Source: Candidatus Dojkabacteria bacterium (GTDB lineage: Bacteria; Patescibacteriota; Dojkabacteria; JAFGLO01). From it: DNA of 64,000 nt. The position numbers and the translations under genes were made by a program. This document shows positions 1 to 64,000 of the stretch, piece by piece. The notes beneath the pieces are model-generated. The model ran no database searches. It was not told the DNA's origin and saw only the letters and a list, made by a program, of their open reading frames with translations. Every line of letters starts with the position of its first letter. Within the stretch, counting starts at the first letter, position 1. The stretch spans positions 3,847 through 67,846 of the forward strand of contig JAFGLO010000015.1 of NCBI GenBank assembly GCA_016927995.1. The letters run 5' to 3'.

Positions 1-1
1 T

Positions 2-343
2 GATATTAAGGAACTTCGTGGTGATGAAGTTGTCGGTATCAAAATACTAAAAGAGGCGTTAATGTCTCCTATTAAGCAGATTGCTGAAAATGCAGGTAAG
101 AATGGAGATGTTGTTGTTGATAAATGTGGAAAAGGTATTGGATATGATGCAAGAAACGACCGATTTATCGATATGGTTAAAGAGGGTATTGTTGACGCTG
201 CTAAGGTTACAAAATATGCGCTTATTCATGGTGCTTCCGTTGCTGTTATGCTTCTTACAACCGAGGCATTAATCGTCGACGAACCCGAAGATGAAAAGGC
301 TTCTGCCGGTGCTCCCGATATGGGTGGTATGGGCATGATGTAA
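2..343 (+). CDS. groEL: Chaperonin GroEL, C-terminal portion (5' end lies outside the window)
   Basis: The frame is open from position 2. The translation reads ...DIKELRGDEVVGIKILKEAL...IVDAAKVTKYALIHGASVAVMLLTTEALIVDEPE...MGGMGMM*, i.e. the conserved GroEL C-terminal region ending in the typical GGM tail. Confidence 0.9.
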   Translation, partial: DIKELRGDEVVGIKILKEALMSPIKQIAENAGKNGDVVVDKCGKGIGYDARNDRFIDMVKEGIVDAAKVTKYALIHGASVAVMLLTTEALIVDEPEDEKASAGAPDMGGMGMM

Positions 344-412
344 CCGGCGTGTTCCTTTTGCCGGTTAAGGCACTGATGACACAGGGCAAATGTTGTAGCA
401 TAATGAAAGGGA

Positions 413-1453
413 ATGTTTTGCGATGTACTCAGATATGATATATTGGACCAGGAAATAAGTTCAGTATATCAACTAGCCATGCATACAATCCCGACAGGTT
501 CCGCAAAGTCAGCATCTGCAAAAGTCTTGCCTATTGCGCCGGAGCCTCCATTAGAAAAGCTTATTCAAATGTCCTTGCCGCCCGATATTAAGGCCGATGC
601 AATGGCCGCTCAATAAGGATTTGAAATTAAATCTACAGGCGCTGCAGCTGTAGAGCTCGAAGATGCTGGTACGCAGTTAGTAGAAGCTCTTACTGGTGCA
701 ACAGAAACTGCCGCAGAAAACGTTGAAACAGATGTACAAAAGTCACGTAAAGGTATTTGGGAGTTTTGGGGTACAGCCATAGGTGAGAACTGGCGAAGGG
801 TTTTAAACGTCGAAGATACAACCTCCTTTAAAGATCATGCTAAGGGTCTGGCATTTGACCTTGTTGTTTGGGCAACGTCACTTGGGGTAGATGTTGCAGA
901 CCTTTCTGTACTTGTTAATGCAGTGGACTTAGCGATTCCCGGTGCTGGGACAGCCATTTCTGCTGGTATAGACATGGCCTCAAGTGCAGTTGTAGGTAAA
1001 GCCACCGATGTAATTTATTCAAAAATGAAAGAAAAGGAGCTTAGAGATCAAGGCATTTCAGAAGCAGAAATATCAGAGCGTAAGAAAGGGGGTGAATTTA
1101 AATATGTTAGTGATACTGCCAGTGCAATTGCGCTTGCGCTGGGTTGGATCCCTGGGCTTAAAGAGGTAATAAGTAAAACATCTGTACAGGCGACACTTAA
1201 TCTTATGAAACATTCAGCATTTACAGGTAGTACGTACGAAAGTGGGCTTGCTAGAGTCGAAGCATTTCTTGATGGGAAAACAGAGGCAGAGTTTAGAGCA
1301 TTTGCGGAAGCACTTGGTATTAACCTTGGGAAAGATAAAGAGACAACAAAAACAAGTGATCGGACAATGGTTTCCGGTATTATTGTTAAAACCCTGGCAT
1401 CGCTTTTTGCGACACAGCAGACTGTATCGACAGCTGCAACTGCTTCTTTCTAA
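413..1453 (+). pseudogene. P-family paralog (copy 1) interrupted by an in-frame TAA at 614-616. ORFs 413..616 and 617..1453 are in the same frame. The only in-frame start codon after the stop is GTG at 923.
   Basis: Same reading frame on both sides of the TAA, with no ATG/GTG/TTG between 617 and 923. The region upstream of 923 (..KGIWEFWGTAIGENWRRVLNVEDTTSFKDHAKGLAFDLVVWATSLGVDVADL) aligns by eye with P2 (1921..2694: ..KGLWDHAKEVARWLLNVDQGKTLPGTAVGVLRDLAVLGIFVGVDLVDAPL), so the similarity spans the stop-codon region. Confidence 0.35.
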
Positions 1454-1481
1454 CCTAACTAAGATAATTTAAATATCGCTA

Positions 1482-1793
1482 ATGGACATACAAGAACTAA
1501 TAAATCAAAGTGTGGTTATCGAGAGACCTGCCAAAAAATCGCTAATTAATCTTGCTAAACTTCTGCCGGAAAATAGTCTGGAGCCGCTTAAGAAAATCTT
1601 AGAAACGGGTCAGGAAAAAATTAGATCTCACATCGAAACTTATCTTTTGGCTGTGCACGAAGCATTTGCCGAATACAAGAGGACTGTTTTGCAAATAAAA
1701 GGGCTTAAGGTTTTTGAAAAGTCAGAAGTTATTAAAAACGTTAATGTAATTGAAAATGCGATGATTGATAAAATTCTTGAGACGTTAGTTTAG
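1482..1793 (+). CDS. Small helical protein, 103 aa (S-family, copy 1). Hypothetical.
   Basis: Complete ORF. It is clearly paralogous to 2725..3036: both are 103 aa, with ..LLPENSLEPLKKILETGQEKIRSHIETYLLAVHEAFAEYKRTVLQIKGL.. versus ..VLPEDIIQPITDILEDAQAKIDSKVEQYFLSVQASFSKYKAKILSIDGL.. Confidence 0.6.
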   Translation: MDIQELINQSVVIERPAKKSLINLAKLLPENSLEPLKKILETGQEKIRSHIETYLLAVHEAFAEYKRTVLQIKGLKVFEKSEVIKNVNVIENAMIDKILETLV

Positions 1794-1920
1794 TGACGTC
1801 TTCGATAGTTGACTTTAAAGGTACTTTCTAATATTCTTGAGTATTGGACATTGCATGGTTCCTGTGTTTCATGCTATAATACGCAATGTAATTAACTGCT
1901 AAATTTATACAATAACGAAA

Positions 1921-2694
1921 ATGACTACTAATTGGTCTGCAGGACTAGAAGTGAGAACCCTTTCGCAACGACCCGATGCATCAGTAGCGGCTCAAACAAG
2001 TACTGGTAATGTTTTTGTTGATGCTAATCCTTCTGCACAAGGGACTGTTGATGCTAGGCCAACCGCTCCACAAACTCAACCTCCGGCTCAATCTGAGCGA
2101 ACCGCTCAAGGTCAACCTCCTGTAATGGAAGCACAACAACCAGAAAGTTCACCAGAAGCACAGGATCTAGTAGACCAAGCAACAGCTGAGCTCCGTAGTG
2201 AATTAAATGGGGCTTCAGCAGAGGCTGCAGCTGCAATAGAGAGCGAAACTCAAGCTGCTCACAAGGGTCTTTGGGATCATGCAAAAGAGGTTGCAAGATG
2301 GCTTCTCAATGTTGATCAGGGCAAAACTCTTCCTGGTACGGCAGTTGGAGTTTTAAGGGATCTTGCTGTTTTGGGGATCTTCGTGGGAGTAGATCTGGTG
2401 GATGCACCTCTAATTGGGCATGGAGTGGAGGCTTTGTTTGGTGGATTAAATTCTGCGTTGGGTGCGCGTGAAGCTAAGTTCAAGGATCTAATTGATGCAT
2501 ATTTGAAGGGTAACGCAAATGCAATCAACGGAATTAAACACGAGTTTCAGGAAGTTGTACTGGATGTAGTTAAACAAAAATTAGGCATGGATCCTAAAGT
2601 ACCTATTGGTGAATCCTTTGGAGTAATAATTGGTAGAACGGTAAGAGACTTGTTTGGGAGAGTCATGGGTTCTACTGCACAAGCAGCCGCATAA
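1921..2694 (+). CDS. P-family protein copy 2, 257 aa. Pro/Gln/Ala-rich N-terminus followed by a hydrophobic C-terminal half. Hypothetical.
   Basis: ORF preceded by an extended -10 element (TGcTATAAT, 1872-1880). It shares the KG(L/I)W..LNV..hydrophobic GVD(L/V)(V/A)D segment with copy 1. Confidence 0.6.
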   Translation: MTTNWSAGLEVRTLSQRPDASVAAQTSTGNVFVDANPSAQGTVDARPTAPQTQPPAQSERTAQGQPPVMEAQQPESSPEAQDLVDQATAELRSELNGASAEAAAAIESETQAAHKGLWDHAKEVARWLLNVDQGKTLPGTAVGVLRDLAVLGIFVGVDLVDAPLIGHGVEALFGGLNSALGAREAKFKDLIDAYLKGNANAINGIKHEFQEVVLDVVKQKLGMDPKVPIGESFGVIIGRTVRDLFGRVMGSTAQAAA

Positions 2695-2724
2695 TTTGTC
2701 TATACTTAAGTTTAAACTGCCAAA

Positions 2725-3036
2725 ATGAACATGCAAAACGTCATAACAAAAAGTACAGTTATAAGTCCTTCTGTCAAGGAAGCTCTTAATAACCTTTCAG
2801 TGGTATTGCCAGAGGATATCATTCAGCCAATTACTGATATTTTAGAGGATGCACAGGCAAAAATAGATTCAAAGGTTGAACAATATTTTTTGTCTGTACA
2901 AGCCTCTTTTAGTAAATATAAAGCTAAGATTCTTTCAATTGACGGACTTTCATTGAGATTAAAGGCACAGATAGTGTCCAACGTGAACACTATCGAAACC
3001 GCTATTATGGAAAATATAATTAAATCTTTAAGTTAA
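2725..3036 (+). CDS. Small helical protein, 103 aa (S-family, copy 2). Hypothetical.
   Basis: Paralog of 1482..1793. It lies 30 nt after P2 and 13 nt before the 1098-aa protein. Confidence 0.6.
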   Translation: MNMQNVITKSTVISPSVKEALNNLSVVLPEDIIQPITDILEDAQAKIDSKVEQYFLSVQASFSKYKAKILSIDGLSLRLKAQIVSNVNTIETAIMENIIKSLS

Positions 3037-3049
3037 TAATAAATAGAGC

Positions 3050-6000
3050 ATGGCAGTAAATCCAATTAGGGGTCCGGTACCACAATTTTTGGGTGGACCT
3101 CGTGGGGTAATGAATGAAGTCAATGCTGTTGTTCAACGACCTGCTGAGAATGTTTTTCGCTGGATTGACGAGAACCTTAGGCCCGTTAGAGTAATAGGTC
3201 GGCTTGCACAACGAATAGGCAATGCTTTCGATGCAGTTGATAATGTCGCACGTGGAGTTAGACCAGGTGTTGGTAATGTTGTTGATCAGCTCGACGCCCT
3301 TCGTGGAAATGTAGCCCAAGCCGCTGCAAACGTAGTCGATAAGGTGCCTTTGGTTGGGCATAGACTTAGCCAAAATATAGAGGAGCATCACGTTATTGCA
3401 GGCAAAGAAGTAGAAAACCTAGATAGAAGGTTTTATAAAAAGACAAGGGGAAAATCACTTGAGCAAATCGTTGATGCGCAGCTTCACTATAATGCAAAGC
3501 GTGCAGAGTATGAAGATATTGCAAATCAGCCTACGGTTCCTGGTGCACCAAATCTTGTAGAGCAATGGGCCGCCGGGCGTACAGCAGACATTGATTTGCA
3601 TGGGCGGGAAGAGCTTGCTCAAATAGATCCATCAGATACTGCCGCCATTGACAAAAAGCGAAAAGAAATTGCCGCAAGACTTATGGCAGACGAAGATATG
3701 CGAGGTGCAGTTTTGGCTGGAAATGTTATGGACAGAAATTCTTCAAAAGCGGTTCTTGATGCAAAATATGGTAGGGCTAACGCAGACCAAATGGTCAAAA
3801 TTATAGAAAAGAGTGCAAATGCAATGACTCCTACATATGGAGAAGTTCGCGGAGAAAAGAGATTAACCCAAGTTGATACACTGTCTACAGACGATCCGAG
3901 GCTTGGCGTAAGACTTGATATTGCTTCGGACATTGTAAAGAAAAACGCCCTAGATGCTGCCAGTAAAGAGTTTGGTAGAAGAATTGCCGATCCGATTTTG
4001 GAAGGTCAAAAGGTTGATAGGCAGATTGGATTTTTCCGGGATGGTAAGGCTAGGGATTTTGTAGCTGATCTTAGGGCCGGGCTTAGTAAACCTCCTACGG
4101 CTGACGAAATCAAAAGACTTGAAAAGGCTTTAAATAAAAGCCCATTTAACCAAAGAGTTGATATTGACGATAGACTTGCAACACCAGGATCAAGAGTTGG
4201 GCCTGCGGCCAGAGCGCTTGATGTTATCTGGCGAGAAATTTATACGTACGAAGGACTAAGAAATATTGATCTTAGTAAGCCCAAAGATAGAAATGACTTC
4301 AGAAAGACAGTTCTATGCAATATTTATGGTTTAGATACAGATTTAGATCCCAAGGTTAGGGATATGCAGAAGGTTACTGCAGAAGCCAAGAAAATTGCCG
4401 ATGCTAATAACCCCGCTGACAAAGCCAATGCCATAAGTGCGCTTATGGCTAACACGCATATTTCAGAAAATATGAAGTTTGCAATTCTTTTTGATGCTGC
4501 CGTAACAAAGGGTAAAAACATAAATGGAACGCAGAACATTGAACAAATAATTGCATTTATGGATGGGAAGACAATGCCAGAAGTTATGCAAGATCTTGCT
4601 AACGCACTAGGCGTTGCCGATTTAAATAGCACTGCGCCAGGAATTAATAACATGGTTGATTATGTGTTTAATATGCTTCCCGATGTGCAATTACTCGTGG
4701 AAACTCCAGATGGTGATCTTAACCAAGCAATGTGTGAAGCCTTTATGAAGATGCAGCTTCTCGTTGATATGGACAAATTTATGGTAATGAAGGCAGATGG
4801 TTCCGGATGGGAATTTGCGGTTGATGCTAACGGAATTGCTTATTGTCCTCCAAACCTGCAGCCAGCTGTTTTCAAGTACATGGAAATGCTAGGTAAGGAC
4901 AGAAATATGGGCAATGGATTCCTTAAGGCTGTTGGTGAATGGGCAATTGCAAACGCTGGAGGCGCTATGGGTGTCACAATCGATCAGTTACCTGATCGAT
5001 TCTTTAACACACAGGCACAAAACAAGCGTGAAACTCCAAAAACGTTGCGTGATCTTGAAAAGAATCCTCAACTTGCCGATGCCCTTCGTGAACTTGGGCT
5101 TACTCCTGCCGAACAAGCTCGAATCATTAAAGAGAACGAAACAAGCTTGCTTGGACGTTTAATTAGTGGTAGCAAAGAGGCATTTCAAAAATTGGTTCGC
5201 GGTGGTGCATTTGCACTTGCTACAGCCGCAGTAATGACAACCATTGGAGCTACATTAGGAGCTCCGGTCGCTACTGGGCTTGCCGTAGTTATGGGTATTT
5301 ACGCGGCGTTTAACGTATTACGAGGTGGTTCGGATACAATCGTTGGATTTGTAAGATCAGGTGCGGAACTACTTAACGCATGGATTCATGGCGAAGATAA
5401 AGATAGACTTGCCGAAAAGCAGCAAAGATTTAAAGTTGCACTAAAGCGACTTGGTGCATTTGCACTTGGAGCTGCCGGTGGTGCTGCAATGGTTGTTGGT
5501 TTTGGAAATTTTGCGGGCGTAATTGCGTCATTATTAATGATTCCTGCCGAAAAGGTATCAGAGGTTACCAGGCTTATGGAAAACAAATCTAGAGTCAAGA
5601 AATTAATGCAAGAGATTGCCGATGGTACTATTGCTGGCCTTTCCGAAGAAGAAAAAGCTGCCAGGAGAGCCGAATTCAGAAAATGGATTGAAAAGGAAGA
5701 TAGGGCTAAGAATTTCTGGACCGCACTCGTATCCGGTGTCGTAACTGGTGCTGCGGCCGCAGGCTTATGGGTTCCTAAGCAGTATCAAAATCTTGGAGGT
5801 AAGGCTATTCAAAGAATTCGCGCAAGTAGAATGACTGGTCCTACTGGTATTATTGGTGGACCTGGTCCAAGCGTTACTCCACCCGCTGGTCCCCAAACTC
5901 CACCTGCTGGCGGAACTGTTACGGGTGACATTATCGTTGAGCAGGGTGGTAATCATGGAACCAGACTTGTTCCATTTGAGGCAGATGCTAATGGATATAA

Positions 6001-6346
6001 GGTAACGTTGGGTCAAGGAGATAGTGCGGGCGTAGGATTTAAAGCACTTTTTGAGGCACGTAAGGGTGCTGATATCCCGGATTTATGGCCAGATCTGGCG
6101 GCCCAGGGCAATCCGTTTGCACAGTTTGTGGCAAAACACTTGTATAATCCTACAGGTGCTGTTATACAGAGGAATGTATTCATAGACTTCCTTCGTAACA
6201 GAGGGGTAGCCGACCCTGTGGCGTTTATTAATGGAATTGATCAAAAGACGCTGGATGTTTTGTTGCGTACTCCTGGTACTGGTAGGGTAGTTGCAGGAGA
6301 TGTACTAAAGTTGACCAATGAACAAGCACGCGTGCTTTTTGACTAA
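3050..6346 (+). CDS. Large protein, 1098 aa (P3). It has a long helical N-terminal region, about 4-5 predicted TM helices near aa 720-880, a Pro-rich linker (PTGIIGGPGPSVTPPAGPQTPPAGG) and a distinct ~150-aa C-terminal domain. Hypothetical; candidate effector/toxin-like protein.
   Basis: Long uninterrupted ORF. The hydrophobic stretches are visible in the translation (GGAFALATAAVMTTIGATLGAPVATGLAVVMGIYAAF.., LGAFALGAAGGAAMVVGFGNFAGVIASLLMI.., NFWTALVSGVVTGAAAAGLWV). The Pro-rich linker precedes the terminal domain. Confidence 0.7.
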   Translation: MAVNPIRGPVPQFLGGPRGVMNEVNAVVQRPAENVFRWIDENLRPVRVIGRLAQRIGNAFDAVDNVARGVRPGVGNVVDQLDALRGNVAQAAANVVDKVPLVGHRLSQNIEEHHVIAGKEVENLDRRFYKKTRGKSLEQIVDAQLHYNAKRAEYEDIANQPTVPGAPNLVEQWAAGRTADIDLHGREELAQIDPSDTAAIDKKRKEIAARLMADEDMRGAVLAGNVMDRNSSKAVLDAKYGRANADQMVKIIEKSANAMTPTYGEVRGEKRLTQVDTLSTDDPRLGVRLDIASDIVKKNALDAASKEFGRRIADPILEGQKVDRQIGFFRDGKARDFVADLRAGLSKPPTADEIKRLEKALNKSPFNQRVDIDDRLATPGSRVGPAARALDVIWREIYTYEGLRNIDLSKPKDRNDFRKTVLCNIYGLDTDLDPKVRDMQKVTAEAKKIADANNPADKANAISALMANTHISENMKFAILFDAAVTKGKNINGTQNIEQIIAFMDGKTMPEVMQDLANALGVADLNSTAPGINNMVDYVFNMLPDVQLLVETPDGDLNQAMCEAFMKMQLLVDMDKFMVMKADGSGWEFAVDANGIAYCPPNLQPAVFKYMEMLGKDRNMGNGFLKAVGEWAIANAGGAMGVTIDQLPDRFFNTQAQNKRETPKTLRDLEKNPQLADALRELGLTPAEQARIIKENETSLLGRLISGSKEAFQKLVRGGAFALATAAVMTTIGATLGAPVATGLAVVMGIYAAFNVLRGGSDTIVGFVRSGAELLNAWIHGEDKDRLAEKQQRFKVALKRLGAFALGAAGGAAMVVGFGNFAGVIASLLMIPAEKVSEVTRLMENKSRVKKLMQEIADGTIAGLSEEEKAARRAEFRKWIEKEDRAKNFWTALVSGVVTGAAAAGLWVPKQYQNLGGKAIQRIRASRMTGPTGIIGGPGPSVTPPAGPQTPPAGGTVTGDIIVEQGGNHGTRLVPFEADANGYKVTLGQGDSAGVGFKALFEARKGADIPDLWPDLAAQGNPFAQFVAKHLYNPTGAVIQRNVFIDFLRNRGVADPVAFINGIDQKTLDVLLRTPGTGRVVAGDVLKLTNEQARVLFD

Positions 6347-6375
6347 TACGAATCTAAATTAACTGCCCACTAAAA

Positions 6376-6810
6376 ATGGACTTAAACGACTATAGTAGTA
6401 AGTTGCAGGCTCTTACCGGCGTTGCAATGACCGACGAAGAAAAGGAATCAATTACGGCGCTTGCCAAAACTGTTGTTCCCATGCAAACAGATACCGACAG
6501 ATTAGAGATTTTATTAAAGGAAAAGGGTTTAAACGCTGAAGAGGTAGAAGCAATTATCGAGCAAGCAAAGGCACTTTTAGGCCTTTGGCTTTTGCGATAC
6601 ATTTTCGACAATACTACAGAGGACGAGCGCAAAAATATTGAAATTGCTGCCGAAAGTCTCTCTCCAACCCAAACCAACGAACTAATGGATGTTTTAATGG
6701 AAAAAAAGATAGGTAAGTCAATGGCTGATTTGTCCGACGAGTTGTGGGCGCAGGTAGTTGACGCCTTTGTTGAAGATATCGAGACAATCATAAATGACAG
6801 TAAGAGGTAG
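6376..6810 (+). CDS. Small acidic protein, 144 aa. Hypothetical; candidate immunity/chaperone partner of the upstream large protein.
   Basis: ORF 29 nt downstream of P3. It is strongly acidic (many D/E) and helical. Confidence 0.55.
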   Translation: MDLNDYSSKLQALTGVAMTDEEKESITALAKTVVPMQTDTDRLEILLKEKGLNAEEVEAIIEQAKALLGLWLLRYIFDNTTEDERKNIEIAAESLSPTQTNELMDVLMEKKIGKSMADLSDELWAQVVDAFVEDIETIINDSKR

Positions 6811-6881
6811 GTGATAAATAACACCGATAGGTGTCGTAGAGACATGTTTACAACTTGTCCCTATGTATTATTATCGTACAA

Positions 6882-6910
6882 TTGAAAAGGTATCTTGTAT
6901 CCTGTATAAT
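6882..6910 (+). promoter_or_regulatory. Sigma70-like promoter for the pilin gene: TTGAAA - 17 nt - TATAAT. The transcript would be near-leaderless (ATG at 6917).
   Basis: -35 TTGAAA at 6882-6887, a 17-nt spacer, and -10 TATAAT at 6905-6910 preceded by TG. Confidence 0.4.
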
Positions 6911-6916
6911 ACGCGC

Positions 6917-7231
6917 ATGAAAATTTGGCAACAAATAGTAACATATCTGACTGAAATTGATCCCAGCGGTTCAATTACCGCAACAGATACTAAGTCCGTG
7001 GTAACTTTGATCGTGAACATAAGTATCGGGGTTGGCGGGGGAATCGCGACTTTACTTATTATCATCGGCGGTATCCAAATGCTTGGCAGCGGCGGTGATC
7101 CGGGCAAGGTTAAAGAAGGCCAGGAAATGATTGTAAACGCATTAATGGGTTTGGCTCTTATTTTACTTGCTGTAATGGTTGTTCGAACTTTAGGATTTGA
7201 TGTACTTCGTATCCCGGGCTTTACCATGTAG
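6917..7231 (+). CDS. TrbC/VirB2-like type IV secretion pilin-like membrane protein
   Basis: Contains ..GGGIATLLIIIGGIQMLGSGGDPGKVKEGQEMIVNALMGLALILLAV.. The same hydrophobic-SxGDPxK(x)xEAQ-hydrophobic architecture is seen in the paralogs at 55910 and 56252. Assignment to the VirB2/TrbC family is by motif resemblance, not by database search. Confidence 0.5.
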   Translation: MKIWQQIVTYLTEIDPSGSITATDTKSVVTLIVNISIGVGGGIATLLIIIGGIQMLGSGGDPGKVKEGQEMIVNALMGLALILLAVMVVRTLGFDVLRIPGFTM

Positions 7232-7238
7232 TTAAGTG

Positions 7239-7267
7239 TTGACATTGCATAATTACTCTGATAAAAT
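7239..7267 (+). promoter_or_regulatory. Candidate sigma70 promoter upstream of rpoB (TTGACA - 17 nt - TAAAAT)
   Basis: -35 TTGACA at 7239-7244, a 17-nt spacer, and -10 TAAAAT at 7262-7267. This leaves a ~135-nt leader before rpoB. Confidence 0.4.
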
Positions 7268-7404
7268 ACCCCTTGCAGTCTATATCAAATTCGGGAGATA
7301 TCACTAAAAAATGGTAGATCTATTACTAGATAAGCTTTTTTGTATGTATAGTTTTTGTTCGCCTATTAATCGTTTCGCGTCATAAATTAACCTTGATCTA
7401 ACTC

Positions 7405-10400
7405 ATGTCGCCTAAGACACCTTTCGCATGGGGTAATTATAAGAGAAGAGGTAAAGTTGAACGAGTGAATCTTGGTTTCGTAAAAAGAATCTCTGATCCA
7501 CCTTCACTTTTAGTTGCTCAGTTTAACTCCTTTGAGTGGTTTAAGCAAGAAGGAATTGACCAACTTTTCTCTTTAGTTAATCCAATTACTGACCCAACCG
7601 GGTCAAAATGGGAAGTTAAATTCCTGGATTTTCGATTTGGTGAACCGAACCGAACCGAAGATGAAGCTCTTCTTCGGGAATTAAGCTATGATGCTCCGGT
7701 TTATTCAACAATTAGACTTACAAACAAGCGTACGGGCATTGTAAAAGAAAAAGAAATTTTTCTTCTAGATTTCCCCGTAATCACTCAAAATGGCGGATTC
7801 GTTCACAATGGTGTTTCTCGAGCTGTTATTCATCAATTGATAAGAGCCGAGGGCGTTTCTTTTATGGAGGCTAAAAACAGTACTCACGATAGGGCTTTGT
7901 ATATGGCGAAATTAAGACCGCAGAGAGGTTCTTGGATCGAGTTTGTTGTAAATAGACAAGGTGTTATTTTTATAAAACTTATGCAGGGCAACGTAAGAAT
8001 TCCTCTTACAATGCTTTTAAAGGCACTCGGTCGTGGTTCTAATAGTGAACTGCTCGAACTTTTTGCCGATGTTGATATAGGTGAAATAAAATACATTGAA
8101 TCTTGTCTAAAGTATGACCTTACTGTAGGGCAGGAAGATGCCGCATTAACCATTTATCGAATGCTTCGTTCAGACGAAACGGTTGGCGTGCAAACCGCAA
8201 TCCGTTACATCCGCGGGCTTTTCTTTGATTCCAGAAAGTTTTACTTGGGCCGAGTGGGTAGGTATCAAATGTGTAAAAAGTTTGGGAAAAAGCTTGTTGA
8301 AAAAGAAAAGTTTTACAAATTAACTGTTGACGATATTATCGATATTTCAAAACGTCTTATTGAAATTAATAACGGTAATGCTCCGATTGACGATATTGAC
8401 GCACTTACAAATAGAAGGATCCGAAGTGTAGGTGAGCTTTTTGTAAGTCAGCTCGAACAAGGCGTTTTGCGAATGGAGAAGAATATTCGTGACCGACTTA
8501 GTATGTATGGTGACGACGCAAAAATTAATCCTAAGCAGGTTGTTAATGCAAAGCCATTAAGATCAGTTGTTGATATGTTTTTAGGAACAAATAGTCTTTC
8601 AAGGTTTATGGATCAGGAAAATATATTAGCCGAACTCGAAAACAAGCGACGTGTTACTGCAAGTGGACAGGGTGGCGTAAGTAGCGATAGAGCCACGTTT
8701 TCAATTCGAGATATCCATTTTTCACAATATGGTCGAATGTGTCCCGTAAAAACTCCTGAAAAAATGAACATTGGTGTTGTTACTCACCTCGGATTGTACT
8801 CAAGAATAAATGACTATGGGTTTATTGAGGTCATGTACAGAGTAGTAAAATCATCACTTAGTGTTGGTAAAGACAGCATCTTAAATAGAATCCCAAGGGA
8901 AGACATAAAAGCCGGTTCTAAAATCCTTATAAAAGCAGGTGAACTAATTACAAACGAAATAGTAAAGTCTGTTGAAAAGGAATTAAAAGGTAAAGATCTT
9001 TTAGTCAGACCTTTTATTACGAATAAAATAATATGGGTCGACCCGTATCAGGAATTAGAATTGGTTTCTGCGCCTTCAACTGTTGAGCAGGACGAACACG
9101 GAAATATTCTTGCCGAAATAATCCCGGCTCGAAACAAAGGCACCTTTGGAAACGTATATGCTAACGAGCTTAATATTGTTGATGTTTCGCCGAGCCAGGT
9201 TGGAAGTGCAAGCTTGGCCCTTATTCCTTTTGCCGGAAATACCGACTCTGCCAGGCTTCTAATGGGTACCAACATGACAAACCAGGCCGTTCCTTTGGTT
9301 ACGCCTGAGGCACCTATTGTTGGTACAGGTTTCGAGAGGTTTGTTGCGAAGGAATCCGGGTGGGGAATTTATGCCGATTTTGACGGCGAAATTACTTACG
9401 TAGATGCAGAAACAATTGAACTTTCCGTGAAAGGACGCCAAAAGCAAAAATATAAGCTAACTCGATTTAAACAGTCTAATCAAAACACTTCATTTACACA
9501 GCTTTCCAAGGTTTCAGTCGGAGATAAAGTTAAAAAGGGTGATCTTTTGGCCGATGGACCATCTATGGCTAACGGTGAATTGTCAATAGGTCGAAATCTT
9601 TTGGTTGCTTACATGTTTATGGATGGGTTTAATTTCGAAGATGGATTTGTAATATCTGACAGGCTTGTTAAACATGACCTTTTAACATCGGTTCATGTTA
9701 GTACTCATAGTGTTGATGTTCGTGAGACCAAGTTGGGACCGGAGGTTATAACTCGAGATATTCCAGGTGTTTCCGAACGAGCTCTAAGACATTTGGATGA
9801 TAATGGAATTGTACGGGTTGGTGCAAATGTTACCGGTGGTGATGTTTTGGTAGGAATAATTGCACCTAAGGGTGAACATGAACTTTCGGCGGAAGAAAAA
9901 CTTTTACGTGCAATCTTTGGTGAACCTTCACGAGAAGTGGCCGATAACTCGCTTAGAGTTCCCTATGGAGAAGACGGGGTTGTTACTAAGGTGCATATTC
10001 TTTCTTCGGAAAAAGGAGACAGATTGAATGCAGGTGTAATTAAACAGGTTAAAGTTTGGATTGCAAGCACAAAGAAGGTTTCATTTGGAGATAAGCTTGC
10101 CGGACGATACGGTGACAAAGGGACTGTAACAAAGATTTTGCCGGCAGAAGATATGCCGTATATCGAGGGTGGACGAACAGTTGATGTTGTACTAAACCCA
10201 CTTGTTATAAAACGTATGAACCTGGGGCAAATTTTGGAAACATATTTTTCTAACGTAGCATATTCTGCAGGTGTTAATGTGGCAATGCCAAGTTTCGAAG
10301 ATTATGACAAGGAATGGTTTAACGGGAAAATAAAAGAATTAGGGCTTTCGGATACAAACAAGGTAAACATGTACGATGGTCGAACCGGTGAAAAGTTTGA

Positions 10401-10815
10401 TCAGCAGGTTGCAGTGGGCTGGCGTTACCTTATGAGACTAAAGCATATTGCAAGTGAAAAGATTCATGCAAGGTCAACGGGTCCATACACTATGGTTACG
10501 CAACAGCCACTTGCAGGTAGGTCTCATAGAGGTGGACAGCGTTTTGGTGAAATGGAAGTATGGGCGCTTGAGGCTTATGGTGCTGCACACACACTTCAGG
10601 AGATGCTTACAATAAAATCAGATGATGTAGATGGACGATCGGCTGCTTACAAAGCGATTCTTAGTGGTGAAAAGGTTGAAGTGGTAAAAGTCCCTGCATC
10701 GTTTTCCGTACTTGTTCGTGAACTTAACTCGTTGGGTCTAAATGTTGAACTTTTAAGAAACCCCAAAGAAGAGTGGCGTTCCGAAGACAAACCGGAACTG
10801 GATACAAATAAATAA
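7405..10815 (+). CDS. rpoB: DNA-directed RNA polymerase subunit beta
   Basis: 1136-aa ORF with canonical RpoB motifs (..GEMEVWALEAYGAAHTLQEMLTIKSDDVDGR..). Confidence 0.97.
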   Translation: MSPKTPFAWGNYKRRGKVERVNLGFVKRISDPPSLLVAQFNSFEWFKQEGIDQLFSLVNPITDPTGSKWEVKFLDFRFGEPNRTEDEALLRELSYDAPVYSTIRLTNKRTGIVKEKEIFLLDFPVITQNGGFVHNGVSRAVIHQLIRAEGVSFMEAKNSTHDRALYMAKLRPQRGSWIEFVVNRQGVIFIKLMQGNVRIPLTMLLKALGRGSNSELLELFADVDIGEIKYIESCLKYDLTVGQEDAALTIYRMLRSDETVGVQTAIRYIRGLFFDSRKFYLGRVGRYQMCKKFGKKLVEKEKFYKLTVDDIIDISKRLIEINNGNAPIDDIDALTNRRIRSVGELFVSQLEQGVLRMEKNIRDRLSMYGDDAKINPKQVVNAKPLRSVVDMFLGTNSLSRFMDQENILAELENKRRVTASGQGGVSSDRATFSIRDIHFSQYGRMCPVKTPEKMNIGVVTHLGLYSRINDYGFIEVMYRVVKSSLSVGKDSILNRIPREDIKAGSKILIKAGELITNEIVKSVEKELKGKDLLVRPFITNKIIWVDPYQELELVSAPSTVEQDEHGNILAEIIPARNKGTFGNVYANELNIVDVSPSQVGSASLALIPFAGNTDSARLLMGTNMTNQAVPLVTPEAPIVGTGFERFVAKESGWGIYADFDGEITYVDAETIELSVKGRQKQKYKLTRFKQSNQNTSFTQLSKVSVGDKVKKGDLLADGPSMANGELSIGRNLLVAYMFMDGFNFEDGFVISDRLVKHDLLTSVHVSTHSVDVRETKLGPEVITRDIPGVSERALRHLDDNGIVRVGANVTGGDVLVGIIAPKGEHELSAEEKLLRAIFGEPSREVADNSLRVPYGEDGVVTKVHILSSEKGDRLNAGVIKQVKVWIASTKKVSFGDKLAGRYGDKGTVTKILPAEDMPYIEGGRTVDVVLNPLVIKRMNLGQILETYFSNVAYSAGVNVAMPSFEDYDKEWFNGKIKELGLSDTNKVNMYDGRTGEKFDQQVAVGWRYLMRLKHIASEKIHARSTGPYTMVTQQPLAGRSHRGGQRFGEMEVWALEAYGAAHTLQEMLTIKSDDVDGRSAAYKAILSGEKVEVVKVPASFSVLVRELNSLGLNVELLRNPKEEWRSEDKPELDTNK

Positions 10816-10831
10816 TATTTTTTGAATATTT

Positions 10832-13800
10832 ATGTTAGATCTTAGACGGGAGATCAAGAACTTTGACGCGATAAAAATATTACTTGCGTCTCCGGAGGAT
10901 ATACTTAGATGGTCACATGGGGAGGTAACTAAACCCGAAACAATTAACTACCGAACGGGTCGTGCCGAAGTTGATGGACTTATGTGTGAAAAAATTTTCG
11001 GACCTGTGACAAGCTATCAGTGTTATTGTGGAAAATATAGGAAAGCCAGGTATAAAGGAATTGTTTGTGATAAGTGTGGTGTCGAAGTAACCAAGGCTGA
11101 TGTTCGAAGAGAGCGAATGGGTCATATAAAGCTCGTAATCCCGGTTGTACATGTATGGTATGCGCACAGTATTCCAAGCAAGTTATCTATAATCTTGGAT
11201 ATCTCCCAGAAAGACTTAAGATCCGTGATTTATTACACAAGGTTTATTATTACTACAATCGATGAAACAAGGCGAGCCGACGCATTAAAGTTGGTCGAGG
11301 AGTATAGTGAAAAGCGAGTCGGCGAATTAAAAGAAGAGGAAGGTTTAAGGATTAATGATCTTGAAGAGGAGAAGAAGTCCGAAATAAAAGCACTAAAAAA
11401 ACAAAAACTTGATAAAGAAAAATATACGATTCAGGAAGGCTTAATCGATGAGAACTATAAACGACTTGTAGGAGAAGTAAAACGCGATATCAAAGGAGAA
11501 TTAGATGATGTTGAGAATGAAATTCAGCGACTATCTGATCTTGTTAAGAATTTGCGTGTAAAATCAATAATCACCGATGACGAGCACTCTCTAATGAACG
11601 ATGCCGGTATTGATTTCTATTCAGCAATGATTGGCGCCGAGGCAGTTGAACACCTCTTAAAGCAGGTTGATCTTGCTGCCGAGGAGAAAATGCTAAAACA
11701 GAAAATTGTTGATGCCGCAGGAAGACAAAAGGCAAATGATATCCGAAGGCTAAAATACATAACCTCAATGATTAAAAACAAGGTAAAGCCTGAGTGGATG
11801 ATTGTTCACGTTATTCCTGTAATTCCACCTGACTTAAGGCCTATAATCGGATTAACCGGTGGTCGATATGCCGTTTCGGATCTAAATGATCTTTATAGAA
11901 GGGTTATTAACAGAAACAACCGACTAAAGCGCTTGATCGAAATAAATGCACCCGAAGTTATTTTGCGGAATGAAAAGCGGATGCTTCAGGAATCAATTGA
12001 TTCACTAATCGATAATGCACACACACCACACAAGCCGGTACTTAATTCAAAGAGAATTGCGTATAAATCACTTACGGATCAACTTCGTGGTAAAAAGGGT
12101 AGATTCAGAAGGAACTTACTAGGTAAGCGTGTTGACTATTCCGGACGTGCAGTTATTACCGGGGATCCAACGTTAAGTCTTTACGAATGTGGAATTCCGA
12201 AAGTAATGGCACTTGAACTTTTTAAGCCGTTTATTATTCACGAGCTTATTGATCAGGGTCATGCAATTAACGTTCACGAGGCGAAGCGTATTATAAATGA
12301 TGAGGAAGTAATCGTTTGGGATACTCTCGAGAAAATTCTAAAGGATCGCCCCGTTCTACTTAATAGACCACCAACACTTCATAAACAGAGTTTACAAGGG
12401 TTCTATGTTAAGCTTGTAGAGGGAAGTGCAATCAGGTTTCATCCGTTAGTTTGCGGAGGATACAATGCTGACTTCGATGGCGACCAAATGGGAGTTTTTG
12501 TTCCACTTACCGACGAGGCTGTAGAGGAAATAAAAACCAAAATGCTAACAAAGTACAACATTCTTAAACTTGCAAACGGTGAATCCGTAATTTCTTTGTC
12601 AAAAGATATGGTTTGGGGTGTTTATTATATAACTCAGGATCCGGTTGATAAGCCCAAGCGAGTTTTTGCGGATACTGATTCTGCAGTTGGTGCCTTTGAG
12701 GCTGGTTTTCTTGGAATTAGAGATCCTGTCGTTACCGAGACAAAAGCCGGAGTTATCGAAACAACCGTTGGTAGAGTTTTGTTTAACGAAGTTTTTCCCA
12801 ACGAAATCCCTTACATAAACGAGCTTATGAATAAGCGAAAAATTAATAATATAATTGCTGAGTTTGCCGAGACAATGGATCCCGACCTGTTGGTTAGTCT
12901 TCTTGACGGACTAAAGAACTTAAGCTTTAAATATGCCACCGTCTCGGGATTTACAATTGGAAAGTCCGATCTGACTTCATATCAGGGCAAGCTTGGCGAG
13001 ATTGATAATGCTACAAAATCCGAGTCAGAGATTCTTGAAAATTATGAAGAGGGACTTATTACTCAAGAAGAGAAAGAAAGATTGATTCAGGAACTTTGGC
13101 TTGATACAACAGAGAATCTTGCCAACAAATCATGGGAAGATCTTCAAAAGAATGTTGAAAACTCGGTTTATATGCAGATAGAGGCCAAACTATCGGGAAC
13201 GATTGACAACTTAAAGCAGGTAGTTGCTATAAAAGGACTTGTTCGAGATCCTTCCGGTAAGTGGGTGAACCTTCCAATTAAAAGTAATTATACCGATGGA
13301 CTTTCCGTTTTCGAATTCTTTGTTGCGGCACGTGGTGGACGCAAGGGTCTTGCCGATACGGCATTAAGAACTGCCGATAGTGGATATTTAACAAGAAAGC
13401 TTGTTGATGTATCGCACACATCAATTGTTCGCATGGATGATTGCGGATACTCCGGCGAGGGTGTTGAACTTCACAAGAACTCTGCGCGTGAAATTGATTA
13501 TTATTCAAACATTAAAGGAAGAACAGTAGCTGAAGATATTGTCGACCCCAAAACCAAAAAAGTTATTCTTAAAAAGAACGAAGTTATTGACAGAGATATC
13601 GCTAAATTTATTGATCAATGCGAAAAGATAGAGTCAATAAAGGTAAGATCACCACTTTTATGTGAATCTCCGGTTGGACTTTGTCAGAAGTGTTATGGAT
13701 CTGATATTGGTACAGGAAAATTGGTTGAAATCGGAAAAGCCGTTGGAGTTATTGCATCGCAGTCTGTAGGTGAAGCTTCAACGCAGATGACGCTTCGAAC

Positions 13801-14737
13801 TTTTCACTTTGGCGGTTCTAAAGTTAAAGATATTACCCAGGGTGTGCCTAAGCTTGTTGAACTTTTCGAGGTTAGAAATCCAAAGTTTGCTGCCAAATTG
13901 TCCTCGTTAACCGGAAAGGTTAGCCTTAGGAAAACCAAGGCTACAACTGTTGTTGAAATAAATGGCCGAAAGCAGCAAAAGATAAGATATATTATTGAAG
14001 GTGTAAAAGAAATAAACGTAAAAGATGGGGATAACGTCAAAAAGGGAGAAGATCTTTTCAAGATTGACGACAAAAAGAAAGTTATTGCCGTTATGGACGG
14101 AGAGGTTTTTCTGTCGGGTGACGTACTTACTCTGACAGGTGAGGTTTCTTCCGTGGAGCGGTTTAGATTTAGAGAAACGACACAGGTTATAGTAAAAGAT
14201 GGTGATAAAATAAAGGCCGGTGATCCCATAACCGAAGGTAACATTCCTCCTAAAGACCTTTTTGATGTAACTGACATTATTACAACTCAAAAGTTTATAA
14301 TAGAAGAATTGCAAAGAGTGTATAAAGATCAGGGTATTGAAATAAGTGATAAGCACCTCGAGGTACTTGTCAGGCAGATGAGTAAGAACGCATTAATAAT
14401 TCATCCGGGTGACAGTGACTATGTAATTGGTGAGGTAGGCGATAAATACTTAATGAAGCTTAAGAATGAAATACTTATGAAGTCCGAAAAACGTCCAATT
14501 GTTTTTGAACCATTGTTAATTGGCGTAACGGCATCATCACTTAGGGCCGAAGGAATTTTATCGGCACTTTCGTTCCAGGAGCAGGTAAGAGTATTAACGG
14601 ATGCTTCATTAAAGGGTACGGTTGATCACTTGGTTGGATTCAAAGAAAATGTAATAATTGGAAGGTTGATTCCAACAGGCGAAGATGCTCGGATAAAAGC
14701 ACCGGAGGATCTTCCTTACGTAAAAGGACTTGTTTGA
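10832..14737 (+). CDS. rpoC: DNA-directed RNA polymerase subunit beta'
   Basis: 1301-aa ORF with the NADFDGDQM catalytic motif and zinc-binding Cys residues near the N-terminus. It ends with TGA. Confidence 0.97.
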
Positions 14738-14789
14738 TAAAGTCCCTAAAATATGGTATAAATACGAGCTAAATTTTGTTCTACAGAAC

Positions 14790-15203
14790 GTGCCAACAAT
14801 TAACCAGTTAATAAGAAACGGTAGAAAAAAGGTTACCAGAAGAAAGAAATATAGAGATCTTGCTATTGACCACAATAAGATTAAAAATAAATATACAGAA
14901 AGGGCTAATCCCTTTAAACGAGCAGTTGTTTTACAGGTTAAGACGATGACACCTAAAAAACCTAACTCTGCAACACGAAAAATTGCAAGGGTTAGACTTG
15001 CTAACGGTCGAGAGGTTACTGCATATATTCCCGGTATAGAGCATTCCATCCAAGAGCACGCCGTTGTGCTTGTTAAGGCCGGTCGAAAGCAAGATTTACC
15101 TGGTGTAAGGTATCAAATTGTTCGTGGCGTATATGATGTCGAGGGTGTTGTTAACAGAAAACAGAGTAGGTCAATATATGGAGTTAAAAAATCAAAAGAT
15201 TAA
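14790..15203 (+). CDS. rpsL: 30S ribosomal protein S12 (GTG start giving [14 protein letters not shown]..; an in-frame ATG at 14730 overlapping the rpoC end is less likely)
   Basis: Contains ..[73 protein letters not shown].. There is a ~17-aa insertion after the N-terminal basic segment. Confidence 0.9.
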
Positions 15204-15223
15204 TTATTAGTTGTTTTAAATAA

Positions 15224-15691
15224 ATGAGAGGAAAACGTGCAAAGCACCGAAAACCAATTCCAGATGTAAAGTACCAGAGTGTGTCGGTTGAGAGACTTAT
15301 CAATCGGGTCATGCAGGGTGGTAAAAAAACTCAAGCCACAAAAGCTGTTTATTATGCAATGGAGCAGGCAGCTTCAAAGTTAAATGAATCGGCTCTTGTT
15401 GTTCTGGAAAGGTCATTAAACAATATAAAGCCCGTAGTTGAACTTAGATCACGTAGAGTTGGTGGTGCTAACTACAGCGTTCCGGTTCCCGTAACCGAAG
15501 CTCGACAAGAAACATTAGCAATTCGTTGGCTTGTTGAAACCGCCAGAACAGCCAAAGGCATAAAGTTTAGGGAATCACTACTTTCAGAGCTTGTTGCAGC
15601 GTATAACGGTTCGGGAGAAGCCGTCAAAAAGCGTGAAGGTGTCGAAAAAATGGCTGAAGCAAACAGAGCCTTTGCTCACTTTAAGTGGTAA
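15224..15691 (+). CDS. rpsG: 30S ribosomal protein S7
   Basis: 155 aa; MRGKRAKHRKPIPDVKYQSVSVERLINRVMQGGKK..ANRAFAHFKW matches S7. Confidence 0.95.
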   Translation: MRGKRAKHRKPIPDVKYQSVSVERLINRVMQGGKKTQATKAVYYAMEQAASKLNESALVVLERSLNNIKPVVELRSRRVGGANYSVPVPVTEARQETLAIRWLVETARTAKGIKFRESLLSELVAAYNGSGEAVKKREGVEKMAEANRAFAHFKW

Positions 15692-15834
15692 ATTCAATAT
15701 TCAGTTAGTAGTATGCAACTCGTAAATCCAGGTATACGATTTCTTTAGGTGATGTTTGGTGTAGCTACATGAACTTGATATTTTCCTTATTATTTCTTAT
15801 ACTTTAGAAGATCATTACTTTTACTGCCTAATGC

Positions 15835-16371
15835 ATGTATAGCGATAGCATAAACTTGTTAAGTCCATCAACTGTTCCCAAAAACAAGAAAGACGTCTTT
15901 CTAAATTGGATATTACTTTGGGGTAGAATTCTATCACTCATTACCGCTGCTTTCCTCATAGGAGTCTTTGTCTATCGACTGTATTTGGATACCAAACGTA
16001 ATAAACTTGAGGAAGATGTTGATTCATACATAATAACGTTAAATCACATGAAGGAAAAAGAGATCGAGGTTTTGACCCTTCAAAAAATATTGGCGGAGGT
16101 ATCTTATTTAAAGGCCGGGCAGGGATTAATAACTGACAGGCTATTTATAATTACAGAATATCTGTCCGACGTTGAGCTTGAAATAGTAGCAATGACTCAG
16201 GAGAGAGCAGATTTTGAATTTATTGTTGATAGCTACGAAGAATTATACGAAATAGAAAGTAAGATGCGTGAAGATAGTCGAATCCAAAGTCCCGGACCAA
16301 GCTTTAGTGTTGATGAAACAATCAAAACAGACTCGGAGATTCGAGTTGTTGGTGTAGTTAAGTTTGAATAA
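15835..16371 (+). CDS. PilN-like type IV pilus assembly membrane protein (hypothetical)
   Basis: N-terminal ..SINLL.. motif, then basic residues, then a single TM helix (FLIGVFVYRLYL), then a coiled-coil region. This is the PilN architecture (INLLP motif), assigned by pattern only. Confidence 0.35.
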   Translation: MYSDSINLLSPSTVPKNKKDVFLNWILLWGRILSLITAAFLIGVFVYRLYLDTKRNKLEEDVDSYIITLNHMKEKEIEVLTLQKILAEVSYLKAGQGLITDRLFIITEYLSDVELEIVAMTQERADFEFIVDSYEELYEIESKMREDSRIQSPGPSFSVDETIKTDSEIRVVGVVKFE

Positions 16372-16389
16372 TTAAAAGTCGTAAATACG

Positions 16390-17079
16390 ATGCCAGATAA
16401 CATACAAAATCCCGAAATAACTCAGCAGCCGGTAGCAATGGTAGCGCCTGCACAGGGAATGAAAATACAGGAAATAAGATCCGGAACCTATGCAACCCTT
16501 AGGCGGATATTTCTGTCTACACCGGAACGAAAATCGTATACAATGCTAGGATTAACACTTATTGCCGTTGTTATTGTTATTGTGTTTGTTATTAGACCTA
16601 TGCTGATTACCATAGCCGATCGAAGAACGGAGATATCTATTCTTACAACGGACAGTAAATTTCTTAATGAACGTATAAGTACCGTTTTATCAATTCAGGA
16701 AGATATGGCACGTTATAAGGATGAACTCTCAACATTTTTCGATTATTTTCCCGGTGATCAAAATATAAGTGAGATTCTTAGGGACTTATTTTTTTCTGCA
16801 GAAAACCTGGGGCTTACAGTAGTGGATATTAGTGCCGGTAGGGCTGATTATCTTGAAAATACGTCAACTGCACTTGTTCCGGGTTGGTTAACGGTTACGG
16901 TTTGGGGTACAAATTTTGACAGCATTCTTGGTTATATAAATGAGGTCGAGGACATGCCAAACTATCCGTCAGTTGAGCAGATTACGATAACCGTAGATGA
17001 TGGGATGTACAGACTTATATGCAGAGTTCCGATAAGTACCGTTAATTCCAATATTATATTATTTAAAGAAACCCAGTAG
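16390..17079 (+). CDS. PilO-like membrane protein (hypothetical)
   Basis: Single TM (LGLTLIAVVIVIVFVIRPMLI), followed by coiled-coil and periplasmic-type domains. It lies immediately downstream of the PilN-like gene. Confidence 0.3.
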   Translation: MPDNIQNPEITQQPVAMVAPAQGMKIQEIRSGTYATLRRIFLSTPERKSYTMLGLTLIAVVIVIVFVIRPMLITIADRRTEISILTTDSKFLNERISTVLSIQEDMARYKDELSTFFDYFPGDQNISEILRDLFFSAENLGLTVVDISAGRADYLENTSTALVPGWLTVTVWGTNFDSILGYINEVEDMPNYPSVEQITITVDDGMYRLICRVPISTVNSNIILFKETQ

Positions 17080-17265
17080 GTGAGAGCAAACGTAATAATT
17101 ATTCTTGCACTCCTAATTTCGGGATTAGTAGGAAGTCTTATTTTGGAAATTGCTTTCAAAGTTGAAAAATATGACTCGTCCAGAATAAACGATTTAAGAT
17201 CAGCTCAAATGGAGTCAAGTCTTGATCTCGAGCTTGTGTTTGATGTAGTTAGCCGATCTAGATAG
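17080..17265 (+). CDS. Small membrane protein, 61 aa (hypothetical)
   Basis: ORF abutting the PilO-like stop; N-terminal TM helix. Weak support. Confidence 0.2.
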   Translation: MRANVIIILALLISGLVGSLILEIAFKVEKYDSSRINDLRSAQMESSLDLELVFDVVSRSR

Positions 17266-17270
17266 TAATT

Positions 17271-18374
17271 CTAAATGGTTTTTGTAATGTATTTATCGAG
17301 CTGTTGTTTTTTACTCATTTCTTTTAACTTTTTAAGGGCTTTTGCTTCAATTTGTCTTATCCGCTCGCGAGTTACGTTAAACTGAAGCCCTACCTCTTCG
17401 AGTGTCCTCGAGATTCCATCCCTAAGACCAAAGCGAAGTCTTAATACCTCTGCTTCACGTTGTGGAAGTTGATCCAAAAGAGAGGCCAACTGAGCTCTTA
17501 GAAGCTCCTGTTCCGCAAAATCCTCGGGAGATATTGATTCTTCATCGGCTATCATTTCCTCTAGTACACTTTTATCGTCATCTTGGAGTGTAGTAGTAAG
17601 TGAAATAGGAAGTCGAGCAACTTTTATTACCTGTTCAACCTTTGAAGCCTCTATCTCCATTTTTTCGGACAGTTCATCGATTGAAGGCTTTCTCCCAAGT
17701 TCCGCAGAAAGTTCTGCGTTTACTCTTGCAAGTTTGTTTATTGTTTCAATCATATGAACGGGTACACGAATAGTTCTTGCCTGATCAGCTATTGCACGTG
17801 TAATAGCTTGTCTTATCCACCAAGTTGCATAGGTAGAAAGTTTGAAACCACGCTTGTAATCGAACTTTTCAATGGCTTTAATTAAGCCGACATTTCCCTC
17901 TTGAATAAGATCAAGTAGGTCCATCTGACCCTTTGAATATTTTTTAGCAATACTAACAACTAACCTTAGGTTGGCCTTTATTAGTAAATCTTTTGCCTCG
18001 GAATCACCTTCTGCATAACGTTTTGCCAAGATAACTTCTTCTTCGGCAGTAAGAAGAGGGATCTTTCCGATCTGATGAAGATACGCTCTAATTGCGTCTT
18101 TTGAGGCATCGGCTTGGATACTTTTTAGAATTTCGAGTTTCTTTTCAAAAGTGATATCTGTGGATTTTGTTGTGGTTTCGCCTGTGGATTCTTCTTGATC
18201 GATTATTGCAACGCCCTCATTTTCAAAGAGTGCCAGGATTTCTTCGAGGGTATTAATATCATCCTCGATGGTCAAAAACTCTGAAAGGATATCATCTTGA
18301 GTAAGAAAGCCTTGAGCTTTTCCCTTTTCCAAAAGCGCCTTAATACTAACGTTTTTCTGCAAATTGTCTTTCAT
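17271..18374 (-). CDS. rpoD: RNA polymerase sigma-70 factor
   Basis: 367 aa; contains ..[50 protein letters not shown].. and the region 4 HTH. Confidence 0.9.
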
Positions 18375-18449
18375 ACCGCTTGAAATTTGTTAAGTAAATG
18401 TCGTAATATATTATACGGGTTAGATATAACATGTGCAACGTTGTCTTAC

Positions 18450-18779
18450 ATGGATAAAAAGGCGTTACTAAACATTGCTGCAAAGTTCTGTGATAGGTGT
18501 GGCAGTCCATACAATCCCGAAGATCTTGATGTTGTAAAAGAGTTTGGGGGCACATTAATTTTGATGCTTAGGTGTCATAACTGTGGAGTCTCTCACATGG
18601 TAAACATTGCATTAAACAAAGGGGTTGGTACACGGTTTATGTTAAATACCGATCTTATGGTTGATGAAATGAAACGGGTTCCAATAGGTAGGGCAATCAC
18701 CTCAAATGAAATGCTGGACCTTCACGCCGATCTTGCAAAAAAGATTAAAACCATAAAAAATCTTAAAGAGCAATTCTAG
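18450..18779 (+). CDS. Zinc-ribbon (CxxC..CxxC) hypothetical protein
   Basis: Starts MDKKALLNIAAKFCDRCGSP..RCHNCGVSH. The ORF-track start at 18387 is a TTG; the ATG at 18450 is preferred. Confidence 0.4.
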   Translation: MDKKALLNIAAKFCDRCGSPYNPEDLDVVKEFGGTLILMLRCHNCGVSHMVNIALNKGVGTRFMLNTDLMVDEMKRVPIGRAITSNEMLDLHADLAKKIKTIKNLKEQF

Positions 18780-18789
18780 GGAAACAAAT

Positions 18790-21693
18790 CTAAAGTTCCA
18801 AGACAACATCAGTATTAAATTCCGCTGAGTTTTTCTTTGTGTCGCCATCTGAAACTATTGTTACCGAATATACTGTATTGTAAATGCCCGGCTGTTTAAC
18901 AAGATAGAGCTTGGGATATGAAGATTGCGCATTGGAAAAATTAACCTTTATCGATCCGGTTGATTGAATACCAACGTCTATGTCCACGTATACGGTTGTT
19001 TCTGTTGCAGAGTTTATCACGTTATATGAAGTCGAGCCCGAAACGTTGGTAACAATTGTGTTTGCGGGAAACTGAATTCTTATGGAGGCTTGATAGTTAC
19101 CTTGCGGGTATATATTCTCAACAGACAGGTTCCGCCACTCTATTTGAGTTTCACCCGTTAAAATTGAGGACCTGGTGTCGAGTTTAACTTCAATACTTCT
19201 TGTTAAGAATGCATTTGCCTTGTTACCGCCATAATTCCATTCCGATGGATAGATGTAAAACCCGTCAGAATAGTTGGATATGGAATTGTTCCACGATAAA
19301 GCTGATAGCTTTTCTGAAATCAATGGATTGTCGACAGAAATTATAATGTTTTTTTCGTTTAGTTGAGTCTTAAAAAAGTCCAATATGGTAACAATACTGA
19401 TTGAATTATTTGTTACAAGTGCGTTATAGGCTTCCGAGGCTATTTCTGACAGAATGTCCGGTTTGGTGTCGGCTCCCGGAGTAAAAGAATTATGGTAATC
19501 GACTACCTGCAAGAGAAGGTTGCTGGAAGTAATTGGCTCGTTGATAGTGTCAATTTCGATTGGCCCGGTGATAGAAAGTAGGTCGGCAAGCAAAAACATG
19601 TTTATTGTTATTACACCATCAATTTTTTGACGTACATTCATTGCTTTCAACATTGTTTCCAGTTCGGCAGACATTTCTTCGTGATCAAGGTTCCAGTTTA
19701 CTTGGCTTGTAAGCCAGGTGGAGTCTTGATAAAGAAAATCCTTGGGGGGTGTAATAAAAAGACCTTCATTTTTTATTATTCCATCGAGATTGTAGATATT
19801 GTCAAACTTTAACACCTTTATTTGACCATGTTCAAATTCCAAAAGTCCGTAACCGGAAATCCAACCGCCCTGTGCCCTTAATTCGTAGGGATTTTCTAGC
19901 AGAATAATATATGTGGTTCGGTTATCAACACCTACAAGATCAGGAATAGAGGAAAGTAGTGAAAAGCTGCTTTCAATGTATTTTTCGTTTGAATCAATTA
20001 AGACTTTAATTTTATCAACCTCTTGCCCTAAAATCTTTGGAAAGACATCAGTGTTAACGGTTTTTATTATATTAGTCCCTTTGTAAAATTCTTCCTGAGA
20101 CCAGACCAGGTATTGTGAATTGTTTTCGATCTCCTTGAGTTCGAGTGAATACTCTTTTGATGTGTTAATCCTCTCATATTCAATTAGTTGGGGAATTTCG
20201 AGTTGCGATAAGTAATTTATTATTGGCGTTGCGCCCTTGTCCCAATATGAAATTCCTGTGGTTATGTGATCAATGCTTAGAAATAGTTTATCGAGTTCGT
20301 TATATGCAGGAGTTATATATGAAATTGATTTGCTCCAGGAGAGTCGCTCCCAGGCGCGTTGAAGACCGGTATTACTGGACTCTATTATCTTGAGCGTTTC
20401 TGCGTTTTGGGTTGTATCACTTCCTAAAAGACTTATTGCATAAGATTTAATGTTTTTTTGATATCTGTAGCCATTATAAAATAGGCTTGTAATCGGGAAA
20501 ACTAGAAAATAGAAGAGTAAAGCTACAACTGCTGATAATATCGTAAATAGTGCAATTTTTGCGGGATTGTTGACAAACATATTCCAGGACTGCTTTGCCG
20601 ACGTAATAAGATTTCTAAGTGGGGATGTGGATCTTTTAAGGGTTTCAAGTAATTTTCCAATGGGCGTAAGCTCCTCGATTTCAGAAGATTGAACCGAAGT
20701 GGGAACAGGTTTGGGAATAGAATCAACCTCTTTGGGGGTTTCCTGGAACCTAGCTATAAGTGGAGGTGCCTTTGCTATTCGTTTTTTCTCGGAAACGGAG
20801 TATAGGTAGTTCACCGTTTTTTCTATTGATTCATCGATATTAAATCGGATGTCGAATATCGTTGTGTTTTCCAGACTAAGGTCGGGTTTAAAAGATTCTT
20901 TCTTTGTTTTTATAAGCTTTGTAAATTCAATGTCCTGAATTACCGGATTGTACTCAATTACTTTATACGCAAAAGAAAGAAGCGAGACTTTCTCCTTTAT
21001 TGACATAAGTACGTTCTTTGAGTCTCCTGAAAAGTTTGACTTAACAAGTCCGTATACGTAGTCGGATGTATAAATACAGGAGTATGACTCAAGTCCATCT
21101 CCGGAAATTGATACTTTTTCTTCAATAATGGAGTCTATTAGCAGGTCTCTGAACGGTGTGGATACCGTAATATTCATGCCGGGACCGATAAGTTCACCGG
21201 TATATATCAACTTAACAAATTTATTTTTCTCGGTGACTTCATTTATTTTTTTTGTAATATTTGTGTAAAGATCCTTTATTGTATATTGACCTTCTGCTTT
21301 GGATTCGGTGGGGTATGTGTTGAGTGGAAATGTTATTGCAACTTTGGTTTTAGTGCTTTTGGCATATTCAAGGGTTGCTTGGAGTGTGTTTAAAATCTCA
21401 AGATATTTCTCGCTTTTAAGTACGCTTTCTCCGTCAATATGTTGGTCCAATAGTACAAATATATAATCGATTTTATTTATTACCGACTCAAGTTTCGAAA
21501 TTGCATCGAGAACTATGAACTTAAAAGACAGGTTGTTTCGGATATCTCTGAAGAGTTTGTGTTTATCTTTGTTGTAGATATCGGCAACAATTACGGACCC
21601 ATTTTCGGAAAGCAGTGTAGTTATAATATCCAAGGAGACAGGATAAGCTCCATAAACGACAAGTGTTGTACGTTTGTTATTCAGTCCTTTCAT
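18790..21693 (-). CDS. Large membrane protein, 967 aa: N-terminal Rossmann-like (NAD(P)-binding, epimerase-like) domain, a single TM, and a large Asn/Ser/Thr-rich extracytoplasmic domain
   Basis: N-terminus TLVVYGAYPVSLDIITTLL..VAITFPLNTY..YTIKDLY resembles a short-chain/epimerase fold. The TM segment is AKIALFTILSAVVALLFYFLVFPI. The remainder has no recognisable motif. Confidence 0.55.
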   Translation of the reverse strand: MKGLNNKRTTLVVYGAYPVSLDIITTLLSENGSVIVADIYNKDKHKLFRDIRNNLSFKFIVLDAISKLESVINKIDYIFVLLDQHIDGESVLKSEKYLEILNTLQATLEYAKSTKTKVAITFPLNTYPTESKAEGQYTIKDLYTNITKKINEVTEKNKFVKLIYTGELIGPGMNITVSTPFRDLLIDSIIEEKVSISGDGLESYSCIYTSDYVYGLVKSNFSGDSKNVLMSIKEKVSLLSFAYKVIEYNPVIQDIEFTKLIKTKKESFKPDLSLENTTIFDIRFNIDESIEKTVNYLYSVSEKKRIAKAPPLIARFQETPKEVDSIPKPVPTSVQSSEIEELTPIGKLLETLKRSTSPLRNLITSAKQSWNMFVNNPAKIALFTILSAVVALLFYFLVFPITSLFYNGYRYQKNIKSYAISLLGSDTTQNAETLKIIESSNTGLQRAWERLSWSKSISYITPAYNELDKLFLSIDHITTGISYWDKGATPIINYLSQLEIPQLIEYERINTSKEYSLELKEIENNSQYLVWSQEEFYKGTNIIKTVNTDVFPKILGQEVDKIKVLIDSNEKYIESSFSLLSSIPDLVGVDNRTTYIILLENPYELRAQGGWISGYGLLEFEHGQIKVLKFDNIYNLDGIIKNEGLFITPPKDFLYQDSTWLTSQVNWNLDHEEMSAELETMLKAMNVRQKIDGVITINMFLLADLLSITGPIEIDTINEPITSSNLLLQVVDYHNSFTPGADTKPDILSEIASEAYNALVTNNSISIVTILDFFKTQLNEKNIIISVDNPLISEKLSALSWNNSISNYSDGFYIYPSEWNYGGNKANAFLTRSIEVKLDTRSSILTGETQIEWRNLSVENIYPQGNYQASIRIQFPANTIVTNVSGSTSYNVINSATETTVYVDIDVGIQSTGSIKVNFSNAQSSYPKLYLVKQPGIYNTVYSVTIVSDGDTKKNSAEFNTDVVLEL

Positions 21694-22378
21694 ATTTTAC
21701 TGGAATTTTCATTAATTGAACGGTTATTGTTATCTTACGTTTGTCTTTCATTACTATCTGTACACTGGTATCTTCGTAGCCATTGGATCTAAAAGTAAGT
21801 GTGTGTCCTCCTGCACTAAGCTCCCCTGTGAAGATTGGTGTCTCGCCAAGTGTAATTCCGTCTATTATTGTAAGTGTATTTGACGAATTGGAAAACACAA
21901 AAAGACTAAGATTGGAGTAGGGTTCCTCGAGATATTTTAAGACTTCAGTGACTTCTTCCGTTGGTCCCAGCTTTATATTTACTGTAAGCGCCGACTTGTT
22001 GGGCATATCAATGGTTTCGTTGTGTATTGCATAAAACTCGGAATATTCACCTGTCTTTTTAATTTGGATTTTGTGTGTTCCGCAGACGACTTTGTATGTT
22101 GCAAGTGGGGTTGTTCCAATTTCTTCGTCGTCAAGAAGAACAAGCCCGATTCCGTTTGAGATATTTACCGAAATACTACAGTTCTTTTGCTCACTAACAT
22201 AGGGGATAAGCCCAATAATTGATCTAAAGTCTATTTTGTATGCAATAAAGGTTATCAAGATTACGGCAATTACCAGAATTAGCGGAGCAATAAATTTTAT
22301 GGATGAATACTTTTTGTTGCCCGGTCCGCGATCGATCTCTTTTACTTTTCTTTTGTAAAGCTGTTTAAGGTTACTCAT
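21677..22378 (-). CDS. PEGA-domain membrane protein (start at internal ATG giving MSNLKQLYKRK.., preferred over the ORF-track start at 22498)
   Basis: N-terminal TM (FIAPLILVIAVILITFIAY) followed by two beta-sandwich PEGA-like repeats (..TYKVVCGTHKIQIKKTGEYSEFYAIHNE..VNIKL; ..GGHTLTFRSNGYEDTSVQIVM..ITVQL). Confidence 0.5.
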   Translation of the reverse strand: MSNLKQLYKRKVKEIDRGPGNKKYSSIKFIAPLILVIAVILITFIAYKIDFRSIIGLIPYVSEQKNCSISVNISNGIGLVLLDDEEIGTTPLATYKVVCGTHKIQIKKTGEYSEFYAIHNETIDMPNKSALTVNIKLGPTEEVTEVLKYLEEPYSNLSLFVFSNSSNTLTIIDGITLGETPIFTGELSAGGHTLTFRSNGYEDTSVQIVMKDKRKITITVQLMKIPVKYERTE

Positions 22379-22518
22379 GGCAGTAGTGGTATATAAGTAT
22401 TTTATTATACAGCAAAAGATTCTTCTTATGTAGATATGGGTATAGACTTTCCTTGCATAAGAATACGAACATAATGGCGATTTGATATAATATCTCATTA
22501 TACTTATATCTTATTGGC

Positions 22519-24297
22519 ATGGATATCTCTAAAATACGCAATTTTTGCATAATAGCACATATTGATCACGGAAAATCCACACTGGCAGACAGGTTTTTGG
22601 AATTTGCCAGCGGTAAAAAACTTAAAATGGGACAGGAGCGGGTTTTAGATACTTTGGATATTGAACAAGAACGTGGAATTACAATTAAAATGCAGAGTGC
22701 AAGGCTTAACTGGGATGGATACATTCTAAATCTTATTGATACTCCGGGGCATGTTGACTTTAGTTTTGAAGTAAGTCGTTCTGTTGTGGCAAGTGAAGGT
22801 GCATTACTTTTGGTCGATGCAAAGCAGGGAATTCAGGCTCAAACCATTACAAATGCTAAGCTTGCACAAAAATATGGACTTGAAATTATTCCTGTAATTA
22901 GCAAGATCGATATAGAGGGAGTTGATATAGAGCGTCGTAAAAAAGAGATGCAGGCAATGTTAGGATTTAAATTGGGTGATATTTTTCTTGCCTCGGGCAA
23001 AACCGGTCAAGGTGCAAAAGAGTTGCTCGATGCGATAACAACATTTGTACCATCGCCGGAAGCCAGATCCACAAAGGAGCTCCAGGCCCTTGTGTTTGAC
23101 TCGTTTTATGATGAACACAAAGGGATTATACTTTTGCTTCGTGTGTTTGGAGGTAGTATAACAAAGGGACAGAAACTATTTGTTTCCGGCAGACCGTTTG
23201 TCGCAGGTGAAGTTGGTTATATAACTCCGGCGTTTATTCCTCAGCAAGTGCTTGGTGCCGGAGAAGTAGGGTATGTTGAAACCGGTGTAAAAGACGTACA
23301 TTACATATCTGTCGGAGAAACGGTTACGGAATCGCCTGATACCAAGCCAATTTACAGTTACCAGAAGCCTGTGCCGCGTATTTTTGCTTCTGTTTTTCCA
23401 ATCGAAAGTTCAGAATATGTTCAACTTGAAAAGTCTATAGACAAGTTAACGCTTAGCGATCCATCACTAAGTATTGTTCCGCAGCGATCCGAATTTTTAG
23501 GAACTGGGTTTAGAATAGGTTTTTTGGGGCTTTTACATATGGATGTTTTCCAGGAACGGCTGGAACGTGAGTTTAATTCAGCACTTATTGTTACTAGTCC
23601 GAGCGTAAAATACAAAGCTTATACAAATACGGGAGAGGTATTTAATATTGAGACGCCATCGGATTTTCCTGACCCTGCTAACATTAAGTATTTTGAAGAG
23701 CCCTTTGTTGATATGGAGATTTTAACTCCGGTTGAATACATGAGTGCAATTATGGATCTTTGCCAAAACTGTCGAGCCGAATACATCGAAACCCAGATGG
23801 GCGAAAATTTGTATGAACTTGATTTTATTGAGCTAACGTATAAGATGCCATTAGCCGAAGTAGTATCGGGTTTCTTTGATAAGCTTAAGTCGGTCTCCCG
23901 TGGATTTGCCTCAATGGATTATTCAGGAGAATTTTATCGAAAGGTACAGCTTTCTAAAGTAAGTATACTGGTGAAGCAAAACGAAGTACACGCACTTTCG
24001 TTTATAAGTGTTTCGGACAGGGCTCGGACAAAAGCGGTATCATTACTCTCGATTCTTAAGGATACCATTCCGCGTCACCAGTTTGAGATACCTTTACAGG
24101 CTGCCATAGGTGGAACAATAATTGCGAGAGAAACAGTTCAAGCCTTCAGGAAAGATGTGCTCCACAAATTGCATGCATCTGATCCGGGTAGGCGGATGAA
24201 ACTTCTCGAAAATCAAAAGAAAGGTAAAGCCCGAATGAAGGAAGTCGGCAATGTAAATATTCCTCAGGAAGCATTTCTAGCCGTTCTAAAATCATGA
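22519..24297 (+). CDS. lepA: Elongation factor 4 (LepA)
   Basis: MDISKIRNFCIIAHIDHGKSTLADRFLE.. plus the full GTPase and C-terminal LepA domains; 592 aa. Confidence 0.95.
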   Translation: MDISKIRNFCIIAHIDHGKSTLADRFLEFASGKKLKMGQERVLDTLDIEQERGITIKMQSARLNWDGYILNLIDTPGHVDFSFEVSRSVVASEGALLLVDAKQGIQAQTITNAKLAQKYGLEIIPVISKIDIEGVDIERRKKEMQAMLGFKLGDIFLASGKTGQGAKELLDAITTFVPSPEARSTKELQALVFDSFYDEHKGIILLLRVFGGSITKGQKLFVSGRPFVAGEVGYITPAFIPQQVLGAGEVGYVETGVKDVHYISVGETVTESPDTKPIYSYQKPVPRIFASVFPIESSEYVQLEKSIDKLTLSDPSLSIVPQRSEFLGTGFRIGFLGLLHMDVFQERLEREFNSALIVTSPSVKYKAYTNTGEVFNIETPSDFPDPANIKYFEEPFVDMEILTPVEYMSAIMDLCQNCRAEYIETQMGENLYELDFIELTYKMPLAEVVSGFFDKLKSVSRGFASMDYSGEFYRKVQLSKVSILVKQNEVHALSFISVSDRARTKAVSLLSILKDTIPRHQFEIPLQAAIGGTIIARETVQAFRKDVLHKLHASDPGRRMKLLENQKKGKARMKEVGNVNIPQEAFLAVLKS

Positions 24298-25343
24298 AAT
24301 TAAAAAGGCTTAAGCTCATACAATTTGGCAAGTTTCAAAAGAAAATCTTAGAATTTAATGACATAACTATTATCGTTGGACCTAATGCTAGCGGCAAAAC
24401 GACAATACTTGATGGTGTATCATTTTTGTCAGATGTTACCGAGAAAAAACTTGATCTTTACAAGCGGATTGAAACCTTGGAAATAACATCGGTTTCAGGT
24501 GATGTTGTTTTTAATAAGGAGCCGGTTTCGTTTGCAATAAAAGCTGCGATTTCTGAAAGAGGTAACGGGCTTTCGAAGGTTTACTTTTTGAATAAAATTA
24601 AAACACCTAAAGTCCAAATAAACCCCTTTCCGGCAGCGGTTAAGTTTAATCCGGAGATTGTCTCTTTGTTTCATGTGGATCCTTCCGTAAGAAGACAGTT
24701 TGTGCTTGGGTATCTTAAAACCCTTGATCCGGATTTTGTACACGAATGGTCGAGATATAAAGCAATTGTTCGAAATAGAAATCTACTTATAAAACGGCTT
24801 TCGGAAGGTTTAGACGTTAAAACACAGATAGATTTTTGGTCAGAAAAAATTGTTCCGGCAGGGATAACGCTTATTGAAAAAATCGGTTACTGGACATCCG
24901 AAATTAAGAATAAACTTAAAGAATCGAAGATTAGTCTTGAGCTTGATTTGAGTATCTGCTCTATTGATGAATTTAAAAATCATATAGAAAACAACTTTAA
25001 TATGGACAAGGAGCGTGGCTATACCTTAGTTTCTCCGCACACGTTTGATTTCGACATAAAGTTTAACGGACTTTCCGTGCAAGAGTATGGTTCACGAGGT
25101 CAAACAAAGCTTGCCATAGTTCATGTTATAAAGGCATTATGTGAGCTTTACCACGAAATCTTTGATGACTATCCCATTTTGCTTCTCGATGACATTGAGT
25201 CGGAGCTTGATGACAAGAGTCTTGCAATTATAAACGAACTGCTTTCAGAGAAGGAACAGCAAAAAATAATTACAATGCTTGCAGGTAGGTCCAGTCAGCT
25301 TTTTGCCGATAAAGATATTTTAAAAATAAATATTAATGAATAA
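24294..25343 (+). CDS. recF: DNA replication and repair protein RecF
   Basis: N-terminal Walker A (IIVGPNASGKTTILDGVSFL), an SRGQ signature (GSRGQTKLAIVHVIKAL) and Walker B (ILLLDDIESELDDKSL) align with RecF. It overlaps lepA by 4 nt. Confidence 0.75.
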   Translation: MKLKRLKLIQFGKFQKKILEFNDITIIVGPNASGKTTILDGVSFLSDVTEKKLDLYKRIETLEITSVSGDVVFNKEPVSFAIKAAISERGNGLSKVYFLNKIKTPKVQINPFPAAVKFNPEIVSLFHVDPSVRRQFVLGYLKTLDPDFVHEWSRYKAIVRNRNLLIKRLSEGLDVKTQIDFWSEKIVPAGITLIEKIGYWTSEIKNKLKESKISLELDLSICSIDEFKNHIENNFNMDKERGYTLVSPHTFDFDIKFNGLSVQEYGSRGQTKLAIVHVIKALCELYHEIFDDYPILLLDDIESELDDKSLAIINELLSEKEQQKIITMLAGRSSQLFADKDILKININE

Positions 25344-26103
25344 GGTGATCTTTATTTACGGACCAAGCCTTACCGGTAAAACTACACTTGCCGTGAAAAT
25401 CGCAAAGTATCTCTTTGGGAAATATGATATAGATTCGACACTTGTTTCGGCCGACTCTCGAAAAGTGTATAAAAACATGAATGTTGTGCAGTCATACATT
25501 TTCCCGTCGGTCAAAGAAAAAATAGATGTACATTTGGTTGAATTTTGTGACCTTTCAGAGGAGTTTACGCTTGACATGTTTCTTGTGTCCGCCCGAGAGA
25601 TAATTAAAAGTGCGCATGCTTCAGGTAAATTGCCAATTGTTTTTGGTGGAAACGGTATATACATTAAGGCACTTATTGAGGGGTGGGTTACATCCGAAAC
25701 GTTAAGTGAACGAACAAAGCAAACTCCGGAGTTTGAATCGATACTATTTTCTCCCGTGTTTCAAAAGGAATCTTTACTAAAGCGAATGGATGGTTGGGCT
25801 AAGCACCTCGTAAAAAACGGATTGATAGAAGAGTACGAAAAGTTAATCAAAACCTGTGCTAGAAATGGATTTTGCGCCTTACGAACAACATTGGGATATA
25901 AGCAGGTAGATGAGGTTAAAAATCGATTTAGAACAATTGACAAGGTTAAATTTGTAAAATATCTAGCTAAAGAGCTTAGGCTTTTCGTGAAGAAGCAGAT
26001 TAAGTTTTATGCAAACTTGCCTGACTTCGCGGAAATCACCCTGGATAATTATAAGGACGTCATAGATCTTCTTTTCCAGTCGAAACGAACGAAAGTACCT
26101 TAA
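25336..26103 (+). CDS. miaA: tRNA dimethylallyltransferase (MiaA-like)
   Basis: IFIYGPSLTGKTTLAVKIAK..LVSADSRKVYKNMNV..GKLPIVFGGNGIYIKALIEGW..LGYKQ aligns with the MiaA P-loop and DMAPP-binding regions. Confidence 0.7.
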   Translation: MNKVIFIYGPSLTGKTTLAVKIAKYLFGKYDIDSTLVSADSRKVYKNMNVVQSYIFPSVKEKIDVHLVEFCDLSEEFTLDMFLVSAREIIKSAHASGKLPIVFGGNGIYIKALIEGWVTSETLSERTKQTPEFESILFSPVFQKESLLKRMDGWAKHLVKNGLIEEYEKLIKTCARNGFCALRTTLGYKQVDEVKNRFRTIDKVKFVKYLAKELRLFVKKQIKFYANLPDFAEITLDNYKDVIDLLFQSKRTKVP

Positions 26104-26896
26104 GACGGGTGTTTCGTGGGTATGTTTCAATAACGTGGTTATTATAAAAATATAGACTTTTGTGATGTTTTGCGAAGCTTTTTTGCTGAATATATTTCGC
26201 AATGGGTTCAAGGACCCATATTGCAGGAAGCAAAGGAAGTGTAAAAAGGTTTCTGAAAAGTTCCCCTAAAGAAGTTTTTCTGGAGCTGTTGCCTATTGTC
26301 AATTTGCCGTAAATAAAGTCTTCAAGCCAACTGTTCGAAGAAATCAGGTCTTGATAAGTATTCTTTCCGTAAAGTGGTGTAATTGACAAAAGCTGAAATG
26401 CTGAAAATATGTCTTTGTTTCTTAGTACTAGGTTGTTATCAGCCAAATAGGTATTTATACAAAGCAGGTTGTTTTCCTTTCCCTTGGGTGTTGTTGAGAC
26501 ACGTCTTACTCTTAAGAATCGATAGATTAGGTGATCCAATATCCGTGTCAGCCAGAGTGCTTTTGGATCTGTAATAATAATTACGTCGATGTCATCATCC
26601 GGAGCAGGTGTTTTTGCGGCAACCGACCCCGAAAGTGCAATCATTTTTACAAAAGGAAATAGCCAGAGTAAAAACAGGAGTCGTTTTGCAATTTTAACTT
26701 TTGTTTTTGTAAGTTCAGGTAAATTCGACGGCAGGGTAGTTTCATTTAAAACTATATACCCATTAATAAGTTTATGAGTTTTAGGAATGGCGGATTTGGG
26801 GGCATTAATTAGTTTTACAAACGAGTAGGATAATGGTTTTTTGAAGTACTCGGAGATTCTAAGGTAACGGGTAAGTAAGTTTTTGTGTATGCTCAT
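26060..26896 (-). CDS. Nucleotidyltransferase-fold protein (hypothetical)
   Basis: ..IALSGSVAAKTPAPDDDIDVIIITDP.. is a Pol-beta-type NTase signature (GS..D.D). The start was chosen at MSIHKNLL (26896) rather than the ORF-track 26980. Confidence 0.45.
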   Translation of the reverse strand: MSIHKNLLTRYLRISEYFKKPLSYSFVKLINAPKSAIPKTHKLINGYIVLNETTLPSNLPELTKTKVKIAKRLLFLLWLFPFVKMIALSGSVAAKTPAPDDDIDVIIITDPKALWLTRILDHLIYRFLRVRRVSTTPKGKENNLLCINTYLADNNLVLRNKDIFSAFQLLSITPLYGKNTYQDLISSNSWLEDFIYGKLTIGNSSRKTSLGELFRNLFTLPLLPAIWVLEPIAKYIQQKSFAKHHKSLYFYNNHVIETYPRNTRLKVLSFVSTGKEDL

Positions 26897-26950
26897 TTTC
26901 TTTGAAAGTCCTCTATGATATACTGAAATCATAACATAAATAAGGCGTAA

Positions 26951-27775
26951 GTGGCACAAAAACAACACGTTATCCCTCATAACATAGTGGATGTAGATTT
27001 TAAGCTGTTTGGGGTAATGAACCTTAAACAGTTTATATATGTTGCAATTGGCGGTGTTTTAACATATATAACATTTTTGATGGTAAAAGAAGGCTCGATT
27101 CCTGCAATAATTGGCTGGCCTGCCATGGTAGTATTTGTTGTGTTTGGGCTTTCATTTGGGTTACTTCCGGTTAGGGGTAGGTCACTTGATCAGTGGGTCT
27201 TAAGCTATATTGCAGCTGTTCGTAGTCCTACTAAACGTGCCTGGATGAAAAAAGGTATAACACCTGCCGCAATTCCTTCGACAATTCCTATTGAGCAGTT
27301 AAAACCTATGCAGGTAAAACTTGGTACCCAGTCGACTGTTGGTCAAATAATCGGCGGACTGCACATCCCAACTCCTGAGGTTGACGTAAAACAGGTAAGC
27401 TTGCTTAAAGAGCCTGATTCAACCCAGTCCGTATCAATTAAAGAAGGTAGGCAGACATTGCTTTCACCAATGCATGGAACTTCCGGCACAGAAGCACAAC
27501 CCGCACAGCCGATTGTGGAACCTGGTGCAGCTCAACGTTCCGCACCAACAATAATGCAGCCCCAAGAAGAATATCAGCAAGCAAGATATGAAATGATGAG
27601 TTCGTTGCCAGCCGAACAGATACAACCTCAAAAAGTGCAGCCCCAGCAAATTCAACCGACTCAGATACAGCAACCCGGACAGATACCACTTGAGCAGATA
27701 CCCACGGATCAATCACAGCAACCTAAGCAAGGAGAATTAACTCAACAACCATATTCAACGGTAAATCCAACTTAA
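26951..27775 (+). CDS. PrgI/VirB3-like two-TM membrane protein with a Q/P-rich C-terminal tail (T4SS-associated, hypothetical)
   Basis: GTG start. It has two adjacent TM helices (FIYVAIGGVLTYITFLMV; IIGWPAMVVFVVFGLSFGLL) and then a low-complexity QPQ-rich tail. It sits upstream of the VirB4 genes, as PrgI-like genes do in Gram-positive T4SS loci. Confidence 0.4.
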   Translation: MAQKQHVIPHNIVDVDFKLFGVMNLKQFIYVAIGGVLTYITFLMVKEGSIPAIIGWPAMVVFVVFGLSFGLLPVRGRSLDQWVLSYIAAVRSPTKRAWMKKGITPAAIPSTIPIEQLKPMQVKLGTQSTVGQIIGGLHIPTPEVDVKQVSLLKEPDSTQSVSIKEGRQTLLSPMHGTSGTEAQPAQPIVEPGAAQRSAPTIMQPQEEYQQARYEMMSSLPAEQIQPQKVQPQQIQPTQIQQPGQIPLEQIPTDQSQQPKQGELTQQPYSTVNPT

Positions 27776-27790
27776 TTATTTTAAACTGCC

Positions 27791-28267
27791 ATGACGGAAG
27801 TGGAACTGCAGCAACTAACTGCGCAGAACCAAAACTTAATAGACGAAAATGCAAGGCTTAGAAAAACCATAGATGAGCTTAATCTTAAAGTCCAGGAATT
27901 AAGTTCTAAGCTTGGTGTTGGGAAAGAACAACCTGTCCAGTCCGACAGAATCACTATAAATCCACAAACAGTAAAGGATTATAGGATTGATATTATGGGA
28001 GTTGTTCCTCGTGAAAATACTGTAAATTTTGTTGTTAAGGACAGGGAAGGGCTTTTAGTTCCAGACGTTGTATGTATAATAAAAGACTCTTCGGGGCGAC
28101 CAACAAGGGCCGCCAAAAGTAACCAATTGGGGCAAGTTTTATTTACAAGCCCAATGCCAACCGGAAATTATACACTTGAGCTTACCAAGTCGGGATATGC
28201 ATTTCCCTTGTGTGAACTCGAATTAAATGGTAGAGTGCTTGGTTCATTTGAGATTAGGGCTATATAA
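27791..28267 (+). CDS. Coiled-coil / beta-sandwich (CarboxypepD_reg-like) hypothetical protein
   Basis: N-terminal heptad-like region (ELQQLTAQNQNLIDENARLRKTIDELNLKVQEL), followed by ..TGNYTLELTKSGYAFPL.. Confidence 0.45.
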   Translation: MTEVELQQLTAQNQNLIDENARLRKTIDELNLKVQELSSKLGVGKEQPVQSDRITINPQTVKDYRIDIMGVVPRENTVNFVVKDREGLLVPDVVCIIKDSSGRPTRAAKSNQLGQVLFTSPMPTGNYTLELTKSGYAFPLCELELNGRVLGSFEIRAI

Positions 28268-28891
28268 ATGGCACAATCTGTAAATCCAAATAAACAACCG
28301 ATTTTCGATTCAACGCAGGATCATCTTGATATCGTTGAAGTGATAGACGATATGTTACTGCTTCGAGGAAATAAAGTTGCGGTTGTGATTCAAACAACGG
28401 CAGTAAACTTTGATCTTTTGTCAGACGAAGAGCAAGATTCCAGAATTATGGCTTTTGCAAGCCTCTTAAACTCGGTAACATATCCGTTGCAAATTGTTGT
28501 GAGGACAAAGAAGGTTGATATATCAAACTATCTTACTTACCTTAGAAACTACTTGACCCAACCAATGTCGGAAGGTCGAAGAACCCAAATGCAAATATAT
28601 TTAAACTTTATCCAAAACCTAATAGTAAAAAACGAAATCTTAGACAAGCAGTTTTATGTTGTTGTATCATATTCAACCGTGCAGCTTGGAAACGTTAATC
28701 CATTAAAGCTTCTAAAACGAGATAAACAACCCGCACCGACAATTGCAAACGATCTTTTAATAGAGCAGGCCAAAGCGAATTTATATCCTAAGCGAGATCA
28801 TATAATTCGCCAACTTATTAATATGGGAGTTAAGGGATATCAACTAACGGGTGATCAACTAAAGGACGTTTTTTATAATATCTATAATTAA
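28268..28891 (+). CDS. VirB4/TrsE/TcpF-type conjugative ATPase, N-terminal fragment (split gene)
   Basis: ..DIVEVIDDMLLLRGNKVAVVIQTTAVNFDLLSDEEQDSRIMAFASLLNSVTYPLQIVVRTKKV.. matches the N-terminal region of Gram-positive VirB4-like ATPases (I..I.D....G..Y......IN(F/Y)..LSDEE.......S.LLNS). It ends 2 nt before the next ORF, in a different frame. Confidence 0.55.
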   Translation: MAQSVNPNKQPIFDSTQDHLDIVEVIDDMLLLRGNKVAVVIQTTAVNFDLLSDEEQDSRIMAFASLLNSVTYPLQIVVRTKKVDISNYLTYLRNYLTQPMSEGRRTQMQIYLNFIQNLIVKNEILDKQFYVVVSYSTVQLGNVNPLKLLKRDKQPAPTIANDLLIEQAKANLYPKRDHIIRQLINMGVKGYQLTGDQLKDVFYNIYN

Positions 28892-28893
28892 AA

Positions 28894-30993
28894 ATGAGCA
28901 ATCCTATTATTGAAGGAATAAGAAAGGTCTTATTCGGGAAAAAGGCACAAAATACCCAAGGGCAACAACCTGTTCAATACACGCAATCGCAAGGCGTGCA
29001 GATGCAGCCGGTACCGCCAATGCAACCTTCCACCCAAGCAGTTATACAACCACAACCGGGTCAGGTTATACAACCACAACCGGATCAGGTAATACAACCA
29101 CAGCCGGGTCAGGTAATACAACCGCCAGAAGGAACTCCTGTAATTACACAAGTGACTCAGGATATGCAACTTGCTCAGGCTCAGGCTAATGAACAGATAG
29201 GCATTAGGGATATATTGGCACCAAGCTACATAGAGGTCGATTTTAATTATATTCAGGTTGGAAGAAAATACTTTAGAACCCTTTTTATATCGAAATATCC
29301 GCGCGTAGTTAGAATCAACTGGCTTTCTCCATTAATAAATTTCGATAGCTCCCTTATTATTAGTACACACTATTATCCACTTGATATTAAAGATGTACTT
29401 GCTAGACTCAAAAAGAAAATGGGTGAGCTGGAGGCAACTTTAATGGTTCAGGTTGAGAAGGGAAAGGTTATCGATCCTACGGCAAAGGTTGCATTAAAAG
29501 ATGCACAAAGCTTACAAGATGCAATTGCATCGGGTGCGGAAAAGCTATTTCAGTTTGGGCTTTACGTAACAGTTGAGGCAAATTCTACGGAAGAACTAAA
29601 TAAAGTCACGAAAGATGTTGTCTCCACAATATCTGCACTTGATATGCAAGCCGACCCGACAACACTTCAAATGGAGCAGGGGTTGCAGTCGTCCATTCCA
29701 TCCGGTGTAGACAAACTTTTTTACAACCGAAATCTTGATACAACATCAATTGCAACAACGTTTCCGTTTATTACGTCTGAACTTACAATGGATCATGGAA
29801 TTTTATATGGAGTTAACCTGCATAACAAAAGTCTCGTTGTCTTTGATAGGTTTGATTTAGAGAATGCTAATTCCACGGTTTTTGCAAGATCGGGTGCAGG
29901 TAAAAGTTATTTCGTAAAACTGGAGATTTTTAGAAGTCTAATGCTTGGAACCGAAGTTATTATTATTGATCCGGAAAAGGAGTATGAAAGCTTGGCAAAA
30001 TCACTCGATGGATTATATATTACTTTTTCCCAGGATGAAGGTTATAAAGTAAATCCGTTTGAACTTCCCGGCGCGTTAATCGAAGAGGGTGTTGATCAGC
30101 TTCGTGAAAAAATTCTCTCTCTTCAGCGATTTTTTAATATTATGTTTGGCGGAACCAGTAATTTGGAAAAGGCTATCCTTGATAGAGCAATGATGCTTAC
30201 TTACAATGAAAAAGGAATAACAGTCGAACCCTCAACTCAGAGTAATCCTGCACCGCTTTTGGAGGATCTCTATAAAGTACTTAAAGGGTTTACTGAAGAA
30301 GATGCACAAAGCCTGGCAAAGCGAATGGAGCGATTTATAATTGGTAGCGCAGCAGGAATATTTAATGAGCGGACAAATCTATCATTAGACAATCCATTTA
30401 CCGTGTTTTCAATTCGTGATCTATCGGAAGAATTAAGACCGTTAGCAATGTATCAAATGCTTGATTTTATCTGGACTAATATACGAAAAATCCGCAAAAA
30501 AAGAATTTTGGTTGTAGAGGAGGCCTGGTATATGATGCAACGTCCCGATTCGGCCGAATTTATGTATTCTATTGCAAAACGTGCTCGAAAGTACTATCTT
30601 GGGCTCACTACAATAAGTCAAGATGTCGACGACTTTTTATCTACTGATTATGGAAAAGCCGTAGTAAACAACAGTGCCATGCAGATTCTCTTGAAGCAAA
30701 GTTCCTCTGCAATTGACCGAATCCAGTTTGTGTTTAAGCTTACCGAGGGAGAGCGATCATTTCTTTTAAGATGCGGAATAGGTGAAGGACTATTCTTTGC
30801 AGGGAATAATCATGTGGCAATTAAAAGCGTTTCAAGTCTTGCCGAGCACAGACTTATGACAACCAATCCACAGGAAATGGATTTTTATAAACAGGTTGGA
30901 CTAATGGATGATACAGATTCCGAAAAACTCTCAAAGGTGTTTACACCGACCTTAGTTGAATCCTTATACGGAAATAAAAATGGGAATATTTGA
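28894..30993 (+). CDS. VirB4/TrbE-family type IV secretion ATPase (main body), with an N-terminal Q/P-rich repeat insert
   Basis: ..VDFNYIQVGRKYFRTLFISKYPRVVRINWLSPLINFDSSLIISTHYYPLD.., Walker A FARSGAGKSYFVK and Walker B RILVVEEAWYMM are all present. Confidence 0.8.
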   Translation: MSNPIIEGIRKVLFGKKAQNTQGQQPVQYTQSQGVQMQPVPPMQPSTQAVIQPQPGQVIQPQPDQVIQPQPGQVIQPPEGTPVITQVTQDMQLAQAQANEQIGIRDILAPSYIEVDFNYIQVGRKYFRTLFISKYPRVVRINWLSPLINFDSSLIISTHYYPLDIKDVLARLKKKMGELEATLMVQVEKGKVIDPTAKVALKDAQSLQDAIASGAEKLFQFGLYVTVEANSTEELNKVTKDVVSTISALDMQADPTTLQMEQGLQSSIPSGVDKLFYNRNLDTTSIATTFPFITSELTMDHGILYGVNLHNKSLVVFDRFDLENANSTVFARSGAGKSYFVKLEIFRSLMLGTEVIIIDPEKEYESLAKSLDGLYITFSQDEGYKVNPFELPGALIEEGVDQLREKILSLQRFFNIMFGGTSNLEKAILDRAMMLTYNEKGITVEPSTQSNPAPLLEDLYKVLKGFTEEDAQSLAKRMERFIIGSAAGIFNERTNLSLDNPFTVFSIRDLSEELRPLAMYQMLDFIWTNIRKIRKKRILVVEEAWYMMQRPDSAEFMYSIAKRARKYYLGLTTISQDVDDFLSTDYGKAVVNNSAMQILLKQSSSAIDRIQFVFKLTEGERSFLLRCGIGEGLFFAGNNHVAIKSVSSLAEHRLMTTNPQEMDFYKQVGLMDDTDSEKLSKVFTPTLVESLYGNKNGNI
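29041..29124 (+). repeat. 24-bp tandem repeat, about 3.4 copies, encoding VIQPQPGQ units
   Basis: gttatacaaccacaaccgggtcag, gttatacaaccacaaccggatcag, gtaatacaaccacagccgggtcag, then a partial copy. Confidence 0.9.
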
Positions 30994-31303
30994 TTCGATC
31001 AAGCGATTATTAGGAATAGGGAAAACTCCTGTACAAGATGGTCTCTCACAAACTATTCCGGAATTTAAATATTCACGTCGATCAGGCGAAGTCGTTGGTT
31101 CGGGTAGCCCTACGGTTCCCCAAAATGGTTGTGCGAATCAATCACCGAGGCTTCCTATAGATGATCCTGCATTAGCACTACTAAAAGCCAACGAGCTTGT
31201 TAAAGGCGGAAAAGAGTTGATATCTTCGCGCGAGGTTAACGTTAAAACAAGCGACTCCGGCGCCACAGCCAAGCTCCCGCAAAACCCGTTTAAGGGGGTA
31301 TAA
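30980..31303 (+). CDS. Hypothetical small protein
   Basis: ORF overlapping the VirB4 stop. Low-complexity sequence with weak support. Confidence 0.25.
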   Translation: MGIFDSIKRLLGIGKTPVQDGLSQTIPEFKYSRRSGEVVGSGSPTVPQNGCANQSPRLPIDDPALALLKANELVKGGKELISSREVNVKTSDSGATAKLPQNPFKGV

Positions 31304-31304
31304 G

Positions 31305-31326
31305 TACCGACCTCATACCGACCTCA
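31305..31326. repeat. 11-bp perfect tandem duplication: TACCGACCTCA x2
   Basis: Read directly from the sequence. Confidence 0.9.
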
Positions 31327-31398
31327 TGGATTGGTTTTGACAGTTGTCCCTTGATATTTAACAAAGTTATCTATCACTGTTTACTGCTTATCATGTCA

Positions 31399-33384
31399 CT
31401 ACTCAACAATTTCTCCATCTTTTGCGTCCTTGGCGGCTTTGTCTTTTTTGTCTTCCGGCTTGTCGCTATTATTTTTGTCGGACTTTTCGGCTGTTTTGCC
31501 GGTTTTACCACCTTTATCTTTTTCACTACCTGACTGTTTCGCTTTCTCACTGGTTTTCGCCGCTTCCTGACCCATTTGTGAGTAAATCCGTTGACTCATA
31601 TCCTGAATTTTACTTGTTAACTCTTCGGTCTTTTTCTCTACTTCCTTTTCGTCAAAGTCTTCTTTTGCAATAAGATCTTTTAGTTCTTTTGACAACTTTT
31701 CGAGTTCTTCTTTTTCTTTATCTGTGACCTTATCGCCCAAATCTTTTATAGTCTTTTCAACGGTAAAGGTTAGGGTATCGGCATTGTTTTTAATCTCTGC
31801 ACGCTTTTTCTTTGTTTCATCTTCGCTTGCATGCTCTTTTGCTTCGGCAACCATTTTTTCTATGTCATCGTCGGAAAGACCTGTCGAAGATTTTATTACA
31901 ATGTTGTTCTCCTTTCCGGTAGCCTGATCTTTTGCAGTAACACTAAGAATACCGTTTGCATCGATTTTAAAGCTGACTTCGATTCTAGGCACACCACGTG
32001 GAGCGGGAGGAATACCTTCAAGTCTGAAAATACCAAGCTCTTTGTTGTCAGCTGCCATTGGACGTTCACCTTGTAAAACTCTTATATCTACAGCGGTTTG
32101 ATTATCGGCGTAAGTTGTAAATCGATCTTCTTTCTTTTCTGTTGGAATTGTTGTGTTTCTTGGTATAAGTACAGTCATTACACCACCTGCAGTTTCGATA
32201 CCAAGTGAAAGTGGCGTAACATCAAGTAGGGTTACGTCGGAGACATCACCTGCCAAAACACCTGCCTGGACAGCAGCTCCCATTCCCACAACCTCGTCGG
32301 GATTTACACCCTTTTGCGGCTCTTTCTCGAAAAATTCTTTTACCGTTTTTTGTACAAGGGGCATTCTTGTCATTCCACCGACTAGTAACACTTCACCAAC
32401 GTCGGATGCTTTTAGCTTTGCATCAGCAAGAGCCTTTTTACAAGGCTCAATTGATGAATCGACAAGTTCCTTAACCAATTTTTCAAGTTCTGCACGAGTG
32501 AAGTCACGTTTTAGGTGTTTAGGACCTTTTGCATCGGCAGTAATAAATGGAATATTTATAGTTGTTTTCTCACTTTGCGAAAGCTCGATTTTTGCTTTTT
32601 CGGAAGCTTCTTTAAGTCGCTGAAGTGCAGTTTTGTCTTCTGAAAGATCAATTCCTTGCTCGTCTTTAAACTCTTTGGCAAGCATATCCATTATTTTTGC
32701 ATCAAAGTCGTCACCTCCAAGATGTGTGTCACCGTTGGTTGATAAAACTTCGTAGACCCCGTCTCCTATTTCCAGAATAGAAATATCAAAGGTTCCACCC
32801 CCTAGGTCATAAACGGCAATCTTTTGATCGGCCTTTTGTGAAAGACCATAGGCTAGGGTAGAAGCCGTTGGTTCGTTAAGAATACGTTTAACCTCTAGCC
32901 CTGCGATTTTACCTGCATCTTTAGTAGCCTGACGTTGAGAATCATCGAAATAAGCGGGCACAGTTATTACAGCCTCTGTTATTTTGTCTCCGAGGTATTC
33001 TTCTGCGTCAGCTTTCATTTTTTGTAGTACCATTGCGGAGATCTCTTGAGGCGTATACCACTTACCCGACATTTTAACTTCGACTCCGCCGTTTTTTGCT
33101 TTTCGGGTTTCGTATGGCATTCGCTTAATATCGGTTTGGGTCTCTTTATCATCGAACTTTCGGCCAATAAGTCGCTTAACGGAATAAATTGTGTTTTCGG
33201 CGTTTATAATTGATTGAGCTTTTGCCGCCTGCCCAACAAGACGCTCACCGTTTTCATCAATTGCGACGATTGACGGGGTAAGCCTACTGCCACTGCTGTT
33301 TGGAATAACGACGGGTTTTCCACCTTCCATGATGGCCATTACGGAGTTTGTAGTTCCAAGGTCAATTCCTAATATTTTACTCAT
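31399..33384 (-). CDS. dnaK: Chaperone DnaK (Hsp70)
   Basis: [22 protein letters not shown].. together with all the Hsp70 signatures; 661 aa with a K/D/E-rich tail. Confidence 0.97.
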
Positions 33385-33406
33385 TTTTTTAGTAACAATA
33401 AATTAT

Positions 33407-33880
33407 TTATTGAGAGGCAACAATGACTCGTGTGGGTCGAACTATATTTCCCTCGAGCATATAGCCCTTTGATACTACGGCCGCAACCGTATTCTTTTTA
33501 AATTTCTTTGTTTTTAAGGTCGATAATGCCTCGTGCAAGGAGGGATCAAAAGTATCTCCTTCTTTTACTGAAATCTCGGTTAAGCCAAGTTTCTCAATAA
33601 AGCCGGGAAGCATTTCAAATATTGATAATACACCGTTAACCCACTCATCCGTTTTTTTTCTATTTTCTTGTTTCGCAAGTTCCAGGCTGTCCATTATCAA
33701 AAGAAGTTCTGTCGAAATCTCTTTTATACGGTTAAAGATTAATTGTTCCGTGTCTTTGGCTGCCCGCTTTTTTAGATTGTCATAGTCTGCAAGTGCTTTT
33801 GCAAGTTGGCTTTTTAAAATTTCTACCTCTGTAGGCTTATTTGCCGGTGTCTGTTTTTTTACTTCTTTGTTTGTTTTCAT
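33407..33880 (-). CDS. grpE: Nucleotide exchange factor GrpE
   Basis: Coiled-coil N-terminus. ..FDPSLHEALS.. and ..RPTRVIVASQ match the GrpE C-terminal domain. The gene sits between hrcA and dnaK. Confidence 0.85.
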   Translation of the reverse strand: MKTNKEVKKQTPANKPTEVEILKSQLAKALADYDNLKKRAAKDTEQLIFNRIKEISTELLLIMDSLELAKQENRKKTDEWVNGVLSIFEMLPGFIEKLGLTEISVKEGDTFDPSLHEALSTLKTKKFKKNTVAAVVSKGYMLEGNIVRPTRVIVASQ

Positions 33881-34599
33881 TAAACTTTATTATCTAATAA
33901 ATCACCTATGAATCTAACGGCGGGAATTACCTTTGAATAATTAAAGCGTTTTGACGAAATAACGCCAATATATCCGGGAGTTCCATTTTTCCCCGTAAAT
34001 TTTTTGGCAACTATTGCTATGTTCTCTAGGTCTAAATATTTTAGGTCTTTGCCAATTATTGTAAATACTACATTAGTTGTATTTTTAACCAAATTGTCGA
34101 AATGTGTCTTGTTTTCTAAAAAGTGCAGTAAACTTGTCAGCGTGTCTGAATCTAGAAGTTCCTCGTATTTTGAGACTCTGTATAGTCCCTTTGTAATTGT
34201 TATATTTTTGAAGAAACAAAAAACGGGTTCGTCAATGTAAACAGATAACAATGTCGATATGTTGGTAAGTCTTTCGTATGCACCCGTGGATTCTGTAATG
34301 GCAGTTTCAACGCTCTGGGCAAATTCTTGTGGTATTTCTACTTCAGTTAGTATGTTTCTAAGGAAATACTTAATTCCAAGGTCCGATGGGACTCTGCCCG
34401 ACGATATATGGCTTTTTTTGAGAAGTCCATGTTTCTCAAGCTGAGCCATTTCATTACGGACGGTTGCGGGACAGGCATTAATTTTATACCTTCTAACTAC
34501 GATAGAAGAAGGTACTGCAGACAAATCTCTTCCCAAAAACTCTGATATTACCGCATGTAATATTGCCAGTTGTCGTTTTGAAATTTCGTCTACAGGCAT
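33880..34599 (-). CDS. hrcA: Heat-inducible transcription repressor HrcA (short form, 239 aa)
   Basis: The N-terminal winged helix (LSKRQLAILHAVISEFL..RRYKINACPATVRNEMAQLEKHGLL) matches HrcA. The adjacent CIRCE element and grpE-dnaK fit the classic operon. Confidence 0.75.
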   Translation of the reverse strand: MPVDEISKRQLAILHAVISEFLGRDLSAVPSSIVVRRYKINACPATVRNEMAQLEKHGLLKKSHISSGRVPSDLGIKYFLRNILTEVEIPQEFAQSVETAITESTGAYERLTNISTLLSVYIDEPVFCFFKNITITKGLYRVSKYEELLDSDTLTSLLHFLENKTHFDNLVKNTTNVVFTIIGKDLKYLDLENIAIVAKKFTGKNGTPGYIGVISSKRFNYSKVIPAVRFIGDLLDNKV

Positions 34600-34626
34600 T
34601 TAGCAATCAGTTATGTTAAGTGCTAA
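34600..34626. promoter_or_regulatory. CIRCE operator (TTAGCAATC-N9-AAGTGCTAA) immediately upstream of the hrcA start
   Basis: Each half-site has one mismatch to the consensus TTAGCACTC-N9-GAGTGCTAA. Confidence 0.75.
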
Positions 34627-34715
34627 ATGATTTTACGGAGATAGAAGGCGATTGTCAAGCGTTGCCAATGAAATTTCTCCGGCACTTGCTATATATACAG
34701 AAGAAAATAAGCCGT

Positions 34716-34904
34716 AAAGGCAAGCCATGCCCCATGGGAACTTTATCACCTCCCGAAAGTAGAACCATGCATGATTGATATCAAACATATCCTTGTACTG
34801 CCCTAGCAGTCTGTACTCACGATGATTTGGTTAGATCTGGATTTGCTGCCTTGTGTCGCAAGCAAAAAATCGATAAAGTTCCCATGGGGCATGGCTTGCC
34901 TTTG
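34716..34904. repeat. 29-bp perfect inverted repeat (AAAGGCAAGCCATGCCCCATGGGAACTTT / reverse complement) enclosing 131 nt
   Basis: Left arm 34716-34744, right arm 34876-34904, with exact complementarity. It lies between the 3' end of the MraY/WecA-like gene and the hrcA promoter region. Confidence 0.9.
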
Positions 34905-34913
34905 CACAGTGAT

Positions 34914-36065
34914 CTAGTACGAGTACTTGTCTTCCGGGGTTTCGTCTTTTTCCTCTTTGGCTTTTTTAATCTTTGGAAGAATTGTTATAAAGAAAATGAA
35001 ACCAAGAATTAATACGGGAACCAATAATATCACCGCAAGTTTTAGAAGTCCGCTTACAAGTGCGCCCAAAAGACCTATTGTTAACGTAATAGTGTATTCG
35101 ATAAGTGCAATTTTAGGCTCGGATATGTTTATTGCCAGTAACTTGTGGTGAAGATGACGCTTATCTCCGCTTGTCATTAGATCACTAATTTTTTGCGGCT
35201 TGGTCTCGATAACTCTTTGAATTACCACAAAAACCAGATCGGTAAGCGGAAGTGCAAGGGCAACAAAAGTGGTTGCAAGTTTTGCACCGCTTTTTATTGC
35301 TAGGGCAGCGATTAAGAATCCGTAAACGGATTTACCCGATGAGCCCGAGTGAATTTTGCCCGGATAAAAGTTGTAAATTGCATAGCCGATTAGACATCCG
35401 GCCAGAGTAATGCTTAAAAATGCACTTGATTCGTTAAAAAACCGTGCGCTAATTAAAAACACGATTATTAAGGCAAGTGCGGAGTTTCCTTCTAAAAGCG
35501 CGTCGGTTCCACCATTTACCTTCAGGGCATTTATGACAACAACAATCCACGTAAGTAAAATGAGATCGCCTGGAATACTAAGGCTTAGCGGAATACCAAG
35601 AAAAGTGTCTTTCCACGTAAATACTGACAGATTGACAACAATGTTTGTTCCGGGAATGTTTATTGTTGAAAGATTTTCGGGTGACAATGCAAATATTAAG
35701 GCAGCAAGTATTTGAACAGCAAGCTGTATCTTAAAGCTTAGATTTAGCTTATCGTCGAACACACCCATTATTACTAGTATTAAGGTTGGAATAAATAGCC
35801 ACCAAAGATTTTCAATAACGTGCCCATTTATAAGTATAAGTATCAGAAAAGGGATAATTACGGCAAGCCCACCCAAAAGCGGGACAGGTGGTTTTTCAAG
35901 ACGTCGATCCCTATCGGGAGATGGTTTTCGCATACTGGGTGGCAAGTCCATGATTTTTAACCGCTTTGCGATTAGACCAATTATTGGAGTTAAGAGTAGC
36001 GAAAATATTAGACCTTGTCCAAGATACGGTAAGTATTGAAAATATTGCTCTTTAAAAAGCTCCAT
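34914..36065 (-). CDS. Glycosyltransferase family 4 (MraY/WecA-like polyprenyl-phosphate sugar-1-phosphate transferase)
   Basis: About 10 TM segments. The GVFDDKLNLS (DDxxD-like) motif is present, and the overall architecture is that of the MraY/WecA/TagO family. Confidence 0.6.
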   Translation of the reverse strand: MELFKEQYFQYLPYLGQGLIFSLLLTPIIGLIAKRLKIMDLPPSMRKPSPDRDRRLEKPPVPLLGGLAVIIPFLILILINGHVIENLWWLFIPTLILVIMGVFDDKLNLSFKIQLAVQILAALIFALSPENLSTINIPGTNIVVNLSVFTWKDTFLGIPLSLSIPGDLILLTWIVVVINALKVNGGTDALLEGNSALALIIVFLISARFFNESSAFLSITLAGCLIGYAIYNFYPGKIHSGSSGKSVYGFLIAALAIKSGAKLATTFVALALPLTDLVFVVIQRVIETKPQKISDLMTSGDKRHLHHKLLAINISEPKIALIEYTITLTIGLLGALVSGLLKLAVILLVPVLILGFIFFITILPKIKKAKEEKDETPEDKYSY

Positions 36066-36066
36066 A

Positions 36067-36513
36067 TTATGAAACTAGGTTAACCAAATTTACAAATCCT
36101 AAAGAGAAGAGGCTAAGGGATATGGCCGTTGATATTACAACGAATCTTGTTAAGTGCTTGCTATATTTGAATAAATGAGTACAAATTAAAATCACGGAAA
36201 AACTTCCTATTGCAAATCCCCAAGGAACAAACTTAACCGCGTTTATAGATTCAAGCAAATTATTACTTTCCTTTGTTAAAAGCCAGAATGGAATCTTCTC
36301 AATCTGACCGGGGTTATATGCTGTCGATATCGCAAAGGTATAAAGTGTTGTAATAAGAAACAGGGGTGCTGCCAAAATAAACGAATAATCCGTTAAAAAT
36401 TTATTGGCTCTTAAGTCCGAGCATAACTTATAGATAATATGACCGATTGAAAAATCCCTTTTGAAGGGAAGTTTTTTTTGCGGTTTTTTTGAGAAGATCG
36501 ACTTTAGATCCAT
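36067..36513 (-). CDS. Hypothetical membrane protein (148 aa)
   Basis: Four hydrophobic segments. It abuts the next gene. Confidence 0.4.
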   Translation of the reverse strand: MDLKSIFSKKPQKKLPFKRDFSIGHIIYKLCSDLRANKFLTDYSFILAAPLFLITTLYTFAISTAYNPGQIEKIPFWLLTKESNNLLESINAVKFVPWGFAIGSFSVILICTHLFKYSKHLTRFVVISTAISLSLFSLGFVNLVNLVS

Positions 36514-36519
36514 TGTTTG

Positions 36520-39015
36520 TTAAACAGGAATTGATATTGGTGGTTCATCATTTTTGGGCTCGTTGCCGTTAGGCGTTTGATTACTACTAAGTGGTTGACT
36601 ACTACCGGTGCTACTTGTTGTGGTTGTTGTCAAGGTAGATGAAGTAACAGGTGGAGGAGTAATCATACCATCGGGTGGTAGGCCGGATACCGGAGTAGTA
36701 TTACTTTGCTTAGGTGTTTGTGAGCTTAATGTGGTTGGTGTTCCCGTTGTCGGTTGCGTTGTTGTAGCTGTACTTGTAGTGGTTATTGTTGCGGGTTCAC
36801 TGCTTTGGTAAAAGCCTGAAGGTGACGAAATCGTGGCAACGTTATTAGGTTCTTGATATATGTATGTAGATGTCTTAGTTGGTGGGCTGGAAGATTGGCT
36901 AGTTAGGGAACTTGTAGATTGAGTTGTTGGTGGATTTATGGGTTGATAAGTTGTTGTGGATATGTACTTAGTGGTTTTATCTCTTCCAAAAAGAAATGGT
37001 AAGAAGAGTAAGCCTAGAAGTAGGAATGCAATACCAATCGCAATTATTATAAGAAGATTTTTGGGAAACTCGATCCCAAATAGTGTTATTGTGTCACTAC
37101 TTGTCTCTTTCTCACTTTCGGTTGTTGTTGCAAGTTTTATGCTAAAGTTCCAATTTTTCTCTGCCTTTTCTGTTTTATCATTTTCAAAAGAAACTTTCAC
37201 CGAGTGCTGTCCCTCTGTAAGGTTCTTGGCAACATATGTAAATGAGGCCTTTTGGTCAGTACGTTGGTTCAATATTATTAGATCGGATATATCTTTATCA
37301 TCCAAAAGCACAACAAGAGAATCTCTGTCAATTATATTGTTGTTTCCTGCATTTAAGTCAGCCTGGAGTGTTACTTCAGTTTTGACAATAGTTGATCCGT
37401 TTAGTGGAATAATATTTGTGATTTCGGGAGGGAAATACGTATTTTCCGGGTTTGTCACAGTGTTTCCTTCTACGGGAGGGGTATTATCTTCCGGTGGTTG
37501 GCTGGGGTTTATTGCGCCTGTGCCTCCACCCTGTGAAACGTTGGTAACACTAATTTGTGGAGTAACCAAATAGCCAATTCCTGCAGGGACCTGGTCATCC
37601 GTAGCCTGAACAATAACATAGTAGGTTCCTGTAGGAAGGTTAGGGGTCCAGTTATATTCTACAAAGTTGTGGTTAAGATCGACTATTTTTACCCAAGTTG
37701 ATGAGTTGGCCGGATTGGTTGTGTAATATAATGAATATCTAATTATCTGGTTTCGATCATTTGTTCCCGTCCAGTTTATTCTTAGTGTTTGTGTACTTGT
37801 CATTACTACGGGGGACGTTGGGGAGGCTATAACAACAACTGGCGTATCGTTACCTTCGGTTCGTTGAACAATAACGGGCCATACTCGTGTTACATAGTGA
37901 ATAGGATAACCGTCATTACAGGTAATTGTAATCATGTAAGAGCCTTCTTCGTTTGTTGAGCCTGTAAGCGAAATTGCAATTTGAGATCCGTTTGAGCTTG
38001 GAGTTTCGGTGATAGTTACCCATTTTCTACCGCTTGATCCCTCGGGTGCTATTGCAGTACAGCTTATTACATCACCATCGGGGTCGGCAACATTCAATGT
38101 AAATTGATAGGTCTGACCTTGATTTATAATGTTCGCATTGTTTGCGGTAGGATTGTTTTGGAATACAGGCGCACTGTTTCCTGCCGGAGTTAAAACAATT
38201 GTTCCACCGGATGCATGTACCGGTCGGACGATAAAATTAATAATGTTGTCGATTAGACTTTCTTCTCCATTCGCCGTTACTACTGTAAGATCAACGCTGT
38301 AAACATTTTGAATTGTTGGAGTAAAGGTGAAGGGCGGTTCACTGTTTTCGTCGATTAGTACAAGCGTTTGCGGATTAGTAAATTCCCAGGTTAATGTGTC
38401 AATAAGCTCGTTTTCTGCAAATATTTCTGCAGTAACCTTAGTTACTCCGGTTGTGGATTCAATTGTTGCGCTAAAGGTTACGGGATATCCTAGAATAATA
38501 TTGCCCGACGAAGGTGTAACGGAAAAATTCTTAACGACAAACCCCTCGCGAGTTGATACGGAAATCATTGTTTCATATACGACATAGTCAATACCATCGG
38601 TGACATATATTTTAATAGGATTTTCGGCTGCTGCATCTAATGGAACATCCCATGATATATCGCCGGTTTCACGGTTAAGTTGTAAACCGGCAGGGTATAC
38701 TGGTTGAACGTTCTCACATTCTTCATGAGTTCGGACAACACCTTTTGAATCTGTTACCTCCGCAGGACAGTTTAATAGGTAGATTAATACGTCTTGGTCT
38801 TTGTCGGTTGCAATAATTTTACTTGCATATAATTCTCCGGCGTATGCGTTTGTTTCAGGCTTTTCTGACACGGCCGGAAAGTTGTTTACGACTTGGTCTC
38901 CGGCATAGTTTCGATATTTAATTAAGTCCCTAACTTCAAATGCAATTATAGGTAACATAATAAATGCAAGAAGAACAATAGCGGCATTTATTCGTTTTTT
39001 TGTAGGTTTATCCAT
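36520..39015 (-). CDS. Large surface protein with an N-terminal signal/anchor, multiple Ig-like beta-sandwich regions, a TM helix and a Ser/Thr/Pro-rich C-terminal tail
   Basis: The N-terminus has MDKPTKKRINAAIVLLAFIMLPIIAF. The TM is LLIIIAIGIAFLLLGLLFLPFLF. It is followed by a TTTT/SSS/PP-rich tail. The protein has many N-x-T/S sites. Confidence 0.6.
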   Translation of the reverse strand: MDKPTKKRINAAIVLLAFIMLPIIAFEVRDLIKYRNYAGDQVVNNFPAVSEKPETNAYAGELYASKIIATDKDQDVLIYLLNCPAEVTDSKGVVRTHEECENVQPVYPAGLQLNRETGDISWDVPLDAAAENPIKIYVTDGIDYVVYETMISVSTREGFVVKNFSVTPSSGNIILGYPVTFSATIESTTGVTKVTAEIFAENELIDTLTWEFTNPQTLVLIDENSEPPFTFTPTIQNVYSVDLTVVTANGEESLIDNIINFIVRPVHASGGTIVLTPAGNSAPVFQNNPTANNANIINQGQTYQFTLNVADPDGDVISCTAIAPEGSSGRKWVTITETPSSNGSQIAISLTGSTNEEGSYMITITCNDGYPIHYVTRVWPVIVQRTEGNDTPVVVIASPTSPVVMTSTQTLRINWTGTNDRNQIIRYSLYYTTNPANSSTWVKIVDLNHNFVEYNWTPNLPTGTYYVIVQATDDQVPAGIGYLVTPQISVTNVSQGGGTGAINPSQPPEDNTPPVEGNTVTNPENTYFPPEITNIIPLNGSTIVKTEVTLQADLNAGNNNIIDRDSLVVLLDDKDISDLIILNQRTDQKASFTYVAKNLTEGQHSVKVSFENDKTEKAEKNWNFSIKLATTTESEKETSSDTITLFGIEFPKNLLIIIAIGIAFLLLGLLFLPFLFGRDKTTKYISTTTYQPINPPTTQSTSSLTSQSSSPPTKTSTYIYQEPNNVATISSPSGFYQSSEPATITTTSTATTTQPTTGTPTTLSSQTPKQSNTTPVSGLPPDGMITPPPVTSSTLTTTTTSSTGSSQPLSSNQTPNGNEPKNDEPPISIPV

Positions 39016-39042
39016 ATGCGTTAGAATAAAGAGTAATTTTAT

Positions 39043-40356
39043 TTATTTTTTATAGCTTTCAAGAATTTCGTTTAATGTTTTCTCTTGATTATTGAGAATT
39101 CCAGTATTTATTGAACCTGAGCTTATCATGCCATCGATAATTGGATAAAATACTTCTTGAAAACTGGTTTTATCTATTGGCATCTGGGTAAGGTATGGGG
39201 CAATTTCTATTATTGTGTCGACATAAGGTGCCGTGCTTATCTCGGAAGCCATTGAAGGTCTTCCATACGGTTCACCAAACGCACGAATTTTCGAGGCGTT
39301 AGAATACATACTCCTAAGCTGTTCAGCCTCCGAAAGATATTTAATAAAATCCCAAGCAATCTCAGGATGATCACATTGTGCTGAAACTGCTTCGCCCCAA
39401 TATGAACCAAGATCGATAGGGACTTGATTTGCCGGGAGTTGTGGCACCGGGGCTATATCGAAATTAATTTCAGGGTTTGCATTGATAATGTCGAATACAC
39501 GCCAACTTGGGGCAAACATCATTGCAAGCTTACCTGAATGGAACATAACAAGATCATTGCTTAATGCGTCGTTCCAGACATTGTGAGTTTTAACGAAGCC
39601 TGTGTAAAATGATAGTGATTCTTTTACTTTCTGATTACTAAGTGAGGCTTTGCCATCTTGTGCAATTATGTTGGCACTGTTTTGCAAAAGCAGAAGCGCT
39701 ATTATTTCGTCGGCATGATTAATATTATTTGCGGTACCAATTGCCGCACCGGCTTGTGTAATCGTGGTTCCACTTCTTTTGGTAAGTTTAATTGACATTT
39801 CTAGAAATTCATCCCAGTCTGTTGGGGGAGAGGTAAACCCCGCCTGCGCTAGCAAGTCCTTGTTGTAGTAAAGTACCAGCCCGTCAACCTCAAGAGGAAT
39901 TGCATAAATTGCATTATCCGATCCGGTGAAACTCTTGACTGCAGTGTTATAAAAATTCTGAGAATACTCTGAAGTACTCATTATTTTTGATGGAAGTGGG
40001 GTAAGGTGTTTTTGTAACACCGGTAGCCATGTATTATGGATTCGAACAATATCTGGACCTGCCTCTTCGGAAAGCCTGTATGGAAGACTTGCTTCATATT
40101 GACTAAATGATTTTTGTACGTAGATAATTTTTACGTTTTGGTGTTTGGCTTCGTAGGCCGCAATAACATCTTCCATAACGCTATTAGGTTCCCATAGTCC
40201 CCAATAGACAATTTCTATTTTTTCTGTAGTTGGATCACCTGAAGGGTTCTTGAAAAACAAAAAATAAACGACAACTCCTATAATGGCAAGAATCAAAACG
40301 ACAAGGAGGATTAGAAGTACTTTACGACCTTTACTCACTTTGTAAGAAGAAACCAT
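39043..40356 (-). CDS. ABC transporter extracellular solute-binding protein (family 1, sugar-type)
   Basis: N-terminal anchor, then ..KIEIVYWGLWEPNSVMEDVIAAYEAKHQNVKI.. and the overall SBP_bac_1-like pattern. Confidence 0.55.
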   Translation of the reverse strand: MVSSYKVSKGRKVLLILLVVLILAIIGVVVYFLFFKNPSGDPTTEKIEIVYWGLWEPNSVMEDVIAAYEAKHQNVKIIYVQKSFSQYEASLPYRLSEEAGPDIVRIHNTWLPVLQKHLTPLPSKIMSTSEYSQNFYNTAVKSFTGSDNAIYAIPLEVDGLVLYYNKDLLAQAGFTSPPTDWDEFLEMSIKLTKRSGTTITQAGAAIGTANNINHADEIIALLLLQNSANIIAQDGKASLSNQKVKESLSFYTGFVKTHNVWNDALSNDLVMFHSGKLAMMFAPSWRVFDIINANPEINFDIAPVPQLPANQVPIDLGSYWGEAVSAQCDHPEIAWDFIKYLSEAEQLRSMYSNASKIRAFGEPYGRPSMASEISTAPYVDTIIEIAPYLTQMPIDKTSFQEVFYPIIDGMISSGSINTGILNNQEKTLNEILESYKK

Positions 40357-40374
40357 TTTATATAGCCAATTGTA

Positions 40375-41136
40375 TCACAGTTCCAGGCGTTCTGCGATAA
40401 TTATAAGTCTGTGGGTTCCAACTCCAAGTGGCCAACAAGTCATAAGTGTTACAATTTCTTTGCCTTCAATTCCTGACAACATGGTTAGATCTTCAGGGGA
40501 TGTGATTTTTACCATTATAGTCTTATACTCTAGGGTTTTACCGTCACGGACTACCTGAACGGTATCTCCGATATCAATATCTTTTAGTCTTGTAAAAATA
40601 GTTTCGGGAAGGTTCGGATATTTGTTAAATACATTATCTGTTGTGCTGTGCCCATATATAAATGAGTTACCACCGTCACCGGGGAGTGGAGTATACTTAA
40701 AATGAGCAACCCCTTGTTTAAGGGCTGTTTCATACCGGTTTTTGTCGGAACTATCAACGTTTGAGGTTATTTTAATATTTGAGATTCCAACTGCGTCTAT
40801 GGTTATTGTAAGTGGGGAGGTGTACGTTGTATTCACAACTATCTTTGAATTTTGTTCGGACTGCTCAGCGAGTGGTGAATTAACTACAATATTTTCAAAA
40901 TAGCTTGCGCCCGGATCGTAGTATTCAATTTCGGTGATACTTGGCTCTACCGGTTTATAAAAAATATCTTTAAGGTAAGGTGCGACGTATTGAAGCCCAA
41001 TTGGTAAGAACATTACAGCAAAAATCCCAAGGGATATTAAAAATGAGAAGGTGCCTAAAACCTTTGAGAAATTGATCTTGTGTTCGTTTGTTTTTGAGGC
41101 TTCTTTATATTTTACCTTTACTTTTACCATAGTCAT
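40375..41136 (-). CDS. Sortase family transpeptidase
   Basis: N-terminal TM anchor. Catalytic His is in ..SFIYGHSTTD.., Cys in ..VTLMTCWP.. (TLxTC), and a conserved Arg in ..HRLIIIAER. Confidence 0.7.
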   Translation of the reverse strand: MTMVKVKVKYKEASKTNEHKINFSKVLGTFSFLISLGIFAVMFLPIGLQYVAPYLKDIFYKPVEPSITEIEYYDPGASYFENIVVNSPLAEQSEQNSKIVVNTTYTSPLTITIDAVGISNIKITSNVDSSDKNRYETALKQGVAHFKYTPLPGDGGNSFIYGHSTTDNVFNKYPNLPETIFTRLKDIDIGDTVQVVRDGKTLEYKTIMVKITSPEDLTMLSGIEGKEIVTLMTCWPLGVGTHRLIIIAERLEL

Positions 41137-41225
41137 TTATATTTTAGTGGTGTTTGATTGTCAACAACTTAATAAGTATAATCGGTGCGTGTTACAAAGG
41201 TTATAACTTTGGGTTTTTTAAAAAA

Positions 41226-42326
41226 ATGAAGCGTGATTATTATGAAATTCTTAATGTAGACAAGGAAGCAACCGAGGCGGATATCAAGAAAGCATACAGG
41301 AAACTTGTAAAAAAGTGGCATCCGGATGTTAATAAGGCTGCCGATGCCGAGGAAAAATTTAAAGAGGTTCAGGAAGCCTATGAGGTATTGTCTGACAGTA
41401 GGAAGCGTGAACAGTACGACTCTTTTGGGCATTCTGGCGTGGGTGATGGTATGAACTTCAACGAAGGTTATTACGATATGGGTAGTATGAGTGGGATGGG
41501 AGGAATGGAAGATATTTTAAACCAGTTTTTTGGTGGAAGTGGATTTTCGTTTGGGTCAATGTTTGGCGGTGACGGGTTCGGAACCGGAAGTGCAAGTGCT
41601 AGAGCCGAGCGCAGTAGGTTTAGTCCCGACGATATTCACGTTAACGCAACGCTTTCGTTAGAGGAAGCCAACGAAGGATTAACTCGCGAGATTGAATTTG
41701 AATTTAAAGGTGTTTGTAACAGCTGTAAAGGAACGGGTGCAAAGAATGAGGAGTTTACCTCCTGTAAAGAGTGTAATGGTAAGGGTGTTGTAAGGTCGGT
41801 TCAACAATCGTTCTTTGGACAAATGGTAGTGCAGCGGGCCTGTGCAGTTTGTGGGGGCAGTGGTAGCATTCCCAAGGCTGTTTGTTCGGAGTGTAACGGC
41901 AAAGGTTGGATTCCGCAGAAGGAAAAATTAAAGATTAAAATTCCCGTTGGTGCGTATGACGGGCTTGTGCTTAGGTTTAGAGGGGATAATAGAGGCGATC
42001 TTTATGTACACGTGAAAGTTAAGTCACACAATGTTTTTACAAGGGATGGTAACGATGTTTTTATTGACATAGATGTTCCTTTGGTTACAGCGGTACTTGG
42101 CGGCGAGATTTTAATTCCTACCCTTTATGGTGATGTTCGACTTAAGATTCCCGCAGGTACGCAGCCTAACGATATTATAAAGGTAAAACAGTATGGTACT
42201 TACATTGTAGGTAACAGTTCACAAAAAGGTGATTTGTATGTAAACTGTAGTATAACTATTCCGAAAAAACTTTCCCCAGAGGAAAAGGAGATTTGGGAAA
42301 AACTTAGTACAGTTAAAGGTAAATGA
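41226..42326 (+). CDS. dnaJ: Chaperone DnaJ
   Basis: J-domain ([27 protein letters not shown]), a G/F-rich region, four CxxCxGxG zinc-finger repeats and a C-terminal domain. Confidence 0.9.
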
Positions 42327-42730
42327 CTCTAAACAGTCGAGTTAGAACAATTATCTTCTATATTTTCATGGTTTGTGGGGTTACTGCATTGGGACTTATT
42401 ATTTATGTCAAAGCTTTGCATAAAGAGTCAAATGTTAAAGGAAAAACTGTTTCGAAAACAAATCCGGTGGAGGCTAACGTTACAATGGTTGGGGGAAATT
42501 GTTTTTTGGCATATTGGGAAACAGAAGAAGAGTCAATTGGATACGTAAAATATGGATCTTCCCCCGATACTATTAATCTTGTCGGGAAAAACAAAGAGGG
42601 GTTTATTTACTCAACCCGTCACGAAATTAAAGTTTGTGACCTTACCGAGCCTGAATATTACGTTATTATCGTCTCCGACGGGGTCCCTTATGGGCTTAAT
42701 GGGGTACCAATTAAGGTTCAACGAGAGTAG
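42323..42730 (+). CDS. Hypothetical membrane-anchored protein (135 aa)
   Basis: The ORF overlaps the dnaJ stop. N-terminal TM ([20 protein letters not shown]). Confidence 0.4.
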
Positions 42731-43013
42731 GGACAGGTCTAGACCGACACCCCTTTTGCAAACGACTAGCTGGTGGTGCTTTCCGAGAAGTAGTGTGCGG
42801 GTGTGTGCATAGTCGAATTAAAATTGCAGGTAGCCCTTGAATGTAAGGGTTGGAGTCAGATTGTTACAATAAATAGCCTTAGAATGTCTCCACAACTTAT
42901 TATACTTGCGGATTATTGGGGATAATACGTTAAATCCTAGACCATCACAAGGGCATACGTAAACGATGATGCACACAGTGATACAACGGGCCATGTCGGT
43001 CTAGACCTGTCCC
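42730..43013. repeat. 20-bp perfect inverted repeat (GGGACAGGTCTAGACCGACA / TGTCGGTCTAGACCTGTCCC) enclosing ~244 nt of non-coding sequence between convergent genes
   Basis: Left arm 42730-42749 and right arm 42994-43013 are exact reverse complements. Each arm contains the palindrome GGTCTAGACC. Confidence 0.9.
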
Positions 43014-43031
43014 TACGTCAGGAAATAATTT

Positions 43032-45275
43032 TTATTTGTTTTTTACCTTTCTAACGACGCTTTCCTCAAAATGCTTCTTAGGCTTTGTATACTTTAGGAC
43101 AAGCAAACTTTCCGAACTATCGCCAACACCCGTAAACTTCAGCTTTGGAAGCTTAACAAACCATTCACCCTTGTAAAGCACTATTGCAATACCTAGTAGT
43201 GTCAAAGGAATTATTATTGCTATTGGCATGTCAAGAATTCCTGTGTCCGGACTGCAGGTTTGTTCGACAGGGAATGCATATTCGTCGTATCCTGGGTTGC
43301 CGTCTTCTATCTCTATGGTTATTTCGTTTACATTTTGACCGGTTACGGCCGCAGTTGTTGCTAATGCCGTAAATGTAATCGTTACATCGGCTCCTGATAC
43401 CGGCGTTATTGTCCAGTTTCCGGTCCATACCAGTGTTGTTACTCCGTTTTGAGTTGTAATGGTTGGTTCGACAGCTGTTGCCGTTCCTGAACCTATTCGT
43501 ATTCTTGCCGAATTTGCTTGATATGTGAACCCTGGTGGTAATATGTCGGTTATTCTTGTTATTACTTCTGTTGTTTGAACGTTTCCAGTTACTGTAAATG
43601 CTGCGACATTATTGGGTGGGACTCGTTCTACACAAATAGGGCCTGTTTTTTCAACAGCCATTTCGCCTGGGGCACGTAAGGTTGCATTTACTTGACATGC
43701 TGTTGAGGTTACGGGATCAGCTATTCCCGCAAATCTAATATCAACTCTTACGGAACAAAGATCGCCGTCATCGGCCCCTGCGGGCGGGGTAAAGACAAAT
43801 CCTCTGTTATCGGTTGTTGCCGTTGAATTATAGGTATGAATTTCACTTGCCGAAATTGTTCCGTCACAGTTTTGGTCGACTCTCCAGATGTATTGTTGTA
43901 CTGCGGCTGTTCCGCCTGCAGTTACGGTAAAGTTTCGAAGAGTTCCGGTTGAGTTTGTTAACACTATTGTGTCATTTGGAAGGACGGATACACAAACTCC
44001 ATCAGTAAGTACTTGAGTTCGACTTGCGGAAAGTGTGCTGTTACATATATCGGCGCCATAGAACGAACCACTTATTTCCGTTCTTCCGTAAACCGTACAA
44101 GTGTCACTTTGGACACCACTTGCAAGAGTCATTGTAACATTTACTGCAGGATTTCCATCAAAGTAACGCCTTACTCCCTGTGCAGTTGTTTGTCCACCTA
44201 CTGATAGAGTAGTAGATGAATTTCCACAGTTAACCGTATACTCTACTCTTGTTATGTTGCCATTTCCTCCGGTTAGGGTATAACTTCGGGCTGCAGTTCC
44301 TGCAGGCAGACCGGATACAGAGGTTGGTGTAATACCGGCACAGTATGGAGTTTCAGTTATGGTCCCGCCACGTTTACACCATTTGTATACCCAGCTTGGA
44401 TTGTTACAGGTTCCGCAAAGAGTTTTACATCCATTACCAAAAACAGAACAACCTGTTTTACTAGTTGAATCACCTGTTATCCCACAGTCGTCATAGCCTA
44501 CAGGACAGGTTGGTAGGGTGCAACCGTCAGCATAAGGACCTGTATTTGATAATGAAGAACAACCACCAGGCCAAGTGCTTTGAGTTTGCCAATTTACACA
44601 TATACACCCGCTAGCGCCGTTACACTGGGAGATCGATGAAGAACAACAGTAGGTTGCTTCCGGATAAGTACATCTTATGGTATCTGGTTGGTCACATCCC
44701 CAGCCGTTACTTGCATTTCCACCTCCAAGACATGCAGTTCCTTGTCCCGTAGATGTACATGCACTACAAGAACCACCACAGTCTACTCCCGTTTCGTCTC
44801 CATCTAGAACGCCGTTCGAACAGTGGTCAGCAGCTCCACATACATTACAATGTGCGCCACCGCAGTCTACACCCGTTTCATCTTGATCTTGAATGCCATT
44901 ACTACAATGTGCCGCCGGTGGAGTTGCCGTACATCTCGGGTCATTGGCGCTTACCACTGTTGCACTGTCTTCTGTGGACCAGCATGTACCAGCTGTTCCT
45001 CCGCTACAACCTCTTTGCCATCTAACCCAATCTGATCCTTTACAGCCCTCTTCGTTATCGTCGATACAGTTGTTTCCGTCACCAACACCGCCCCAATTTA
45101 CACACTCTGTCCAACAGTCACACGACCAATCAGCTCTGCCAGTATCACTACCAACATTAAGTTTCCACAAAAGGTAGCCACCGGCGCCGGCAGTAATAAC
45201 CGTTAACACTGTGAAAATAATTAGAATGGTTTTGGTTTTCTTTTTCTTCGTGCTTTCGATGACTTGAGTGCTCAT
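43032..45275 (-). CDS. Cys-rich surface protein with an N-terminal TM anchor, repeated HCSNGxxDxDETGVDCGGxxCxxC modules, beta-sandwich repeats and a C-terminal hydrophobic segment
   Basis: 747 aa. The N-terminus is ..ILIIFTVLTVITAGAGGYLLW. The repeated modules are ..HCSNGIQDQDETGVDCGGAHCNVCGAADHCSNGVLDGDETGVDCGGSCSAC.. The C-terminal TM is MPIAIIIPLTLLGIAIVLY. Confidence 0.65.
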   Translation of the reverse strand: MSTQVIESTKKKKTKTILIIFTVLTVITAGAGGYLLWKLNVGSDTGRADWSCDCWTECVNWGGVGDGNNCIDDNEEGCKGSDWVRWQRGCSGGTAGTCWSTEDSATVVSANDPRCTATPPAAHCSNGIQDQDETGVDCGGAHCNVCGAADHCSNGVLDGDETGVDCGGSCSACTSTGQGTACLGGGNASNGWGCDQPDTIRCTYPEATYCCSSSISQCNGASGCICVNWQTQSTWPGGCSSLSNTGPYADGCTLPTCPVGYDDCGITGDSTSKTGCSVFGNGCKTLCGTCNNPSWVYKWCKRGGTITETPYCAGITPTSVSGLPAGTAARSYTLTGGNGNITRVEYTVNCGNSSTTLSVGGQTTAQGVRRYFDGNPAVNVTMTLASGVQSDTCTVYGRTEISGSFYGADICNSTLSASRTQVLTDGVCVSVLPNDTIVLTNSTGTLRNFTVTAGGTAAVQQYIWRVDQNCDGTISASEIHTYNSTATTDNRGFVFTPPAGADDGDLCSVRVDIRFAGIADPVTSTACQVNATLRAPGEMAVEKTGPICVERVPPNNVAAFTVTGNVQTTEVITRITDILPPGFTYQANSARIRIGSGTATAVEPTITTQNGVTTLVWTGNWTITPVSGADVTITFTALATTAAVTGQNVNEITIEIEDGNPGYDEYAFPVEQTCSPDTGILDMPIAIIIPLTLLGIAIVLYKGEWFVKLPKLKFTGVGDSSESLLVLKYTKPKKHFEESVVRKVKNK

Positions 45276-45309
45276 AATACAATATAAAGGCAGAACTTAA
45301 TGGTAAACT

Positions 45310-46233
45310 CTACAATATTTTTATTAATATGGCAAGCGCTGTTTCGGGATCAATTAATGATCTTTTAACTTGGAAGTCGATATTTAGCAATTTTTCGAAG
45401 ATTTTTGTAATTCTGCTAATAGGAATTTGCGATCTTTGAAGGTTCGAAATAACAAATGGATGAATTTTTGTTTCAGCTGCAATTTCTTTTCCGGATTTTC
45501 CGGCAGTCTGCATAATTTTTACTGTATATAAAAGTCTGTATTCTCTTGCAATCATATTAAAAATAAACATAGGGTCAACCTTTGTATCAATAAGATTTTT
45601 AAAGGAGCGCATGGCTCTTGATCGGTTTGAGTCTTCAATGTCGCGAATAAGATTCCAAATTTCATATGAGTGGTGCTTGCTTGCAAAAGTCTCGATATCT
45701 TCCTGACTTAAGCTTTTACCGCTTGGTAAAAGACTAAGCTTCTCAATTTCACGTTGAATAAGAGCAGGGTCGGCACCCTGACTTTCAATAAGTTTTTCGG
45801 TTGCATACAAGTCCAGTTTAACACCTTCCTTTTGTGCAATGGCATTAACCCAGCCGTTAAGGTCACGTTTGCTTGGTTCTTCAACCCTTGTAAATTTGCC
45901 ATTTTCGGAAAGCTCTTTGTAGACTTTTGTATTTTTGGGAATACACTGATTACTCCAAATAAATATATCTTTGGGGCTTTTTAAAATGCTTTCGATAAGT
46001 GTTACGAGATCATCCTTTTTTACACCCAGAATCCTTTTAATAACAAGAAGCTCCTTTTTAGAAAAAAGTGAGCTCTCAAAAAGAGAGTCGATTAAATTAT
46101 TAATGTCGTCAATTTCACTGCAATCAAAGACTCTGCATAGAACGCCGGGGTTTTTCTCCTTATAACTCGAAATCATCTCATCCAATTTCGCAATACTTAA
46201 ACCCTCGTTTGTTCCATCAATAGTTATGATCAT
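45310..46233 (-). CDS. holA: DNA polymerase III delta subunit (HolA-like)
   Basis: Length and pattern (..SLFSKKELLVIKRILGVKKDD..; C-terminal ..YEIWNLIRDIEDSNRSRAMRSFKNLI..MIAREYRLLYTVK) resemble HolA domains I-III. The call is by pattern only. Confidence 0.55.
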   Translation of the reverse strand: MIITIDGTNEGLSIAKLDEMISSYKEKNPGVLCRVFDCSEIDDINNLIDSLFESSLFSKKELLVIKRILGVKKDDLVTLIESILKSPKDIFIWSNQCIPKNTKVYKELSENGKFTRVEEPSKRDLNGWVNAIAQKEGVKLDLYATEKLIESQGADPALIQREIEKLSLLPSGKSLSQEDIETFASKHHSYEIWNLIRDIEDSNRSRAMRSFKNLIDTKVDPMFIFNMIAREYRLLYTVKIMQTAGKSGKEIAAETKIHPFVISNLQRSQIPISRITKIFEKLLNIDFQVKRSLIDPETALAILIKIL

Positions 46234-47765
46234 TCTTCTATTGCAATAGAATTTGTTCCAAGGAAGATGGATATATTCTCAACATAAAGTGGAGCTAGTT
46301 CAAATTCATTGGTTTCATTGACAGAATAGCCCTCTTCGGTTAAGTAATTTGTAATCGATGAAATTGTTGCAGGTGCTAATGCATTTTCGTTTTCAACAAT
46401 TGTAATGCCTGTTGTAGTGGCACCATAATATCCGATAAAGACAAATTTATTGTATTTGTACTCAGTAAGTAGATCGCTATAAATCTGATAAGCTTCACTG
46501 TAACCGACGCCTGAATTGTAAACATAGATTAAGGCCTTTTCATTTATTAGCTCGGGATCTTCAATGAATGCCCGTACAAAATCTTGCACATTTGTATAGT
46601 CATAATAAAGTGGGGTAGGACTTATTATGTATGCTTGATCAGACATAATTGGAATAGAACCTTCACGTAGAATAGTATAATTCCCAATTGATGGGTCAAG
46701 CACGATTCCTGTTGTTTGGGGAATTCCATCAGTTAAGGCGATTTGGACTGCAGATTCCACAGTAGGGAGGGTTACATTGTAAAGCTTAATGTTTTTTCCG
46801 ACTGCTTTTACTATTTCCCAAAGAGTACTTGCATTAAGAAGAGACTTGTCACTTTCAAGTTTATAGCGAACTGCATCAATTATTTTCTGTTGGCGTCTGC
46901 CTCTGGCAAAGTCGGAACCTTCAGGCCAGGCTCCATGGCGTGACCTAGCAAATTTTACTGCTGTTTCTCCGTCCATATGAGTAAGTCCTGCGGTAAAACT
47001 AATTGTTTCGTATCCGCCGTTATAGGTTGGAAATTCGTAGTCAGTAAAGCTGTTTTCCACGTCCACATCAACTCCGCCTATAGCGTTAATCAGGTCGGCT
47101 GCACCTTGCAAATTAACAACAGCGCCATAATGAATATGAATTCCTATGTAATTCTCAACTGCAGCTGCAAGATATGAAAGCCCGACACTGCCATCAATAT
47201 CAGTTACCGGTTTTCCGGTTTTCTCACTTTCTATGTTCATTGCCGTAATATACATTGTGTTTATGCGTGCGTAATATTCTTTTCTGTCGGGAAACTGTAC
47301 AACGGTATCACGTGGAATAGAGATAAGATATGCTTCCTGAGTAGATCTGTCATAAGAGGCGATCATGATTGTGTCGGTATTTGAATACTCGCCGTTGGGT
47401 CGGGTATCTATTCCCACAATCAAGACGTTGGTTCGTCCAAACTCATCGGTTTCAAGTACCGGATTGTTTGATAAGACCTCGAGTATACCTTCCCAACTTA
47501 ACTCGAGTCCGCTTCCTTTAAGTATGTCGTACCAGTCCCTAAAAAACACAAATCCTTTAATACCAAAGTATATAAGAGGGATTGAAAGAACAATAAGCGT
47601 AGGAATAAACCACTTCTTTTTAAAAAGGCGTGAAAAAAACTGCTTAAATTTCCCCGGCTCTCTTTTGGAATTGTTTTTGATTATTGGAGTTTTTACTGGT
47701 TTCAGGGATGACGTTACGGAACTTATCGGTTTGGTCTCAACTTGCTTTAAATTGATCTTTTTCAC
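46230..47765 (-). CDS. LytR-CpsA-Psr (LCP) family cell-envelope polymer transferase
   Basis: TM anchor, then ..NVLIVGIDTRPNG..TDTIMIASYDRSTQEAYLISIPRDT..ARINTMY..GIHIHYGAVVNLQGAADLINAIGGVDVDV..HMDGETAVKFARSRH..ARGRRQQKII.. = the LCP core. Confidence 0.75.
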   Translation of the reverse strand: MKKINLKQVETKPISSVTSSLKPVKTPIIKNNSKREPGKFKQFFSRLFKKKWFIPTLIVLSIPLIYFGIKGFVFFRDWYDILKGSGLELSWEGILEVLSNNPVLETDEFGRTNVLIVGIDTRPNGEYSNTDTIMIASYDRSTQEAYLISIPRDTVVQFPDRKEYYARINTMYITAMNIESEKTGKPVTDIDGSVGLSYLAAAVENYIGIHIHYGAVVNLQGAADLINAIGGVDVDVENSFTDYEFPTYNGGYETISFTAGLTHMDGETAVKFARSRHGAWPEGSDFARGRRQQKIIDAVRYKLESDKSLLNASTLWEIVKAVGKNIKLYNVTLPTVESAVQIALTDGIPQTTGIVLDPSIGNYTILREGSIPIMSDQAYIISPTPLYYDYTNVQDFVRAFIEDPELINEKALIYVYNSGVGYSEAYQIYSDLLTEYKYNKFVFIGYYGATTTGITIVENENALAPATISSITNYLTEEGYSVNETNEFELAPLYVENISIFLGTNSIAIEE

Positions 47766-48123
47766 TATTGATTTTTGTAAATAATGGTTAGTATTCTAGC
47801 AAGATTACTCGTAAGAGGCTAGTGGTATATGCAAAACACTTGGGTTTACGTCGTTTTAGGGGCTTTGGTAAGTGAGACTGAGGTTTTCTGTGTTAGGATT
47901 TCAATTTGTCTAAGAATTGACTTTATTTCATCTTCCGATGGTGATTTTGAGCTTATTGCCCTAAGTAAAAGTTCCCATAAAGCCTTTACTTCCGAAATAT
48001 CTGTAAGTAAGTTCCTCCTAAGTGGTAGCGTCATTGATTGTAATATCAAATTACTTTCTTGTTCTATTATAAGGCTAAATGGATAATAATTTCCAATTGT
48101 TGTTGCTAGCGTGGTGACAACAG

Positions 48124-48569
48124 TAAAAGGGGATGTTGAACCTCTTCTCTCATAGTTATCTTCCAGAGAGGATTATTTCACTATTTCACTACTTAATCGT
48201 CCTCCGTTGATCTGTGTGTTCATCGGAAGCCCTTTGCTTATTTTGCCTTTTTGCTAAAGCGATTTCCTCTTCTCACACTAGCTCTTCGGAGATTACTTCA
48301 CTATTTCACTACTTAAGCTTCCGTCGATTCCTATGTTCGAAGTGAACCCTTTATCTGTTTTATTTTGTTGTTAAAGCTTGCCACTTCTCTCATAGGTATC
48401 TTCCGGAGAGGATTACTTCACTATTTCACTGTTTCACTGCTTAAGCTTCCGTCGATTTCTACGTTCGAAGTGAACCCTTTATCTGTTTTATTTTGTTGTT
48501 AAAGCTTGCCACTTCTCTCATAGTTATCTTCCGGAGGATTACTTTACTGTTTTACTACTTCACTGTTTC
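48124..48569. repeat. Tandem array of ~117-128-bp units (~3.6 copies), each beginning cttctctcatag.tatcttccggagaggattacttcactatttcact(gtttcact)..
   Basis: Units lie at 48124-48246, 48247-48363, 48364-48491 and 48492-~48569. Units 2 and 3 are nearly identical in their second halves; unit 1 has a diverged second half. Each unit contains phased TTCACT direct repeats with ~8-bp periodicity. Confidence 0.9.
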
Positions 48570-48651
48570 ACTGCTTATTCCGAACCAGATAAACCTAAGT
48601 CTCGGGATCCTCGAAATTGATAAATCAATTTCGGGACTGTATACTGTTTGT

Positions 48652-49038
48652 ATGATTCATCTGGGAATAGATTTTGGAGAAAAACGAATAGGGCTTGCCG
48701 TAAGCGACGCTAAGGAGATTGTTAGTGCTCCGCTTTCCATAATAAAGCGAGTCTCAGACGAAGCGGCAATTTCCCAAATCCTTGAGCTTGCTGTTCTTAA
48801 AAAGGTTGAAAAAATTGTTGTCGGAATGCCTCAGGCGTTTGCCTCTGTACATGAAACGCAGGTAAAAAGAGTAAGTTCCTTTATAGAAAAGCTTAACAAT
48901 AGTACAGATATTCCAATTGAGACCTTTACCGAAGCATATACGTCAAAAATTGCCCATACGCAGAGGAAAGGTAAACGGCCAATAGATGATCTTGCTGCGG
49001 CTCATATTCTGCAGCGGTATTTGGATAGTAGGCTATAA
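48652..49038 (+). CDS. ruvX: Holliday-junction-resolvase-like protein YqgF/RuvX (pre-16S rRNA nuclease)
   Basis: MIHLGIDFGEKRIGLAVSD.. is the RuvX N-terminus. The ORF-track start at 48493 lies within the repeat array; the ATG at 48652 is preferred. Confidence 0.8.
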   Translation: MIHLGIDFGEKRIGLAVSDAKEIVSAPLSIIKRVSDEAAISQILELAVLKKVEKIVVGMPQAFASVHETQVKRVSSFIEKLNNSTDIPIETFTEAYTSKIAHTQRKGKRPIDDLAAAHILQRYLDSRL

Positions 49039-49044
49039 TCGGTA

Positions 49045-49150
49045 AAGTAGTGAAATAGTAATATAGTGAAATCTGGAAGGTTGCTGTGCGAGAGGTGATT
49101 CGCTTTAGCACAAAAGCAAAACAAGCAAAGGGCTCACATCGAACACGGGA
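49045..49150. repeat. Inverted partial copy of the tandem-array unit (reverse complement of approximately 48196-48297) immediately downstream of ruvX
   Basis: aagtagtgaaatagtaatatagtgaaatc..gattcgctttagcacaaaagcaaaacaagcaaagggctcacatcgaacac is the reverse complement of ..gtgttcatcggaagccctttgcttattttgcctttttgctaaagcgatttc..gattacttcactatttcactactt, with several mismatches. Confidence 0.75.
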
Positions 49151-49260
49151 ACCGACAGAGGGTCAGTTAGCAAGTAGGGACATGTCCGACAGCCGTAGGG
49201 ACATGTCCTGGACTTGTCCTTAAAGTAGTAAAACAGTACTAACTATTATATAATGAGCAC

Positions 49261-51450
49261 ATGGCAAAACGTGGACGACCGCCCAAAAATAGGGAATTAA
49301 CAATTAAAAGCGATGAAACCAGAGTCTTCTTTGCACTTATGCTTTTGGGATTGGGACTTTTACTTCTAAGTAGTTCATTTTTATCGGGTGAATTTTTTAA
49401 TCAGATTTCTAAGGCAATTGGTGATAGTACCTATGTGCTGGGAATCTTTTTTATGGCGTTGTCTCTTAGATTGTTCGGTTATAATAATTGGTTTTCGGGT
49501 ACTCAAACGCTAATCGGTTTTTTCTCGGTGTGGGCAGTGTCACTTCCGTTTCTTCACTTTCTTCTTCCTATTGATAAGGGTGCTGAACTTGCCGACGAGG
49601 GTCGAGGTGGCGGTATTTTGGGTTACGCTATTCACAAAACCTTATATAATTGGTTCGATCTCGAGGGTGAGTTTATTATTCTTGTAATTATTGGACTTAT
49701 TGCAATAAGTGTTACCACCGGAATTTCTATAAGAGTACTTCAGAAGTTGGTAGAAAAAATTTTTACCGTAGGTGGAAAATCAGTTTCCAAGGTTACCGAA
49801 ACAGTTGGTAATAGTATAACTCAAATCAAAGAATCCACGCCCGCTTTTGGTGATGATTATGTTCAAGAAGTTGGAAAATTAGGAGAGCTTTACGATAAAC
49901 AGGAAACAAGAGCTGAAATCGGCTCGAAGGTGGATACAAAAACTGAACAAACCGGCACACAGCCGAAACCTAAATCTTCGGATGATAGCAGGTTTTTGTA
50001 CCCAGATTGGGAGTATCCGCCAATTTCTTTACTTGACCCTGTTCCCCCGAAGTCAGATCCAAGTGAAAGAAATGAAGCCCAAGCCGAAGTTATCGAAAAG
50101 ACTTTACGTAGCTTTGGAATATCATCAGAAGTAGTCGACATAAATTATGGGCCCACGGTTGTTCAATATGCTTTAAAAATCTCTGTAGGAATTAAAGTTA
50201 ATAAAATTAGCAATTTAAGCAAGGACTTGGCACTTGCACTGGCTGCGCCTTCGGGACAGGTAAGAATAGAGACACCAATACCCGGAACATCTTTTATAGG
50301 AATTGAGGTTCCGCACGAAAAACCTGATATTGTATCACTTCGTGAATTAATGAGTCTTCCTGACATGAAGGAAGATAGATTTGCGCTGCCGCTCCCATTT
50401 GGAAAAAATGTTAGCGGGTTAAGTATTGTTCGTGATCTTACTAAAATGCCGCATATGTTAATTGCAGGTGCAACCGGTTCCGGAAAATCAATCTCAATAA
50501 ATGGTTTTATAATGGGACTAATAATGACCTTAAGTCCCGATCAGTTAAGGCTCATTTTGGTTGATCCCAAAACCGTTGAATTTGCTCCGTATGCAGATAT
50601 TCCTCACCTTATGGTGCCTGTTGTAACCGACGTTAATAAGGTTGTAAGTGCCTTGACTTGGGCGGTTGAGGAAATGCAATGTAGATATGCACAGTTACGT
50701 GAGGCAGGAACCAGGAATATTGCCCAGTATAATGAGAAAAAAGGTTACACGTCCATGCCGTATATAGTAGTAATTATCGATGAAATGGCCGATCTTATGT
50801 TATCAACGGGAATCGATATTGAACACAAGATTGTACGACTTGCACAGATGGCACGTGCCGTAGGTATTCACTTGTTGCTTGCCACGCAAAGACCTTCAGT
50901 AAATGTAATAACGGGGCTTATTAAAGCCAATGTTCCTGCCCGCATAGGTATGACGGTTGCTACGAGTATTGATTCCCGGGTAATATTGGATACAGTTGGT
51001 GCGGAAACTCTTCTTGGTAACGGTGATATGTTGTTTAAAGCCCCTGATGTTGCAAACGCAGTTAGAATTCAGGGAGTATACACCAAAAATCAGGAGATAG
51101 AACGTGTAGTCGAATTTCTGAAAAAACAGGGTGAACCCGTATATAACGAGGCAATTCTTGAAGCAAATACCGCCGGTTTAACAGATATTGATTCCGATGG
51201 AGGTTCCCCCGAAACCTGGGTAAATGATTCCGTGTTTCTTGATGCAATAAAGGTTGTGGCTTCTGCTCAGCAAGGATCTGCCTCATATATCCAACGTAAG
51301 CTACGTATTGGATATAACCGTGCTGCTCGATACATCGACCAGATGGAAGAAGTCGGTGTAGTCGGTCCACGTGACGGAAGTAAGCCCCGTGAGGTTTTGA
51401 TTACTAATGCAGATGAATTCATTGAGAGGCTTAAACATGGACCAGGTTGA
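49261..51450 (+). CDS. ftsK: DNA translocase FtsK/SpoIIIE
   Basis: N-terminal TM segments, Walker A LIAGATGSGKS, Walker B VVIIDEMADL, and the gamma domain ..GSASYIQRKLRIGYNRAARYIDQMEEVGVVGP. A near-leaderless TATAAT lies at 49249-49254. Confidence 0.9.
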   Translation: MAKRGRPPKNRELTIKSDETRVFFALMLLGLGLLLLSSSFLSGEFFNQISKAIGDSTYVLGIFFMALSLRLFGYNNWFSGTQTLIGFFSVWAVSLPFLHFLLPIDKGAELADEGRGGGILGYAIHKTLYNWFDLEGEFIILVIIGLIAISVTTGISIRVLQKLVEKIFTVGGKSVSKVTETVGNSITQIKESTPAFGDDYVQEVGKLGELYDKQETRAEIGSKVDTKTEQTGTQPKPKSSDDSRFLYPDWEYPPISLLDPVPPKSDPSERNEAQAEVIEKTLRSFGISSEVVDINYGPTVVQYALKISVGIKVNKISNLSKDLALALAAPSGQVRIETPIPGTSFIGIEVPHEKPDIVSLRELMSLPDMKEDRFALPLPFGKNVSGLSIVRDLTKMPHMLIAGATGSGKSISINGFIMGLIMTLSPDQLRLILVDPKTVEFAPYADIPHLMVPVVTDVNKVVSALTWAVEEMQCRYAQLREAGTRNIAQYNEKKGYTSMPYIVVIIDEMADLMLSTGIDIEHKIVRLAQMARAVGIHLLLATQRPSVNVITGLIKANVPARIGMTVATSIDSRVILDTVGAETLLGNGDMLFKAPDVANAVRIQGVYTKNQEIERVVEFLKKQGEPVYNEAILEANTAGLTDIDSDGGSPETWVNDSVFLDAIKVVASAQQGSASYIQRKLRIGYNRAARYIDQMEEVGVVGPRDGSKPREVLITNADEFIERLKHGPG

Positions 51451-52411
51451 TTTCGGATTGATAACCCCGGGAAAACTTCTTAGGGATGCACGAATAGCCA
51501 AGGGTATTTCTGTAGATGAGGTTGCAAATGCAATCAAAGTTAGAAAGGACTATGTAATTGCCCTGGAAGCCAATAAATTTGATACTTTTGACTCTCCCGT
51601 TTATGCAAAGGGATTTCTAAAATTATACTCCAGCTATCTTTCTGTACCGACCGAGAAAGTTATTGCACTATATCGACGATTTACAGACGAAGACGTTGCA
51701 ACGGAAATAAAACCTAAGCCCGATGGGATTCCACTGCCCAAAATAGTTATTACACCATCAACAATTGCCGTTTTGGCAGTTGTTTTGGTAATTGGATTTA
51801 TCATTACCTACTTGGTAATCCAGTTTGCCACGTTTCAAAAGCCTCCCAAACTTGAACTTGTATGGCCTGCCAGTGAGCGAACCGAGGTAAATTCAGAAGT
51901 TGTAACGATAACCGGCTATACGGTGTTATCGGCAAATGTTTACGTAAATGATGAAAGTGTTACTGTCTCAAATGATGGCTATTTTTCGGCTACTGTAAAA
52001 CTTAACCGGGGTGATAATCAAATCGTCATAAAGGCCACAAACGATGATAATATTGGCAAGAGTAATACACTTTCTGTGTACATAAGATACATACCCGTTG
52101 AATCACAAGATGTGAACGAAACTGATGTGACCGAAGAAATCATTCCCGATTCATTTCAAGCCAAATTGCAAATTGATGGAGGTGACGCATGGATTGTATT
52201 TTCGGTTGACGGAGAAAATAAATATACTCAAACACTTCAGTCGGGTTTCGACGAAAGCTTTACGGTATTCCAGAATCTTTCAATTACTTCGGGTCGTGGA
52301 CAGTTTACCAAGCTGTATATAAATGGTGAACTAACTCCACTTACCCAGAATAACCAAGGTATTGTAGGGTTGGGGTGTAGGCTTGTGAGTGGCGAAGTCG
52401 TTTGCAATTAG
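51437..52411 (+). CDS. RodZ-like cytoskeleton protein (HTH_XRE N-terminus, single TM, C-terminal domain)
   Basis: ..LLRDARIAKGISVDEVANAIKVRKDYVIALEANKFDTFDSPVYAKGFLKLYSSYL.. matches the RodZ N-terminal HTH. The TM is AVLAVVLVIGFIITYLVI. Confidence 0.5.
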   Translation: MDQVDFGLITPGKLLRDARIAKGISVDEVANAIKVRKDYVIALEANKFDTFDSPVYAKGFLKLYSSYLSVPTEKVIALYRRFTDEDVATEIKPKPDGIPLPKIVITPSTIAVLAVVLVIGFIITYLVIQFATFQKPPKLELVWPASERTEVNSEVVTITGYTVLSANVYVNDESVTVSNDGYFSATVKLNRGDNQIVIKATNDDNIGKSNTLSVYIRYIPVESQDVNETDVTEEIIPDSFQAKLQIDGGDAWIVFSVDGENKYTQTLQSGFDESFTVFQNLSITSGRGQFTKLYINGELTPLTQNNQGIVGLGCRLVSGEVVCN

Positions 52412-52423
52412 CCATTTTAGCCA

Positions 52424-53095
52424 TTAGTGCCTTGGATTTAATGCAGAAGCAAAACACATTCCGACTATATTTTTCCCGTGTATCGGCTTTGCTGCTTCCA
52501 TCATTGTTGCACCCGTTGTGATTACGTCATCAAAGAGAATAATATTTTGCGGGAGTTTTCTGTCGAAGGAAATCAAATCGAATGCAGCTTTTACGTTTTT
52601 TTCTCGTTGTGACGATTTTTGTCTTGCCTGGGGATTTGTATGTCTAATCCGCTTTAGAATTTTAATTAGTGGGATTTTAAGGCGAATGGATATAGCCTTT
52701 GCCAACAGTTCCGACTGATTATATCCACGCCAGTTTTGGCGTTTCTTTGCCAAGGGGACGGCTGTTATACAAGAATTTTTGGGGAGCCTGAAGTATGATA
52801 ACCTTTGAATAATTAGCTCGACTATAAAGTTTGTGAGTCTATAGCCGCCTTTGTATTTGAACGCACTTAGGATTTTGGCAGTACACCGGTTGTATCTATA
52901 GGGCGTAATAATTTGTGAGATATTTGTTTGAGTTTGACACTGCTTATGGGTGAACCCGCTAAAGCTTCCTCTTTTACAAACAATACAAAGTTGCGAGAAA
53001 TCCGATAGCATGGAAGTACATGCCTTACAAAGATAGGGTCCGGGAATTCCACAGTTTAAGCAAAATGTAGGAAATAAATATGAAAGCAAGTCCAT
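52424..53095 (-). CDS. comFC: ComF family competence protein (phosphoribosyltransferase domain)
   Basis: N-terminal Cys pairs (CLNCG..CKAC..CIVC), then a PRTase motif ..IILFDDVITTGATM.. Confidence 0.65.
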   Translation of the reverse strand: MDLLSYLFPTFCLNCGIPGPYLCKACTSMLSDFSQLCIVCKRGSFSGFTHKQCQTQTNISQIITPYRYNRCTAKILSAFKYKGGYRLTNFIVELIIQRLSYFRLPKNSCITAVPLAKKRQNWRGYNQSELLAKAISIRLKIPLIKILKRIRHTNPQARQKSSQREKNVKAAFDLISFDRKLPQNIILFDDVITTGATMMEAAKPIHGKNIVGMCFASALNPRH

Positions 53096-53201
53096 AAAAT
53101 ATTTTAATAAAACTCTCAAACAACTGCTAGAACTAAATCTGGCAAAATGCAAGAATGCTGACAGATTATTTTAGGAAAGTGATCCGAAAGTGCCTGTTTA
53201 C

Positions 53202-53522
53202 CTAAAGATGCTGATCCACGATTTTTTTAATCTCTGCTTTGGGTCTTGCTCCTACAATTGTCTCCACAACCTTACCGTCTTTAAAAAGAATAAGTGCAGG
53301 AATGCTCATAATGTTGAACTTTGCAGCCGAAGTTCTATTCTCATCAACATTAAGCTTGCCAATGGTTACCTTTTCTGCATAATCTGTTGAAAGCCCTTCG
53401 ATAATGGGGGTCATCATTAGGCAGGGTCCGCACCAAGTTGCCCAAAAATCTACAAGTACTAGCCCCTGTGATTTTTCGACGTCGGTTTCGAAATTAGCAT
53501 CGTTAAATTGGACTACTGTCAT
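53202..53522 (-). CDS. trxA: Thioredoxin
   Basis: ..VLVDFWATWCGPCLMM.. is the WCGPC active site; 106 aa. Confidence 0.93.
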   Translation of the reverse strand: MTVVQFNDANFETDVEKSQGLVLVDFWATWCGPCLMMTPIIEGLSTDYAEKVTIGKLNVDENRTSAAKFNIMSIPALILFKDGKVVETIVGARPKAEIKKIVDQHL

Positions 53523-53670
53523 TTTTCTATAGACTAAATTAGCTATCAGAATATTAATACCCTTTTAAGGTAAGGTCAATTGGTGGCGAGTTAACGTGAC
53601 TTGGATATAGGTGATGTTTTATATAATCAAATAATGTATAATTTACCAAGATTATTTAAGGATTTTTCGA

Positions 53671-54507
53671 ATGATGCTTCTTGATGGAAAAGCTCTTTCA
53701 AAAAAAATAACTCAGGATCTAAAAATCAAGACTGAAAATATTGATCCAAAGCCCAAAATGGCCGTTATTCTTGTAGGTGATGATTATGCCAGTAAGCTTT
53801 ATGTAAAAATGAAAAAGAGACGAGCCGAAAAGATTGGAATGATCTGTGACGTTATAAGGTATGACGATATAACAACGGCCGAGTTAATATCCAAAATAAA
53901 TCTTTTAAATAAAGACGATACAGTTGATGGAATTATGCTTCAATTACCACTTCCCGAAGGGTTTGATAAAGAAAAAATTTTAAACAGCATAGACTATACA
54001 AAGGATATCGATGGATTAACTGCCACATCACTCGGGCTTGTTGCTCAAGGCAAACCGTATTTTGTTCCTGCAACATCGCTTGCAGTAATCAGGCTTCTTG
54101 ATGAGTATAAAGTTGATATTGTCGGAAAGGATGTTGTAATAATAGGTGCAAGTAGCTTAATAGGTATTCCGCTTGGACTTTTGCTTAGATATAGAGGTGG
54201 TACGGTAACACTTTGTCATTCACGTACACAAGGACTAGACGAAGTGGCTCGTACTGCCGACATATTAATCTCTGCCACGGGTAAACCACATTTGGTGAAC
54301 AGTGAATTCGTAAAGAAGGGCGCAGTAGTAATTGATGTCGGTATTGAACAGGACCCTGAGACTGGAGCAATTGTGGGAGATGTCGATACCGGTTCAATAA
54401 AAGACATTGCCAGTGCCGTTTCGCCTGTTCCTGGAGGAGTTGGTCCGCTTACTATAGCAATGCTTCTTAGTAATTTAATGGACGCAGTAACTCAAGATCC
54501 ATTATAA
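53671..54507 (+). CDS. folD: Bifunctional methylenetetrahydrofolate dehydrogenase/cyclohydrolase
   Basis: ..LDGKALSKKI..AVILVGDDYASKLYVKMKKRRAEKIGM..GIMLQLPLP..VVIIGASSLIGIPLGLLL..SPVPGGVGPLTIAML.. Confidence 0.9.
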   Translation: MMLLDGKALSKKITQDLKIKTENIDPKPKMAVILVGDDYASKLYVKMKKRRAEKIGMICDVIRYDDITTAELISKINLLNKDDTVDGIMLQLPLPEGFDKEKILNSIDYTKDIDGLTATSLGLVAQGKPYFVPATSLAVIRLLDEYKVDIVGKDVVIIGASSLIGIPLGLLLRYRGGTVTLCHSRTQGLDEVARTADILISATGKPHLVNSEFVKKGAVVIDVGIEQDPETGAIVGDVDTGSIKDIASAVSPVPGGVGPLTIAMLLSNLMDAVTQDPL

Positions 54508-54551
54508 CTCAACTTATAAAACAAAATAGAATCAATTAATGTATTAATAAA

Positions 54552-55838
54552 ATGAATGAGCCAATTGGTAAAGTCGATCCGGTAGTTGCCAAGCTTATTG
54601 AGTCCGAATCCAAGCGTCAAGAGGAAGGGCTTGAACTTATTCCTTCCGAAAATTATGTTTCGAGAGCAGTACTTTCCGCACTTGGATCAGTGTTTACTAA
54701 TAAATACTCCGAAGGATATCCTAAGCGTAGGTATTATGGCGGACAAAAATATACCGACCTTCTTGAAACAGAAGTAATAAACCGAGCCAAGACTTTATTT
54801 CACTGTGATCATGCAAACGTTCAACCTTTGTCCGGTGCTCCCGCAAACACTGCGGCTTATTTTGCGTGGTGTAATCCTGGTGACACAATAATGGCAATGG
54901 ATCTTACACATGGTGGACATTTAACGCACGGACATCCCGTTACCCACTTATCAAGATTGTTCAAATTCGTTAGATATAAAATAAAAGATATTGAAACCGG
55001 CGAAATTGATTATGATCACCTAAGGGATACAGCGCTTATGGAGCGGCCCAAAATTATTCTTGCCGGGTACACCTCGTACCCACGAAACTATAATTATAAA
55101 ATAATGGCCGATATCGCAAACGAGGTTGGGGCTGTTGCAATGGCTGATATTGCTCACATTGCCGGGCTTATTGCAGCGGGTGTAATTGACAATCCATTCG
55201 ATTTTGGGTTTCACATGGTTACGACTACAACGCATAAAACTTTACGTGGACCTCGTGCCGGCTTGATTCTTACTAGGGGAAAGGTTGGTAATCCACTTGC
55301 CAAAGTTAAACGGACAATTGAAAATTTGCCAACACTTGTTGACAGATCAGTTTTTCCGGGGCTTCAGGGTGGGCCGCATATGAATGCTATTGCGGCAATC
55401 GGTGTTGCACTGAAAGAAGCGTCAACAAAAGACTTCAAGGTGTACGCAGAACAGGTGATTAAAAATGCAAAGGTCCTGTCAACCGAACTTATGTCACTTG
55501 GATGTAAACTTGTTACAAACGGAACCGATAATCACTTAATGGTAATTGATTGCGTGAAATCTTTTGAAGTAGATGGCAAAATCGTCGAGGATGTACTTTC
55601 CAAAGTTGGTTTAAACCTTAACAAAAACGTTGTTCCGGATGATCCTTTACCTCCATATAAGCCAAGCGGAGTCAGACTTGGCACTCCGGCAATGACAACT
55701 CGCGGACTTAAAGAATTCGAAATGAAAGAAGTTGCAGAATTAATTGTAGAGTCAATAAATTCACGCAAGAACGAGACAAAGCTTAAGGCAATAAAAGAGG
55801 AGGTGACTGCACTTTGTAAAAGGTTTCCTGTATACTAG
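54552..55838 (+). CDS. glyA: Serine hydroxymethyltransferase
   Basis: ..LIPSENYVSRAVLSALGSVFTNKYSEGYPKRRYYGG.. together with the PLP-binding HMVTTTTHKTLRGPR. Confidence 0.95.
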   Translation: MNEPIGKVDPVVAKLIESESKRQEEGLELIPSENYVSRAVLSALGSVFTNKYSEGYPKRRYYGGQKYTDLLETEVINRAKTLFHCDHANVQPLSGAPANTAAYFAWCNPGDTIMAMDLTHGGHLTHGHPVTHLSRLFKFVRYKIKDIETGEIDYDHLRDTALMERPKIILAGYTSYPRNYNYKIMADIANEVGAVAMADIAHIAGLIAAGVIDNPFDFGFHMVTTTTHKTLRGPRAGLILTRGKVGNPLAKVKRTIENLPTLVDRSVFPGLQGGPHMNAIAAIGVALKEASTKDFKVYAEQVIKNAKVLSTELMSLGCKLVTNGTDNHLMVIDCVKSFEVDGKIVEDVLSKVGLNLNKNVVPDDPLPPYKPSGVRLGTPAMTTRGLKEFEMKEVAELIVESINSRKNETKLKAIKEEVTALCKRFPVY

Positions 55839-55866
55839 AAAAGACTATTGTGTTACGGAATTCATG

Positions 55867-55875
55867 TGCTATAAT
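55867..55875 (+). promoter_or_regulatory. Extended -10 element (TGcTATAAT) upstream of the pilin gene at 55910
   Basis: tgctataat at 55867-55875, about 35 nt before the ATG. Confidence 0.35.
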
Positions 55876-55909
55876 AACAATAGCTGTAACTGAATTTAAA
55901 TAAATAAAA

Positions 55910-56242
55910 ATGCTTGATATCGATAAAATAATAATGCAAGCTGCGCCTGGTACATCTTCCGCATCGGGGGTATCAACTCCCTCGGGTGTTCCACAAACAC
56001 TTGCCGAGCTTGTTCAACGTGCATTGACTCCCATTTTTGCAGTTGCGGGGGTTGTACTTTTGGGGCTTTTTATTTACGGTGGATATACCTGGCTTATGAG
56101 TGCAGGTGATCCAGGTAAACTTAAAGAAGCTCAGGGAATTATTGTTAACGCTATTATCGGTATTGCAATTGTAATGAGTGCGGCACTTTTAACTAGAGTT
56201 GTGGGGCATCTTTTGGGTTATGAAGGTATGGGTATATTTTAA
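55910..56242 (+). CDS. TrbC/VirB2-like type IV secretion pilin-like membrane protein (paralog 2)
   Basis: ..FAVAGVVLLGLFIYGGYTWLMSAGDPGKLKEAQGIIVNAIIGIAIVMSAALL.. has the same architecture as 6917..7231. Confidence 0.5.
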   Translation: MLDIDKIIMQAAPGTSSASGVSTPSGVPQTLAELVQRALTPIFAVAGVVLLGLFIYGGYTWLMSAGDPGKLKEAQGIIVNAIIGIAIVMSAALLTRVVGHLLGYEGMGIF

Positions 56243-56251
56243 GTTTATTTA

Positions 56252-56587
56252 ATGCTTCTTGTAATGGATAATTTATCAAAGGTTATCAGTACAATAGGGA
56301 AAATTACTGTTGACCAAGGAATTACGGATCCCAACGAATTTGTTAGAAAAGCAATAACAATCGCTGTTTCCGTAGCAGGTATAGTAGCTTTGGTTTACGT
56401 GGTTTTAGGTGGGTATAAATTTTTGATTTCTTCGGGTGATTCAAATAAATACCAGGAGGCTATTCAAACAATAATGTATGCTGTAGTTGGGCTTGTTGTT
56501 GTTGCAATGAGTGGGCTTGTTATAAATTATGTCGGAAAAGTTTTAGGCTTAAAGAATCTCTTTGATTTAAGCTCTCTTCTAAACTAA
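56252..56587 (+). CDS. TrbC/VirB2-like type IV secretion pilin-like membrane protein (paralog 3)
   Basis: ..VAGIVALVYVVLGGYKFLISSGDSNKYQEAIQTIMYAVVGLVVVAMSGLV.. Confidence 0.5.
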   Translation: MLLVMDNLSKVISTIGKITVDQGITDPNEFVRKAITIAVSVAGIVALVYVVLGGYKFLISSGDSNKYQEAIQTIMYAVVGLVVVAMSGLVINYVGKVLGLKNLFDLSSLLN

Positions 56588-56650
56588 CTCTAGAAAACAT
56601 AGAGTATTCATGATACAATACAGACTGATTTTAAATTCTTGTTATGTTTA

Positions 56651-56926
56651 ATGGCAAACTTATACGCAGCAAAAAGAGCAATTCGCACAATTAAAAGACG
56701 ATCCCGTCGGAATCAGGTTTGGAGAAATAAAATAACGTCAGTTGTTAAGGGATTTAAGAAATCCGGCAAAGTAAACGGGGAAGATTTAAAAACTGCATAC
56801 AAGACCCTTGATAAGGCTGCAAAAAATAACGTTATCCATAAGAATAAAGCAGCAAGGTTAAAATCAAGACTTGCAAAGGCTTCTGCCGATGTTAAGTCAA
56901 AGCCTAGTAAATCCAATAAAGCATAA
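56651..56926 (+). CDS. rpsT: 30S ribosomal protein S20
   Basis: MANLYAAKRAIRTIKRRSRRNQ....NNVIHKNKAARLKSRLAKA matches S20 (ANIKSAKKRA...GLIHKNKAARHKS..). Confidence 0.8.
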   Translation: MANLYAAKRAIRTIKRRSRRNQVWRNKITSVVKGFKKSGKVNGEDLKTAYKTLDKAAKNNVIHKNKAARLKSRLAKASADVKSKPSKSNKA

Positions 56927-56946
56927 GTTTTAATTAAGTATACATT

Positions 56947-57414
56947 TTGGATCCTACGGTTACTCCCACAGTTGTTCCTGTTTCAGAAATCGGACAGGTA
57001 TCCTCAGTTCGTCCCGTTGAATTCGTTGATCTCGACCAACAGTTCAAACCAGAAGGTCCTGTAGTGTTTGACCAAGAAGCTCCACAGGCCAAAGCTATTA
57101 AAGCAGAACTTGATCAGCTTAAACAACCATCTCCGGATATAGTGGAACCAATTAAGGACAATCGCCAAACGGATCAAGGAGTTCAGGCAATGGCCCAGAC
57201 GGATCCAAACACACCGGCAGGAGCTCAACCGGTTGTTAGTCCGGCCCAACAAATCTTTGAAGCTGCAATAAAAAATGCTCCTGGGTATCAGTTGTCAGAT
57301 AATGTCATAAGCGCTGCCGATAGGTTCGCACAAGGTCCGGCTCAAGAGGCTGCAACAGCGGCGGGTCTTAAGGCAGGGTCAATTTGGCTTCGCACCCTCA
57401 AGCTTGCCGCCTAA
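56947..57414 (+). CDS. Hypothetical Pro/Gln/Ala-rich protein (TTG start)
   Basis: The ORF is present, but the sequence is low-complexity and the start is uncertain. Confidence 0.3.
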   Translation: MDPTVTPTVVPVSEIGQVSSVRPVEFVDLDQQFKPEGPVVFDQEAPQAKAIKAELDQLKQPSPDIVEPIKDNRQTDQGVQAMAQTDPNTPAGAQPVVSPAQQIFEAAIKNAPGYQLSDNVISAADRFAQGPAQEAATAAGLKAGSIWLRTLKLAA

Positions 57415-57475
57415 GTCCCATTTGCCAGTCATTTCCCTTTAGTATAAAATCAATCATTAGTTTAATACTCTGCCC

Positions 57476-59935
57476 GTGGAGTTTTTATATACAATCGCAC
57501 AGTACGTAAAACCTGTTCCATACAATGATTCTACAAATGATTCCGTTACTACTGCAGCTTCAGCTCTTGATTGGAGCGCTATAATAATTTTTCTTGCCTT
57601 GTTTGTTTTTATCTGTGTACTTGTCGTTGTTGCAATATTAATCTTTGCAAAGAATCAAAGGGAGGAAGATAGAGAGGACAAGTCCCTCGATAGTGTACTT
57701 TATCGAGTAAGAATTGCTCAAAGCAACGAAATTGAAATAGGGGTTGCCGAGCAGTTTTTCTCGAACCTCTACAGTATTGGTAAAAAACAAAAGTTTTGGG
57801 AGCGGCTTTTAAAGGTAAATCCATCAATAAGTCTTGAAATAGTATCGCTTCCGATTGGAATAGATTTTTATATCTATACACCCAGAAAATTTGCAAAACA
57901 CGTGGAAAACCAAATTTTGGCAACATACCAAGTTGCTGAAGTAGAGGAAATATTCGATCACAATATATTTAAAGAGGGTAAACGTGTAGCTGCCGTAGAA
58001 CTTGTTTTGTCCGATGAGCCACATCAACCAATCAAAGTACATGAGGACTTTAAAGGAGACCCGCTTTCCGGTATTTTAAGTGGACTAACCAAAATTCAAG
58101 AAGGAGACGGAGCTTGTCTTCAGATAACAATATCTCCGGCAGATTCTTCTTGGCAGAAGTCGGGGACCAAATTCATCCAAAAGATTAATTCCAATAATGC
58201 CGATCCGGAAAAATCAAGAATAGAAGAGAGTCAGGAAAAGCTCCAGGCAATCGAAAAGAAATGTACTAAAAATGGTTTTTATACTGCAATCCGAATAGTT
58301 GCAACTGCTGATACCGACGATCTGGCAGAAGCCAGAGTAAATGGTATTGCATCTGCGTTCGATCAGTTTTCAAATCCGGGCATTAACTCCTTTAAAAAGA
58401 GAACACCCAAGGGAGCTGAACTAAAGCAATTTATGACCGACTTTATCTATAGAAAAAGTCCAATAGGAAAGAAGAACATACTTAATGTAGCTGAACTTGC
58501 TACAATTTTTCACCTTCCGAACAAGGAAATACAGACACCTTTGTTAAACTGGTTAGGATTTAGAAAGGCTCCACCCGACCCACGAATTCCTGCAGAAGGT
58601 TTGTGGCTGGGTACTTCAGTATATCGTGGCGAGCGTAGACCAGTTGCAATACGTCCGGAAGACCGTAGGCGACACATGTATATAATTGGTAAAACCGGAG
58701 TAGGAAAGTCATGGTTTTTGCAAAACCTTGTTATGCAAGATATCTATGCCGGACATGGAGTTGCGTTTCTCGATCCTCACGGTGATACGGTTGAATGGTT
58801 ACTTAAGAGAATTCCGGCTGATCGGGCCGAAGATGTTATTTATTTTAATGCAGCCGATCATGAACGTCCGGTAGGGTTTAACATAATGGAGTATTACAAC
58901 GAGAGTGATAAGCACTTGGTTGTTAACTCTTTCCTCGGACTTATGTATAAAATGTTTGACCCAAATAACCAGGGTATTGTAGGCCCAATCTTCGAGAGAG
59001 CCGTTCGAAATGTAATGCTTACCGCAATGTCCGAACCGGGTTCAACGTTGGTTGAGGTTGTGCGTATTCTTACCGATGAAGAATGGGTTAAATCATATTG
59101 GCTTCCAAAGGTAAAAGATGATCTGGTAAGACGTTATTGGACCGATCAAATGTCCCAAACCGATAAATTCCATAAATCCGAAGCGCTTGGCTATCTTGTT
59201 TCAAAGTTTGACCGTTTCGTTACAAATGAGCTTATGCGTCATATAATCGGACAATCAAAGTCGGGATTTGATTTTAGGGATGTTATGGATAATAAAAAGA
59301 TTCTCTTGGTAAATCTATCGAAAGGTTTAATAGGTGAAGAAAATGCCGAATTTCTGGGACTTTTAATGATTCCTAGGCTTTTGCGTGCCGCCATGAGTAG
59401 AGCCGATATAGACGAAGAGCAGCGCCAAGATTTTTATCTTTATGTTGATGAATTCCAAAACTTTGCAACGGATAGCTTCGAACAAATATTATCCGAGGCC
59501 CGTAAATATCGACTTAACCTTATTGTTGCAAACCAGTATATTCAGCAGATCGACGAAAAAATCCGCGACGCAATATTTGGAAACATTGGTAGTATTGTAA
59601 GCTTTAAAGTTGGTACTGACGATGCCGAGTATTTGCAAAAGGTATTTGAACCCGTGTTTAACTCACAAGATCTTATTGGTATTGAGGCAATTAACGCCTA
59701 TGCAAGGATTCTTGTTAATAATGAATGGCCACCTGCATTTTCAATGTCTACTTGGTATGATTCCGGAAAATGGGTTTCAAATCCCAAGGTTCGTGATTTG
59801 GCTGTTCAGCTTTCGCGAGTTCGATATGGTGCCGATGTTAATGCAGTTCGTGAAGATATTTCAAGGAGAGCTCATCTTGCCGTTGAAAATGCTCCTCCGG
59901 CAACGGGTGGAATTCCTGGTCTACCAACGTTCTAA
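57476..59935 (+). CDS. VirD4/TraG/TraD-like type IV coupling protein ATPase (membrane-anchored)
   Basis: GTG start. N-terminal TM (AIIIFLALFVFICVLVVVAILIF), Walker A IIGKTGVGKSWFL and Walker B FYLYVDEFQNFATDS, plus ..LIVANQYIQQI.. The FtsK/HerA/T4CP-type P-loop architecture is recognisable. Confidence 0.6.
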   Translation: MEFLYTIAQYVKPVPYNDSTNDSVTTAASALDWSAIIIFLALFVFICVLVVVAILIFAKNQREEDREDKSLDSVLYRVRIAQSNEIEIGVAEQFFSNLYSIGKKQKFWERLLKVNPSISLEIVSLPIGIDFYIYTPRKFAKHVENQILATYQVAEVEEIFDHNIFKEGKRVAAVELVLSDEPHQPIKVHEDFKGDPLSGILSGLTKIQEGDGACLQITISPADSSWQKSGTKFIQKINSNNADPEKSRIEESQEKLQAIEKKCTKNGFYTAIRIVATADTDDLAEARVNGIASAFDQFSNPGINSFKKRTPKGAELKQFMTDFIYRKSPIGKKNILNVAELATIFHLPNKEIQTPLLNWLGFRKAPPDPRIPAEGLWLGTSVYRGERRPVAIRPEDRRRHMYIIGKTGVGKSWFLQNLVMQDIYAGHGVAFLDPHGDTVEWLLKRIPADRAEDVIYFNAADHERPVGFNIMEYYNESDKHLVVNSFLGLMYKMFDPNNQGIVGPIFERAVRNVMLTAMSEPGSTLVEVVRILTDEEWVKSYWLPKVKDDLVRRYWTDQMSQTDKFHKSEALGYLVSKFDRFVTNELMRHIIGQSKSGFDFRDVMDNKKILLVNLSKGLIGEENAEFLGLLMIPRLLRAAMSRADIDEEQRQDFYLYVDEFQNFATDSFEQILSEARKYRLNLIVANQYIQQIDEKIRDAIFGNIGSIVSFKVGTDDAEYLQKVFEPVFNSQDLIGIEAINAYARILVNNEWPPAFSMSTWYDSGKWVSNPKVRDLAVQLSRVRYGADVNAVREDISRRAHLAVENAPPATGGIPGLPTF

Positions 59936-59971
59936 TATGTTACTATCTAAAATCAGTTTGCGTATACATTC

Positions 59972-60502
59972 ATGAGCTCCGAATATAAGCTTAACCCTGC
60001 AGAGGAGAAAATGTATACTAAAGTTTATAAGAGTTACCGAGAGGAGATATTTCGCTTTGTTTATAGCCGGATTCATTCCAGGGAGATAGCAACCGATATT
60101 GCAAGCAAAGTTTTTGTTAAGCTTTTCACAAAATTTAGGACAATTCGTCATGAAACCGTTCGAGCTTGGCTTTATCAGGTCGCCCGTAACGAAATGATCG
60201 ACTACTTTAGAGCTCGAAAGCAAACAGTCTCTTTGGAGGAGGAATTTTTTGAGGATGTATCAAGTGGTGATGATGCCGCAGGTAAAGTGGAAAAAGAAAT
60301 TCAAAGCGACAAACTTAAAAAGATAATGGGCAAACTTTTGCCCAAATCCCGAGAAATCGTAACGCTTAGGGTATATGAAGAGTTAAGCTTTAAAGAGATT
60401 TCCGATGTCATGAATATTACTGAAGGATCTGCCAAAATGATGTATTATAGAGCAATAGATAAATTATCCGAACTTCTAAATGGAGGAAAAGCAGACATAT
60501 AA
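59972..60502 (+). CDS. ECF-type RNA polymerase sigma factor (sigma-70 family, regions 2 and 4)
   Basis: Region 2 (..EEIFRFVYSRIHSREIATDIASKVFVKLF..) and region 4 HTH (..SREIVTLRVYEELSFKEISDVMNITEGSAKMMYYRAIDKL). Confidence 0.8.
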   Translation: MSSEYKLNPAEEKMYTKVYKSYREEIFRFVYSRIHSREIATDIASKVFVKLFTKFRTIRHETVRAWLYQVARNEMIDYFRARKQTVSLEEEFFEDVSSGDDAAGKVEKEIQSDKLKKIMGKLLPKSREIVTLRVYEELSFKEISDVMNITEGSAKMMYYRAIDKLSELLNGGKADI

Positions 60503-61748
60503 ACTAACATTTGGCGAAATCTTCAAAATAGTAAAGATTTGGTTGTTTTTGACAATTATTACTACTGTTTTGATCTCCTTGATGCTTGTTATATTTAAGT
60601 TAGGGGTAACTGTCTCAAAAGAAAATATTGCCTGCGTGGGCGATATTGTAAAAGGTAATTCCCCTGCCGACTATACAAGTTATTACGAGCTTAACGGGTT
60701 TGTTTATCCATTAACCTCAGTAGTAAATAAGGGTGAGCATAAATTTATTGCCGGTTGTGGAGAAGCTAATGGGCTCTTACGCTCAGGTGCATTTTTAGTT
60801 TTAGTAAATGTTCCGGCATGGCTTTTCGTTTCCGTAATTGTTACTTTCCCTGTTGCAGTAACACTTTATCTGATCGAATTAGTAACTCGTGGCACATTCG
60901 TTGAGAAAATCATTGGCTTCCTTGGAAAAGTTAAGCGATTTGCTGGATCAGTCGTTAGAAATGTCTTAAATATAAAGCTTCCGGTGTGGATCTCTTTGGT
61001 TGCAGTTATTGTTATTGCCGGTGGCTTATTTATTGCATACAGTAGCAAAGTTCAATCCAGGTTTAAAGATATATTCGGAAGTTTCCTTGGTACTAGTGAG
61101 GAAGTAGATACACTTAAAGAACAGATATCCGATTTAGAAACTGAGGTAGGAGAGAAGGGAAAATCCGTTGATGATCTAGAGGAAACAATAGAAGAACTTG
61201 AAACTCAGCTTGATAAACTTAAAGCGGGTGAGAGTACAAAAGCAAAAATTTGTGTTACAGGACTTGATAACAGAGCAAAGTGTACTGGTGCAGAGAATAT
61301 ACTTCATCCTTATTCCAGTTCAGGCTTTGATTACAATGACTGGCAAACCATTAATGCTAGCGATATAAACGCAACTTTTAAGTTTCCCAACGGGGAGTAT
61401 TCTACTGATTCGCCTTCCAGCACGGAAACATATTACCAGTTAATGGTCGGAACCGATAGACAGTATCTAATTTCTAGGTTTAGTGATGTAACGGATTTTG
61501 ATGGATTTATAAACGAATTTGTAAACGTGAATGATCCTAATTCCCAAACAGAGTATTCATATATGGTTCGAGATGGTCAGTTTATAATAACGGTTATAAA
61601 CGAAGATTCTGAGGGCACATTATGTATTTCGTTTTTCTTTTCAGGATCTAATGCATATATGTTAGCGTATGGATATTATGGTGATGCAGAACCAGATTAT
61701 ACAGAGTTTTTAATGTTGCTTGATAGTTTTGAAATTGTTACTAATTAA
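60480..61748 (+). CDS. Membrane protein with a coiled-coil segment. Candidate anti-sigma factor or other partner of the ECF sigma.
   Basis: It overlaps the sigma gene's 3' end. N-terminal TM (IWLFLTIITTVLISLMLVIF), further TM segments, a coiled coil (LKEQISDLETEVGEKGKSVDDLEETIEELETQLDKLK) and a C-terminal domain. Confidence 0.35.
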   Translation: MEEKQTYKLTFGEIFKIVKIWLFLTIITTVLISLMLVIFKLGVTVSKENIACVGDIVKGNSPADYTSYYELNGFVYPLTSVVNKGEHKFIAGCGEANGLLRSGAFLVLVNVPAWLFVSVIVTFPVAVTLYLIELVTRGTFVEKIIGFLGKVKRFAGSVVRNVLNIKLPVWISLVAVIVIAGGLFIAYSSKVQSRFKDIFGSFLGTSEEVDTLKEQISDLETEVGEKGKSVDDLEETIEELETQLDKLKAGESTKAKICVTGLDNRAKCTGAENILHPYSSSGFDYNDWQTINASDINATFKFPNGEYSTDSPSSTETYYQLMVGTDRQYLISRFSDVTDFDGFINEFVNVNDPNSQTEYSYMVRDGQFIITVINEDSEGTLCISFFFSGSNAYMLAYGYYGDAEPDYTEFLMLLDSFEIVTN

Positions 61749-61781
61749 TCTAAAAAACGTAATCTATTATAGAAATAACTA

Positions 61782-64000
61782 ATGGCAAAGGTAATGAAAA
61801 AACTTAAAACAATGGTAAAACAGATAAAGGAGGGAGTAAGTAAGTTTGTTATTGTAATGACTTCAAAGGCTAAGGATTTTCTGTCGAAATTTAGGAAGTC
61901 AAAGCCGGTCGATGGCACAAAGTTAAATAACAAAGAAACTTCCGTTGATGCCAAAACGGCAAAAAAAGAGCGCGAGGTTGTTAACTTCCTTAAAAAACAT
62001 AAAACAGTAAAGCCAACAAAAGAAATGCTTTCGTCTTTAGATCAGGCAGTATTTGAATCTACCAAAATAGAAGGAATTAAGCCGCGAAAAACTTTTGAAC
62101 TCGACTTTAAGGGGCTTTTTGCTAACACATATTTTAAATATTCAGTTGCAGTGTTTTCAAGTTTATTCATTTTTCTTTTGGGGCTTTCAATTTTGGGATT
62201 ACCTGTATGGTTGTTTCTTCGAAGATTCTGGGTAAATGTCACAACTAATCCTGTTTATGCACCAATTGAGGTTGTTGCAACGGCTTCAACAAACTATGGT
62301 GTTTCGAGAGGAGCAACGTTTATAATAAAAACTGATGAAGGGGTTGATTCAAGGCTTTTGGCTGAAAGTATAAGTATCTCACCGGAAATTGAATTTGAAA
62401 TTACAACAGAAGGTGAAAGTCTTTTAATTGTCCCGGTAGAAGAACTTTCGGCAGACACAATTTATGTAATTACAGTTCCCAAAGATACCAAGATTTCTTC
62501 GAGTACCAGGCTTGCCGTGGATTTGTCATTTGTATTTGTCACTGAACCGGATTTTAAGGTTACTGGTACAACCCCTCGAAATGGGGTTTCCGGTCCTGCA
62601 GATACTGCCCTTGAAATCGAATTTTCGTATAACAATGTGGTGCTTGATTCGTTTACGCAACGGTTTTATGTAACACCTGCACGTGCCGGTGAGTTTTTAC
62701 AAGTCGATCACAAAATTGTTTTTGTACCTACGGAGCCTTTGGTACCAGGAGTATCATATACATTTGGAGTTACCGATGGAGTTGAAACAGCTGATGGTCG
62801 AGTTTTGGCTAGTGGTGTCGAGAGTACATTTATTGCCACACATCCTAAAGATTATGACATTGAAGTCGGCTATTTTATGCCAACTTTGTGTGCAACGGAT
62901 GGTGAGGGACTTGTTAATACGGTCGACAACTTATCCTCGTGTGATTTTTATGATAATGGATTAACCAAACGAGATGTTACAGCAAAGATCTTTGCAGTAA
63001 CAAAGGAACAGTTGGTTCGTGGGGTTGTGGAATTCTCGAATATGAGGCCGGATTTTGTAGACGGATTAACTCCGGTTTGGAGCACTACCGTTGGTGGTGG
63101 GGATTATGGCAAATATAGCATTAGACCAGGTATTACGGCAGCCGGAATTTACATGCTCGAGCTTTCAATGAGCTTTCCAACGGGGGAAACCTCATATAAT
63201 TACGAATATATTATCGTTAGTGATCTCTCGGCAGTATGGCAACAGTATAACAACTCAAACAATGTTTGGATAACTAATGCCGGAGCAAATGCGGTTATTC
63301 CCAATGCTACCGTTGAAGCTTATGGCGATGATAGTATACAACTTGCTACGGTGCAGACCGACTCAAATGGACTGGCAGCCTTCGATAGTGAGGGTGTAGA
63401 ACTGATAGTCGCTTCAATAGACGGTAAATATGTAACAGTTGCGCCTTCCAGGTATTACTACGGCAATTTCTCTTGGAGAACGGATCTTGTAACAAGTGTT
63501 GTTTTGGATAGGCCGTATTATTCCTATGGTGATAAGGTGCAGTTCAAAGGTATTGTAAGAGATAAAAACACATTACTTACCGTTCCCTTGAATATTAATT
63601 CGATACGTGTCGAAGTTGTTACCCAAATGTACGAGTTTGGTATAAGTAACGAAAAAGTAATTACACAATACAACGTTCCTTTTAATCCAGTAATGGGTAC
63701 CTTCTCCGGGGAATTTTATTTACCTTCAAGTATCTCCGGATCTGTATACTTAAACCTAAAGGTTGGTGACAATATAATTGAATCAAAAAATATCAGTATA
63801 GCGGAGCTCGAGAATGTATCAGAGGTTACATACGAACTCTCAACGAGGACAGAGATTTTTTCACACAAGTCTAGTGTGGATGTTTTTATTGATGGTTATT
63901 ATGCCAATGGGTCGCCAGTACTCTCCGAGATGGTTGATTTAAATGTCTCGGTTAGTAGAGCAATGTTTTACGGAATTCCGGAGGGAACTCTTACTAAGGC
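61782..64000 (+). CDS. Large secreted/membrane-anchored protein with repeated MG-like beta-sandwich domains; possible bacterial alpha-2-macroglobulin family. 3' end lies outside the window.
   Basis: The frame is open from the ATG at 61782 to the window end. N-terminal TM (VAVFSSLFIFLLGLSILGLPVWLFL). ..LDRPYYSYGDKVQFKGIVRDKNTL.. resembles A2M MG-domain motifs. Confidence 0.4.
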   Translation, partial: MAKVMKKLKTMVKQIKEGVSKFVIVMTSKAKDFLSKFRKSKPVDGTKLNNKETSVDAKTAKKEREVVNFLKKHKTVKPTKEMLSSLDQAVFESTKIEGIKPRKTFELDFKGLFANTYFKYSVAVFSSLFIFLLGLSILGLPVWLFLRRFWVNVTTNPVYAPIEVVATASTNYGVSRGATFIIKTDEGVDSRLLAESISISPEIEFEITTEGESLLIVPVEELSADTIYVITVPKDTKISSSTRLAVDLSFVFVTEPDFKVTGTTPRNGVSGPADTALEIEFSYNNVVLDSFTQRFYVTPARAGEFLQVDHKIVFVPTEPLVPGVSYTFGVTDGVETADGRVLASGVESTFIATHPKDYDIEVGYFMPTLCATDGEGLVNTVDNLSSCDFYDNGLTKRDVTAKIFAVTKEQLVRGVVEFSNMRPDFVDGLTPVWSTTVGGGDYGKYSIRPGITAAGIYMLELSMSFPTGETSYNYEYIIVSDLSAVWQQYNNSNNVWITNAGANAVIPNATVEAYGDDSIQLATVQTDSNGLAAFDSEGVELIVASIDGKYVTVAPSRYYYGNFSWRTDLVTSVVLDRPYYSYGDKVQFKGIVRDKNTLLTVPLNINSIRVEVVTQMYEFGISNEKVITQYNVPFNPVMGTFSGEFYLPSSISGSVYLNLKVGDNIIESKNISIAELENVSEVTYELSTRTEIFSHKSSVDVFIDGYYANGSPVLSEMVDLNVSVSRAMFYGIPEGTLTK

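Follow-up and report, generated by a model that had tools for sequence, protein, structure and literature searches.

A palindromic repeat with phased octamer tracts brackets ruvX and is confined to one locus in 64 kb of a Candidatus Dojkabacteria genome

The ruvX gene in the stretch of Candidatus Dojkabacteria DNA analysed here (64 kb, hereafter the window) lies between opposed copies of a repeat, the unit of which joins an ~88-nt imperfect palindrome to a short tract of 8-bp-phased octamers. With slightly less than even confidence, we interpret this as a lineage-specific palindromic repeat that was amplified locally and that probably mediated a past inversion of ruvX. The repeat is private: in every source searched (the source genome being represented by its 64 kb), it is confined to this locus.

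The neighbourhood comprises, in order, an LCP gene and an orphan ORF on the minus strand, the repeat array, ruvX on the plus strand, an inverted unit and ftsK, again on the plus strand. The left neighbour encodes a LytR-CpsA-Psr (LCP) protein (46230-47765; Pfam PF03816, E=1e-32); ruvX, a YqgF-family nuclease gene, occupies 48652-49038 (PF03652, E=6e-31); the right neighbour, ftsK, spans 49261-51450 (Pfam FtsK_SpoIIIE, E=2e-56, with alpha, gamma and 4TM domains too). The best match of the RuvX protein, at 100% identity, is a RuvX from Candidatus Dojkabacteria; the second-best is at 46%. The orphan ORF (47849-48037, minus strand; 62 aa) matches only itself among 1.84e9 representative proteins and nothing in Pfam; its single-sequence AF2 model is a two-helix hairpin (pLDDT 80), not a ribbon-helix-helix fold. 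This ORF falls within the 887 nt that the original prediction had treated as intergenic, of which the truly non-coding part is about 48040-48651.

Upstream of ruvX, tandem units on the plus strand span 48141-48577 and amount to 3.5 copies of a ~120-bp repeat. The tandem array of the original prediction is thus confirmed by TRF (48144-48560, period 128, 3.4 copies, score 425; an inner pair at 48297-48565 is 91% matched), by self-blastn (E=3e-64) and by the likeness of two of its units. Each unit is ~120-134 bp long, the hairpin part coming first and the octamer tract after it. In the register of the inverted copy, what had been counted as four head-to-tail units is one decayed partial unit and three full ones: U0 (48141-48195; repeat family D3), which retains the hairpin 3' arm and two octamers and gives a partial match of 31 bits to the covariance model (48156-48195); U1 (48196-48315; 108 bits), with the hairpin at 48203-48290 and the octamers TTCACTAT and TTCACTAC at 48297-48312; U2 (48316-48443; 130 bits), with the hairpin at 48320-48407 and three octamers at 48417-48440; and U3 (48444-48577; 133 bits), with the hairpin at 48448-48535 and four octamers at 48543-48574, the first two of which are TTTACT variants. 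U2 and U3 have 95% identity over 115 nt and share an exact block of 61 nt. This identity, the differing octamer number of the units (2, 3 or 4) and the decay of the edge unit point to local amplification. The 120-134-bp units abut without unique spacers and hence, as originally stated, are not CRISPR-like; the ~23-55-bp repeats and unique spacers of similar length that define such arrays are absent from the array.

Downstream of ruvX, the ~105-bp reverse-complement copy previously placed at 49045-49150 is real but longer. In blastn, 48228-48314 pairs with 49134-49045 (78.5% over 93 nt, E=5e-11), and a covariance model derived from the copies recognises a full-length unit at 49044-49165 (126.8 bits); matches by both methods on either side of the gene substantiate the bracketing of ruvX by inverted repeats. 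This inverted unit (49045-49165, minus strand) consists of octamer tract A (49045-49072) and a hairpin (49072-49159). It is followed by an insert of ~50 bp (49174-49220) with GGACATGTCC palindromes, its 10-bp palindromes being two of GTAGGGACATGTCC and one of GGACTTGTCC, and then by a further octamer tract, tract B (49221-49241, minus strand; inverted pair I4, direct family D4), which has an exact 16-nt inverted match to 48545-48560. The opposed copies are 69-79% identical, with longest exact inverted matches of 15-16 nt. The arms of the inverted copy resemble U2/U3 and its loop U1; a mosaic (recombinant) origin was considered for it and set aside, three independent lineages fitting equally well.

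The ~88-nt imperfect palindrome, or hairpin, is contained in every unit and had been overlooked in the original prediction. Across four copies, 95.7% of the pair cells are standard and both sides have changed in 8 of 23 pairs; none of 500 shuffles was as good, and slid partners were only 42-49% paired. Likewise, the folding of each copy beats that of its shuffles (z -2.0 to -4.4). The G.T and A.C cells number 4 and 3, respectively, without strand asymmetry. Such balance is expected of a palindrome at the DNA level rather than of an RNA read off one strand, and we infer that the hairpin is maintained as DNA. Alternatively, the compensatory changes across three copy lineages can mean selection on structure, in which case the unit would work as RNA or in protein/DNA recognition. 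One such change, from C-G to U-A, lies in the outermost stem and favours structure over the sequence-specific ends of a MITE-type element. The unit is palindromic and, with its 88-nt hairpin, falls within the 50-500 bp of MITEs; dispersed copies are absent from the 64-kb window by the covariance model, the flanking octamers belong to the periodic unit and would mask any target-site duplications, and no transposase was found in the ORFs scanned (150 aa or more, 22.5-61.7 kb).

The same compensatory changes would also be expected if the units were structured RNAs, either as sRNAs encoded in tandem, one more copy lying in the ruvX 3' UTR, or as UTR stem-loops; the stem-loop version would have a role in mRNA stability or processing, like transcribed ERIC or BOX elements. 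In the somewhat better-folding orientation, with the array on the minus strand and the downstream copy on the plus strand (summed energies -102.8 versus -93.8 kcal/mol, z -2.7 to -4.1), the downstream copy would be part of the ruvX transcript right past the stop codon. However, Rfam returns 0 matches at gathering score in the window and, at E-values up to 10, only chance-level eukaryotic ones; in a consensus scan, the units contain nothing resembling a promoter or a terminator; the 4:3 ratio of G.U to A.C favours neither strand; and there are no copies elsewhere in the window or at the relatives' loci. We consider an RNA function of this type distinctly improbable.

Each hairpin is followed by two to four TTYACTRY boxes. 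Their phasing bears out the TTCACT-type direct repeats of the original prediction, at a spacing of exactly 8 bp. The window has 9 TTYACTRY dimers where shuffled sequence would give 0.16, and this locus accounts for every one of them; the rest of the 64 kb, its other promoters included, is devoid of phased octamer pairs. The strict 8-bp period makes the earlier comparison to iterons and to response-regulator or IHF sites a poor fit: winged-helix regulators have a period of 10-11 bp and iterons one of ~20 bp. It is instead the spacing of ribbon-helix-helix operator arrays, such as the tandem 8-bp met boxes of MetJ. ParG sites consist of 4-bp boxes and 4-bp AT-rich spacers, direct or inverted (PMC3130281), and the omega protein binds 7-10 contiguous WATCACW heptads overlapping promoters (PMC9499535). 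With these arrays (ParG parH/OF, pSM19035 omega and MetJ) the tracts have in common at least two contiguous 7-8-bp boxes, direct or inverted, near or over promoters; they differ in the box itself, TTYACT as against ACTC, WATCACW or AGACGTCT, and in sitting inside a larger repeated hairpin unit.

The promoter-like sites of the locus bear on what such boxes might do. A sigma-70-like site, TGGAAA-18-TATAAT (48066-48095, minus strand), a pattern match from the consensus scan, faces the orphan ORF and LCP. The ruvX promoter-like site, TTGATA-17-TATACT (48617-48645, plus strand), agrees with the consensus at 10 of 12 positions, and its -35 is overlapped by a perfect 22-bp operator-like palindrome, CGAAATTGAT-AA-ATCAATTTCG (48612-48633), which occurs once in the window where chance would give 0. 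Since the ruvX ATG lies 6 nt past the -10, the transcript is probably leaderless; the predicted ftsK promoter, with TATAAT at 49246-49251, likewise has its ATG 6 nt past the -10. Inspected by eye, the 60-nt stretches preceding 45 ORF starts show no evident Shine-Dalgarno motif. Tract B and the -35 region of the ftsK promoter overlap, which together with the conserved TTYACT core and variable 2-nt spacer fits protein binding. It is conceivable, though unlikely, that the tracts are operator-like or centromere-like arrays, whose contiguous 8-bp boxes, present in both orientations, would be coated cooperatively by a small DNA-binding protein of the ribbon-helix-helix or a similar type. Under this proposal the protein would act on the ftsK promoter and on the divergent pair formed by the orphan-ORF/LCP and ruvX promoters. 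The layout of the tracts matches the ParG, omega and MetJ arrays, and similar arrays of TTCACTNN or TTTTTCAC octamers are also found in non-coding stretches of unrelated phage contigs, where the flanking genes are uninformative. On the other hand, no cognate ribbon-helix-helix gene was found near the locus among the orphan ORF and the part of the small ORFs scanned; the orphan ORF itself, as candidate octamer-binding protein, was rejected on its lack of Pfam matches and homologues and its two-helix model; the phased octamers are at no other promoter of the window; most tracts are 40-100 bp away from the nearest promoter-like site; and the 88-nt hairpin would be left unexplained.

A tandem direct-repeat array just upstream of a nuclease gene further recalls the type III toxin-antitoxin systems ToxIN and CptIN, in which ~34-45-nt repeats, a terminator and a ToxN-like endoribonuclease gene form one transcription unit. 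Here, the units are 120-134 nt long and the gene is the housekeeping RuvX/YqgF rather than a ToxN-type toxin; no terminator-like site was found, and the promoter-like site at 48617-48645 stands between array and ruvX.

Searches for further copies were negative throughout. With filters off, the covariance model detects no copy outside 48156-49165 in the 64-kb window, and none at the fetched loci of Dojkabacteria relatives. Scans for the loop pattern gave 22 loci, all chance, in a genome contig collection from which the source genome is absent, 10 loci with loop-only matches in metagenome contigs, and one chance match in viral contigs; by blastn, plasmids and phages yielded nothing. The suggestion that the unit marks a composite repeat or sRNA family thus found no other copy beyond this locus in any source searched. 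Among known elements, ERIC/IRU (~127 bp), Correia, RUP, BOX and the Rickettsia RPE are scattered through their genomes, each of which carries tens to hundreds of copies. No relation at the sequence level is to be expected with these elements, which resemble the repeat in being ~100-150 bp long, intergenic, imperfect palindromes able to form a long hairpin, placed in either orientation relative to the flanking genes, just past a stop codon or between promoters; in contrast, all detectable copies here are at one locus and in tandem, and the 8-bp-phased tract has no counterpart in ERIC-type elements. Bacterial intergenic minisatellites or VNTRs, such as the mycobacterial MIRUs, are head-to-tail intergenic units of tens to ~130 bp. 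The array is like them in its head-to-tail arrangement, its recent duplication (U2/U3) and its breaking of short-read assemblies; it is unlike them in that the unit is a long palindrome with compensatory changes and an inner 8-bp repeat, with an inverted copy across a gene.

One relative, L028, was found with the same holA-LCP-ruvX-ftsK-rodZ neighbourhood (FtsK 61% identical). Its order is holA, LCP and ruvX on the minus strand, then ftsK and rodZ on the plus strand, so that its RuvX gene (48% identity at the protein level) has the opposite strand to that of the source genome; its locus has no repeats. Both end-points of the ruvX inversion fall within the repeat-bearing intervals, and the inverted repeats thus coincide with a real evolutionary inversion. 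Other candidates for comparison were uninformative: the relatives chosen by RuvX (46% for the next best) are from other phyla and have alaS-ruvX-yceG (mltG-type) loci, and in the remaining ones chosen by FtsK, the gene upstream of ftsK is fusA or a giant CARDB gene.

From this comparison with one relative, we infer that the repeats probably mediated the inversion of ruvX and that it may have taken place in the present lineage. The proposed course would begin with a repeat unit in which the ~88-nt palindrome, able to fold as hairpin or cruciform, is joined to 2-4 octamers prone to slippage. Local tandem duplication would have amplified it, the latest event giving U2 and U3, and one copy with an extra tract would have come to lie opposed across ruvX. 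Recombination between the opposed copies would then be the most economical cause of the inversion relative to L028; alternatively, a single rearrangement may have both inverted ruvX and created the opposed copy. The divergence of the copies to 69-79% and the position of the ruvX promoter inside the bracketed segment suggest the scar of a past rearrangement rather than a programmed switch, and the locus reads as such a scar in tolerant intergenic DNA.

An independent assembly of the same sample covers most of the locus. Two Logan contigs (SRR13394437) are 100% identical to 35310-48262 and 48496-59458 of the window. Between them they recover U0 and most of U1 on the left and, on the right, ruvX with the end of U3 before it and the inverted copy and ftsK after it; one of these contigs, L027, runs through the inverted copy and past 49100 without a break. 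The segment 48263-48495, and with it the copy number of the array, is given by the source assembly alone. That a k=31 short-read assembly breaks within the array, leaving this segment outside the independent contigs, could be taken to indicate a mis-joined or collapsed repeat; an artefact is nevertheless scarcely credible, as two independent contigs match most of the locus exactly and as U1, U2/U3 and the inverted copy are too divergent for duplicated reads. With both edges of the locus in an independent assembly, the concern that the array might be artefactual does not apply to it as a whole.

The left contig ends at 48262, 73 nt ahead of the first repeated 31-mer and exactly where an 11-nt block also present in the inverted copy ends, a break that could stem from population heterogeneity. 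Together with the inverted repeats around ruvX and the opposite orientation in L028, where ruvX is co-directional with LCP-holA, this break is what an active, programmed invertible or excisable segment would have in its favour, one in which ruvX would be coupled to the LCP-holA operon in one state and to ftsK in the other. Invertible switches such as fimS and hin have short exact arms, an outward-reading promoter and an adjacent recombinase. The present locus shares with them a segment bracketed by inverted repeats and found in opposite orientation in a relative; it departs from them in its long, diverged arms, which match exactly over no more than 16 nt at a stretch, in bracketing a whole gene with its own promoter, which would flip along with ruvX, and in having no adjacent recombinase: a Pfam scan of the ORFs from 22.5 to 61.7 kb, taking those of 150 aa or more, revealed neither a recombinase nor a transposase. 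Moreover, L027 crosses 49100 without the reciprocal break, and both assemblies have ruvX in a single orientation. Of the geometry originally proposed, therefore, the inverted disposition is matched by a real strand difference in L028, with no sign of a working switch, which we regard as very improbable.

A similarly low probability attaches to the module being a replication or transfer origin, with an initiator or relaxase-accessory protein on the direct repeats. The hairpin beside short direct repeats is, by analogy, the layout of rolling-circle double-strand origins, oriT regions and phage P4 ori/crr, the last having two 120-bp direct repeats, each with TGTTCACC octamers; T4SS-like genes are also present in the 64-kb window. 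Yet GC skew is positive on both sides, which argues against a chromosomal origin, and oriC and terminus were discarded since the skew has no sign change; an iteron-type or chromosomal origin would be expected to show a skew switch, DnaA boxes or an initiator gene, and iterons of ~17-22 bp, whereas the repeats here are of 8 bp. By Pfam, the ORFs scanned near the locus (22.5-61.7 kb) have no Rep, relaxase, primase or initiator domain, and the repeat has no similarity to plasmid or phage records. The octamer TGTTTCAC equals a parS half-site; parS was dismissed as well, the window having no palindromic parS.

A reading that combines several of the above is that the unit is a functional cis-element of an undescribed kind, in which a putative protein would coat the 8-bp boxes, the conserved hairpin or cruciform beside them would belong to the same recognition module, and the opposed copies would permit occasional flipping of ruvX; we think this improbable. 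If true, ruvX would flip between the LCP-holA and ftsK transcription units, and the locus would be a cell-envelope/cell-division control device in a CPR bacterium with apparently leaderless transcripts.

On the ordinary reading, that of a locally amplified repeat and a past inversion, the locus would document the rearrangement of a housekeeping gene by a private palindromic repeat in a CPR genome of very small size. The locus is also a short-read assembly breakpoint of uncertain copy number and serves as a warning in this respect. Should the units be functional, as octamer array plus hairpin or as RNA, they would be among the few cis-regulatory elements defined in Dojkabacteria, flanked by a cell-envelope gene (LCP) on one side and division genes (ftsK, rodZ-like) on the other; the covariance model of the hairpin provides a concrete probe for new CPR genomes.

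Both flanks of ruvX carry copies of one repeat unit, a tandem array upstream and an inverted copy downstream as in the original prediction, and three programs agree that these are real. Tandem Repeats Finder returns 48144-48560 as 3.4 copies of period 128 (score 425), with an inner pair at 48297-48565 that is 91% matched; a gapless repeat finder gives 95% identity between 48294-48408 and 48422-48536 and six in-register copies of a TTCACT tract at spacings of 120, 120, 8, 126 and 8 nt; and in self-blastn the array matches itself (E=3e-64) and 48228-48314 matches 49134-49045 in reverse complement (78.5% over 93 nt, E=5e-11), with no further array match at E<0.01 in the 64 kb. When the unit register is taken from the inverted copy and the units are aligned accordingly, each consists of two modules: an imperfect palindrome of ~88 nt and an octamer tract. 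The array then comprises a decayed partial unit at its left edge (48141-48195) and three full units: U1 (48196-48315), U2 (48316-48443) and U3 (48444-48577). The inverted copy, earlier described as partial, is a full unit (49045-49165, minus strand; 126.8 bits with R1, a covariance model built from the repeat copies). Following it are a ~50-bp insert, with GGACATGTCC twice and GGACTTGTCC, and a second octamer tract, tract B (49221-49241), in which 16 nt match 48545-48560 exactly in inverted orientation. At 49174-49220, two copies of GTAGGGACATGTCC, 21 bp apart, and then GGACTTGTCC constitute three copies of a 10-bp palindrome, which lie just upstream of the ftsK promoter as an insert within the inverted repeat unit. 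Informative sites place the copies in three lineages, namely U1, U2/U3 and the inverted one, the last with U2-like arms and a U1-like loop.

RuvX and FtsK each have a 100% identical counterpart in a Candidatus Dojkabacteria (CPR) MAG, encoded on a 158,798-bp contig. In a second assembly (Logan, run SRR13394437) two contigs align to the window with 100% identity: L077 (window 35310-48262) and L027 (window 48496-59458). Together they reproduce the left partial unit, most of U1 and the end of U3, as well as ruvX on the plus strand, the inverted copy and ftsK; the array middle (48263-48495), outside both contigs, and the copy number come from the GenBank assembly only. With the array edges, ruvX and the inverted copy recovered at this identity, an assembly artefact is exceedingly improbable. 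The only exact repeat of at least 31 nt is a 61-nt block common to U2 and U3, which explains the right contig break. L077 stops 73 nt short of the point where this k=31 assembly meets a repeated 31-mer, at the last base (48262) of an 11-nt block, TGCTAAAGCGA, found in U1 and, reverse-complemented, in the inverted copy. Such an end could reflect a variant junction or a heterogeneous population, or a local fall in coverage at a hairpin; the reciprocal position, ~49100, is crossed unbroken by L027, which argues against frequent reciprocal inversion.

The ~88-nt palindrome, a feature overlooked by the original prediction, is folded by RNAalifold into a single long hairpin with 23 pairs, whichever strand is used. 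Standard pairs fill 95.7% of the hairpin cells, 8 pairs are changed on both sides among just four copies, and none of 500 column shuffles matches these values; pairing is 42-49% when partners are slid by 1-3 columns as a control, and every copy folds better than its own dinucleotide shuffles (z -2.0 to -4.4). Such a compensatory pattern can have three sources: selection on structure, selection for the hairpin or cruciform form of the DNA, or a known mutational mechanism in which template switching corrects quasi-palindromes. If one strand were selected as RNA, G.U cells should be tolerated and A.C cells avoided. The hairpin cells, however, hold four G.T against three A.C, small numbers in the balance expected for uncompensated transitions without a preferred strand. 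They give no positive indication of a strand-specific RNA, and we regard it as quite unlikely that the units are a structured RNA.

The octamers of the second module, TTYACTRY, are contiguous, with 2, 2, 3 or 4 per tract; the TTYACT core is kept, and the last two positions differ by transitions. TTYACTRY dimers number 9 in the window against 0.16 expected from shuffles, all of them at the repeat locus, and no 8-nt-phased pairs occur elsewhere in the window. Winged-helix response-regulator sites have a period of 10-11 bp and classical iterons one of ~20 bp; the resemblance to either that had been proposed is at odds with the strict 8-bp period, and it is highly improbable that the units are an origin-like module. 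By analogy, the period is that of arrays to which ribbon-helix-helix proteins bind cooperatively, among them MetJ on tandem 8-bp met boxes. ParG recognizes direct or inverted 4-bp boxes set apart by AT-rich spacers of 4 bp (PMC3130281), and the Omega protein binds runs of 7-10 contiguous WATCACW heptads that lie over promoters (PMC9499535). All three have a box spacing of 7-8 bp like that of the TTYACTRY tracts. That the tracts are protein-binding arrays nevertheless appears unlikely; no cognate protein was found. The neighbouring 62-aa orphan ORF (47849-48037, minus strand) has no Pfam match, finds only itself among 1.84e9 representative proteins and is modelled as a confident two-helix hairpin (pLDDT 80); the equivalent gap (5765-5968) in L028, a relative sharing the neighbourhood, holds a non-homologous 67-aa ORF. 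The box number of 2-4, with a 16-bp pair duplicated in U3, also fits replication slippage. Unrelated IMG/VR contigs also carry runs of 3-7 octamers built on a TTCAC-type core: L057 (7250-7400; TTCACTCT repeats and inverted AGTGAATA three times, on a contig encoding a phage portal protein), L065 (6306-6365; TTTTTCAC seven times), L053 (10373-10412), L061 and L066. Those of L057 and L065 looked non-coding, with nothing informative in the flanking genes; several other matches are giant-virus MAGs.

Pfam identifies the neighbours as LCP (LytR-CpsA-Psr; 46230-47765, minus strand), RuvX (48652-49038, plus), FtsK (49261-51450, plus) and a RodZ-like gene (51407-52411, plus). A consensus scan of 47600-49400 gives only two sigma-70-like sites: TTGATA-17-TATACT (48617-48645), with the ruvX ATG 6 nt past the -10, and TGGAAA-18-TATAAT (48095-48066, minus strand), facing the orphan ORF and LCP. 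For ftsK, reading of the sequence places a TATAAT (49246-49251) 6 nt before the ATG, with the -35 region covered by tract B. The array thus occupies the gap between two divergent predicted promoters and the inverted unit that from the stop codon of ruvX to the ftsK promoter; the scan found no promoter-like or terminator-like sites within the units. A perfect 22-bp palindrome, CGAAATTGAT-AA-ATCAATTTCG (48612-48633), unique in the window with 0 expected by chance, overlaps the -35 of the ruvX promoter and looks like a candidate operator for a dimeric repressor. Inspection by eye of the 60 nt preceding each of 45 ORF starts in the window showed no Shine-Dalgarno motif, and in many ORFs (ruvX, ftsK and those at 39043, 40375, 21677 and 28894 among them) a TATAAT-like box precedes the ATG by 5-9 nt. 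These two observations make leaderless starts plausible and suggest that leaderless or very short-leader mRNAs may be widespread in this Dojkabacteria genome. The window also has T4SS-like genes at 26951-30993 and 55910-59935: a PrgI-like gene (26951-27775), a VirB4/TraG-like ATPase (28894-30993), two small ORFs resembling T4SS pilins (55910-56587, so labelled by Pfam in the locus table of Logan contig L027) and a coupling-protein-like ATPase (57476-59935). A relaxase was not seen.

Further copies of the unit, which the original prediction proposed to seek, are absent beyond the locus within the 64-kb window: R1, run without filters, recovers only the partial unit and the four full ones. R1 has no match in the loci of Dojkabacteria relatives, the unit matches no Rfam family, and blastn found nothing in plasmid and phage records; a loop pattern that fits each of the four copies gave chance matches only when run over 185,579 species genomes, JGI metagenomes and IMG/VR.

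The nearest sampled relatives by FtsK homologues are at most 61% identical, and only L028 shares the neighbourhood: large ORF(-), holA(-), LCP(-), ruvX(-), small ORF(+), ftsK(+), rodZ(+), PRTase(-). Its RuvX is 48% identical and on the opposite strand, and its intergenic DNA has none of the repeats. By gene order and strand, the window and L028 are collinear except for the flipped ruvX, with both end-points of the flip within intervals that bear opposed repeats in the window. This genuinely supports the invertible-segment geometry noted in the original prediction, though on an evolutionary scale; we do not read it as a working switch. An active ruvX switch is very improbable: no recombinase or transposase domain was found in the scanned ORFs of at least 150 aa at 22.5-61.7 kb, identity between the arms of the inverted repeats is 69-79% and no exact match exceeds 16 nt, both assemblies have a single ruvX orientation, and the ruvX promoter flips along with the gene, so that inversion would alter read-through partners only. 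Our preferred reading, put tentatively at somewhat under an even chance, is a lineage-specific palindromic repeat amplified locally: the repeat would be private to the lineage, its copies would have multiplied in place, and the opposed copies may have mediated, or accompanied, a past inversion of ruvX.

In other relatives the gene upstream of ftsK is fusA or a giant CARDB gene, and in one ruvX follows lepA-recF. Across Dojkabacteria with FtsK 59-61% identical, ruvX thus has three contexts or orientations (L035 13481-13858; L028 5036-5452; window 48652-49038). Because the contexts differ, ruvX has moved repeatedly in the clade and the direction of the inversion is therefore unpolarised; such mobility is unusual for a housekeeping gene. 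While a new mechanism is not evidenced so far, the anatomy of the units is unusual enough for them to be a new variety of intergenic palindromic repeats or minisatellites.
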